64,000 nt of DNA, taken from Squalus acanthias (lineage: Eukaryota). Each line of letters opens with the position of its first letter. Position 1 is the stretch's first letter. The position numbers and the translations under genes are program-made. Below the pieces are notes generated by a model, which saw only the letters and a list, made by a program, of their open reading frames with translations, searched no databases and had not been told where the DNA came from. The DNA lies in contig CM059452.1 in assembly GCA_030390025.1 (NCBI GenBank), positions 7,626,001 through 7,690,000 of the forward strand, read 5' to 3'. This document shows, piece after piece, positions 1 to 64,000 of the stretch.

Positions 1-90
1 TCTTGTATTCCATTGAGCATAGAAGATTAAGAGGTGATCTAACTGAGGTGTTTAAGTTGATAAATGGAATTGATAGAGGAGATAGAGAGA

Positions 91-1194
91 ACATAAGAAC
101 ATAAGAACATAAGAAATAGGAGCAGGAGTAGGCCAATCGGCCCCTCGAGCCTGCTCCGCCATTCAATAAGATCATGGCTGATCTGATCCTAACCGCCAAT
201 CTACTATCTATCACAGAACCATCTCCTGCATCTAACAGAATTGCACACACGAAATAGGAGCAGAATCAGGCTACACGGTCCCTGGGCCCGCTCCACTACC
301 CACAGGGCCATGACCGATCCGAACCTAGACTCATGTCCAAATTCCTGCCCGCTCCCCGTAACCCTTAATGCCCTTTACTTCTAGGAAACTGTCTATTTCT
401 GTTTTAAATTTATTTAATGATGTAGCTTCTACAGCTTTTTGTGGCAGCATATTCCATGGACCTACCACCCTCTGAGTGAAGTAGTTCCTCCTCATCTCAG
501 TTTTGAAAGAGCAGCCCCTTATTCTAAGACTATGTCCCCTAGTTCTAGTCTCACCCGTCATCGGGAACATCCACCCCGCATCCACCCGATCCAACCCCTT
601 CACAATCTTATATGTTTCAATAAGATCGCCTCTCATTCTTCTGAACTCCAATGAGTAGAGTCCCAATCTACCCAACCTCTCCTCATATGACCACCCCCTC
701 ATCCCCGGGATTAACCGAGTGAACCTTTTTTGCACTGCCTCGAGAGCAAGGATGTCTTTCCTTAAGTAAGGACACCAAAACTGTATGCAGTATTCCAGGT
801 GCGGTCTCACCAATACCTTGTACAACTGAAGCAATACCTCCCTATTTTTATATTCTATCCCCCTAGCAATGAAAGCCAACATTCCATTTGCCTTCTTAAT
901 CACTTGCTGCACCTGCATACTAACCTTTTGAGTTTCGTGCACCAGGACCCCCAGATCCCTTTGCACTTCAGTACTCTCCAGTTTCTTGCCATTAAGATAA
1001 TAAATTGCTCTAGGATTTTTCCTGCCAAAGTGCATCACCTCACACTTTCCAGTGTTGTATTCCATCTGCCAAATCTCTGTCCACTTACTTAGCCTGTCTA
1101 TGTCCCCTTTCAGGTTTTTTATGTCCTCCTCACTCACTACTTTCCCTCCCATCTTTGTATCATCTGCAAATTTTGATATGTTACACTTGGTCCC
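91..1194 (-). mobile_element. CR1-type LINE, 5'-truncated (RT C-terminal ORF, 3' UTR, (TCTTATGT)n tail), inserted into an older + strand CR1 fragment (1-90, ~1195-1507)
   Basis: ORF 331..1284 has KFADDTK and RPHLEYCIQFW motifs; ACATAAGA repeats at 91-113; insertion absent from the paralogous site near 57333. Confidence 0.9.
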
Positions 1195-2169
1195 TTCCTC
1201 TGGTGCGGGAGTCCAGAACAAGGGGCATAGCCTTAAAATTAGAACCGAGCCCTTCAGGGGTGATGTCAGGAAGCACTTCTTCAAACAAAGGACAGTGGAA
1301 ATCTGGAACTCGCTCCTCCCAGAAGCTGTTGAGTCTGGGGTTCAACTGAAAATTTCAAAACTGAGATTGATAGATGTTTGGTAGGCAAGTTATCAAGGGT
1401 TACAGAAACAAGGCGAGTAGATGGTGTTGAGGTGTAGATCAGCCATGATCTCACTGAATGGCGGAACAGGCTGGATGGGCTGAATGGCCTACTCCTGGTT
1501 CCCATGTTGCTATTACTGCCCTGCGGTCATATTTCCTTCTGACTGTCTCTCACCAGACATGAGAAATGCTCACTAATGAGAGAAATTAACAAACTACTTC
1601 ACATCGGCATTACACATTATTCACCACCAAAAACGACCCCTTGGAACTCCATTCTCCTGACCTTTCACTTCTCCTCAAAATCGCAACAAGACACCAGAAA
1701 ATTAACTTTGCTTCCTATTGCACTTAAAATCCTGGATATCATTTGACACTCGTTTTCAACCAGTGTAATTTTCGTGTGGAGCTCTTGATGCTGGGGGCGG
1801 AGCCATTATAATGAGCGGGATGCGTTCGCGCTCAAGGATCGATAGACGGGCGTAAAGGAGCAAGGGATTTCAGGAAGAGCGCCATTTTGTGCCTAATAAA
1901 ATTGCGCCGGAATTTATTCAATGTTTTTACGCCGGGTATTTGCTTCACAGCCCATTACAGGTGGCTCTGGGAGCAAATACACAGGAAATGTTAAAGAGTC
2001 TCCCGGAATCCTTGTCAATTCGTTGTCCTTCCAATAACGATGGTGTTTAAGTAACAACGAGAGGTTGCTATCTCAAAGGTGATTTATTCTCCCTGAGAGA
2101 GTGAAGGCTGAATACTGGTGTCCTGATTCTGAAGATGAAGCTTTGCTTGACTTTAATTTCTGTTCACAG

Positions 2170-2478
2170 ATGGTTCCTCATGCACCATCCAGAAATCACT
2201 CTTCCGCAACCGTCACTAGCAACAAGTCTTACTGGAGGCGACGGTGACCTTAACCTGCGTCGTGTCTGATGCTCCTCATGGAGTCAACGTGTCCTGGACC
2301 CGAGAAAAGGAGACTTTGAAATCAGAGATTGCCGTCCAACCCGGAGAGGCTCCCAACAGCGTGATCAGCAAATTAAACATCTCGACACAAGCCTGGCTGA
2401 GTGGGGATAAGTTCTACTGCGTGGTGAGCCTTCAGGATATGCCGACTCCTATAAGAGATTCCATCCACAAGGAAAAAG
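2170..2478 (+). pseudogene. IGHM: IgM CH3 exon, cluster 1, with in-frame TAG at 2217-2219
   Basis: cacag acceptor and G|gtgag donor; near-identical to 58354-58662, but a -1 and a +1 indel flank a TAG; VTLTCVV..VSWT..FYCVVS C1-set motifs. Confidence 0.85.
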
Positions 2479-2996
2479 GTGAGCGGTGAGATTGTAGCAA
2501 TAAGTGAGACTCTGTGACTATTTCCGGTGCTTGTTCACGGCCCAATTCGTTCTATTCAGTGTTTTAATGGACTGCTCTGATAATTCAATGGGTAATTCCA
2601 CTAGCTAATCCCTCTGGGACCCGAGATGATGCATTTAAAGGGAAGCTGGATAAGTCAATGAGGGAAAAAGGAATAGAAGGATATATTATTAGGGTTAGAT
2701 GAAGTAAGGTGGGAGGAGTCTCGAGTGGAGCATAAACAGGGGCATTGACCAGTTGGGCCGAATGGTCTGTTTCTGTGATGTAAATTCTATATAATTTTCC
2801 AGTCCAACTCTTCAAGCTCCCAGAGAGAAGGATTGTATCTCCCTCTGCTCCGGGCTGGAAAACCGTACAGGACACAGAGGGGAAAAGGGATTCCTTTAAA
2901 ATTCAAGGCAAAGCACATTTCTCTCACATATAACCGCCGGTTTCATTGTCTCTGGAATTCTTCAGTTTATTGACCTTTATTGTAATTGTTCTGCAG

Positions 2997-3388
2997 CTAA
3001 AGATCCGCGGGAACCGTCCGTGTCTGTCCTCCTGCCCCCGGCAGAAGAAGTCTCCGCTCAGAGGTTCGTCAGCCTCACCTGCTTAGTGAGAGGTTTCTCC
3101 CCCCAAGAGATCTTCGTCAAGTGGACCGTCAATGACAAGCCGGTGAATTCCGGCAACTACAAGAACACCGAGGTGATGGCGGAGAACGGCAGCAGTTCAT
3201 TCTTCATGTACAGCCTGTTATCCATTGCAGCGGAGGAGTGGGCCAGCGGCGCTTCTTACTCCTGTGTGGTGGGACATGAAGCGATCCCCTTGAAGATCAT
3301 CAACAGAACGGTTAATAAATCCAGCGGTAAACCCAGTTTTGTCAACATTTCCCTTGTTCTGATGGACACCGTCAATTCTTGTCAATGA
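2997..3388 (+). CDS. IGHM: IgM CH4 exon plus secretory tailpiece, cluster 1
   Basis: ctgcag acceptor; [21 protein letters not shown]; tail [20 protein letters not shown] with NIS sequon and penultimate Cys; internal G|GTAAA donor at 3326/3327 for the membrane form; AATAAA at 3417 and 3426. Confidence 0.95.
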
Positions 3389-3820
3389 GAATCTCTCGAT
3401 TGCATTTCAGTTCTTGAATAAAACCAATAAAGGCCTTTTCTTCCAATCGTCAGTTACACACACAGCCGCTCAGTTAATTGTGTTTCCCAGTTTTGCCAAG
3501 GGGAGGGCTGTTTATCTGAATCAGGCGATTTGCCGGTCTCGGGTCCAAGGCTTGTACAGCCAGCGCTCCCAGCTCAGATACACCACGGGTTAGAGACAGA
3601 CTGAAGCTCTGTCATTACAGGATTCCTCAAAGTCACTTCAGCAACTTTCCTCCCGCTGGGGGGAATCAAAAAGTTCCCATTTCAGACAAACAAACGCAGC
3701 ACATTTAGATCTCGGTGTCCCTGTTTCTCGTGTTGTCCATCCTTCAGAATTGGGGCAGTTTTATTTTGCAGAGTCGCACCCTGTGGGATCTGAAATAAGG
3801 CCACACACGAACACGAACTG

Positions 3821-6800
3821 TAACCCCACTCCCCCACCAGAGAGAGGGGAAAGGGCAATTGTTAACCCACTGTACCCCCACTCCCTCACCAGAGAGAGGG
3901 GAAAGGGCAATTGTTAACCCACTGTACCCCACTCCCCACCAGAGAGAGGGGAAAGGGCAATTGTTAACCCACTGTACCCCCACTCCCCCACCAGAGAGAG
4001 GGGAAAGGGCAATTGTTAACCCACTGTACCCCACACCCCCACCAGAGAGAGGGGAAAGGGTAATTGTTAACCCACTGTACCCCCACTCCCCCACCAGAGA
4101 GAGGGAAAAGGGCAATTGTTAACCCACTGTACCTCCCACTCCCCCACTAGAGAGAGGCGAAAGGGCAATTGATTAACCCACTGTACCCCCACTCCCCCAC
4201 CAGAGAGAGGGGAAAGGGCAATTGTTAACCCACTGTACCCCCACTCCCCACCAGAGAGAGGGGAAAGGGCAATTGTTAACCCACTGTACCCCCACTCCCC
4301 ACCAGAGAGAGGGGAAAGGGCAATTGTTAACCCACTGTACCCCCACTCCCCACCAGAGAGAGGGGAAAGGGCAATTGTTAACACACTGTACCCCCACTCC
4401 CCCACCAGAGAGAGGGGAAAGGGCAATTGTTAACACACTGTACCCCCACTCCCCCACCAGAGAGAGGGGAAAGGGCAATTGTTAACACACTGTACCCCCC
4501 ACTCCCCCACCAGAGAGAGGGGAAAGGGCAATTGTTAACCCACTGTACCTCCCACTCCCCCACCAGAGAGAGGGGAAAGGGCAATTGTTAACCCACTGTA
4601 CCTCCCACTCCCCCACCAGAGAGAGGGGAAAGGGCAATTGTTAACCCACTGTACCCCCCACTCCCCCACCAGAGAGAGGGGAAAGGGCAATTGTTAACCC
4701 ACTGTACCTCCCACTCCCCCACCAGAGAGAGGGGGAAAGGGCAATTGTTAACCCACTGTACCCCCACTCCCCCACCAGAGAGAGGGGAAAGGGCAATTGT
4801 TAACCCACTGTACCCCCACTCCCCCACCAGAGAGAGGGGAAAGGGCAATTGTTAACCCACTGTACCCCCACTCCCCCACCAGAGAGAGGGGAAAGGGCAA
4901 TTGTTAACCCACTGTACCCCCACTCCCCCACCAGAGAGAGGGGAAAGGGCAATTGTTAACCCACTGTACCTCCCACTCCCCCACCAGAGAGAGGGGAAAG
5001 GGCAATTGTTAACCCACTGTACCTCCCACTCCCCCACCAGAGAGAGGGGAAAGGGCAATTGTTGACCCACTGTACCCCCACTCCCCCACCAGAGAGAGGG
5101 GAAAGGGCAATTGTTAACCCACTGTACCCCACTCCCCCACCAGAGAGAGGGGAAAGGGCAATTGTTAACCCACTGTACCTCCCACTCCCCCACCAGAGAG
5201 AGGGGAAAGGGCAATTGTTAACCCACTGTATCTCCCACTCCCCTACCAGAGAGTGGGGAAAGGGCAATTGTTAACCCACTGTACACTCACTTCCTCACCA
5301 GAGAGAGGGGAAAGGGCAATTGTTAACCCTCTGTACCCCCACTCCCCCACCAGAGAGAGGGGAAAGGGCAATTGTTAACCCACTGTACCCCCACTCCCCC
5401 ACCAGAGAGAGGGGAAAGGGCAATTGTTAACCCACTGTACCCCCCACTCCCCCACCAGAGAGAGGGGAAAGGGCAATTGTTAACCCACTGTACCCCCCAC
5501 TCCCTCACCAGAGAGAGGGGGAAAGGGCAATTGTTAACCCACTGTACCCCAACTCCCCCACCAGCGAGAGCGGAAAGGGCAATTGTTAACCCACTGTACC
5601 CCCACTCCCCCACCAGAGAGATGGGAAAGAGCAATTGTTAACCCACTTTACCCCCCACTCCCCCACCAGAGAGGGGGGAAAGGACAATTGTTAACCCTCT
5701 GTACCCCAACTCCCCCACTAGAGAGAGGGGAAAGGGCAATTGTTACCCTCTGTACCCCAACTCCCCCACCAGAGAGAGGGGAAAGGGCAATTGTTAACCC
5801 ACTGTATCTCCCACTCCCCCACCAGAGAGAGGGGAAAGGGCAATTGTTAGCGCACTGTACCCCCACTCCCCCACCAGAGAGAGGGGAAAGGGCAATTGTT
5901 AACCCACTGTACCCCCACTCCCCCACCAGTGAGAGGGGAAAGGGCAATTGTTAACCCACTGTACCCCCACTCCCCCACCAGAGAGAGGGGAAAGGGCAAT
6001 TGTTAACCCACTGTACCCCCCACTACCTCACCAGAGAGAGGGGGAAAGGGCAATTGTTAACTCACTGTACCCCAACTCCCCCAACAGAGAGAGCGGAAAG
6101 GGCAATTGTTAACCCACTGTACCCCCACTCCCCCACCAGAGAGAGGGGAAAGGCAATTCTTAACCCACTGTATCTCCCACTCCCCCACCAGAGAGACGGG
6201 AAAGGGCAATTGTTAGCACACTGTACCACCCACTCCCCCACTAGAGAGAGGGGAAAGGGCAATTGTTAACTCACTGTACCTCCCACTCCCCCACCAGAGA
6301 GAGGGGAAAGGGCAATTGTTAACTCACTGTACCTCCCACTCCCCCACCAGAGAGAGGGGAAAGGGTAATTGTTAATCCACTGTACCTCCCACTCCCGCAC
6401 CAGAGAGAGGGGAAAGGGCAATTGTTCACCCACTGTACCCCCACTCCCGCACCGGAGAGAGGGGAAAGGGCAATTGTTAACACACTGTACCCCCACTCCC
6501 CCACCAGAGAGAGGGGAAAGGGCAATTGTTAACTCACTGTATCTCCCACTCCCCCACCAGAGAGAGGGGAAAGGGCAATTGTTGACCCACTGTACCCCCC
6601 ACTCCCCACCAGAGAGAGGAGAAAGGGCAATTGTTAACCAACTGTAGCCCAACTCCCCCACCAGAGAGAGGGGAAAGGGCAATTGTTAACCCACTGTACC
6701 TCCCACTCCCCCACCAGAGAGAGGGGAAAGGGCAATTGTTAACCCACTGTATCTCCCACTCCCTCACCAGAGAGAGGGGAAAGGGCAATTGTTAACCCAC

Positions 6801-8925
6801 TGTACCTCCACTCCCTCACCAGAGAGAGGGGAAAGGGCAATTGTTAACCCTCTGTACCCCCACTCCCCCACCAGAGAGAGGGGAAAGGGCAATTGTTAAC
6901 CCACTGTACCCCCACTCCCCCACCAGAGAGAGGGGAAAGGGCAATTGTTAACCCACTGTACCCCCCACTCCCCCACCAGAGAGAGGGGAAAGGGCAATTG
7001 TTAACCCACTGTACCCCCACTCCCTCACCAGAGAGAGGGGAAAGGGCAATTGTTAACCCACTGTACCCCAACTCCCCCACCAGAGAGAGGGAAAGGGCAA
7101 TTGTTAACCCACTGTACCCCCACTCCCCCACCAGAGAGAGGGAAAGAGCAATTGTTAACCCACTGTACCCCCACTCCCCCACCAGAGAGAGGGGAAAGGG
7201 CAATTGTTAACCCTCTGTACCCCCACTCCCCCACTAGAGAGAGGGGAAAGGGCAATTGTTAACCCTCTGTACCCCAACTCCCCCACTAGAGAGAGGGGAA
7301 AGGGCAATTGTTAACCCACTGTATCTCCCACTCCCCCACCAGAGAGAGGGGAAAGGGCAATTGTTAGCGCACTGTACCCCCACTCCCCCACCAGAGAGAG
7401 GGGAAAGGGCAATTGTTAACCCACTGTACCCCCCACTCCCCCACCAGTGAGAGGGGAAAGGGCAATTGTTAACCCACTGTACCCCCACTCCCCCACCAGA
7501 GAGAGGGGAAAGGGCAATTGTTAACCCACTGTACCCCCCACTACCTCACCAGAGAGAGGGGAAAGGGCAATTGTTAACTCACTGTACCCCAACTCCCCCA
7601 ACAGAGAGAGCGGAAAGGGCAATTGTTAACCCACTGTACCCCCACTCCCCCACCAGAGAGAGGGGAAAGGCAATTCTTAACCCACTGTATCTCCCACTCC
7701 CCCACCAGAGAGACGGGAAAGGGCAATTGTTAGCACACTGTACCACCCACTCCCCCACTAGAGAGAGGGGAAAGGGCAATTGTTAACTCACTGTACCTCC
7801 CACTCCCCCACCCGAGAGAGGGGAAAGGGTAATTGTTAACTCACTGTACCTCCCACACCCCCACCAGATAGAGGGGAAAGGGTAATTGTTAATCCACTGT
7901 ACCTCCCACTCCCGCACCAGAGAGAGGGGAAAGGGCAATTGTTCACCCACTGTACCCCCACTCCCGCACCGGAGAGAGGGGAAAGGGCAATTGTTAACAC
8001 ACTGTACCCCCCACTCCCCCACCAGAGAGAGGGGAAAGGGCAATTGTTAACTCACTGTATCTCCCACTCCCCCACCAGAGAGAGGGGAAAGGGCAATTGT
8101 TAACACACTGTAACCCCACCCCCGCAGCAGAGAGAGTGGAAAGGGCAATTGTTCACCCACTGTAACCCCAATCCCCCACCAGAGAGAGGGGAAAGGGCAA
8201 TTGTTAACCCGTTGTACCTCCCACTCCCCACCAGAGAGAGGAGAAAGGGCAATTGTTAACCCACTGTAGCCCAACTCCCCCACCAGAGAGAGGGGAAAGG
8301 GCAATTGTTAACCCACTGTACCTGCACTCCCCCACCAGAGAGAGGAGAAAGGGTAATTGTTAACCCTCTGTACACCCACTCCCCCACCAGAGAGAGGGGA
8401 AAGGGCAATTGTTAACCCACTGTATCTCCCACTCCCCCAGCAGAGAGAGGGGAAAGAGTAATTGTTAACCCACTGTACCTCCCACTCCCCACCAGAGAGA
8501 GGGGAAAGGGCAATTGTTAACCCACTGTACCTGCACTCCCCCACCAGAGAGAGGAGAAAGGGTAATTGTTAACCCTCTGTACCCCCACTCCCCCACCAGA
8601 GAGAGGGGAAAGGGCAATTGTTAACCCACTGTATCTCCCACTCCCCCAGCAGAGAGAGGGGAAAGGGTAATTGTTAACCCACTGTACCTCCCACTCCCCA
8701 CCAGAGAGAGGGGAAAGGGCAATTGGTAACCCACTGGACCTCCCACTCCCTCGCCAGAGAGAGGGGAAAGGGCAATTGTTAACCCACTGTACCTCCTACT
8801 CCCCCACCAGAGAGAGGGGAAAGGGCAATTGTTAACCCACTGTACCTCCCACTCCTCACCAGAGAGAGGGGAAAGGGCAATTGTTAACCCACTGTACCTC
8901 CCACTCCCCACCAGAGAGAGCGGAG
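3821..8925. repeat. ~53-bp minisatellite (~5.1 kb) in the CH4-TM intron
   Basis: tandem CCCCACCAGAGAGAGGGGAAAGGGCAATTGTTAACCCACTGTACCCCCACT units. Confidence 0.98.
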
Positions 8926-9249
8926 GTGAGCCAATCTCTATTATATGAACGCTGCTGCCATCAGTAAAAAGTCAGCTTTAACTCACGGTCTATAAACGTT
9001 AAAGTTGCCGCATGAGAATCATATTGTAAAATAAATATTTATTCAACAATTTATCTTTAACTAGTGTTTGGAGTAAATCTGTCCCTGTTATTCATAAACT
9101 AACATTGAATTTTAATAGTCCAAATTTGAACTGGTGATTGAATCCTCTGCGGGTTTCTCACGGTTGTGTCCCTGATGGTTCTGAGGCCCATCAGCTGACG
9201 TCACATTGCGTCTCACACATAACACATTTCCACAGAGCGGGGAAGAATG

Positions 9250-10040
9250 CGTGTAAAGTGAGTGTGTGTGTGTTTATGTGTAAGTGCGTTTGCGATTTTG
9301 TGTGAGTGTGTGTGTTTATGTGTAAGTGCACACTTACACATAAACACACAAAGGCTTACATATAAACACACACATTATCACATTGACATAGATTATTACA
9401 CATACCCAGAATATAATACACACCGTCATTGTCAGACCCAGTTATTGGTACTCTCTGAAACTTTGAACAGTACCGGAAATACACACGCGCACACCCTTAA
9501 ACAAAACACACACAAACACATGCATTAACACACACACACTTACACACCCATAAACACACACGCAACACAAACACACACACACAAACACACACTTACAAAC
9601 AAACACACAATTACACAGAAACACTCACACGCTTACACCTAAACAAACACAAAAACTTACACATAACCATAAACTTAACATAAACACACACATGGACGCA
9701 CATACACAAAAACAAACACACACTTAAACATAAACACACTTACAAATAAACTTACACAGAAACACACACACACAATTACAAATAAACACACACACTTATA
9801 CAAAGACTTACACATAAACATACACAACATGACAAAAATACACGCAGACTTACACATAATCACACCCTTACACATAAATACACATATATAGAATTACACA
9901 AACACGCAAACTTACACATCAACACACACATAATTACACAAACACACACACACACACTTAGACAGCAACACACACATTAACACACAAACACAGGCTAAAA
10001 CAAAACAAGAGATTGTCAGACACACATACGCAAACACGAA
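9250..10040. repeat. degenerate (GT)n/(CA)n low-complexity tract
   Basis: GT-rich then CA-rich sequence. Confidence 0.85.
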
Positions 10041-10661
10041 TGCGCGAAAAAAGCTCAGGCTATAGATGAATGTAGAATTAAAATGCACTTTTTGAACGAA
10101 CACAGTTTCCAACGATTGTCCTGAATGAATAATTATTGATTCCATAACATCTCACATTTCTCTATTCTGGTCCTACACATACACTGAATCAATGTTCTTG
10201 TTGGAAACTGATACAAGTTAATTGTGTTCAGAGCATTACCATAAGAAATAAATGAACAAGATTATAACTCACATCTGATATCTTACCCAGCCCCCTTGAC
10301 AGTCTCCAAATAAGTAGCTATCTAAACCTATCGTTACAATAATCGATATCAATCAGTAAACCTCCCTCGATATTTCATCATATTATTCCCGAATCATCGA
10401 TTGTACGAAATTGATGCAAAATCAATTAGCGTGTGACATTGAAGAAAAAACTGTCATTTTTTCCAACACGGACTATAGGAGGATCATAAAGGAAGAGCGA
10501 CTGTGGAGTTAGGAACAGAGATAGATTGCTGAGAGAGATTAACTTAACACAAGATATACTTTGAAAATTCAATTAGAGAACAGAAGGGAATATATAATAA
10601 TAATATGATATCTTGGATTAATAAAGTATCTAAATATATTTCCGCCTCTACATCCCCGTAG

Positions 10662-10789
10662 AATCCTCAGACCACATCTTGATTGAAGACTATGAGGAAG
10701 AGAGCGGCAGCATCTGGACAACCGCTTCCACATTCATCATCCTGTTCTTCCTGAGCATGTCCTACAGCGCTGCCGTCACTCTAGTGAAG
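10662..10789 (+). CDS. IGHM: IgM transmembrane exon TM1, cluster 1
   Basis: ccccgtag acceptor; ESSDHILIEDYEEESGSIWTTASTFIILFFLSMSYSAAVTLVK (CART motif); AAG|gtgagg donor. Confidence 0.95.
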
Positions 10790-10928
10790 GTGAGGAGATT
10801 CAATCCACTCACACTTCGATCAGACTGAAGCGATTTGACAAATCTCTAAAAGTTTCATTGATAAAACACTGAGATAAATGCCCCAAACCACTAAATCTCT
10901 GCTTCATTCTTTTATCCCTCTTTTACAG

Positions 10929-10937
10929 ATCAAGTGA
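10929..10937 (+). CDS. IGHM: IgM TM2 exon (IK-stop)
   Basis: ttttacag|ATC AAG TGA; AATAAA downstream at ~11001 and ~11394. Confidence 0.9.
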   Translation: MK

Positions 10938-11506
10938 ACGGTTGAATTTCGGACGCCGTGGATTTTCCTCATCTGTTTATTAACATCTCTGTGTCCTGAA
11001 AATAAAATATGTCCTCTTGGTGATTCTCAGAGTCAAATGACTTCAGTTAATAGATCCGAATCTGTAGCTGAGAAAATCAGAACCGGGATTTCCGTCTCTG
11101 TGTTTGAAATGTGTGAGATAATCGTGGCTATAATGTAAATGTATCTCAGAGTTTCACCGTTGTTTGAATATTTCATGTGTAAATAAGTCACTTTTCTCAT
11201 TCCTAATTGACAATTGTTCCCTTCCCTTTATGCTGAGCCCCTGTTTTCTCTCCCTGGTGTCTGTTACAGTTGTACAGATAACTGGCAGCTCAGACCGCCT
11301 GTGATCTGGTCTCAATGTGACGCTCTGTTGTTATATTCACTTTGTGTTAACTTTTTTAAAACTTCGCTGTAAATTGTTCTCTGTGAAATTGTTAATAAAT
11401 CTGGAATTACAAATGAACTAACTTGGACTTTGCTGAATTCCTTTCGCCAAGGTTCCTCCACACCGCTCCATTTTCCCTATCACACTTTGTTTTATTTCCC
11501 TGACAG

Positions 11507-11740
11507 GTATTTTTCACCCGTCCTGTCTGGGTTGTGTTTGAACCCAAGTCCCTTCGGTTAACGAGCCATTGCGCCACCCAGTGTCGCATCAGAGTAACGA
11601 CACCTTTACTACTGCCTTTCCATGTCAAGACCCAGAGGCGGAATGACTGCATAGCGACCAGGCGCACCTTGAAGTCCATTCTCACATTATGGTCTGTCAC
11701 AGTCACATGCCAGGTTCTATTAAAGAGCAGGGTTCTGCTC
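11507..11740 (+). pseudogene. possible highly degenerate Ig C1-set exon relic
   Basis: polypyrimidine-cag acceptor at 11506; frameshifted pieces FHPS, CL, VFEPKSLRLT, PVSHQSNDTFTT, EAE*L, VTCQV in C1-domain order. Confidence 0.35.
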
Positions 11741-11896
11741 CATCACAGCCTAATACAGTACAGTACATGGCAGAGTAAAGCTCCCTCTACACTGTCCCTA
11801 TATTACAACAGTGACTACAATTCAGAAAGTCCTTCATTGGTTGTGAAGCGCTTTGGGACGTCCGGTGGTCGTGAAAGGCGCTATATAAATGCAAGA

Positions 11897-12117
11897 AATA
11901 ACAACAGAAAACGCTGGAAAAACTCAGCAGGCGAGGCAGCATCCGTGGAGAGAGAAACAGAGTTAACGTTTCAGGTCGAAGACCTTTCTGATGAAAGGTC
12001 TTCGACCTGAAACGTTAACTCCGTTTCTCTCTCCACGGATGCTGCCTCGCCTGCTGAGTTTTTCCAGCGTTTTCTGTTGTTATTTCGGATTTCCAGCATC
12101 TGCAGTATTTTGCTATC
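11897..12117 (+). mobile_element. palindromic Penelope-like retroelement fragment with 14-bp TSD
   Basis: 94-bp inverted arms 11895-11988 / 11993-12086; TSD ATATAAATGCAAGA at 11883-11896 and 12118-12131; CTGATGA..GAAAC core. Confidence 0.7.
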
Positions 12118-12429
12118 ATATAAATGCAAGACTTTCTTTCTTCTTTATTTCCCAACAAACACGCCCAGGGCAGGTGTTAGATATCTGACACAGGCACACC
12201 AGCGAGCACAAACCCTGGGAATAATTCCCGAAGACTGGGCCTATCTGACGCACAGACTCTATCGCCATCTGTTCTCTTTAAACACACTCAGACACCCAAG
12301 GCAGAGAGGAAAGAAGGAGAGGTTGTATTTGAGGGACAGGAGATGAGGGATCACGCGGTGTCCACAGGCAGTGGGCTCTGCTGGATACAGTTTGTGTGAT
12401 AGACCAACAAAATCAAATTCTGATGGAAT

Positions 12430-12645
12430 ATCATTCCAGTTTGGTTCAGGCCAAGTATGCGAGTGGAACCATTCTCTCGGGGATGGCACCATAGAATGTA
12501 TTTTTGTTTTGGATTCGCCCCTTTAAAGGAGACCCGAATCAAATGGTCCACACAGACCAAGGAGAAAATTGGGCGTGACTGGGGTAACCACTTCCAACCC
12601 TTTTCCAATCTGAGCAACACTCATTTACCCTGACCCTCGGTCTCC
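12430..12645 (+). pseudogene. possible second degenerate Ig C1-set exon relic
   Basis: frameshifted pieces RPSMRVEP, DGTIECIF, GFAPLKETRIKWS, GVTGVTTSNP, FTLT; ends at a CR1 insertion. Confidence 0.3.
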
Positions 12646-12651
12646 TGTTTC

Positions 12652-13308
12652 ATAAGCACATAAAAACATAAGAAATAGGAGCAGGAGTGGGCCATTTAGC
12701 CCTTCGAGCCTGCTCCGCCATTCAATGAGATCCTGGCTGATCTTCGACCTCAACTCCACTTTCCTGCACTATCCCCATATCCCTTGATGCCCTTAATATT
12801 CAACAATCTATCAATCTCTGTCTTGAATATACTCAATGACTGAGCCTCCACAGCCCCCTGGGGTAGAGAATTCCAAAGATTCACCACCCTCTGAGTGAAG
12901 AAATTTCTCCTCATCTCAGTCCTAAATGGCCGACCCCTTATTCTGAGACTGTGACCCCTGGTTCTAGATTCCCCAGCCAGGGGAAACATCCTCCCTGCAT
13001 CTACCCTGTCAAGCCCTGTAAGTATTTTGTATGTTGCAATGAGATCACCTCCCATTCTTCTAAACTCTAGGAAATATAGGCCTAGTCTACTCAATCTGTC
13101 CTCATAGGACAATCCCCCCATCCCAGGAACCAGTCTGGTGAACCTTCGTTGCACTCCCTCTATCGCAAGTATATCCTTCCTTGGGTAAGGAGACCAAAAC
13201 TGTACACAATACTCCAGGTGTGGTCTCACCAGAGCCCAATATAATTGCAGTAAGACGTCTTTACTCTTATACTCAAATCCTCTTGTAATAAAGGCCAACA
13301 TACCATTT
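12652..13308 (-). mobile_element. CR1 LINE 3' fragment
   Basis: ORF 12750..13370 RPHLEYCVQFWSP..RGHSLRIRG..WNSLP. Confidence 0.9.
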
Positions 13309-13916
13309 TCCCTGACGACATTTATCCCTGCTCTCCTCCATTCCCTCTTGTACGATCTACCTGAACTCACTAAACATCACCCCAGAGTTCATTTCTCGCT
13401 GCTCTCCTCCATTCCCTCTGATACCAACTCCCTGAACTCACTGAACATCACTCCAGGGATCCACTAGTGACCTTCAGACCTTCGCTCCCGGTTTCAGTGA
13501 AGTTTCGCTCCTCATCCTTCACCGTCTTATCGGATTCTTTCAGAGCCTCCCGGCCACCTGAACATCTCCACCTATTTCTGGTCAACCCCGAGTATCTTCT
13601 AGAATGTTCCTTCTACTAGGGCGCTGCTTTTCCACGAAACTCCCCGAGTTTAGACGTGAGGTCTCTTGTGGTTGGATAGCACATCAGGTTAAGGGAGGGA
13701 AGAATTAGCGGCCCTTCTGTAGGGCTCGGAAGTAAGTTTGGGAATGGATGGAGTTGGTGTTTAAACTGTCTCTGCCGCAGTGAAATAAAAAGGAATTTCA
13801 CCTTAATTTATATTGAGAAATATAACTGCGGATTGACCACCGCCCTTTGCCTGAACTGGTCGTTTTCGGGACCGATTTGACTGTCACCCAATCTACCCAG
13901 GCTTTACTCAGAGTGG

Positions 13917-13955
13917 AGATATTGTAGGAGAGCGGGGCCTTTCCCCCACACTGTG
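13917..13955 (-). promoter_or_regulatory. 23-RSS of V-a
   Basis: CACAGTG-23 bp-ACAATATCT. Confidence 0.85.
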
Positions 13956-14225
13956 GCCCACGGCACAGTAATAGATTCCGGTATCTGCCAACTCTGCCTG
14001 GCCGATACCGAGTGCGCTCAGACTTTGATCCCGGTCGGTGTGGATCTTAAACCGGCCTTGGTGGCGCTCTCCTTTGAATCCACAATGGATGTATCCCGGG
14101 GCCTCGCTCTCCAGTCGGCTGTACCAACAGATGTTGTCAGTGTTGCTGAACCCGCACTGGATCCTGACGGGGTTTCCTTCCACTGCGAACTCTCGGGCAG
14201 GTTGAGAATTCTGGGATAAACTCGG
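13956..14225 (-). pseudogene. TCR alpha/delta-type V exon (V-a), inverted orientation; probable pseudogene
   Basis: VEGNPVRIQC..ICWY..DTGIYYCAVG followed by a 23-RSS; no in-phase splice acceptor found; intron holds nested LINEs. Confidence 0.75.
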
Positions 14226-14274
14226 AGCATATTTGGACGCAATTTAAGAATTACACAGAATTTACAGCACAAGG

Positions 14275-15415
14275 ATCCCTAGTAAAACTGAAGTCAATGG
14301 GAATCTGGGGGAAAACGCTCCACTGGCTGGAGTCATACCTAGCACAAAGGAAGATGGTTGTGGTGGTTGAAGGTCAATCATCACAGCCCCAGGACATCGC
14401 TGTAAGTGTTCCTCAGGGCAGTGTCCTCGGCCCAACCATCTTCAGCTGCTTCATCAATGACCTCCCCTCCAACATAAGGTCAGAAATTGGGACGTATTCT
14501 GATGACTGCACAGTGTTCAGCGCCATTCGCAACTCTTCAGATAATGAAGCAGTCCATGCCCGCATGCAACAAGACCTGGACGACGTTTAGGCTTGGGCTG
14601 ATAAGTGGCAGGTAACATTCGCGCCACAGAAGTGCCAGGCAATGACTACCTCCAACAAGCGAGAGTCTAACCAACGCCCCTTGACATTCAATGGCATTAC
14701 CATCGCCGAATCCCCCCCCCCCCATCAACATCCTGGGGGTCACCATTGACCAGAAACTTAACTGGACCAGCCACATAAATACTGTGGCAACAAAAGCAGG
14801 TTAGAGCCTAGGTATTCTGCGGTAAGTGTCTCACCTCCTGACTCCCCAAAGCCTTTCCAGCATCTACAAGGCACAAGTTAGGAGTGTGATGGAATACTTT
14901 CCACTTGCCTGGATAAGTGCAGCTCTAACAACACTCAAGAAGCTCGACACCATCCCAGTCAAAGCAGCCCGCTTGATTGGCACCCCATCCACCACCTTAA
15001 ACATTCAGTCCCTCCACCACCAGCGTGCCGTGGCTGCAGTGTGTACCATCTACAAGATGCACTGCAGCAACTCGCCAAGGCTTCTTCGGCAGCACCTCCC
15101 AAACCAGCGACCTCTTTCACCTAGAAGGACAAGGGCAGCAGACACATGGGAACACCACCACCTCCAAGTTCCCCTCCAAGTCATACACCATCCTGACTTA
15201 GAAGTATATCGCCGATCCTTCATCGTCGCTTGGTCAAAATCCTGGAACTCCGTCCCGAACAGCACTGTGGGAGTACCTTCACCACACGGACTGCAGCGGT
15301 TGAAAGAAGGCGGCTCACCACCTCCTTCTCTCAAGTGCTATTAGGGATGGACAATAAATGCTGGACTTGCCAGCGACGCCCACGTCCCATAAACGAATAC
15401 AAATAAAATATAAAT
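14275..15415 (+). mobile_element. CR1/L2-group LINE 3' fragment nested in a CR1 tail inside the V-a intron
   Basis: PQGSVLGP..FINDLP..YSDD RT motifs, stops/frameshifts, AATAAA 3' end. Confidence 0.88.
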
Positions 15416-15547
15416 GAAACAGGCCATTCGTCCCAACTGGTCTATACCTGTCTTTATGCTGAACACGAGCCTCCTCCCAACCCCATTGACATTGAAACAC
15501 AACAGTTTATGGAGCAGAATGATTAAAAACAGATGAGTAATACTCAC

Positions 15548-15581
15548 AGGATAAGAGTAGGAAGAGGTGACTATCCCCCAT
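15548..15581 (-). CDS. putative leader exon of V-a
   Basis: ATG..MGDSHLFLLLS, phase-1 gtgagt donor. Confidence 0.55.
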
Positions 15582-16124
15582 GGCTGATTTATTCTCTTTA
15601 CTCAAGGCTCCGTCTTACTCTGTATTGAAGCTGGCGGTGATTATTGGAGGCTGCAACTTGCCCAGACTCCATGAGACCGCGCTTTCTGCTTCTGTATAAC
15701 TTCACAGCGACCCCGGCAATAGGACAGGAGACAGGAGACATCGCGATAGAAGGCCATGGTTTCTCACGTCAGTTTCACTGTCAGTCATACGAGATCTGCT
15801 AGAGTTAATGTTAGTGATAGTCTCACATCTTCTGCTTTAGGTGAAACTCAATCGGTCATCAATATATCGATTACTTTGCCCAGCTGGCTCCCGTAAACAG
15901 AAGGATCACATTGGACCTGTGACAGTTCTCTGAGCAAACTGTTCCCTTAGTCCAATTCTTCTCCTCTTTCACTACACACGTGAGTTTCTGTTTCAAATAT
16001 TAGCCCATTTACATTTTAAAAGTTATTATAAATTCGGCTTCCTCGCTGCTTTTGTTGGGAATTTCATGTCCCAACAATCCTCTGAGTCAAAAAAAGAACC
16101 TTCGTTCTCATGGTAGGGATCGTA

Positions 16125-16765
16125 GCACTGAGTACTGTAATACAGCGAGACACCAGCAGAGGGAGATAGATAAAGGTGTGACAGAATACAGTGCTACAGA
16201 GAGACACCAGCAGAGGGAGATAGATAAACGTTTGACTGAGTACAGTGTGTAATACAGAGAGACAGCAACAGAAGGAGTTAAATAAATGTGTAAAAGGGTA
16301 TTGTGATACAGAGAGACACCAACAGAGGGAGATAGATAAATGTGTCACTGAATACAGCGAGCAATAAGAGAGGGAGACAGGTAAAGTTGTGACTGCGTAC
16401 AGTCAATGATACACAGAGACACCAACAGAAGGAGATAGATAAAGTTGTGAGAAACACTGAGAGTGGGCGGCCCGGTGTGAGCTCAGAGACAGTGTGAGCT
16501 GGTGTCAGTGAGATACACTGAGTGTGGGCGGTCCGGTGTGAGCTCAGAGACAGTGTGAGCTGGTGTCAGTGAGTCACACTGAATGTGGGCGGCCCGGTTT
16601 GAGCTCAGAGACAGTGTGAGCTGGTGTCAGTGAGAAACACTGAGTGTGGGCGGTCCGGTGTGAGGTCAGAAACAGTGTGAGCTGGTGTCAGTGAGTCACA
16701 CTGAATGTGGGCGGCCCGGTTTGAGCTCAGAGACAGTGTGAGCTGGTGTCAGTGAGTCACACTAA
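16125..16765. repeat. two adjacent ~61-63-bp minisatellites (about 5 units each)
   Basis: ACAGAGAGACACCAGCAGAGGGAGATAGATAAA units, then GTGAG..GGCGGCCCGGTGTGAGCTCAGAGACAGTGTGAGCTGGTGTCA units. Confidence 0.85.
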
Positions 16766-16937
16766 GTAAACCCCGAGATGCAGCTTGTTTTGTTTACTCG
16801 ACAGGAAGAAGCCTCTGAGTTGGACATGAATCGGAGTTTGGCTCCTTGTTATATATCCTGAATATATTATCCGTGTCCTGGTTCCAACCCGACCTCTGTG
16901 TACATTTCTTTCAGCCTCCTTTTCATCTGATCGGAAA

Positions 16938-17271
16938 ATGCTCCGGATTTACAGAGTTTCCCTGCTGATTTACACTCTGCTCTGCACGCATGTGAGCGGT
17001 GAAGATGAGGTGAAGCAATTTCCTAGGCGGGTGGTTGTTAGTGAAGAGGGAATCGTGTCCATCAACTGCTCCGCTACCCCTACGTTTACCGTCCTGCGCT
17101 GGTACAGACAGCACCCGGATCAGACCCTCCAGCACCTGGTGATGGCCACAAGCGGGGCCGACCAACACGGGAGGATCACTGCTTCAATCGGGGTAGGCAA
17201 TAAACTCAGTGCCCTGACTGTGCGAGACGCGCGAGTGACAGACAGCGCCACATATCTCTGCGCCGTGAGCC
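16938..17271 (+). CDS. TCR alpha-type V segment (V-b), leader fused to V with no intron
   Basis: MLRIYRVSLLIYTLLCTHVSG-EDEVKQ..INC..LRWYRQ..DSATYLCAVS in one ORF. Confidence 0.9.
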
Positions 17272-17310
17272 CACAGTGTAACCAACAGGCGGAGAGTCCG
17301 CACAGAAACC
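17272..17310 (+). promoter_or_regulatory. 23-RSS of V-b
   Basis: CACAGTG-23 bp-ACAGAAACC. Confidence 0.92.
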
Positions 17311-18117
17311 TGCACCGAGGGGGAGCGCCGCTCTGCTGTTTTTGGAGTAACGGGATTGGGAGGGGCCCGGTTATAATAATCGGAGGGCAGAGGGAATGAG
17401 CACAGAACAATGATGATATATTGAAGAGAGAGAGCTAAAGAAAGTGAGAAATGAAGAGAGTTGGAAACATAACAGAGGGAAAGAAAGAGGAAACACCAAA
17501 GAAAGAATGAGAGAGCGAAAGAGAAAGAGCGGTGTAATAATGAGAGTGTAGAGGACAGCAAATTAGTAAAGGCGGGAAAGTGAAATGAAAGAAAGTGAGA
17601 AATAACGAGTGAGAAACACAAAGCTAAAAGGTAAGAGAAAGCAAGAAACAGATTCAGAAATAAAGTAAAATGTATTTTCCTTCAAATTAATTCACATTTC
17701 CCTTCGCCCTATTTATAAAGCTGAATTGTCTGAAACAATACACATTGTCTCCCAATAACAGGTCTCTGGAAACTGCCCCATCGATAAACTCACACTTTAC
17801 TCTGCCGATTTTCCCGACAGTGTAAAATTCTCAGAGTCACCGGCAGAGGGCGCCGTGGTCACATGTTTCTCGCCGTCATCAACTGGAAATTATAGAGACA
17901 AATCTTGCGGTGACACTGCCCGCGGCAGTCCCGCCCACAGCTTCCGTTTGCTGCTCTCGCTCTGACCCGCCTTGCCTGCCCGGTGTTATTGGAGAGATCG
18001 CTGCCGCTGTTCCCTGTTTGGCATTGCTTGGATCAGCAGTGCAGTGGGGCGCGGATCTGTATTTCTGCTCCGACAGAGGATTTCCCGGACTGCAGAGTTA
18101 CAGTCGGAGGGAGGATC

Positions 18118-18636
18118 ATGTGGAACCGTCTCGCACCGCTCCTCATCATTATATCACTTCTCAGTAAGTATTTCCTTCACATTCTGCCCCTGACTGCTGT
18201 AAACCAGGTGTTATTGTTGCTAAAATTATGCTGATTATGTTGCTTAAGATGACATTAATGGTGATGATGATGGTGATGATGATGGTGATGGTGATGATGG
18301 TGATGATGACTATTACTGTTATTTTATGTTAGAATGGAGCCACCAAGACGCAGCCGAACAGCCGGTCCCTGAGATGACGGTTGAAGAAGAAAGTAATGTC
18401 ACACTAACCTGCACCTTGAAAACAAGCGATTCTAACCCTTATGTGTCCTGGTACAGTCAGCGCCCCGGGCAGCCTCCACAGTACGTGCTTCGTCTTATCG
18501 GAAGAAATGTAAACCGGAACCCCGACATTACTGACCGATTCAATTCTACGTTTAATAAAACTACCAAGATTACCGAGCTAACGATCGGCAAAGCCCTGAT
18601 CTCCGACACCGCCGTATATTTCTGTGCCATGGAGCC
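18118..18636 (+). CDS. TCR alpha/delta V segment (V-c): leader 18118-18163, V exon 18333-18636
   Basis: MWNRLAPLLIIISLL|gtaagt..ag|; VTLTC..VSWYSQRPGQPP..DTAVYFCAME. Confidence 0.92.
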
Positions 18637-18676
18637 CACACTGCTGCAGAGATATAGCGGATCCCGTACAAAAACC
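18637..18676 (+). promoter_or_regulatory. RSS of V-c (24-bp spacer by my count)
   Basis: CACACTG-24 bp-ACAAAAACC. Confidence 0.85.
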
Positions 18677-19064
18677 ACACTGAGAGTTCCAGTTAGTGAT
18701 CACCAGAGGGCGCTCTCACACCGATAAACAGAATCGATAATTCAGCCTCCACAGAGAGTCACAGGGACCTTCTGAAAAGGGCGAAAAAACACAACTCTCA
18801 ACAAGTCACCGCTTTTTTTCTGTCTTAACTCTTGAAGACAGCGTCTGACTGACAGAATCACAATAATTCAGATCTGAAAAAACATGTCAAACAGGAAAAG
18901 GACAGACCAGCGAGTGTTTACAATTCAGATTCAAAACATGTTGGAAATTGGAGAAAAGTTGAAATGTGTGTTGATCACCATCATCATCACCATTTCACCA
19001 ACAATAACACCTGGTTTGCAGCAGTCAGGGGAGAATTGATATTTACTGGGGAGGAAATACTTAC

Positions 19065-19110
19065 TGAGAGGTGATATAATGATGAGGAGCGGTGCGAGAC
19101 GGATCCACAT
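19065..19110 (-). pseudogene. orphan leader exon, inverted paralog of the V-c leader
   Basis: MWIRLAPLLIIISPL|gtaagt; 18975-19297 is a reverse-complement copy of ~17925-18290; no V exon follows. Confidence 0.8.
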
Positions 19111-20989
19111 GATTCACCCAGAGTCTGTAACTCTGCAGTCCGGGAAATCCTCTGTCGGAGCAGAAATACAGATCCCCGCCCACTGCACTGCTGATAGAAC
19201 CAATGCCAAACAGGGAACAGCGGCAGCAATCCCTCCAATAACACAGGGCAGGCAAGGCGGGACAGAGCGAGAGCAGCAAACAGAAGCTGTGGGCGGGGCT
19301 GATGAAGAGGGAGTGAGAAGAAGGAAATAGTCGCCTGGTGCTCACTTTCTCTCGCAATGAGCCCTTTCTCTGAAGCGGAATGATGAAAGGGATGGGCACA
19401 GGAGCTGTTTTAAGTAACAACGTGTCCCAGTGCCCGACTGCAATGACCCCAAGAGGAGTATCAGCATTAAAACCGAACCCGCAATATTATTTAAACTGAG
19501 CTGTGGAATTAGAAGCTGGGGACACGGGGTCAATGTATAAAAGCTCATTTTAGTGCTGGCACCAGGAAATTCTTCACACACACAGAGTGATTAATGTGTG
19601 GAATATACGTCTGGATAGAGTGGCCGAGGGAAATACCCTGGAATCGTTTAAGGAAAGTTTGAGGTTGCAGTGAGGGGCGGGAGTTAGGATCTCTCTGGAT
19701 GGATGAGACAAGACAAGCCGAATGGCCTCCTTCATTCTCAGTGATCTGGTGAACTGCAACACGGCGGGATTTGTACGTGTAGTTACAGGTACTCGCCACC
19801 AGAGGGCAGTGGGCGGATGTGTTCACTGTTGGTTTCAGTGTGAGGGCGTGTTACAGACGGACAACACCGTTTAGATCCTTTATTTAATAAAGGGATTCAG
19901 AAATAAAGGCATTAATTTCAAATGGAAGCGTTGTTTTATTTTTTAATGTTATTGTGAATTATTAGAGTATTATTAATGAGATGTTGTAAATATTTTAATG
20001 ACCAGCTCACCTTAGTATCACTGAGCCTATCCGCTGTTCGCAGCCTCCCATTCTGCTTAAACATGTCAGTCATTCCCCATTTCATTCATATAACAGGTGG
20101 CGTTTGTACAATTTACCGTATCGTTGTGTTCAAGTCCCTCGGGGCCCGCTGGCCGTCTATATTCCCCTTTATATCAGCAGTGGGTAGATCTGATGATTAG
20201 TGAGCAGCTCTTCTAATCGGAGCCTCCGGCACTGATACCAGAACAACATTAACTATTTCCCTTTACTGCCCCCACCGCACAGATTGCACCTGTCTAGTGA
20301 ATTTAGATCCCATTGCATCTGAAAACAGAATGTGGGCAAGTTGTTGCGCAAATAATATGAGATTAATGTTTTTTATCCGTTCAGGGACCTGCACTCATCA
20401 ATTAAAGACAGCAGCAAGTAGATCGCACCGCGGGGACGGGGCTGTGCTGATTGTGTCCAGGAAGAGAAGCGAGAAAGGACAAATATACAACCCGTGACTC
20501 AGGGATGAGCGGGTGCAGCGTGTGACATGATATTCAGAAATTGTCTGATTGGTTGGGAAATATTTTGGCACATTGTTGAGAGACGGAATGAATCCAATTT
20601 TAGAATAGTTTGCACCAAGTCTGTTTCTCATTCATCTCAAACAATTCACAACTGAATATAGATCAATAACATCCACAAGACATCAAACATTGTGTGCCCG
20701 TCTGTGTTTATTCTGGTATGTGTGTCTGTGTGTGTTTGAGTGTGTGTCTGTCTATGTGCAAGTGTCTGTGGTCATGTGCTTGTTTCCAATGCTCTGTGTG
20801 AGGCTTGTACCTGACACAAGAGTGCGCTCTCTGATTACTTGTTAAAGAGCTTGCATCTCAAGCAAAGTACAACTGAATATAAGTCATTAACCTCCAAAGA
20901 TATCAAACATTCTGTGTATTTTTGTTAATGTTGGTGTGTGTGTAATGTAATTCATATTCTTAAGATTGCAACTATTAATGGGACACAAC

Positions 20990-22507
20990 GGCCCAAAAAT
21001 TCGGCTGAATACGGGAGAGTATGCACTGTGTACTCTCGCGTATTCGGTCCCCAAGTGCCGGTTTCCTGCATGCACTGCGCATGCGCGGGAAACCTGCACT
21101 TCCGGTATGGCGAAGGGGGCGGCTCCTAAGTGAACCGCGTGTGCACTACAGGCTGTGCGCACGCAGCACACTTAGGTTTTTTTTCAGGTTTCAACGCGAG
21201 GGTAAGTATGGAATATTTTACACATGGGCCCAGAAATTAGACTTCGATGGTTGCCACGGGGGTAAGGATCGTGCGCGATCTTACCTACCGCGCCTGCCTT
21301 TATGGTTCGGGCCCACACGAACTTCTGGTCCTGGGCCTCTCCCTGTTGCCGGCGCGCAGTGTGTGCGTGTCCCAGAGGCACAGTTAGTTCGATGCGACCT
21401 CTGGGATCACGTGGGCCAGTTAGAGCCAATGGCAGCACACCATCTTTCATTCTTAGATTTGACAGAAGAACTGTCAAAACTATGAATACAACTTGCCCCC
21501 AAAAGAACAGCTAAACCTCAATTAAATTTCAAAAAAACCCATAACTATAGTTAAATAAATTAACCACTTTAAACAAAAATTAAAATTTTTGAAAAAATTT
21601 AAATTCTTTTTAAAAGTTATAAAAGTAAACTTACCTTTCTGTAAAGTCTCTAAAAAAGATAAACCGGTTGAAAAAAATGTAAAATAATACTTAATTAACT
21701 ACTTACCTTGTTAAATGGGGGTCTTACGCCTCCTTTTTTCATGTGTAAAATCTTGCATACCGACCCTCGTGTTCAAACCTGAAAAAAAACCTAAGTGTGC
21801 TGCGTGCGCACAGCCTGTAGTGCGCACGCGGTTCACTTAGGAACCGCCCCCTTCGCAATATCGGAAGTGCCGGTTTCCCGCGCATGTGCAGTGCATGCAA
21901 GAAACCGGCACTTCGGGACCGAATATGGGTGAGTACACAGTGCGTACTCTCCCGTATTCGGCCGAATTTCTGGGCCATTAAGAAAGGAGGCGTAAGACCC
22001 CATTTTAACAAGGTAAGTAGTTAATTAAGTATTATTTTAATTTTTTTTCAACAGGTTTATCTTTTTTAGAGACTTTAAAGAAAGGTAAGTTTATTTTTAT
22101 AACTTTTAAAAAGAATTTAAATTTTTTCAAAAATTTAAATTTTTGTTTAAAGTGGTTAATTTATTTAACTATAGTTATTTTATTAATGTGATGGTTTTTT
22201 TTTACAATTTATTTGAGGTTTAGCTGTTCTTTTGGGGGCAATTTGTTTTCATAGTTTTGACAGTTCTCCTGTCAAATCTATGAATGAAAGATGGTGTGCT
22301 GCCATTGGCTCTCCATGGCCCACGTGAGCCCAGAGGTCGCATCGAACTAACTGCGCCTCTGGGACACGCACACACTGCGCGCCGGCACCAGGGAGAGGCC
22401 CAGGACCAGAAGTTCGTGTGGGCCCAAAACACAACGGCCGGCGCGGAGTGCGATATCGCGCAAGATCCTTACCCCCGCGGCAAGCCTCCGAGTCAAATTT
22501 CTGGGCC
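20990..22507. mobile_element. non-autonomous TIR/foldback element with interleaved arms (A> B> <A <B)
   Basis: termini GGCCCAAAAATT..AATTTCTGGGCC, flanked by AAC at 20987-20989 and 22508-22510; internal termini at 21227 and 21976. Confidence 0.75.
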
Positions 22508-22896
22508 AACGACTTCTGGAATTTCTTCACATTTCACTTTAGTTAGAGAGCGACAGAGATAGAATGAAAGGAAAAGACAGAGAGAGAGACAGAGAGGGGA
22601 GAGAAACCGTGACTCAGATAGAGACACAGAGTTAAATAGACATATATATAGAGAGAGATAATGACACACACAGACAGGCAAGGAAAGAGTTTGAATAGAT
22701 CCTGCAGTAATTGGACACAAATAACACTCATTGGTGCAAAGCTGAAGACAGTTCTGAGAGACCAGCCAATCATGTCCTGGGAAACGCCCCTCAGTTTCTC
22801 AATAAGTGAAGCCTGCCCCTGATCTGGGTTTAATCTTTAATATCGCACATGTTTAGAACATTCTGTTATTTTCTGTCGAACTCTAAACCAGACATC

Positions 22897-23336
22897 ATGT
22901 GCTCCCCGTGTTCTTTACTAATAATAATGGTCGTGCTGCCCAGTGAGTCTATGTTTAAATGGCCAGTGTGTGTTCCATGGGTTGTATTCACTGCCAGGCT
23001 TTTCACACATTCTGTATTTTGTTACAGGTACGAGTGGAAAAGACGCAGTATTTCAGGATCCGCCAGAATTAACCGCTCAGGAAGGACAGTCCATAATACT
23101 GAACTGTCGTTACTCGGCAGAGTACACTGGCTCAACCCTCTTCTGGTACATCCAGTATCCCGGGGAAGCTCCGAGATATTTACTGAAGCGATATAGCTCG
23201 GTGTCCGGAGAAAAGGCTCCAGATACCCCAGAACGGTTCTCTGCTGATTTGGACCAAGACAACAAAACGGTTCCTTTAAATGTCTCCGGAACGCTCATCT
23301 CTGACTCTGCCGTGTATTTATGTGCGCTGAGCGCCC
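22897..23336 (+). CDS. TCR alpha/delta V segment (V-d): leader 22897-22942, V exon 23028-23336
   Basis: MCSPCSLLIIMVVLP|gtgagt..ttacag|; IILNC..LFWYIQYPGEAP..DSAVYLCALS. Confidence 0.93.
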
Positions 23337-23375
23337 CACACCGTTACAGGGGCGCAGTCAGTCCGTACAAAAACT
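23337..23375 (+). promoter_or_regulatory. 23-RSS of V-d
   Basis: CACACCG-23 bp-ACAAAAACT. Confidence 0.85.
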
Positions 23376-23983
23376 GGCAAAGGACTCTCACCTCCTCTCA
23401 ATGAATCAGATCTGTGACCTGGATTATGATCAGATAATAGAACGGAAACCAAATTATACAGACGAATTTGGCTGAATGGCTTGTTTCTGTGCTGTGCACA
23501 GTGTAATTCTATATAATATCCCCATTTATATCGGCTGTGGGTAGTTCACATGGTCCGTGAGCAGATGTTTTAACGGGACCCTCCGGCACTTATACTAAAC
23601 AAGATAACCATTTCCCTTCACTGCTCCCAACGCACACACTGCCCCTGTTAAAGGGCGAACATTGGCTTTAATCCCCGTCCAGTTCTCTGTTGTGAGGAGA
23701 ACAATTTCACTCCGCTCCCCGCTCCCCTCACTGAGGTCATGTGTTGGAGAACAAAGGAGCTGTGAGATGATTGGATGAATGGGAGAACAAAGGAACTGTG
23801 AGCTGATTGGATGAATTGGAGAACAAAGGACCCCTGAGTTGATTGGATGCCACCTGTTGACTCTGTCAGGAATGAACCAATCGGCAGAGAGACGGATATT
23901 ACTCAACATCTTCCCAACTCTTGACTAAAACAATTACATGTTCAACCCGTTCTGTTCAAATCCTCCATCAACTCGCTGCAAAC

Positions 23984-24514
23984 ATGTTAGGTGGGACTTT
24001 TTACTCAGTCCTCACAGCTGCAGCTCTATTAAATGGTAAGTTCACAAGTTACACAAACTTCCTCTTGCAGGTGTCACTAACATAGATAATCTTTTAACTG
24101 TGTTTCTCTATACTTGCCATGCATTCCGTCACCTTTATTATATTAGTTATAATTAAATGACAGTGGGAGCTTTCAGTTCTGTATTTCTAAATTTCTGCAG
24201 GTGTCAGTGGTGCGGACTCGGTCTCACAGGGGCCGGTTACAGCGATGCAGTTTGAAGGAGACTCGGTGACCATCAATTGCAATTATTCGACCACTGCTAC
24301 TTTCTATTTCTTACAACTGTACCGTCAGGACCGGGACAAAGGCCCCACATTCTTGATCTACATCCCTTCTGGTGGGGATGTTTCCAAAGCAGAGGGGGCG
24401 GGGGCTCGATTTTCAGCATCTCTCGACACTTCGAAAAGTGAAGTGAAATTCACCATCGGCGGCCTGCGGCTGTCTGACAGCGCGGTGTATCACTGCGTGC
24501 TGCGGGCTGAGAGA
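23984..24514 (+). CDS. TCR alpha/delta V segment (V-e): leader 23984-24035, V exon 24201-24514; conserved Trp replaced by Leu
   Basis: MLGGTFYSVLTAAALLNG|gtaag..ctgcag|VSGADSVSQ..TINCNY..LQLYRQ..DSAVYHCVLR. Confidence 0.88.
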
Positions 24515-24553
24515 CACAGTGACTGAAACCAGAGGGAGCCTCGTACAAAAACA
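24515..24553 (+). promoter_or_regulatory. 23-RSS of V-e
   Basis: CACAGTG-23 bp-ACAAAAACA. Confidence 0.92.
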
Positions 24554-26033
24554 CTGCTGGAACATAACAAGGTCAGCGGGATAGCGGGCAGTGTGGAGAG
24601 AAACGGGGACTTTCTAAACTTGTGACCAGAAGGTGCTGATTTAAAATATACCCAAATAAACAGCAAGCAGGGAGCAACTGATAAGCATTGGGGAAACTTT
24701 CCTCTGGTGCTTCTTGGTTGAATACATCCTGAGCATAATGAAAAGATGTGTTTAGAGAATTTATACCAGTTCATAAATTTTAGATATTGCAGCAGAAACA
24801 CTGCCCAAACAATTTGACATTGTGTTCCAGCCGTTCAAGGAGCTGAACACACCGGGCAAACCCAGCGGCAGGTCTATAACATCAAGGGAACGCGCTGATT
24901 GTGTGCAGCAAATATGATCAAAACTTTGTATTTACATAAAGCCTTATTCAGTGTGTTCAGATTCCCCAAAGCGTTTCTGGTGTGTGGTCAAGTAATAACT
25001 GAGTTACATATTTAGGCTGATTTACTTCTGAATAAACCACCTATCATCGTTATTTTGATTAATCTAAATTTTGAAATTTGTTTTATTCGTGTTGCTAGTA
25101 TCACCTGATCTATCAAGCGCAGTTTATTTCTTGTTTAAGCTCTAATTGCCAGAACACGGCGAAATTCACCTTTCTTCGTGTCATCTGGCATTTTCTTAAG
25201 AGTCTGTTCCGCAGCACCGCGTGCAATGTTTGGGCCAGCCACCAGGGGGCGGCAGGACTCCACCCTTCCGCTCAGTGAAGACCCCACCTTAGTTTCAGAT
25301 GGAGTTTGTCAACTGGATATGAGGAACCATTTGGCTGCCGGAAATTATTGCAATGGATCTAAACCAAACTCCTGATTTGAAGATCTGAAACACAGAGGAA
25401 CCGTCAAGTCACCAAATTGGTACAATGTTTGTTTAAAAAGCAAGGTGGTGACACCGAGAATTCTATATACTTTAATGAACGACCACTGACGGTGAAGGAA
25501 GGGGAGCGGTTACAATGATCAATATGAGGTGATGTCAGTCACGTGTTGAATTGATTCAGGAACATTTTTTAATTCATGTTTTTAATTCATGTGAACGTCG
25601 CTAGCAAGACCGGCATGTACATTCCATCTTCTACTTGCACTGATACAACTGACGGTCTTGCTGGGCCGCTTCATAAGGCAGCTAAGTGTCAACCACATTG
25701 GTGTGGGACTGGTCTGGAGTCACCATTTCAAGGCAACGGGGGACCGGCAATAAAGGTGGCCTCGCCAGCGACACCTGCAGCCCGAGAATGAATTAACACG
25801 CCACTTCTATTTATCCAATCAAACTGGGTCTCTCTCGGTCATATGTCCAGTCATCGCAAGGACCGTTCATGGACGGTTCCGATTGGTTTAAACTGGATCA
25901 CGTGATTTGTCATTGAAGAATATTGCCGCGAGCTGCTCAGTGCAAAGACTGGATCAGCTTCCCAGCAAAGGAGAGATTATTGGAAATCAGCTCGACCCGG
26001 AGAGGCCCACACAGGATGGGATTGTCGGAGATC

Positions 26034-26490
26034 ATGTATTTCAAATTCATTCTTTTGACTACACTCACCTGCTCAGCATTTGGTAAATCTTTAAAGGATG
26101 ATATAGTACAAAGCTACGATAAACAAAGTTTCATAATAAACCCACAATTAACCTCCAATCAATACTTTCAGTCTTTCCATCAGATCTGAGTCAGGGAGAT
26201 TGTGTCTCAGGATTGGTCGGCTGCAGTCCTGAAAATGGGACAGACTTTCAGGACGCTATTTAACAACAACAGGCTGGTACGACCTGTACTAGTACCGAAA
26301 GTATCCCGATACACCCCCGGAGATAATCGTGTGGTGAAGTTACAGCAACAGTTGGGGAAAGGCACAAAATATGGGGAATCGCTTCACTTCTGAATTAAAG
26401 ACATGTTCAGAAGTGCCTATTTTAACCGTCCAGGATCTCCAGCTGAATGACACGGCGCTGTACATCTGTGGATTCGCCCCATCGCTCCGA
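26034..26490 (+). pseudogene. TCR V pseudogene (V-f): leader 26034-26082, V exon from 26184, frameshifts and a W-to-stop change
   Basis: MYFKFILLTTLTCSAF leader; pieces SQDWSAAV, DLY*YRKYPDTPPEII, QLNDTALYICG. Confidence 0.85.
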
Positions 26491-26529
26491 CACAGTGATA
26501 TGACCTAGTTCTCCTCTCGTACAAAAACT
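26491..26529 (+). promoter_or_regulatory. 23-RSS of V-f
   Basis: CACAGTG-23 bp-ACAAAAACT. Confidence 0.92.
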
Positions 26530-26611
26530 GCCTGCGGTCTATTTTGGCGGAGGATGAGTTTCAGTGCGGTCAGATAGAGCTGCAGCACAGAGTGCAATTC
26601 CTGTGGGCTGA

Positions 26612-27055
26612 ATCATTGAATCATACAGCACAGAAGGAGGTCACGGTGTCTGTGCCGGCTCTTTGAAAGAGCTGTCCGATTAGTCCAGTTCCCGGATTTT
26701 TTTACCCATAGCCCTACAGATTTTTGCTTTTCAAGTATATATCCAATTCTCTTTTGAAAGTTATTATTGAATCTGCTTCCACCACCTTCCCAGGCAGTGC
26801 GTTACAGATCATAACGACTGAGTGCCGAAACAAATTTGTCCTCCTCTCCCTTCTGTTGTTTTTGTAAATTATCTTAAATCTGTGTCCTCCAGTTACCGAC
26901 CCTTGTGTCAGTGGAAACAATTTCTCCCTATCTACTCTATCAAATCTCCTCATAATTTTGAACACTGCTATTAATTGTCCTCTCAACTTTCTCTGCTCTA
27001 TTGAGAACAAAACCAGTTTCTCTAATCTCTCCACATAACTGAAGTCTTTCATCCC
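26612..27055 (-). mobile_element. CR1 LINE 3' fragment
   Basis: ORF 26714..27052 SYVERLEKL..GHRFKI. Confidence 0.85.
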
Positions 27056-27109
27056 TACATAGCAAGAGAGCCCCAGGTGGGCAGAGGAAACGCTTCAAGG
27101 ACACCCTGC

Positions 27110-27660
27110 ATCCTACAGTTTTGATCTCCTTACCTAAGGAAGGATATACTTGCCATAGAGAGAGTCCAACGATGGTTCACCAGACTGATTTATGGGATGG
27201 GAGGATTGTCCTACTAGGAGAGATTGAGTAGACTAGGCCTATATTCTCTCGATTTTCGAAGAATGAGAGGTGATCTCATTGAAACATACAAAATTCTGAC
27301 AGGGCTTGACAGGGTAGATGCAGGGAGGATGATTCCCCTGGCTGGGGAGTCCAGAACCGGGGTCACAGTCTCAGAATAAGGGGTCGGGCATTTAGGACTG
27401 AGATGAGGGGAAACTTCTTCATTCAGAGGGTGGTGAATCTTTGGAATTCTCTACCCCAGAGGGCTGTGGAGGCTCAGTCGTTGAGTATATTTAAGGTAGA
27501 GATCAATAAATTTTTGGATGTTAAAGGGAACAAGGTTTATGGGGATAGTGCAGGAAAGTGGAGTTGAGGTGGAGGATCAGTAATGGTCTTATTGAATGGC
27601 AGAGCTGGCTCGTGGTACCGAATGGCCTACTCCTGCTCCTATTTTTTGTGTTCTTATGTT
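27110..27660 (+). mobile_element. CR1 LINE 3' fragment
   Basis: same family as 12652-13308, ending CCTACTCCTGCTCCTATT..TTCTTATGTT. Confidence 0.85.
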
Positions 27661-27749
27661 ACCTGAGATAAGGCCTATTATAATATAAACAAAGTAATGG
27701 GCTGTAACAAATAAGGGAGGTCCCAGTGCAATAATTACTGATACAGCGA

Positions 27750-28058
27750 CTAGTGTAATATAAACTGAGGCAGGGTCTAGTGTAATATAAACAGAGACAG
27801 CGTCTAGTGTAATATAAACAGAGACAGGGTCTAGTGCAGTAATAACTGAGACGGGGCCTAGTGTAATATAAACAGAGACAGGGTCTGGTGCAGTAATAAC
27901 TGAGACGGGGCCTAGTGTAATATAAACAGAGACAGGGTCTAGTGCAGCAATAACTGAGACGGGGCCTAGTGTAATATAAACAGAGACAGGGTCTAGTGTA
28001 ATATAAACAGAGACCGGGTCTAATGTAATATAAACAGAGACAGGGTCTAATGTAATAA
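27750..28058. repeat. 27-bp minisatellite block 1
   Basis: CTAGTGTAATATAAACAGAGACAGGGT units. Confidence 0.92.
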
Positions 28059-29087
28059 TAGTCAGATAATTACAAATATATCAACCTCATGTCAGGTACA
28101 GGTACAGACAGTTTCATTTTTACCATCACTTGCACCAATCATCACACACTCGAGGTGTATGTCAGGAGATTCTGTGTGATGCTGAGGTGATCACTGGACA
28201 ATAAACCACAGAGACTGGTGGGTAGCTGCTCATTATCCTCGGTGTGATTTCATTCCCTTTCCAACTGAATACTGCGGACAGACAGGCTCACCATGGTAAC
28301 GGACTGGTCAGTGTGACATCACTTTCTAAACAAGAGCACTCAAGAGAATCGGTTATTAATAAATGTTAAATGTTAAAGATATTAAGCAATTTGCAATTAC
28401 ATTTGGAATAAAAGAAAATGTTCAAAAATAATTGTGAAGATAATCATTTATCATTGCAGAATGCATTTGCAAACATCAAAAATGATGTATTTTTACACAC
28501 ACACTCACACTGACACTCACACATATAGCAAACACTTTGTAAGCGCTCTTTTCAGTTGTTCCTCTTAACCAGATTGTAAATGATATGGTGGACATTAGGA
28601 CCCTGCATCCGCCCATGCGGAGGTGCTGTAAGGTCATGGTTCCAGCTGCTGTCACCCAATCAGTGGGTGAAAGCTAAATAGAAAATAATGAAGGAAAAAA
28701 ATCCTTAACATTAAAAAAATTGTGAGCAATTGCACATTCCAACACAAGTATCAATTAGTAAAATTTAACACAACGGAGTTTGCTACTAAGTAGTGCAAAG
28801 TGCAGTGAACTATTGCTCACCTTTAGCCCTGTCCCTCGATCCCAGTTCATCTCTGTGAGATTGTTACAAGATTCACCCCATCCTTTCAACACAAATATGA
28901 CCGACAAAATACCAGATCAATTAAAAATCGCACGCTGCTCCTGATACTGATGAACAACAGCAAAGGTATGCTTCCAACCATAAATGTTTGCATCCTCCCG
29001 CCCATTCACACATATAGCTTCATTTACATTAATACCTGTCTATCCATCCAGCAGAGATATGGTCCAGAACAATGATAGCTGCGAAAG

Positions 29088-30985
29088 GGCCTAGTGTAAT
29101 ATAAACAGAGACAGGGTCTAGTGTAATATAAACAGAGACAGGGTCTAGTGTAATATAAACAGAGACAGGGTACAGTGTAATATCAACAGAGACAGAGTCT
29201 AGTGTAATATAAACAAAGACAGGGTCCAGTGTAATATAAACAGAGACAGGGTCTAGTGTTATATAAACAGAGACAGGGTCTGCTGTAATATAAACAGAGA
29301 CAGAGTCTAGTGTAATATAAACAGAGACAGGGTCTAGTGGAATATAAACAGAGACAGGGTCTAGTGTAATATAAACAGAGACAGGGTCCAGTGCAGGAAT
29401 AACTGATGCAGAGCCTAGTGTACTATAAACAGAGACAGAGTCTAGTGTAATATAAACGGAGACAGGGCCTAGTGTACTATAAACAGAGACAGAGTCTAGT
29501 GTAATATAAACGGAGACAGGGTCTAGTGTAATATAAACAGAGACAGTGTCTAAGGTAATATAAACAGAGACAGCGTCGAGTGTAATATAAACAGAGACAG
29601 GGTCTAGTGTAATATAAACAGAGACAGGGTCCAGTGCAGTAATAACTGATGCAGAGCCTAGTTTAATATAGAGAGAGAGACAAGGTCTAGTGTTATATAA
29701 ACAGAGACAGGGTCTAGTGTAATACAAACAGAGACAGCGTCGAGTGTAATATAAACAGAAACAGGGTCTACTGCAGTAATAACTGAGACAGGGCCTAGTG
29801 TAATATAAACAGAGACAGGGTCTACTGTAATATAAACAGAGACAGGGTCTAGTGTAATATAAACAGAGTCAGGGTCTAGTGTAATATAAACAGAGACAGG
29901 GTCTAGTGTAACATCAACAGCGACAGGATCTAAATTAATATAAACAGAAACAGGGTCTAGTGTAATATTAACAGAGACAGGGTCTAGTGTAATATAAACA
30001 GAGACAGGGTCTAGTGTAATATAAAAAGAGACAGGGTCTAGTGTAATATAAACAGAGTCAGGGTCTAGTCTAATATAAACAGACACAGGGTCTCGTGTAA
30101 TATAAACAGAGGCAGGAACTAGTGTAATATACACAGAGAAACGGTCCAGTGTAATAGAAACAGAGACAGGGTCTCGTGTAACATAAACATGGACAGGATC
30201 TAGTGTAATATAAACAGTGACAAGGTCCAGTGCAGTAATAACTGAAACAGTGTCTAGTGTAATATAAACAGAGACAGGGTATAGTTTAATATAAACAGAG
30301 ACAGGGTCTAGTGCAATACAAACAGAGACAGGATCTAGTGTAATATAAACAGAGACAGGGACTAGTGTAATATAAACAGAGACAGGGTCTAGTGTAATAT
30401 AAACAGAGACAGAGTCTAGTGTAATATAAACAGAGGCAGGATCTAGTGTAATATAAACAGAGACAGGGTCTAGTGCAGTAATAACTGAGACAGGACCTCG
30501 TGTAATATAAACAGAAACAGGGCCTAGTGCAGTAATAGCTGAGACAGGGTCTATTGTAATATTAGCAGTGATATGGTCTAGTGTAATATAAACAGAGACA
30601 GGGTCTAAAGCAGTAATAACTGAGACAGGGCCTCGTGCAATATAAACAGAGACGGGGTCTAGTGTAATTTTAACAGAGGCAGGCTCTAGTGCAGTAATAA
30701 CTGAGACAGGGCCTCGTGTAATATAAACAGAAACAGGGCCTAGTGCAGTAATAGCTGAGACAGGGTCTATTGTAATATTAGCAGTGATATGGTCTAGTGT
30801 AATATAAACAGAGACAGGGTCTAGAGCAGTAATAACTGAGACAGGGCCTCGTGCAATATAAACAGAGACAGGGTCTAGTGTAATTTTAACAGAGGCAGGC
30901 TCTAGTGCAGTAATAACAGAGACAGGGTCTAGTGTAATATAAATAGGGACAGGTTCTGCTGCTCTAATAACAGAGGCAGGGCCTG
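29088..30985. repeat. 27-bp minisatellite block 2
   Basis: same unit; produces spurious VYITLDPVS ORFs. Confidence 0.95.
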
Positions 30986-31664
30986 CTTAGTGGAAGGCAA
31001 ACAATCGAGCTTTCGCTGCCACCTGGTGGCAAAGCTTTGCCATTGCTCCTATTAGGAAAATTAAGATGTCAGTTACTGTTTCTGATATTAATGCATCAAG
31101 AAGCAGCTTGCGTTGAAGTACCACCTCATCACATTCTACGGGAGTTCCCAAAGGATTTAAAGTGCAACTAATTGCAGGTGACCGTGGCCGATAAGCGCAC
31201 AGAAAGATCAGCAAAAGAGCAAAGTGGCTCGATTCCTGTTACTGTATTTCTGTTGAACTTGGTTGAAGGGAGGAATGTTGACCCGGACACAGTCTGGGGC
31301 CCTGGAATCTTTAATGTCCACCTCAACAGAAAAGGTGTGGCGGGAGGGGAGAGATTATTCGTTCAGGAAAGGTCGTTCCTTTTCAGTGCTGCACCGATTG
31401 GACGCCTAGTTTAAGTGCTTAGCTTCTGAAGTTGAGGTGAAGTCTACAATCTACTGATTCTGAAACCGGAATAAAGTCACTTTAGCCAAGCTGTTACTAA
31501 AATGCTTAATGGGTTTAGGTGACATTTGCGCAAAGAAAGTGCAGCAAAACTATTTTAAAATAATACCGGTTAATATTTTTGATATTCAGCGTCCATATAT
31601 TAATATCACAAATAGTAACTTCAACAATACAACTACAAAACTTTTGATTCGTGCAATTTCAATG

Positions 31665-32188
31665 CACTGAATCATGGGATCTTACGGCACAGAAGGAGGC
31701 CATTCGGCCCATCGTGCCTGTGCCTGTTCCAGCTCTTTGAGTGAGCTATCCAATTAGTTTCACTCTCCTGTTCTGTCTCCAAAGCCTTGCAAATGTTTCC
31801 TTTCAAGTATTTATCCAATTCCCTTTTGAAAGATACTGTTGAATATGCTTCCGCCACCCTTTCAGGCAGTGCAATCCAGATCATAACAACTCGCTGCATT
31901 AAAGAATCTCCTCACATCCCCGCTGTTTTTTTGGCAATTATCTTAAATCTGTATCCTCTGGTTACCGACACTCCTGCCAGTGGAAACATGTCTCACTGTC
32001 AGCTCTATCAAAACCCTTCATGATTTTGAACAGTTCTATTAAATTTCATTTAACCCTCTCTGCTCTAAGGAGAACAATCCCACCTTCTCCAGTCTCTCCA
32101 CATAACTGAAGTCCATCATCCCTGGTACAATTCTAGTAAATCTCCTCTGCACCCTATCCAAGACCTTGACATCCTTCCTAATGTGTGG
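31665..32188 (-). mobile_element. CR1 LINE 3' fragment
   Basis: QRVVMIWIALPERV..FKRELDKYL. Confidence 0.8.
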
Positions 32189-35100
32189 ATTGAAATACAT
32201 TCAATCTTTATTTCTCCTTCAGATTATCTCTAAGGGAACATGCTCTCTTAAAATTGGACTGAGCAGTAATCTGAGTAGTATCAATATTGATAGCAATGAT
32301 ATTACTTGTTCTGACAGTGACCTGTGGGCACAGCAACATCGGCCTCTGCACGATTCATGTTTCAATAAGATCACTGTCGCCACCTGCTGATGCGCAACAT
32401 CCACTACAGACCCCTTAGTTTATTAAACATGATTCATAATTCCGCATTTACCGAGTTATGTTCACCTCGAGGAGTTTCTCAGGCGAACCAGAAGAGGGGC
32501 AATGGATCAGGAGGAATTTAGGGCGGAATGGCTAAAATTACTGTTATAAATTCAACTTCACCTCTTCTTTGGCCAAAACCTATCGAGCGGTCAGTTGAAG
32601 GGTTCCACAGGTGACAGCCGGGGATTCCAGGAAATGCTTCAGTGTTTTAACACCGCACACGCTGGTGTATTTCAGGCAAGAGCCGACACATAAACTGCAG
32701 GTGTTAGGTCGCGGGAGACTGTGACATGGTCCAATCTCACGGTGTAGTCCGAAGGAGAAGGATAACAATTCTTCCATCCACAATGTTTCCTCAATGTGTC
32801 ATAAACAGACAGATAGACAGAGAGATGTGTCGATCATTGTGTAACCAGAGCATATTGTAATTATTGACCACAAATTGATATGATTTAGAAAGTACCTGGA
32901 CTCCCAAATCCCTAAACTCCTCCACAAGAGTGGGAGTCAAATATACTTTCTGGCAGAGAATACCACATTCTCACCTCGCTCTGTGTAAATCATGTTTTCT
33001 AACCAGGAAATGTATCTTTTGCCGCGTCATATTTACAGCACAGGAACAGGCCATTCGGGCCAACAAGTCCATGCAAAAAAGACAATTTCTATCTTGTTTA
33101 TTTCGGTATCCAATATTAATAAAGCAGTAGGAACATAGGAACACAAGAGGAGGCCCTTTAGCCCCCCGAGACTGTTCCGCCATTCAGTTAGATCATGGCT
33201 GATCTGTATCATAACTCCATCCACCCGCCTTGGTTCCTAACCCTTAATACCCTTTCCTACAAACATCGACCCACCAATCTCTGGCAGCAATCAGAACTGA
33301 ATGCCACTGCCTGTTAACGCTTTCCAATTTTTAATAATTCCCGAGATGTGGGCACCCCGACAAGGCCGGAGTTGACTGCCCATCCCCTAGTTGTCCCTTG
33401 AGGAGGTGGTGGGGGGCCTTCTTCTTCAACCACTGCAGTTTCATACAACTGAGGGGCTCGCGAGGCCACTTCAAAGGACAGTTAAGAGTCAACCACATTG
33501 GTGTGGGACTACAGTGGTATATCGTTCAGACCAGATAAAGATGAGGACTGCAGGGTTCTTTCCCCAAAGGGACATTAGTGAACCAGTTGGGGTTTCACCA
33601 CAATCCCATAATTTCATGATCAGTCTAACTAACACCAGATTATTTCTTTCCAGTTTTTAAAAATCTGAATTGAAATGCCATGGTGGGATTTTAATTGATG
33701 AATTATTAGCCTAGGCCTCGGGATTGCTAATCCAGTCACATTACCACTACACTACTGCATCCTTCTATGCTCTCTGCCTGCCTCGGCCATTCTATGTGGC
33801 AAAGTATTCCAATGCTCCAACAAACCCCTATACCGATATCTCCTGACCTCTCTCTCTCTTATTGACAATTGTAATTTGATAAAGGTTTGGTTACAGACTC
33901 CTCAAGCAGAGGAATCAGTCTTCACATCTTCCCTCCAGTAAAGCTCTGCTAACAAGTAAGAAAAACTCGATTCGATCCCTTAGCCTTTAAAAACATGATG
34001 AAGGCCGACAGTATTGAGAAATATCATTTGTTTAGTAATATGAAGGCCCGGGAAATACCAATGCGTCCGGAAATCTCGCTCCGTCCATCTGTCGCTATTT
34101 CTGTTAGTTGGCGCAGAGACAGTTTGTTACTCCTGAGTGTGGGGTTATGAGCGGGAATGGGAACTGTACACAAACCACATTAATAATCCGTCGATTATGG
34201 GAGAGCGCCTCTTATACAAGGGGGAGGGGGTTAATCAGGAACCAATCAACTCGGAGCCATTCGCCCAAAATCACATCACCAATAACACTTCAATATTAAC
34301 AATTCATTTTAAAGCACTATGGGACATTAAGAAAGGGTTTGAAGCTGCACATTTGGACCATGAAACTTACGTGGATTCCCATATATTCCCATAATGGCTC
34401 CTCATTCCAGTCTTTATATCACTATACCACTCTCCACGAACCTAATCAGGTCCCAAAACAAAAGTACAACCTTCTGAGAAATATGAATCTGCTTGAATCT
34501 CATGTCACAGAGCACTGAGCCTATAACATGTCCAAAATTGTCATTCAAATCACCAAATTCAACAACTTCACCGACTCAGCTGTCTGCATGATGTACCATG
34601 TCCTCTCTAGTCATACATCTCCATCACACTGACCCCATCAACCTGAGCACATCTCAGTGATGTACTGACCTTACCCGCCCAACTGGTGAACAATTCATTT
34701 AGTGAATGAATGGACTGAATGGAAAGGCTCTGGGGACTGCGGTTAAAGGAGTTAAGGGCATTTTAATTTTCGACCACAATGTCCAAAACCCACGGGACAT
34801 ATTTCGCTGTGGCAATGATTACAATGAATATATGGCGGTAAAGAAAGTCACAGTTCATGCTCCTTTTATCCGTGTGTTCAGAATGGTGTGGCTGCACCCG
34901 TCTCACAGAGGAGCAAGGATTTAGGTAGAGAAGTGGAAAAGTTATGAACCCGTTGATCTACTATGTTTCCGCATTGATTGAAGTAATTCGGGTGAGGATA
35001 TATTGAGCGCTTTGTTGTACAATGAAAGGACCACATGTTCCAAAGATGATACTTGGCTCTTCTCAACCCAGACATGTGCTCGCTTTATATCTTGAGATGG

Positions 35101-35480
35101 AGTTTGCCCATCACCACAGAAGTATCATCAGTACCGCATGGATACCTTCATGCTTCTCTTCGTGATATTCAGCTCGTTAGAAATGGACACTGCATGGAGG
35201 GAAATGATACAGAAAATCAGGAAGGACTGGAGGCGCCAGACTGACACAAATGTAAAGGGGCTGCCTCGTGTTAGGAAGTAGAGACTCACAAAGGTGAGAA
35301 TGTGGAAACGCAACTTTAACGCCCATCCATCCATCCATCCATCCACCCATCCACCCATTCATTAATCCGTTCATCGACCGATTAATAAAAATTCAGACAA
35401 CTAACTATCCAGCTATTCTGCATCGTTACATCCATCTACGTAAACATGCATACTTATTTATTTCAGAATGTATCCTCTCT

Positions 35481-35737
35481 NNNNNNNNNNNNNNNNNNNN
35501 NNNNNNNNNNNNNNNNNNNNNNNNNNNNNNNNNNNNNNNNNNNNNNNNNNNNNNNNNNNNNNNNNNNNNNNNNNNNNNNNNNNNNNNNNNNNNNNNNNNN
35601 NNNNNNNNNNNNNNNNNNNNNNNNNNNNNNNNNNNNNNNNNNNNNNNNNNNNNNNNNNNNNNNNNNNNNNNNNNNNNNNNNNNNNNNNNNNNNNNNNNNN
35701 NNNNNNNNNNNNNNNNNNNNNNNNNNNNNNNNNNNNN
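35481..35737. other. assembly gap (N run)
   Basis: 257 N. Confidence 1.
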
Positions 35738-37257
35738 GTGATGTGCTGGACAGATCCTCCAGCTGACTGCTGCTGCTGACAGGATGTCTGAGACACTGGA
35801 TATATTTCCTATCCTGAGAGATGGGAACCTTTACATACAGTTACACAACGAAACAATTAAAATTGACTCCAGTACTGTTGTTGGGCAGATTTGTTTATCA
35901 ATAGGCCTCACTCACAATGTTAAGGGTTTGAAGTTGGCTTTCAGCCAAGCGGTCAGTAGTGAGGAAACAGATCTTTGATTCACTGCACAGAACCCCCAGA
36001 TGCTTCCTGTAAATGACATTCGGTGTTCAAGCCTCCCTGACGGCAGTCGGCTGGGTTGCTGCCAAATATTCTGTGGGGCAGATTGGCGTGAATATGAATG
36101 GGAAACAAGATGGCATTTAATTATTTGAACAATAAACTAATCAGCAGCGCTCTTACAAGAAAGAAACATTTTATATGGTAAACATCTAAAGAATTATTTT
36201 CGGTAAATTCCTTGCTCACGATATTTTAAAAAAGGATCAGAAAAAAGCAATTTGTTTCATATGCTAATTATTTTTTTAAAATTCCTAATAAAGATAATTC
36301 CAGATAATTCAGTCGGTTTATTCAGCACTGCACGAAGTGCTGGAGAGAGATTTTAGTGACTTCACACCCACACTGTAATGAGATCAGTGGCAATCGCAAA
36401 GTAAATAAAACAGCATGTGGAATTGCTTCGATCCCGCTGCACTTCCTTCAATATTCTTAGAGTTCTGAGCCTGACTGAAACTAAGGGCTCCCTTATTACT
36501 GATCAGCAGCCGCGCACTGTGCAGTTTAATTTGTGCTGATTTTGATTCCTAAACAACCCCTCTCAGAGCCCGGCTACCAATGGGCAGAGAAATGCCCAGT
36601 TTGTGATCTGTTTCAGCGGGAGATGAAGCATTTATTCTTGTGATATTCTGTAACATACCGCTATGTCCTGATATATTGTGTTCCTGATACCAGTGTATGT
36701 TACACAGTCGGGTGCTATTAACGTTCGCTGCAATGATTTGGATGCCGGGGTTTGCTGATTGCATCATCAGTTCTGATTCACCAGCTTCTATTTCAAGAAG
36801 CTGATCTGAAGCGGGCGGGCCCCACATTCATTCGTGTCTCTGTCAACTCACTCCTTAATTATCAGGCAAGCGGACTTATTTAACAACTAATTTTCAAAAG
36901 GCCGGGTCACAGACTTAGGGGCAGTCAGAGAAATGCAATGAGAGACACTTGTATAATGTGAGGGCTTTCTACTCATCTCTGGACCCAAATCGTGTAGCTA
37001 TAGCCATCCGCATTGTAAATAGAATCATATTACCCATCTCCCGCACTCAGATACATAGACCTAAAGCAATTCATAATATAGGGATACTTTATTGGTGCAG
37101 AGTGAAGGGATAGATTGCGGGAGATGGAATAACACATACTGGCAGTCTCTTCAGACCCTGATAATGTAATTTAATCTGAGAGAGTCACATCCGCTGTGAA
37201 GGAGTGAGGAAATAAAGGGATTTCATTGACAGTCCAGATATAAGTCCATTCTGTTGG

Positions 37258-37352
37258 TGACGTGGTAGGTGTGACGTGGATCCAATAGCCACCTCTATCA
37301 GGGAATCAATAGGCGGCGCCAGTAACCTCGCCCCCTTCTACCGGGTATTTAA
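37258..37352 (+). promoter_or_regulatory. IgH V promoter: two TGACGT (CRE-like) motifs, CCAAT, TATTTAA; no octamer seen
   Basis: TGACGT at 37258 and 37272, CCAAT at 37282, TATTTAA at 37346, ATG at 37445. Confidence 0.6.
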
Positions 37353-37444
37353 CTGCCGGTCACTGGGACCGCAATGCAACAGTCCGGGAGCGGGTTTGCT
37401 CAGTGAGTTCTTGCCGGAACCATTTCCCACACATTGCCAGGAGG

Positions 37445-37490
37445 ATGAGGTCGGCGATTTCTCTCAGTCTGTTGCTGGCTTTCTTATCCG
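37445..37490 (+). CDS. IGHV: IgM VH leader exon, cluster 2
   Basis: MRSAISLSLLLAFLSG|gtgagt. Confidence 0.95.
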
Positions 37491-37617
37491 GTGAGTTGTT
37501 TTTATTGTCCAAGTCTCTCACTGTTACTGTCTCAGTGTTAGTCTCTCTCTGGAATGTTACAGAGTCAGGAATCATTTCACCAGGATTAATCCTCGGGGTT
37601 GTTTATTGTTTTTACAG

Positions 37618-37980
37618 GTGTCCAGTCGGATGTCGTGTTGACTCAGCCAGAGGCAGAGACCGGGAGTCCCGGAGGCTCCCTGAGACTGACCTGTAAAACC
37701 AGCGGGGTCAATCTTGGCAGCTATCGCATGCATTGGGTCCGACAGGTTCCCGGACATGGGCTGGAGTGGCTGGTTTACTACCTCAGTTCATCAACCAATA
37801 ACTACGCCCCAGGGATCCAGAGTCGATTTACTGCGTCCAAAGACACTTCAAAGAGCATCTTCGCTTTGGACATGAAGAACCTGAGGACCGAAGACACCGC
37901 CATCTATTACTGTGCAGGAGAGACAACAGTGTATACTATGGAGTACTGGGCACAAGGCACTATGCTGACGGTGACTGCAG
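37618..37980 (+). CDS. IGHV: pre-joined (germline-joined) in-frame VH-D-JH exon
   Basis: [55 protein letters not shown]|gtaag; no intervening RSSs. Confidence 0.95.
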
Positions 37981-40900
37981 GTAAGAAACATTCACTCTTT
38001 CAGCAACTGTTGTATTTGTGTCTTTATTTTATATTTCTGTTTATTTCAGTAATTCATTCATTCACTGAAACTTGGGTTATGTGGATTCCGCAGTAAGATT
38101 TTTTGCTTTGTTTCATTTAATTCTGCTGCAAAGGTATAATAGAATTAAACAGTTTCTCCAGAAATAAAATGTTGTTGAGGGATTGAGCCCCTGATTGATG
38201 TGATTTGGTGTTTATCTGCTGATGAGTCTGTGAGCCTGGGTTACTTTAAATACCCAACGGTTGTTGAACTGTTTGGCGTTTCTACAATGTTTAATCTCGG
38301 TGACATCTAATGGTTGCAGGTTTTCTGATCAAATGTAAACATTATGTGACTAAATGTGTTTGAAATAAGATTGTAGGCAGAAAATAGAAAGCTCTAGCGG
38401 TCAAAAATAATCTTAACTTATATTAATGTATTTCTTTTTGTAATTGTCATCTAATAATCTAATGTTCACCAATGGTCATATTCAATACGTGAAATGTTAC
38501 TGTAATTAATAACTCCATAATTAAAAAATGTGTTGCCTGAATCAGATTTAAATTAATATAAATTAAATTACGTAGTAATATCACCCAATATTACAACAAT
38601 ATTCTATATCAATATTAATTTATTAAATATGAACCGTCTACTTACAATTCTGCTTTCATTATTTTACATTTATGTTTATTTCAATAATTAATTCGTTCAG
38701 TGATAGATGGGATCGCGAGATTCTGTATTGAGATTTTTTTGCAATGTTACATTTGATTCTGCTGAAAGGGTTTATAGAATTAAGCTGCATCGCCACAAAA
38801 CGTTCTGTTACGGGATTCAGCCCCTCAGTGATGTGATTTGCTGTTTATCTGCTGAGGAGAGTGTGTGCCTGGGTTACTTTGAATAAGTAAAGTTTGTGAA
38901 ACTGTTTGGAGTTTCTGCAATGTTTAATCTCCGTGACATGGAACTGCTGCAGGTTTTCAGATCTGTTTAAAACTGTTTGAAAGATGAATGTCGGCAGACA
39001 ACAAGTAGGTTTTATAAATCAAAAATCATTTCAAAATAATTTAATGCATCTTTCTATTTAAGTGAGAATTCCAGATTCAACTATTAATCTATGATTTACG
39101 GTGCTCACCTTTAATAGGTGAATTGTTACTGTAATTCCGAATTATATAATTAACAATTTGCAGGTTGAAGGAGAGTTAAATTAATATAACTCAAACCACT
39201 ATAATGCGGTAATATCGCCCAATTTCACTCAATATGCTATAGTAATAATATTAATGCATTAAATATTATTCGCCTTCCACAATTCTGCTGTGCACTGGTC
39301 ACAATTAACCTGAGCGGAGAATTTTAGAGGCTGGAGACAATTTCTGATTTATGTCTGAAATTATTTTAATAACAGCAGACTGATTCCACCGCAGTGTTCA
39401 GTTTAATGAGGGTTTGAAATTAATTGTTATCTCCCTGTTTCACACAGATGAATGACAGATTGTATTTAATTATGCATTAAATGCGAGTTGTAAATAGCAG
39501 TTCGTAAATGTAATAAATCTGCCGGGTTATTAAATTCTTACTGTGCAGCGGAAACCATTTTATTCCTTCAATATTATTTGTTGTTTGATAGCGAGACAAT
39601 TATCACTAAACTAATCTTAAACAGTTTGTAAGATCTCAGGCTGAGCGGTCGCTGGCAGTCAAATAATTGTTCATATAGTTCCATTTAAAATCAAGGAAGG
39701 TGCCGACTGCGTAAGGCTGGAGACAAAAATTGACATTCAAGTAGATTAATTTAGTTACAAAAGGTTAATATTAGTTTTGAATTTAATAACAACATCCTGT
39801 CTCCTATAACTGTGCTGTATACGGGATAGAATTTTGACAGTGAACAGATTACATCTGAGAGTTATGTTTAATTCTCATTAATGTTAAATTGATCGACAAA
39901 ATCTCTCCTCCATTTGCTCATTAAATTTCAGTGTCGCAGATGGTCTGATTGATCTATTCTCCGCCAGTTTTACATTAATCATTCTGGAACTGATTTTCAA
40001 TAAATTGCAGAATATATTTAAGAATTAAATTACGGGCATTGTGTGAATTACTGGAGTAAAATATAAAAATATTGTCTGTGTTATTAAATAGCGGAGGCTC
40101 TGTTACTGACTGCAAACTGGCCGGTTGTCTTTTAATTCATAAAAATAGTTTTTTATAGCTAAGATTGAGGATAATGTTTAAACTCGAGAGCCCTGCTTTA
40201 GTAAACATACGGTGTTACAGCTCATCGGTAGTTAGTGAGATGTGACCACGGCCAGACTTTGAACTATTTAAAATAGTCCACTCCTAAATGCATCATGTGA
40301 AATCCACTCTGAGAAAAGATGGAGTTTTGTTTTGTATCAGAGAGTTCAGAAACATACAGAGTTTGCAAGTGATTAGATAGAGAGCGGGAATGTATTAGAA
40401 GTTCGTGAGCATTTTCGCTTATTCAAATGTGATTTGAATTAAGTAAAAATAATATATTTGTATGAATGTCTTTATCTATTAACATGATTCTTCTTATTTT
40501 AATATTGATAAATGCCATGTTAATTTAATTGAAGCCATAATAGTTCACAAGTTACCAGGCAGAAACAGGATTAAAATTAATTTTACCTAATTTTATAACA
40601 ATCCAGTATAACATCAGCTAACATCAATATTAAATTAGAGTATAATATCAGTGCGAATTTATTAGACATAAATGACCTCCCACAATTGCGTTGCACACTG
40701 GACAGGATTACGGTTACTGCAAAATCTCAAGGGTTGGAGAGAATTTTAAATTATGTCTAAAATTAATTTAGAAACAATACAAGTCTTACTCAGCTGTGCT
40801 GAGCTCGAGAAGGTGTCGCCGCAGATTTTAATGAATTAACTTCGTCTTTTGCCTCGATCATTTTCCAGGTTATATTTAATGATGAAATTATATTAACCCA

Positions 40901-41436
40901 GTGGGTAATCGGTTTTCAGTGTAAATGTCTCCTGATTTGTTAAATTCTTGCTCTGTCACGGAGTCCCTGTTATATGCAGCAAATTACCCTGGAATGTGAA
41001 TTATTTCAGTAAACTTGTTTTCAGGGAAACAAAATCTTACTCGGTTTGTAAGATTGTAGACAGGGAGGGGGAAATGGTTGGAAGTCGAAGAGAGCTTTTC
41101 AAATTAATACCAGTTTAATTTCAAAAAACGTGCAGACATGAGGTGATAGTTTGAACAGATCTATCTGCCGAGAACACAATTGTTGCACCGCTTGTGTCTG
41201 TTCTGTTTCTGTGCGCCTGCTCACTGTCTGAGAATCAGGAGTCCTCCTGACTGGTTATAAACCTACTGGTTTATTCCCTTATGGAGTACAATTTGACTCA
41301 TTTATTTCAGAAGATTGTATCCGGGAGAAATGCGACAGCTGGACGTTAAGTTTGAGGAGGCGTCTCAGAAATGTGATCAGTAACCCAGTTTCAGACAATC
41401 AGAAGGAGCATTTCAGAAACACTTCTGGCAGACTGC

Positions 41437-41880
41437 AGAGGGAGCTTTAGTCATTTTCTAACCCGTGCCGTACCTTTCCTGGGAGTGTTTGATGGGACAG
41501 TGTAGAGGGATCTCTACTCTGTATCTAACCCGTGCTGTACCTGCCCTGGGAGTGTTTGATGGGACAGTGTAGAGGGAGCTTTACTCTGTATCTAACCCGT
41601 GCCGTACCTTTCCTGGGAGTGTTTGATGGGACAGTGTTGAGGGAGCTCTATTCTGTATCTAACCCGTGCTTTACCTGCCCTGGGAGTGTTTGATGGGACA
41701 GTGTAGAGGGAGCTCCACTCTGTATCTAACCCGTGCTGTACCTGCCCTGGTAGTGTTTTATGGGGCAGTGGGCAGGGAGAATTTACACTCTACTTAACCA
41801 GTGCAGTACTTTACTGGGAGTGTTTGACAGTGCCGTGTAGACTTGGTTTTGCTCGCAATCAATCCCTTGCTATACCTAAC
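41437..41880. repeat. ~65-bp tandem repeat in the J-CH1 intron
   Basis: GAGGGAGCTTTACTCTGTATCTAACCCGTGCTGTACCTGCCCTGGGAGTGTTTGATGGGACAGTGTA units. Confidence 0.9.
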
Positions 41881-43249
41881 CTTAAAGCATGGCAGGTAAG
41901 TGCAGAGGGAGCTTTACTCTATATTACCTATACTGTAACAGACCTGAAAGTGCTTTGTCCCGTGTTGTTCAAGGATTCTTAATCTGCATCCAACTAATAA
42001 AGTGTGAGTTCTCAAGCCGGATATATAAAAACAACCTTTCCATAGCTCCGATGAAACAACCGCGCATTAATTGATTTTAACCTTATTACAAAAAACACTG
42101 CCCAATTATTAATGAATTGATAAACTTTAAACATTTTGAGTATCAGATAATGATTTAATGAGATTGACCTGATCCTGAGCTCACTTTCAGAACAAACAGT
42201 TTCAGGAAGTGACTGTAACGCTCCAGAAAGCAGCGCCTGTTCTGATCTGATGGGAGGCTGGAAATTATTTTGACAATTTAAATGGAGAATGTCGAGACTC
42301 CCGCTCCAAATAACCATCCTGGGAACATTATGTTTGAAAGCATTATTTCATTCAATTGTTTTTAAAAAGGTACCAGGCCGGGACAAACTCGGGTGAGGTG
42401 CAGCTATTGGACTGGGTCACAGCACAAGGCTCACAGTCACTGAGCCGCACCTCTGTGAAACATTTAAAGAGAAACAGTCAGCCTGCGATGAGTCGTCATT
42501 CACAATAAGCTTTAAGACTCTGTGACGGGATCCGATTGAATCATTTTTGAGACAAATTCCACAGTTCCCTTATTTTAAATATCCTCTTGTATTATAAGAA
42601 ACAATAAAATAGATCAGATAGAGGTGTTCAACATTATGAAGCGTTTCCTTCCATTAAATCGGGAAGAATTAATTCCGCTGACCCGTGTAGAATCACAGAA
42701 TCTCAGAGCACAGAAGGGGCCATTCGGCATGTCTTGCCTGTGCTGGCTCTGAAAGAGCTGTCCAATCACGTCCCAGCTTTTTCCTCGTAACCCTGCAAAT
42801 GTGTCCTCTTCAAGAACATGTCCAGTTGCCTCGTGCATTCCGGAACTTAACAACCCTCCTCATTTCCGCTCTAGTTCTTTTGCCAATTATTTTAATCTGT
42901 GACCTTTGGTTACCGACCTGCTCGCCAGAGGAAACCGTGTCTCCCTATTTTCTCTGACAAAACCTCTTACAATTTTGAACACCTCCTGTCGTAAGAATGA
43001 GCCTTACGCGTGGTGAACTTAAAGTAAGCTTTAATCACCTAAAAAGGTGCTACATACAAAAGAGGTCTTACTCTATGCCTCTCCAGGATCCAACTGATCA
43101 GCCCAGTATTTATCCTGGACTAATCACAGGAAGTGATGTAATAAAGTTCAAGTCACAGGAAGCTGTATTGTGTTACCACATTCACCCCCCCACCCCCCAA
43201 AAGATTAGGAGGCCGGGATGAAGTTCGAGTCACAGGAAGCTGTATTGTG

Positions 43250-46200
43250 TTACCACATTCTCCCTCCATTTCGTAGCCGCTGGACGAGGGAGAGCCGCAC
43301 CCGTTTGGGTTCTCGTAGCGGTAGAGGGCCCCTATCCCATTTACCCGCCGCGGGCCGTGGACCAGAGTCCGAGTGATCCAGCCTGCTCTGTGAGGGGTCA
43401 GGACGATCCTGACTGTGTACTGGTGCCCGAACGGGTGTCGGGCAGGGCTGTGGCAGATCCGTTTCCGAGCGTATGGTACGGGGTGGATCGTGGCTGCGCG
43501 TGCGAGCCCCGACGGGCTCATAGTCAGTCTGCCCCAGGTCGGCACGCTGGAGTGAGGTACCAGCTGGCGTCAGATCCAGATCGTGATGAGAGGCACCTGG
43601 CGAGCCCAGAGATGTGCCTGGTACAATATCATCCCCTGGTGTCCCTCTATGTTTCGGCGGGCAGGGAGCCAGATCCCGCAATGACACGGTAGATTCCCGA
43701 CCGTCAGGATACCGAATATAGGCGTAGGTAGGGTTGACGTCAGTGAGCTCAACCTCATCTACCAGGGGGTCATTCTTAGACGCCCGAACATATCTTCGGA
43801 GTAGCACTGGTCCCGGTGCAGTCAGCCACGACGGGAGAGATATCCAATAGGATGAGCGACGCTGAAATCGGAAGAACCGTTCATGAGGCGTCGTATTTGT
43901 GGCGGTCGAAAGGAGGGACCGTGTGGAGTGTAATGCGTCTGGAAGTACTGCTTCCCATTGCTGGTTGGGTAGGCCCCGAGATCTCAAAGCCAGACGTACC
44001 GCATTCCAGATGATAGCGTTAAAACGCTCGACTTGCCCATTCCTGACCGGATGATAAGGCGTCGTTCTGCTGGCAGCAATACCCCGTTCCGAGAGATAGG
44101 CCTTGAGTTCTCCTGACATAAAAGAAGGGCCCCGATCCGAATGAACATAGGATGCCATGCCACAGAAAGCAAATACCTGCTCAAGGCAGCTGATAACCGT
44201 GGTCGTCAGCATATTGGGGCAGGGAAAGGCAAACGGAAAACGGGAATACTCATCGACCATGGTCAATAGATAAGTGTTGCGAGTTGAAGAGGGCAACGGC
44301 CCCTTAAAATCGATGCTAAGCCGTTGCATTGGCTGGGTCGCATGTATGAGTATACCACCCGAGGGGCGGAAAAACTGAGGTTTCAATTCCGCACAGACTC
44401 TGCAGTCCGAGCACATCTTCTTTACATCCCCGGTAGAGAATGGGAGATTTCGGGACCGCACGAAGTGTAGCATGCGAGTAACGCCCGGATGACACAACCC
44501 ATCATGGATGTCTACGAGCGTAGAGGGTGCCATGGCGGAGCAGAATGCTCGTGTGAGGGTATCCGGAGCCACATTCTCCTTGCCAGGTCGATAGTGGATG
44601 GTGTAACCAAAAGAGGCCAATTCCAGCCGCCAAAGCTGGATTTTATTATTTTTAATTTTGGTCCGTTTTCGATTATCGAGCATGAAGGCGACCGATCGCT
44701 GGTCCGTGATTAAGGTAAAGTGCTGGCGAGCTAGGAGATGAGTCCACTTCCGTACTGCCTCTATGATGGCTGTAGCTTCTTTCTCGACTGGAGGATAATG
44801 TAGCTCAGCCCCTTGAAAAGTCCTGGACAAAAATGCCACCGGACGACCTTCCTGATTCAGAGTGGCCGAGATCGCCACCTCCGAGGCATCACACTCAACA
44901 ACAAAAGGAAGACTCTCATCGATGGAGTGAAGAGCCGCTTTCTCCAACTGTTTTTTCAGGAGGTTAAAGGCTGCAACAGCCGCTGTGTCTAGTGGGAATG
45001 TGCTGGCCTTCAGTAGAGGTTGGATTCGGTCCGAGAAGTTAGGAATCCATTTAGCATAGTATGCAAACAGGCCGAGGGCCCGGCGCAAGGAGGCCGGATT
45101 CTTAGGTGGCGGGAGTTCTTGGAGTGGGCGAAGCCTTTCAGGGTCAGGTTTAATGATGCCATTGCCCACGCAATAGCCAAGGATGTTGATGGTTGGTTGT
45201 GACTCAATGGATTTAGCCGCATTTAATGTCAAATTACGGTGCTGGAGTGCATCCCAAAATCGTTGGAGATTGGCGTCATGTTCCCGCTGATTGCGACCTG
45301 CGACAGTAATATTGTCCAGATAAGGAAACGTATCCTTTAAGTCTTCCTGTTTGACCAGGTCATCCATTGCTCGCTGGAAGACAGCCACTCCATTAGTGAC
45401 CCCAAAGGGGAGGCGACGAAATTGATACAGCCGTCCATTGGCTTCAAAGGCCGTATACTGCTTGTCTGAGACCTTCAAGGGTACCTGATGATAGGCACTT
45501 TTCAGATCATATGTTGAGAACACCGTGTACTCAGCCAGTTTATTAACCATATCATCGATGCGCGGCAATGGGTATGCGTCCAAGTCCGTTTATTGATTGA
45601 TGGTCTGTGAATAGTCAATGCACAGCCGTTTCTTGTGAGGTTGTAGAGGGTTCTTAACAATAACGACCTGGGCGCGCCATGGCAACGAACAAGGCTCGAT
45701 GATATCCTCTGCTAAAAGCCGAGAAATCTCAGCCGCAATAAAAGACTGGTCTTCCTGACTGAAACGTCGTGACTTTGTTATAATCGGTTTGCATCGAGGA
45801 GGGATACTGGTAAACAGTGAGGGTTCATCCAGTGAAGCTGCTGACAATGCACAGAACGGTAATCGAGGTCGTATATTAGAAATAGTGAGTTCAGGTTTGG
45901 ATCCGCCGAACTCAATGGTGAGCTTCTTATGCTGCTTTTGAAAATCTAGCCCTAAGATAAGATCACTACATAAGTCCGTGAGCACCGAAAGCCGGGTGGA
46001 GGGATACCTGTGACCATTAAGTGTTATTTCAACCATACAAAAGCCAGAAATTCTGGTATTAAGTGATGACTGAGCCATCGCAATTGCCTGGTCCGATGGG
46101 AAAACATGTAGCTTTAACTCTGCAACAATCTGTTCCCTAATGAAACTATCAGTGCTACCTGAGTCAATTAAGGCATCTAAAGTATGTCCATTAATTGATG

Positions 46201-47192
46201 CTTTTGTAGCTGCATGGAATAGGTTCTGAGGACAAGCAGCTGTAATTGGTGTCGTTGCACAAAGAGTGGCTGAAACTCTAGGTGTGTTTCTTCGAGAGAA
46301 AACCCGAGAGGAAGCACGATAGATTTTAGCCGGAACATCTTGATAGGCCCTTACCGGGGCAGTTCGGTAGGACTTAGCTTGATAAGCCCTCGTAGAGGCT
46401 CTTGATAGGCAAACCTTTGCAAAATGACCCTTTTTGTTGCAATGACTGCAAAACGCATTGCGAGCAGGGCAGAATTTCCGAGGGTGAAACTCATCACCAC
46501 ACAAGAAGCATTTCTTAGATTGCCAAGAGGCTGCCACAGTGGGGTTATCATCCTCTTCATCAGTGAAGTCATCAGATTGATCGTCAGGGATAAAGTCCTC
46601 CCTAATAGAGTTCACCTGTGGCCTCTTAAATTGCCTGACTGTAGTTAAGGCAGCAGACCGAGGTCTGGGCACTGTATAAAGGTCTGCATTTCTTTTTGCC
46701 AGATCTAGAGAGCAAGCCATGTCATAAGCTCTCTGAAGCTCAACTTTCCAGTAGACGCTGGCGTATAAATGGGGAGGCAAGCCCGCAGATGAAAGCATCA
46801 CGGATCATTTCTTCACGGTACAGCTCAGCTGAGGCCGCCTGAAAGTTACAGTCCATACTAAGTCTGCGAAGCTCTTGGAGGAATTTATCAATGGATTCCT
46901 CCGGCCCTTGTTGGGCTGTAGCTAGTAGATGTCTGGCATAGACCTCATTCGGTGTCTTAGTATATAGTCTTTTAAGCGTCCGAATTGCCTCCTCGTAACT
47001 GCCCCATTCCTCGACATACTGAAATACATTCGGGGTGACACAGTTGATGAGTATCCGCAATTTTGAGTCATCATCAGCCTTGCAATATTCGAGAAAATTG
47101 TCAAACGTGCGATACCAGTGTTTCCACACCTTACCGGCTGCTGGGGTGTTTGGGTCCAAGTCATTACGCGATGGTTTAAGGATGTTTTCCAT
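43250..47192 (-). pseudogene. gag-pol copy 1 (two CCHC knuckles, protease LIDSGS, RT YLDN, RNase H, integrase); frameshift at ~46741, TAA at 45590-45592
   Basis: ORFs 46740..47192, 45590..46801, 43250..45583. Confidence 0.93.
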
Positions 47193-47533
47193 GATGGGTG
47201 ATTCCCTGGATCCTTAGTTCCGAGTTCGTCCAAAAAGTTTGAGTGCGAAGTTTTTCAAAGTTGATTAAATTGTCGTAAGAATGAGCCTTACGCGTGGTGA
47301 ACTTAAAGTAAGCTTTAATCAACTAAAAAGGTGCTACATACAAAAGAGGTCTTACTCTATGCCTCTCCAGGATCCAACTGATCAGCCCAGTATTTATCCT
47401 GGACTAATCACAGGAAGTGATGTAATAAAGTTCAAGTCACAGGAAGCTGTATTGTGTTACCACATTCACCCCCCCACCCCCCAAAAGATTAGGAGGCCGG
47501 GATGAAGTTCGAGTCACAGGAAGCTGTATTGTG

Positions 47534-50500
47534 TTACCACATTCTCCCTCCATTTCGTAGCCGCTGGACGAGGGAGAGCCGCACCCGTTTGGGTTCTCGT
47601 AGCGGTAGAGGGCCCCTAGCCCGTTTACCCGCCGCGGGCCGTGGACCAGAGTCCGAGTGATCCAGCCTGCTCTGTGAGGGGTCAGGACGATCCTGACTGT
47701 GTACTGGTGCCCGAACGGGTGTCGGGCAGGGCTGTGGCAGATCCGTTTCCGAGCGTATGGTACGGGGTGGATCGTGGCTGCGCGTGCGAGCCCCGACGGG
47801 CTCATAGTCAGTCTGCCCCAGGTCGGCACGCTGGAGTGAGGTACCAGCTGGCGTCAGATCCAGATCGTGATGAGAGGCACCTGGCGAGCCCAGAGATGTG
47901 CCTGGTACAATATCATCCCCTGGTGTCCCTCTATGTTTCGGCGGGCAGGGAGCCAGATCCCGCAATGACACGGTAGATTCCCGACCGTCAGGATACCGAA
48001 TATAGGCGTAGGTAGGGTTGACGTCAGTGAGCTCAACCTCATCTACCAGGGGGTCATTCTTAGACGCCCGAACATATCTTCGGAGTAGCACTGGTCCCGG
48101 TGCAGTCAGCCACGACGGGAGAGATATCCAATAGGATGAGCGACGCTGAAATCGGAAGAACCGTTCATGAGGCGTCGTATTTGTGGCGGTCGAAAGGAGG
48201 GACCGTGTGGAGTGTAATGCGTCTGGAAGTACTGCTTCCCATTGCTGGTTGGGTAGGCCCCGAGATCTCAAAGCCAGACGTACCGCATTCCAGATGATAG
48301 CGTTAAAACGCTCGACTTGCCCATTCCTGACCGGATGATAAGGCGTCGTTCTGCTGGCAGCAATACCCCGTTCCGAGAGATAGGCCTTGAGTTCTCCTGA
48401 CATAAAAGAAGGGCCCCGATCCGAATGAACATAGGATGCCATGCCACAGAAAGCAAATACCTGCTCAAGGCAGCTGATAACCGTGGTCGTCAGCATATTG
48501 GGGCAGGGAAAGGCAAACGGAAAACGGGAATACTCATCGACCATGGTCAATAGATAAGTGTTGCGAGTTGAAGAGGGCAACGGCCCCTTAAAATCGATGC
48601 TAAGCCGTTGCATTGGCTGGGTCGCATGTATGAGTATACCACCCGAGGGGCGGAAAAACTGAGGTTTCAATTCCGCACAGACTCTGCAGTCCGAGCACAT
48701 CTTCTTTACATCCCCGGTAGAGAATGGGAGATTTCGGGACCGCACGAAGTGTAGCATGCGAGTAACGCCCGGATGACACAACCCATCATGGATGTCTACG
48801 AGCGTAGAGGGTGCCATGGCGGAGCAGAATGCTCGTGTGAGGGTATCCGGAGCCACATTCTCCTTGCCAGGTCGATAGTGGATGGTGTAACCAAAAGAGG
48901 CCAATTCCAGCCGCCAAAGCTGGATTTTATTATTTTTAATTTTGGTCCGTTTTCGATTATCGAGCATGAAGGCGACCGATCGCTGGTCCGTGATTAAGGT
49001 AAAGTGCTGGCGAGCTAGGAGATGAGTCCACTTCCGTACTGCCTCTATGATGGCTGTAGCTTCTTTCTCGACTGGAGGATAATGTAGCTCAGCCCCTTGA
49101 AAAGTCCTGGACAAAAATGCCACCGGACGACCTTCCTGATTCAGAGTGGCCGAGATCGCCACCTCCGAGGCATCACACTCAACAACAAAAGGAAGACTCT
49201 CATCGATGGAGTGAAGAGCCGCTTTCTCCAACTGTTTTTTCAGGAGGTTAAAGGCTGCAACAGCCGCTGTGTCTAGTGGGAATGTGCTGGCCTTCAGTAG
49301 AGGTTGGATTCGGTCCGAGAAGTTAGGAATCCATTTAGCATAGTATGCAAACAGTCCGAGGGCCCGGCGCAAGGAGGCCGGATTCTTAGGTGGCGGGAGT
49401 TCTTGGAGTGGGCGAAGCCTTTCAGGGTCAGGTTTAATGATGCCATTGCCCACGCAATAGCCAAGGATGTTGATGGTTGGTTGTGACTCAATGGATTTAG
49501 CCGCATTTAATGTCAAATTACGGTGCTGGAGTGCATCCCAAAATCGTTGGAGATTGGCGTCATGTTCCCGCTGATTGCGACCTGCGACAGTAATATTGTC
49601 CAGATAAGGAAACGTATCCTTTAAGTCTTCCTGTTTGACCAGGTCATCCATTGCTCGCTGGAAGACAGCCACTCCATTAGTGACCCCAAAGGGGAGGCGA
49701 CGAAATTGATACAGCCGTCCATTGGCTTCAAAGGCCGTATACTGCTTGTCTGAGACCTTCAAGGGTACCTGATGATAGGCACTTTTCAGATCATATGTTG
49801 AGAACACCGTGTACTCAGCCAGTTTATTAACCATATCATCGATGCGCGGCAATGGGTATGCGTCCAAGTCCGTTTATTGATTGATGGTCTGTGAATAGTC
49901 AATGCACAGCCGTTTCTTGTGAGGTTGTAGAGGGTTCTTAACAATAACGACCTGGGCGCGCCATGGCAACGAACAAGGCTCGATGATATCCTCTGCTAAA
50001 AGCCGAGAAATCTCAGCCGCAATAAAAGACTGGTCTTCCTGACTGAAACGTCGTGACTTTGTTATAATCGGTTTGCATCGAGGAGGGATACTGGTAAACA
50101 GTGAGGGTTCATCCAGTGAAGCTGCTGACAATGCACAGAACGGTAATCGAGGTCGTATATTAGAAATAGTGAGTTCAGGTTTGGATCCGCCGAACTCAAT
50201 GGTGAGCTTCTTATGCTGCTTTTGAAAATCTAGCCCTAAGATAAGATCACTACATAAGTCCGTGAGCACCGAAAGCCGGGTGGAGGGATACCTGTGACCA
50301 TTAAGTGTTATTTCAACCATACAAAAGCCAGAAATTCTGGTATTAAGTGATGACTGAGCCATCGCAATTGCCTGGTCCGATGGGAAAACATGTAGCTTTA
50401 ACTCTGCAACAATCTGTTCCCTAATGAAACTATCAGTGCTACCTGAGTCAATTAAGGCATCTAAAGTATGTCCATTAATTGATGCTTTTGTAGCTGCATG

Positions 50501-51476
50501 GAATAGGTTCTGAGGACAAGCAGCTGTAATTGGTGTCGTTGCACAAAGAGTGGCTGAAACTCTAGGTGTGTTTCTTCGAGAGAAAACCCGAGAGGAAGCA
50601 CGATAGATTTTAGCCGGAACATCTTGATAGGCCCTTACCGGGGCAGTTCGGTAGGACTTAGCTTGATAAGCCCTCGTAGAGGCTCTTGATAGGCAAACCT
50701 TTGCAAAATGACCCTTTTTGTTGCAATGACTGCAAAACGCATTGCGAGCAGGGCAGAATTTCCGAGGGTGAAACTCATCACCACACAAGAAGCATTTCTT
50801 AGATTGCCAAGAGGCTGCCACAGTGGGGTTATCATCCTCTTCATCAGTGAAGTCATCAGATTGATCGTCAGGGATAAAGTCCTCCCTAATAGAGTTCACC
50901 TGTGGCCTCTTAAATTGCCTGACTGTAGTTAAGGCAGCAGACCGAGGTCTGGGCACTGTATAAAGGTCTGCATTTCTTTTTGCCAGATCTAGAGAGCAAG
51001 CCATGTCATAAGCTCTCTGAAGCTCAACTTTCCAGTAGACGCTGGCGTATAAATGGGGAGGCAAGCCCGCAGATGAAAGCATCACGGATCATTTCTTCAC
51101 GGTACAGCTCAGCTGAGGCCGCCTGAAAGTTACAGTCCATACTAAGTCTGCGAAGCTCTTGGAGGAATTTATCAATGGATTCCTCCGGCCCTTGTTGGGC
51201 TGTAGCTAGTAGATGTCTGGCATAGACCTCATTCGGTGTCTTAGTATATAGTCTTTTAAGCGTCCGAATTGCCTCCTCGTAACTGCCCCATTCCTCGACA
51301 TACTGAAATACATTCGGGGTGACACAGTTGATGAGTATCCGCAATTTTGAGTCATCATCAGCCTTGCAATATTCGAGAAAATTGTCAAACGTGCGATACC
51401 AGTGTTTCCACACCTTACCGGCTGCTGGGGTGTTTGGGTCCAAGTCATTACGCGATGGTTTAAGGATGTTTTCCAT
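47534..51476 (-). pseudogene. gag-pol copy 2 with the same two lesions
   Basis: ORFs 51024..51476, 49874..51085, 47534..49867. Confidence 0.93.
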
Positions 51477-54387
51477 GATGGGTGATTCCCTGGATCCTTA
51501 GTTCCGAGTTCGTCCAAAAAGTTTGAGTGCAAAGTTTTTCAAAGTTGATTAAATTGTCGTAAGAATGAGCCTTACGCGTGGTGAACTTAAAGTAAGCTTT
51601 AATCAACTAAAAAGGTGCTACATACAAAAGAGGTCTTACTCTATGCCTCTCCAGGATCCAACTGATCAGCCCAGTATTTATCCTGGACTAATCACAGGAA
51701 GTGATGTAATAAAGTTCAAGTCACAGGAAGCTGTATTGTGTTACCACACCTCCATTAGGTCTCCCCTTAACTTTCACTGCTCCAAGGAACAATCCCAGTT
51801 TCTCCAATCTCTCCGCATAACTGAAGTCTCTCATCCCTGGTCTCATCCTGGTCAACCTCCTCTGTACCCTCTTCAAGGCCTTGTCATTCTCCCTAAGTTT
51901 TGGTGGTCAGAATTGTATACCCTACTTCATCTGATGCCTAACCAGTGATTTGTAAAGTTTTAGCATGACTTCCTTGTTTTTTGTATTCAATACCCCCTTT
52001 ACAATGGCCAGTATCCCAACACACTTCTGTAACCGCCTGATCATCTTGCCCTGCCACCTTCAAAGATTTGTGACTATGCACCCCAAGGTCCCTCTGCTCT
52101 TGCACCACCCTCTGGATTATACTGTCTCTCCCTGTTATTCCTCCAAAAGTGAATCACTTCACACTTATCTGCATTAAATTGCATCAGCCACATGTCTGCC
52201 CATTTCACCAGTCTGTCTATGTCCTCCTGAAGTCCGCTGCTATCCTGCTCACTAGTTACTACGTTGCCAAGTTTGCATCTTCCGCACACTTGAAAACTGT
52301 ACTCCCTATAAACAAGTCCAGGTAATTTATATATAAAAGAGGAAAAGCAATTGTCCTAATACCGACCCTCGGGGGACCCCACTGCATACTTCTCTTCAGT
52401 CAGGCAAACATCCGTTCACCACTACTCTCTGCCTCCTCTCCCTCTGCCAATTACATACCCAAGTTACCTCCATCCCTTTAATCACATGTGCTTCTATTTT
52501 CAGAATAAGTCTTTCATGAGATACTTTATAAAATGCCATTTGAAAGTCTATATGTACAACATCTACTGCAACACCATCATCAACCCTCTCTGTTACTTCA
52601 CACTGTAGACCGAGCTTTCAGTATCTGACCAATAAGCCGCAGGTGTTTGTGTTATCCGCACAAACCAGAAGCCAGAGTTGCCCACATCAGCAGTCAGCAC
52701 ATTAGTTACATTTGTCCTTCCTTGCATAGAACCCGCTGATAACCAATCCATTTATAATGTTTAAGGATTGCCAATATTAGATATTTGGAAAAGAAATCTC
52801 TCCCGATGTTTAGATTATGTTCGGTACAAACAGCAACAAGAAGTGACTGTAATGACCCAGGAAGCAGCGCCTGTTCTCACTGGTGGGAGGTTGGAAAGTA
52901 ATTTAGAAAATGAAATGGAGCATTTAAAGAGCATCGTTGCATATAACCGGCTTTGGGAATCGTATATAATTCGGATAATTTAATTGAGTGAGTGGGAGGA
53001 GGAAAGTCAGGAGACATCCATTCAGTAGAATGGGACAGAGGACAAGTCACACTGCATCGCTCCCACTCCAATTCTGAGAAGGAAAGAGAGAGACTAGAAT
53101 CAATCCCGATTCATCTAAATCTTGAATCTTAGAAACCAGGCTGTGCAAAAGTTCCCTATTCAAATCTGTGCGCTAAATTATTCCGCTCACATTTTAAAGG
53201 AGACTTCAACCATTTATTGTAAACGTCCTTTATTGTCATGGGAACAATGAAGATTTAGATGAGGTCTGATAGAGGGGTTTGGAATTATGAAGGGTTTTAT
53301 GAAGGGATTCGGGAAACATATTTCCCGGGTCGGTGAGTTGGTGAGTAAATGGCACTGATTGAAAATCAGCAGCAACAGAATAAAGGGAGAGGTTTTATTC
53401 TACTTTTCTACACAGGGGGCTGTTAATCATAGGATGTCCTATCAGAAAGAGGGCTGCATGTAAAATCCACAATAGCTCGATAAAATTGAACATTTGAGAA
53501 GAAGATTGGAAATTGGAAGGTACACGGGATTGGTGGAGAGACCTTTCAGAGGTGTGATCGGCCGAATAGCCTCCTTCTGTGCTGTAACGTTGTATTATTT
53601 TATAATTCTGGGTCATGCTTTATAAACATGCTGGGATTTGTTTTAAAGGTAACAGAACTAGTAGATCTAGCTGTAGGAGTTGTGTGCTTAGGAGAACTAA
53701 CCCCACCGCTATTCAAACAAGTCTATCCCCTGAAATCAACAACTTGCATTTAATTAGCGCCTTTAACGTAGTAAAACGTCCCAAGACGATTCACAGGAGC
53801 GTCAGCATATAGAATCTGACACCGAGCCACATAAGCAGATATCATTTTATTTCTTTAGTATGGTTGGTAGTTATACTGACAGTTGACCAAAAGTTTGGTG
53901 AAAGAGGTAAGTTTTAAGGCAGCATCTTACAATGGAGAGAACACGACACTTTGATATCATGGAATGGCCTGATTCTGTGCTGATAATAAGAGGCTGACAG
54001 CAAAAGGATGTAGGGAGGAGCTCAGTGGACAGAATGTGAAAGAATCTAATGTGAAAGTGGTTGGGGAATGAGGGGAGTGTTCCACAACAGGGGATCAAGA
54101 GCTGGAGGAAGTCCACGAAACAATATTCCGGCATTCACTCGGTATAAAGGGGCCTCATGGACAGAATGCTCCTTTCAGACTCCTGACTTTTCTTATGTAC
54201 AAGACTGGAGTCACATGAAGGCGTTTCACGTCGGGTCTCACAACTCACAGAAACTCAAATGCTGATGTAGATTTGGATCGACAAATGATGGAATTAGTTC
54301 ATCCTGTAGTCACATTTCAAGTTGTTTGGTTATGTTATAAGCACGGATTACAGAGTCTAACTTGTTCAATTGGCCATTCTTTCCCAG

Positions 54388-54687
54388 CGACACAGTCTCC
54401 TCCCACCCTCTACGCCCTGCTCTCCTCCTGTGAACAACCCAACACCGGCGGCCCCGTCACCTACGGCTGTTTGGCGATGGACTACTTCCCGGAAATCACC
54501 AGCCTTTCCTGGAGTAAAGATAAAGAGCCGATCACCACTGGATTGAAGACCTACCCGTCAGTGTTCAACAAGCAGGGAACCTACACCCTGAGCAGCCAGT
54601 TAACCATCACCGAGTCAGAGGTGGGGAGCAGCGCCATCTACTGCCAGGTTCGACGAAGTGGGTCAGACTGGAGCGTCAAAATGCGAG
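54388..54687 (+). CDS. IGHM: IgM CH1 exon, cluster 2
   Basis: ttcccag|[35 protein letters not shown]..; G|gttag; L-chain-linking Cys present. Confidence 0.95.
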
Positions 54688-54767
54688 GTTAGTGTTGTGG
54701 GATACAGGGGGGAAACTGTGAAAAGCAGAGAAGTTATGTTCAACTTCTATACAACTTTGGTTAGACC

Positions 54768-55262
54768 AGACTTAGAGCACTGTGTACAGGTCTGGTCTCC
54801 ATATCACACTTAGAGTACTGTGTACAGGTCTGGTCTCCATATCACACTTAGAGTGCTGTGTACAGGTCTGTTCTCCATATCACACTTAGAGTACTGTGCA
54901 CAGGTCTGATCTCCATATCACACCTAGAGCACTGTGCACAGGTCTGGTCTCCATATCACACTTAGAGTACTGTGCACAGGTCTGATCTCCATATCACACC
55001 TAGAGCACTGTGTACAGGTCTGATCTCCATATCACACCTAGAGCACTGTGTACAGGTCTGGTCTCCATATCACACTTAGAGCACTGTGTACAGGTCTGGT
55101 CTCCATATCACACTTAGAGTACTGTGTACAGGTCTGGTCTCCATATCACACTTAGAGCACTGTGCACAGGTCTGGTCTCCATATCACACTTAGAGTACTG
55201 TGTACAGGTCTGGTCTCCATATCACACTTAGTGTACTGTCCATTGTTCTGGTTTCCATATTA
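54768..55262. repeat. 38-bp minisatellite inside a + strand CR1 fragment (~54710-55770)
   Basis: CACTTAGAGTACTGTGTACAGGTCTGGTCTCCATATCA x ~12. Confidence 0.9.
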
Positions 55263-55836
55263 TAAGAATGATACAGAGGCACTGGAGAAGTGCAAAACTG
55301 ATTGACAAGGACGAACACAGAACTGAAAAATTGTAACTGTCAAGAATGATTGAACCGGCTTGGGATCTTTTCTCTAGAAAATAGAAGGCTGAGGGGTGAC
55401 CTAATAGTGGTATTTAAAATTATGAAGGAGTTGAAAGGTTAGACGTAGAGAAAGTATTTCTGCTTGAGGAGGAGCCCGATACTGGGGGCCATAAATATAA
55501 GATAATCACTAATATATCCAATAGGGAATTCAGGGGAATCTTCTTTACCCAGAGAGTGGGTAGAATATGGAACCCGCCACCACATGGAGTAGTTGAGGCG
55601 AATAGAATAGATGCGTTTCAGGGGAATCTAGATAAGTACAGGAGGGAGAAAGGAATAGAAGGTTATGTTGATGGGGAGATGAAGTAGGGAGAGAGGAGGC
55701 TCATGTGGAGCATAAACACCGACCTGTTGGGCCGAGTGGCCTGTTTCTGTGTTGTAGATTCTATGTAAAAAACGCTTTACAGTTCTTATTGTTTGGATTA
55801 CAACAAATAATCCCAATAAAATGTATTTTCTTGCAG

Positions 55837-56148
55837 ATCTTATGGTACATCATCCAACTGTGATCCTCACCCTGAGTTCCAGTGAAGAAATCATCAGCAG
55901 CAGGTCTGCAACCGCCGTGTGTTCAATCATCGATTTCCGTCCAAAGGCAATGACCGTGAATTGGCTGAAGAATGGACAGCTCATGGATTCGGACATCGTC
56001 ACCTCTCCCGTCTTTGAAGTGAACGGGAACTTCTCGGCGACCAGTCGGCTGACATTCACCGCCGGGGAATGGTTCGCCGACTCGGTCTATACCTGCCAGG
56101 TCTCTCATCAAGGGGACACCCAAAGCCGAAACATCACCAGATCTCCGG
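55837..56148 (+). CDS. IGHM: IgM CH2 exon, cluster 2
   Basis: ttgcag|..[30 protein letters not shown]; G|gtaag. Confidence 0.95.
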
Positions 56149-56204
56149 GTAAGAGACACAATCCCGAGAAGTCCCAGATCATTCTGAGCGCCGCACTCAG
56201 TCAG

Positions 56205-56812
56205 GAGTCATAGAGTCATATCGGTACAGAAGGAGGCCATTCGGCCCATCGAGTCCGTGCCGGCTCTCTGTAGAGCAATCCAGTCAGTCCCATTCCCCAG
56301 CTCTATCCCCGTAGCCCTGCAGGTTTATTTCCCTCAAGTGCCTATCCAGGCTCCCCTTGAAAACATTGAGTGTCTCCGCTTCCACCACTTCCGTCCGCAT
56401 TCCAGGTCATCACCACTCGCTGCGTAAAAAAGCTTTTCCACACAACCCTCCTGTATCTCTTGCCCAAAACCTTAAATCTGTGACCCTAGTTCTTATACCA
56501 TCAACTAGTGAGAACAGCCTTTCCCCGTCTAGCCTATCCAAACCCGTCATAATCTTGTACACTTCTTTTAAATCACCCTTCAACCTCCTTTGCTGTAATG
56601 AAAACAAATCCAGCTTCTCCAACCTGTCCTTGTAGCTAAGATCCCCCATCCCCGGAACCATCCTGGTAAATCTTCTCTGCACACTCTCAAGGGCCTTCAC
56701 ATCCTTCCTAAAATGTGGTGACTGGAACTGGACACAATGCTCCAGTTGTGGCCTAACCAGTGCTTTATAAAGGTTCAGCATAACTTCTCTACTTTTGTAA
56801 TCAATACCTCTA
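56205..56812 (-). mobile_element. CR1 LINE 3' fragment
   Basis: ORF 56410..56781 RPQLEHCVQF. Confidence 0.87.
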
Positions 56813-57094
56813 TTGTTTTATTGAACTTTTATTGGAATTAGAAAAAAGCACAGATCTATTTCTAATTTCCAATCATACAGTTTGTGTCTCCTTCCGATGT
56901 CAGTGCTGACTCAGGGTTCCTCACGGTTCAGGATTCCAGCACTTCGCCAAAGGTTTCCCTCAGCTGTGATGTCAGTCAGTGAGTGAGGTGTCCTTAGTCT
57001 CAGATTTATCCTGACTTGGCTGATCATATTCGGAGCGACAGTAGGTGTCTGGAACCCTTTACTGGTAACTGTCTCGGGACGCACTGCTAGAAAG

Positions 57095-57650
57095 GACATC
57101 TACCCTATTTAGAGAACTGCGTTCAATTCTGGGCACCGCCCATCAGGATGGATATAGTGGCTTTAGAGGGTGCAACGCAAATTCACCCGAATCATACCGG
57201 GACTGAAAGGGTTAAATTATGAGGAGAGGTTGCACAGAATAGTCTTGCATTCCTTTGAGTATAGAAGATTAAGAGGTGATCTAATTGAGGTGTTTAAGTT
57301 GATAAATGGAATTGATAGGGGAGATAGAGAGAAACTATTTCCTCTGGTGCGGGAGTCCAGAACAAGGGGCATAACCTTAAAATTAGAACCGAGCCGTTCA
57401 GGGGTGATGTCAGGAAGCACTTCTTCACACAAAGGACAGTGGAAATCTGGAACTCTCTCCCCGCCAAAAGCTGTTGAGGCTGGGGGTCAATTGAAAATTT
57501 CAAAACTGAGATTGATAGATGTTTGTGAGGCAAAGGTATCAAGGGTTACAGAAACAAGGCGGGTAGATGGTGTTGAGGTGTAGATCAGCCGTGATCTCAT
57601 TGAATGGCGGAACAGGCTGGATGGGCTGAATGGCCTACTCCTGTTCCTCT
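57095..57650 (+). mobile_element. CR1 LINE 3' fragment (paralog of 1-90 plus ~1195-1507)
   Basis: ORF 57170..57583 QRKFTRIIPGLKGLNYEERL. Confidence 0.87.
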
Positions 57651-58353
57651 GTTGCTATTACTGCCCTGCGGTCATATTTCCTTCTGACTCTCTCACCAGA
57701 CATGTTAAGTGCTCACTAATGACAGAAATGAACAAATTACTTCACATCGGCATTACACATTATTCACCACCACAAAAGACCCCTTGGAACTCCATTCTCC
57801 CGACCTTTCACTTCTCCTCTGACGGGGCTGCAACTGGTTCCTGCACATTTTCATCGCCCCCAAAATCGCAACAAGACATCAGAAAATTAACTTTGTTTCC
57901 AGTTGCACCTAAAATCCTGGATTTCATTTGACACTCGTTTTGAACCAGTGTAATTTTCGTGTAGAGCTCTTGACCCTGGGGGCGGAGCCATTATAATGAG
58001 CGGGAATGCGTTCGGGCACAAGGATCTATAGACGGGCGTAAAGGAGCAAGGGATTTCGGGAAGAGCGCTACTCAGTGCGTAACACAATTGCGCCCAGATT
58101 TATTCATTTTTTACGCCGGGTATTTGCTTCACAGCCCATTACAGGAGGCTCTGGGAGCAAATACACCGGAAATGTTAAAGAGTCTCCCGGAATCGTTGTC
58201 AATTCGTTGTCCTTCCAATAACGATGGTGTTTAAGCAACAGCGAGAGGTTGATATCTCAAAGGTGATTTATTCTCCCTGAGAGAGTGAAGGCTGAATACT
58301 GGTGTCCTGATTCTGAAGATGGAGCTTTGCTTGACTTTCATTTCTGTTCACAG

Positions 58354-58662
58354 ATGGTTCCTCATGCAACGATCCAGAAATCACTCTTCCGCAACCGTCA
58401 CTAGAACAGGTCTTACTGGAGGCGACGGTGACCTTAACCTGCGTCGTGTCTAATGCTCCTTATGGAGTCAACGTGTCCTGGACCCGAGAAAAGGAGACTT
58501 TGAAATCAGAGATTGCCGTCCAACCCGGAGAGGCTCCCAACAGCGTGATCAGCAACTTAAACATCTCGACACAAGCCTGGCTGAGTGGGGATGAGTTCTA
58601 CTGCGTGGTGAGCCATCAGGATATGCCGACTCCTATAAGAGATTCCATCCACAAGGAAAAAG
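58354..58662 (+). CDS. IGHM: IgM CH3 exon, cluster 2 (intact)
   Basis: cacag|[41 protein letters not shown]..; G|gtgag. Confidence 0.95.
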
Positions 58663-59179
58663 GTGAGCGGTGAGATTGTAGCAATAAGTGAGACTCTGTG
58701 ACTATTTCCGGTGCTTGTGCACGGCCCAATTCATTCTATTCAGTGTTTTAATGCACTGCTCTGATAATTCAATTGGTAATTCCACTAACTAAACCCTCTG
58801 GGACCCGAGATGGTGCATTTCAGGGGAAGCTGGATAAGTACATGAGGGGAAAAGGAATAGAAGGATATGTTATTAGTGTTAGATGAAGTAAGGTGGGAGG
58901 AGTCTCGTGTGGAGCATAAACAGCGGCATTGACCAGTTGGGCCGAATGGTCTGTTTCTGTGATGTAAATTCTATATAATTTTCCAGTCCAACTCTTCAAG
59001 CTCCCAGAGAGAAGGATTGTATCCCCCTCTGCTCCGGGCTGGAAAACCGGACAGGACACAGAGGGGAAAAGGGAATCCTTTAAATTCAGCGCAAAGCACA
59101 TTTCTCTCACATCTAACCGCCGGTTTCATTGTCTCTGGAATTCTCCAGTTTATTGACCTTTATTGTAATTGTTCTGCAG

Positions 59180-59571
59180 CTAAACATCCGCGGGAACCGT
59201 CCGTGTCTGTCCTCCTGCCCCCGGCAGAAGAAGTCTCCGCTCAGAGGTTCGTCACCCTCACCTGCTTAGTGAGAGGTTTCTCCCCCCGAGAGATCTTCGT
59301 CAAGTGGACCGTCAATGACAAGCCGGTGAATTCCGGCAACTACAAGAACACCGAGGTGATGGCGGAGAACGGCAGCAGTTCCTTCTTCATGTACAGCCTG
59401 TTATCCATTGCAGCGGAGGAGTGGGCCAGCGGCGCTTCTTACTCCTGTGTGGTGGGACATGAAGCGCTCCCCTTGAAGATCATCAACAGAACGGTTAATA
59501 AATCCAGCGGTAAACCCAGTTTTGTCAACATTTCCCTTGTTCTGATGGACACCGTCAATTCTTGTCAATGA
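59180..59571 (+). CDS. IGHM: IgM CH4 plus secretory tailpiece, cluster 2
   Basis: [35 protein letters not shown]; twin AATAAA downstream. Confidence 0.96.
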
Positions 59572-60004
59572 GAATCTCTCGATTGCATTTCAGTTCTTGA
59601 ATAAAAACCAATAAAGGCCTTTTCTTCCAATCGTCAGTTACACACACAGCCGCTCAATTAATTTTGTTTCCCATTTTTGCCAAGGGGAGGGCTGTTTATC
59701 TGAAGCAGGATATTTGCCGGTCTCGGGCCCAAGGCTTGTACAGCCAGCGCTCCCAGCTCAGATACACCACGGGTTAGAGACAGACTGAAGCTCTTTCATG
59801 ACAGGATTCCTCAAAGTCACTTCAGCAACTTTCCTCCCGCTGCGGGGAATCAAAAAGTTCCCATTTCAGACAAACAAACGCAGCACATTTAGATCTCGGT
59901 GTCCCTGTTCTCGTGTTGTCCATCCCTTCAGAATTGGGGCTAGTTTTATTTTGCAGCATCGCACCCTCTGGGATCTGAAATAAGGCCACACACGAACACG
60001 AACT

Positions 60005-63000
60005 GTAAACTCCACACCCCCACCAGAGAGAGGGGAAAGGGCAATTGTTAACCCACTGTACCCCCACTCCCCCACCAGAGAGAGGGGAAAGGGCAATTGT
60101 TAACCCACTGTACACCCACTCCCCCACCAGAGAGAGGGGAAAGGGCAATTGTTAACCCACTGTACCCCCACTCCCCCACCAGAGAGAGGGGAATGGGCAA
60201 TTGTTAACCCACTGTACCCCCACTGACCCACCAGAGAGAGGGGAAAGGGCAATTGTTAACACACTGTACCTCCCACTCCCCCACCAGAGAGAGGGGAAAG
60301 GGCAATTGTTAACCCACTGTACCTCCCACTCCCCCACCAGAGAGAGGTGAAAGGGCAATTGTTAACCCACTGTACCCCCACTCCCCCACCAGAGAGAGGG
60401 GAAAGGGCAATTGTTAACCCACTGTACCTCCCCCTCCCCCACCAGAGAGAGGGGAAAGGGCAATTGTTAACCCACTGTACCCCCACTCCCCCACCAGAGA
60501 GAGGGGAAAGGACAATTGTTAACCCACTGTACCTCCCCCTCCCCCACCAGAGAGAGGGGAAAGGGCAATTGTTAACCCACTGTACCCCCACTCCCCCACC
60601 AGAGAGAGGGGAATGGGCAATTGTTAACCCACTGTACCCCCACTGATCCACCAGAGAGAGGGGAAAGGGCAATTGTTAACCCACTGTACCTCCCACTCCC
60701 CCACCAGAGAGAGGGGAAAGGGCAATTGTTAACCCACTGTACCTCCCACTTCCCCACCAGAGAGAGGGGAAAGGGCAATTATTAACCCACTGTACCTCCC
60801 ACTCCCCCACCAGAGAGAGGGGAGAGGGCAATTGTTAACCCACTGTACCCCCACTCCCCCACCAGAGAGAGGGGAAAGGACAATTGTTAACCCACTGTAC
60901 CTCCCACTCCCCCACCAGAGAGAGGGGAAAGGGCAATTGTTAACCCACTGTACCTCCCACTCCCCCACCAGAGAGAGGGGAAAGGGCAATTGTTAACCCA
61001 CTGTACCCCCCACTCCCCCACCAGAGAGAGGGGAAAGGGCAATTGTTAACCCACTGTACCCCCCACTCCCCCACCAGAGAGAGGGGAAAGGACAATTGTT
61101 AACCCACTGTACCTCCCACTCCCCCACCAGAGAGAGGGGAAAGGACAATTGTTAACCCACTGTACCTCCCACTCCCCCACCAGAGAGAGGGGAAAGGGCA
61201 ATTGTTAACCCACTGTACCTCCCACTCCCCCACCAGAGAGAGGGGAAAGGGCAATTGTTAAACCCACTGTACCTCCCACTCCCCCACCAGAGAGAGGGGA
61301 AAGGGCAATTGTTAACCCACTGTACCCCCCACTCCCCCACCAGAGAGAGGGGAAAGGGCAATTGTTAACACACTGTACCCCCCACTCCCCCACCAGAGAG
61401 AGGGGAAAGGACAATTGTTAACCCACTGTACCTCCCACTCCCCCACCAGAGAGAGGGGAATGGGCAATTGTTAACCCACTGTACCCCCACTGACCCACCA
61501 GAGAGAGGGGAAAGGGCAATTGTTAACACACTGTACCTCCCACTCCCCCACCAGAGAGAGGGGAAAGGGCAATTGTTAACCCACTGTACCTCCCACTCCC
61601 CCATCAGAGAGAGGGGAAAGGGCAATTGTTAACCCACTGTACCTCCCACTTCCCCACCAGAGAGAGGGGAAAGGGCAATTGTTAACACACTGTACCTCCC
61701 ACTCCCCCACCAGAGAGAGGGGAATGGGCAATTGTTAACCCACTGTACCCCCACTGACCCACCAGAGAGAGGGGAAAGGGCAATTGTTAACACACTGTAC
61801 CTCCCACTCCCCCACCAGAGAGAGGGGAATGGGCAATTGTTAACCCACTGTACCCCCACTGACCCACCAGAGAGAGGGGAAAGGGCAATTGTTAACACTC
61901 TGTACCTCCCACTCCCCCACCAGAGAGAGGGGAAAGGGCAATTGTTAACCCACTGTACCTCCCACTCCCCCATCAGAGAGAGGGGAAAGGGCAATTGTTA
62001 ACCCACTGTACCTCCCACTTCCCCACCAGAGAGAGGGGAAAGGGCAATTGTTAACCCACTGTACCTCCCACTCCCCCACCAGAGAGAGGGGAGAGGGCAA
62101 TTGTTAACCCACTGTACCCCCACTCCCCCACCAGAGAGAGGGGAAAGGACAATTGTTAACCCACTGTACCTCCCACTCCCCCACCAGAGAGAGGGGAAAG
62201 GGCAATTGTTAACCCACTGTACCTCCCACTCCCCCACCAGAGAGAGGGGAAAGGGCAATTGTTAACCCATTGTACCCCCCACTCCCCCACCAGAGAGAGG
62301 GGAAAGGGCAATTGTTAACCCACTGTACCCCCCACTCCCCCACCAGAGAGAGGGGAAAGGACAATTGTTAACCCACTGTACCTCACACTCCCCCACCAGA
62401 GAGAGGGGAAAGGACAATTGTTAACCCACTGTACCTCCCACTCCCCCACCAGAGAGAGGGGAAAGGGCAATTGTTAACCCACTGTACCCCCCACTCCCCC
62501 ACCAGAGAGAGGGGAAAGGGCAATTGTTAACACACTGTACCCCCCACTCCCCCACCAGAGAGAGGGGAAAGGGCAATTGTTAACACACTGTACCCCCCAC
62601 TCCCCCACCAGAGAGAGGGGAAAGGGCAATTGTTAACCCACTGTACCTTCCACTCCCCCACCAGAGAGAGGGGAAAGGGCAATTGTTAACCCACTGTACC
62701 CCCACTCCCCCACCAGAGAGAGGGGAAAGGGCATTTTTTAACCCACTGTACTCCCACTCTCCACCAGAGAGAGGGGAAAGGGCAATTGTTAACCCACTGT
62801 ACCTCCACCCCCCACCAGAGAGAGGGGAAAAGGGCAATTGTTAAACCACTGTACCCCCACTCCCCCACCAGAGAGAGGGGAAAGGGCAATTGTTAACCCA
62901 CTGTACCCCCACTCCCCCACCAGAGAGAGGGGAAAGGGCAATTGTTAACCCACTGTACCCCCACTCCCCCACCAGAGAGAGGGGAAAGGGCAATTGTTAA

Positions 63001-63978
63001 CCCACTGTACCCCCACTCCCCCACCAGAGAGAGGGGAATGGGCAATTGTCAACCCACTGTACCCCCACTGACCCACCAGAGAGAGGGGAAAGGGCAATTG
63101 TTAACCAACTGTACCTCCCACTCCCCCACCAGAGAGAGGGGAAAGGGCAATTGTTAACCCACTGTACCTCCCACTCCCCCACCAGAGAGAGGGGAAAGGG
63201 CAATTGTTAACCCACTGTACCCCCCACTCCCCCACCAGAGAGAGGGGAAAGGGCAATTGTTAACCCACTGTACCTTCCACTCCCCCACCAGAGAGAGGGG
63301 AAAGGGCAATTGTTAACCCACTGTACCCCCACTCCCCCACCAGAGAGAGGGGAAAGGGAATTTGTTAACCCACTGTACCCCCACTCTCCACCAGAGAGAG
63401 GGGAAAGGGCAATTGTTAACCCACTGTACCTCCACCCCCCACCAGAGAGAGGGGAAAAGGGCAATTGTTAAACCACTGTACCCCCACTCCCCCACCAGAG
63501 AGAGGGGAACGGGCAATTGTTAACCCACTGTACCTCACACTCCCCCACCAGAGAGAGGGTAAAGGGTAATTGTTAACCCACTGTACCTCCCACTCCCCCA
63601 CCAGAGAGAGGGGAAAGGGCAATTGTTAACCCACAGTACCTCCACCCCCCGCCAGAGAGAGGGGAAAGGGTTATTGTTAACCCACTGTACCTCCACCCCC
63701 CACCAGAGAGAGGGGAATGGGCAATTGTTAACCCTGTACTCCTACTCCCCCACCAGAGAGAGGGGAAAAGGGCAATTGTTAACCCACTGTATCCCCACAC
63801 CCCCACCAGAGAGAGGGGAAAGGGCAATTGTTAACCCACTGTACCTCCCACTCCCCCACCAGAGAGAGGGGAAAGGGCAATTGTTAACCCACTCTGCCCC
63901 CACTCCCCCACCAGAGAGAGGGGAAAGGGCAATTGTTAACCCACTGTACCTCCCACTCCCCCACCAGAGAGAGGGGAG
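60005..63978. repeat. ~53-bp minisatellite (~4 kb), paralog of 3821-8925
   Basis: same unit and same flanks (..GGAGGTGARCCAATCTCTATTATATG). Confidence 0.98.
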
Positions 63979-64000
63979 GTGAACCAATCTCTATTATATG

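What the first reader, a model, noticed from the sequence alone, without database searches (positions are those of the whole stretch)
37445..59571. Germline-joined, in-frame VDJ on an intact four-domain C-mu: a fixed-specificity IgM
Seen: leader intron retained; V, CDR3 ([13 protein letters not shown]) and J fused with no RSS; CH1-CH4 and tail all open with valid splice sites; J motif is WAQG rather than WGxG. Known: germline-joined IgH clusters occur in sharks, and nurse shark IgM1gj lacks CH2; this gene keeps it. The CDR3 core ACAACAGTG resembles, from memory, the shark D1 core ACTACAGTG, which would fit RAG joining in the germ line. The retained intron argues against retroposition. Inference: an expressible invariant IgM embedded among TCR V genes.
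Basis: partly seen in the sequence, partly recalled or inferred. Interest (0 to 1): 0.75.

Follow-up and report, generated by a model that had tools for sequence, protein, structure and literature searches.

The report
Pre-joined shark IgM heavy-chain gene
A shark antibody (IgM) heavy-chain gene has its normally separate V, D and J pieces already fused in frame on an unbroken constant region, most likely as an inherited copy, which is a kind of gene already described in several sharks and skates.

Summary
The anatomy is real. Six exons (leader, fused VDJ, CH1-CH4 with secretory tail) splice GT-AG in phase into a 573-codon open frame, with no recombination signal at the junction. An RNA-type run of a relative uses the leader-V and J-CH1 splice sites. 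The junction core reads like the D1-type motifs in stored shark IgM CDR3s, so a RAG-type V-D-J join is likely. Inheritance is likely but not shown, and expression is untested. Only the heavy chain is fixed; the light chain and hypermutation can still vary. Germline-joined VDJ-IgM clusters are in print for horn shark and skate, and a 2025 table lists a catshark 'IgM (gj)' and white-shark IgM clusters among TCR alpha/delta V genes. Verdict: new member of a known kind, low interest.

The parts
37258..37352 (+). Promoter-like region: two CRE-type hexamers (37258, 37272), a CCAAT box (37282), a TATA-like box (37346); no octamer
   Evidence: Motif scan; function inferred
37445..37490 (+). Leader exon
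   Evidence: an RNA-type run of a relative splices 37490 to 37618
37618..37980 (+). Fused V-D-J exon, open, no RSS
   Evidence: paralogue contigs match V up to 37921 and J from 37944
37922..37943 (+). Junction: about 1 unassigned base, a 9-base D1-like core (37923-37931), then bases assignable to a D2 remnant or the 5' end of J
   Evidence: frames against stored CDR3s; nucleotide assignment inferred, germline D and J of this species not seen
37981..54387 (+). J-CH1 intron, 16.4 kb (7.6 kb without the insertion)
42987..51748 (-). Gypsy-type LTR retrotransposon as LTR-internal-LTR-internal-LTR, antisense to the gene, 5-bp target-site duplication; the two units differ at 5 of 4284 bases; the pol frame has a stop in both units
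   Evidence: protease, RT, RNase H, integrase order by Pfam
54388..54687 (+). C-mu1 exon; extra N-terminal Cys (position 14) present
   Evidence: 95 of 98 residues equal to P0001
55837..56148 (+). C-mu2 exon; most diverged domain, Phe at position 59 where most relatives have Cys
   Evidence: 86 of 101 residues equal to P0001
58354..58662 (+). C-mu3 exon
   Evidence: 102 of 102 residues equal to P0001
59180..59571 (+). C-mu4 plus secretory tail with penultimate Cys; AATAAA at 59600 and 59610
   Evidence: 126 of 129 residues equal to P0001
35481..35737 (.). Assembly gap of 257 N between the gene and the upstream V segments
13911..26530 (.). Context: six non-IgH V segments; five on + with 23/24-bp-spacer RSS (four open, one with stops) and one on - with a heptamer but no nonamer found
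   Evidence: TCR alpha/delta type has modest support
2170..10830 (+). Context: end of a second C-mu (CH3 frameshifted with a stop, CH4, membrane exon near 10.7 kb)

Best explanation
This is a shark IgM heavy-chain minicluster whose V, D and J are fused in frame on an intact four-domain C-mu, likely joined by RAG-type recombination in a germ cell and inherited, so it would give a secreted mu chain with a preset V domain without any somatic rearrangement. Shown: fusion, loss of all RSS, open frame, splice sites, secretory tail. Inferred: RAG cut at the V, D1, D2 and J signals with trimming and few added bases; the event was germline (about 0.87 taken alone); the gene is transcribed from its own V promoter, most likely early in life as reported for other joined shark Ig genes (about 0.55 given germline origin plus an intact frame). 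The antibody's specificity would still depend on the light chain and on hypermutation.
For: Anatomy. Splice use by paralogues: run X8 has zero depth over the leader intron and 3 contigs running from 37980 into 30 bases equal to the start of CH1. D1 origin: in the gene's own frame the core gives the same three residues as nurse shark P0027 and two of three in P0005 and P0006; a second frame shares two residues with the D-like motif of P0001; a VDJ-like join in run X11 shares five consecutive bases with the core. Germline origin: differences from every laid contig also occur upstream of the TATA-like box (37285, 37321), outside the transcribed part; one X1 contig (depth 19.6) matches V 37703-37852 with 5 differences in 150 and lacks the common letter at 37757 and 37783, where all X2 contigs carry it; a DNA-type run of a relative (X11, kind guessed) holds another in-frame join; nurse shark blood has 1 leukocyte per 250 red cells and rearranged bands were not seen in blood or heart DNA (PMC2435157, passages). 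Constraint: of 9 replacement differences between the two C-mu copies in CH3 (outside codons 4-17) and CH4, 7 fall on the broken upstream copy and 2 on this gene, taking P0001 as reference; 48 of 2000 neutral simulations stay open at 2% divergence (assumed indel rate).
Against: The gene starts 1.7 kb from a contig end, where support may be thin, and the source tissue is unknown. J carries changes seen in 0 of 18 stored heavy chains (Ala for the first Gly, Leu for Val; 12 of the 18 are one nurse shark cluster) and differs at 4 of 16 residues from the J-like end of P0001: this fits relaxed selection or hypermutation. CH2 has Phe where 18 of 20 stored chains have Cys. A very young 8.8-kb antisense retrotransposon with an AATAAA on the sense strand of each LTR sits in the J-C intron. 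Expression of joined horn shark H genes was not detected (PMC2193156, passages). The neighbouring C-mu is broken. P0001 may simply be closer to this copy, which would bias the 7-to-2 count, and the time since joining is unknown, which weakens the simulation.
Confidence: 0.5

Rival explanations
1. Germline-joined but silent or decaying: the join is inherited, the frame has not yet been hit, and the gene makes little or no protein.
For: Unusual J residues (0 of 18 stored chains), CH2 Cys loss, a young retrotransposon in the J-C intron, a broken neighbour, and undetected expression of joined horn shark H genes (PMC2193156 passages).
Against: Frame, ten splice sites, promoter-like motifs, poly(A) signals and tail Cys are all intact; CH3 is identical to P0001 while the neighbour drifted; the CH2 Phe also occurs in P0003 and in the full-length secretory chain P0016.
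Confidence: 0.38
2. A somatic rearrangement from one B-cell or thymocyte clone, perhaps hypermutated, was assembled at a thinly covered contig end.
For: Contig start only 1.7 kb upstream; replacement changes in J; CDR3 of 11 codons equals the somatic average of 11.3-11.6 (PMC2435157 passage).
Against: Rearranged DNA is rare outside lymphoid tissue; differences also lie upstream of the TATA-like box; a low-depth X1 contig shares the V's uncommon bases; J-intron pieces of X2 match with 0 of 147 and 1 of 110 differences, which heavy hypermutation would be expected to disturb (the second piece lies in a duplicated stretch).
Confidence: 0.08
3. An ordinary deletion, not RAG, fused V to J, and the core is a worn remnant of the V or J heptamer.
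For: Six bases of the core equal the last six of the heptamer consensus.
Against: The bases after the core do not follow the V spacer seen in paralogue contigs; the heptamer reading needs extra indels; the core's frames match D-like motifs in stored CDR3s.
Confidence: 0.04

Closest known systems
Germline-joined VDJ IgM clusters of horn shark and skates (PMC2193156 passages and section 21; PMC5192425, PMC4279169, PMC2435157 passages)
   Same: VDJ fused in genomic DNA without RSS, in a mu minicluster, alongside unrearranged paralogues.
   Different: A different species and CDR3; expression unknown here; carries a young Gypsy-type insertion. I did not see the original horn shark or skate sequences.
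Catshark 'IgM (gj)' LOC119952352 and white shark IgM clusters in the antigen receptor complex (PMC12227049, section 6 and table S1 part 1 of 2)
   Same: A joined IgM listed on the TCR alpha/delta-bearing chromosome; IgM clusters interleaved with TCR alpha/delta V genes.
   Different: The table gives a label only; I could not compare sequence or domain count, and the catshark entry lies about 1 Mb from the nearest listed TCR V.
Nurse shark IgM1gj (PMC5192425, PMC4279169 passages)
   Same: Completely joined V on a mu-type constant region with a secretory tail.
   Different: IgM1gj lacks CH2, is abundant in neonates and pairs with a joined sigma-2 light chain; this gene keeps CH2, and expression and partner are unknown.
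Conventional shark IgM, e.g. unnamed P0001 and horn shark P0002
   Same: C-mu domains: 97/85/100/98% to P0001 and 79/71/80/86% to P0002.
   Different: Conventional clusters keep V, D1, D2 and J apart with RSS and rearrange in each B cell.

Membership tests
Elasmobranch IgM (mu) heavy chain | Four C1-set domains homologous to shark C-mu | tested here: met
   4 of 4 C exons hit C1-set; named hits are shark mu chains
Elasmobranch IgM (mu) heavy chain | Secretory tail with penultimate Cys | tested here: met
   last residues equal to P0001
Elasmobranch IgM (mu) heavy chain | Membrane exons downstream of CH4 | not testable with these tools
   In the upstream copy they lie 7.3 kb past the stop; only 4.4 kb of window remain; no genome held
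Germline-joined VDJ cluster | V, D and J fused with no RSS left | tested here: met
Germline-joined VDJ cluster | Introns retained (not a retrocopy) | tested here: met
   Five GT-AG introns
Germline-joined VDJ cluster | Junction contains germline D sequence | tested here: inconclusive
   Protein-level match to D-like motifs in stored CDR3s; this species' D segments not seen
Germline-joined VDJ cluster | Present in non-lymphoid or germ-cell DNA | tested here: inconclusive
   only indirect support from relatives' contigs
IgM1gj subclass | CH2 absent | tested here: not met
   CH2 exon 55837-56148 is present and open
IgM1gj subclass | High neonatal expression with a joined sigma-2 light chain | not testable with these tools
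   No neonatal RNA for this gene was available
Antigen receptor complex (IgH linked to TCR alpha/delta) | TCR alpha/delta-type V segments between IgH clusters | tested here: inconclusive
   Six V segments lie between two C-mu genes but across an N gap; one has TCR alpha chains among its solved-structure hits alongside antibody V domains, another gave antibody hits only, and a protein search gave no named shark TCR

The most novel reading that the evidence does not exclude
A selected, expressed, germline-joined four-domain IgM heavy chain, independent of IgM1gj, whose orthologue is kept in related sharks and whose CH2 has been remodelled (Cys loss): an innate-like antibody that would let one test whether joined heavy-chain genes in species with mixed clusters are used early in life.
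Probability: 0.2. Interest if true: 0.5.

Novelty: new member of a known kind. Interest (0 to 1): 0.2.

Why it matters
It adds one well-defined, intact example to a known class. Its use is practical: a unique junction allows a direct test, by PCR on non-lymphoid DNA and by a transcript search, of two old questions raised in PMC2193156, namely whether RAG still acts in shark germ cells and whether joined heavy-chain genes with a normal constant region are expressed. It does not change the picture of shark antibody genes.

Tried and rejected
No whole genome is held, so the number of joined clusters and the membrane exons could not be checked. Sequencing runs: 22 listed, 20 hold part of 37400-38150, the best holds 0.52 of 71 words; no RNA holder listed. 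Four of the 22 were laid: no listed piece bridges 37922-37943, but only 32 of 1374 pieces, 24 of 94 loose ends and 40 of 193 difference rows were shown and contigs drop rare variants, so this says nothing about absence. No database search with the V domain itself was made, so an identical V or CDR3 in public proteins is not excluded; C-exon searches gave 12 hits among 52 candidates and 2 among 208, none with this CDR3. A metagenome scan with P0001 found 75 pattern matches and 0 relatives. The junction figure of PMC2435157 is an old .doc and could not be read; it may show nurse shark D1 and D2. A search for rapid C-mu2 evolution returned nothing to cite; I recall such a report for nurse shark but did not see it. 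Earlier findings of this scan held nothing on this gene. Rejected: retroposition (introns kept); IgM1gj membership (CH2 kept); V replacement by upstream TCR-like V segments (a cryptic heptamer at 37907-37913 has no nonamer by eye, and the relaxed scan did not list it); a second J in the duplicated J-intron segment. No structure was predicted.
Full report
Observation. The gene is as described. Six exons on the + strand (37445-37490, 37618-37980, 54388-54687, 55837-56148, 58354-58662, 59180-59571) have GT-AG, phase-1 boundaries and give 573 residues without an internal stop. All four constant exons score as C1-set domains and their named relatives are shark mu chains. The whole-window RSS scan found 7 sites, none after 26.9 kb, and a relaxed scan from the contig start to the retrotransposon found 0. 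The window holds only one IgH-type V and one J.

Splicing and the limits of the join. Four of 22 listed runs were laid on 37250-38300. Run X8 behaves as RNA: no depth over the leader intron, a joint from 37490 to 37618, and three contigs that go from 37980 into 30 bases equal to the start of CH1. These are paralogous transcripts, not this gene. Contigs of unrearranged clusters match up to 37921 and then run into a heptamer and spacer; unrearranged J contigs carry a heptamer, 11 coding bases, and match from 37944. So 22 bases make up the junction.

Origin of the junction. In the gene's frame the core gives the same three residues as a motif in the CDR3 of nurse shark P0027 and two of three in P0005 and P0006; a second frame shares two residues with the corresponding motif in P0001. 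A different in-frame V-to-J join in run X11 shares five bases with the core. The residues before the J Trp line up with the J-like end of P0001. This fits V + about one added base + D1 + a short D2 remnant or nothing + trimmed J, with few untemplated bases, as described for germline light-chain joints (PMC2193156, passages). The assignment is inferred, because I never saw this species' D segments. A worn heptamer is a poorer fit.

Germline or somatic. Not settled directly. In favour of inheritance: rearranged IgH was not detected in nurse shark blood or heart DNA (PMC2435157, passages); the window differs from every laid contig also upstream of the TATA-like box (37285, 37321); a depth-19.6 contig of run X1 matches the V over CDR1 to FR3 with 5 differences in 150 and lacks the common letter at two sites where all X2 contigs have it; at 37965 in J, 25.6 of 391.9 depth in X1 lacks the common letter; X2 has J-intron pieces with 0 of 147 and 1 of 110 differences. 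These readings come from 40 of 193 difference rows and 32 of 1374 pieces, and species differences could explain some of them. Against: the contig begins at 35738, 1.7 kb before the start codon, and the tissue is unknown. I put germline origin at about 0.87.

Is it functional? For: intact frame, splice sites, promoter-like motifs, poly(A) signals and tail Cys. The upstream C-mu copy differs by 57 of 895 and 23 of 517 bases in introns but 7 of 308 and 5 of 392 in CH3 and CH4, is frameshifted with a stop in CH3, and carries 7 of the 9 replacement changes when P0001 is the reference (codons 4-17 of CH3 left out). Neutral simulations stayed open in 271, 48, 8 and 0 of 2000 runs at 1, 2, 3 and 5% divergence, with an assumed indel rate; the age of the join is unknown. 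Against: both J framework changes are seen in 0 of the 18 stored chains that have a J (of 28 stored proteins; 12 are one nurse shark cluster); CH2 is the most diverged domain (86 of 101 to P0001) and has Phe where 18 of 20 chains have Cys, although P0003 and P0016 have Phe too; an 8.8-kb antisense Gypsy-type element, doubled and 99.9% self-identical, with a 5-bp target-site duplication, sits in the J-C intron. Without it the intron is 7.6 kb, near the 6.3-6.8 kb given for nurse shark. Expression was not tested. The membrane exons lie outside the window.

Context. Six non-IgH V segments lie at 13.9-26.5 kb, between the upstream C-mu and this gene. They are across a 257-N gap, so the linkage rests on scaffolding, and the downstream side shows only tandem repeat. 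Their TCR alpha/delta identity has modest support.

What is known. Reviews state that many shark clusters are partly or fully joined in the germline and that nurse shark is unusual in lacking canonical joined IgM (PMC5192425, PMC4279169; passages). PMC2193156 (passages and section 21) describes mixed joined and split horn shark H clusters, undetected expression of the joined ones, and early expression of joined light chains. PMC12227049 (section 6 and table S1 part 1 of 2) reports TCR alpha/delta V exons between IgH clusters and lists a catshark 'IgM (gj)'. PMC8692893 (passages) added nothing on joined IgM.

Verdict. The gene works like, and most likely is, a germline-joined VDJ-IgM cluster of the horn shark and skate type; it is not IgM1gj. 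'Fixed specificity' holds at most for the heavy-chain V. New member of a known kind; interest 0.2. The boldest reading left open, a selected and expressed innate-like four-domain IgM, has probability about 0.2 and would deserve 0.5.

Noticed in passing
window 42987-51748 (-): Very young Gypsy-type LTR retrotransposon as a tandem of two units sharing a middle LTR; 5 differences in 4284 bases, LTRs 194 bp differing at 0-1 sites, 5-bp target-site duplication, same stop in pol in both units. Unequal crossover between LTRs or an assembly duplication.
   Followed up: partly
window 2170-3388 and about 10660-10790: End of a second C-mu: CH3 has a one-base loss and a one-base gain with a stop between them; CH4, tail and first membrane exon are open. 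Likely a pseudogene or a sequence error.
   Followed up: partly
window 13911-26530: Six TCR-like V segments in both orientations; the one ending at 26490 has stops, the one at 18637 has a 24-bp RSS spacer, the minus-strand one has a heptamer but no nonamer found.
   Followed up: partly
run X11, loose end behind window 37920: One contig of a DNA-type run of a relative holds a different in-frame V-to-J join with no RSS; possibly another germline-joined cluster.
   Followed up: no
window 38021-39289: Old tandem duplication (about 635-bp unit, 71-83% alike) at the start of the J-C intron; no second J in it.
   Followed up: partly
window 3810-8924 and 60000-64000: The same 52-53-bp minisatellite follows the secretory exon of both C-mu genes, so it was duplicated with the cluster.
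   Followed up: no
window 55837-56148: CH2 is far more diverged (85% to P0001) than CH1, CH3 and CH4 (97-100%); a Cys-to-Phe change at position 59 also occurs in catshark-type P0003 and P0016.
   Followed up: partly
window 17926-18242 and 18976-19301: Inverted duplicate, 87.5% alike, around the V segment at 18.3-18.6 kb.
   Followed up: no
window 35481-35737: Assembly gap of 257 N, 1.7 kb upstream of the start codon.
   Followed up: partly
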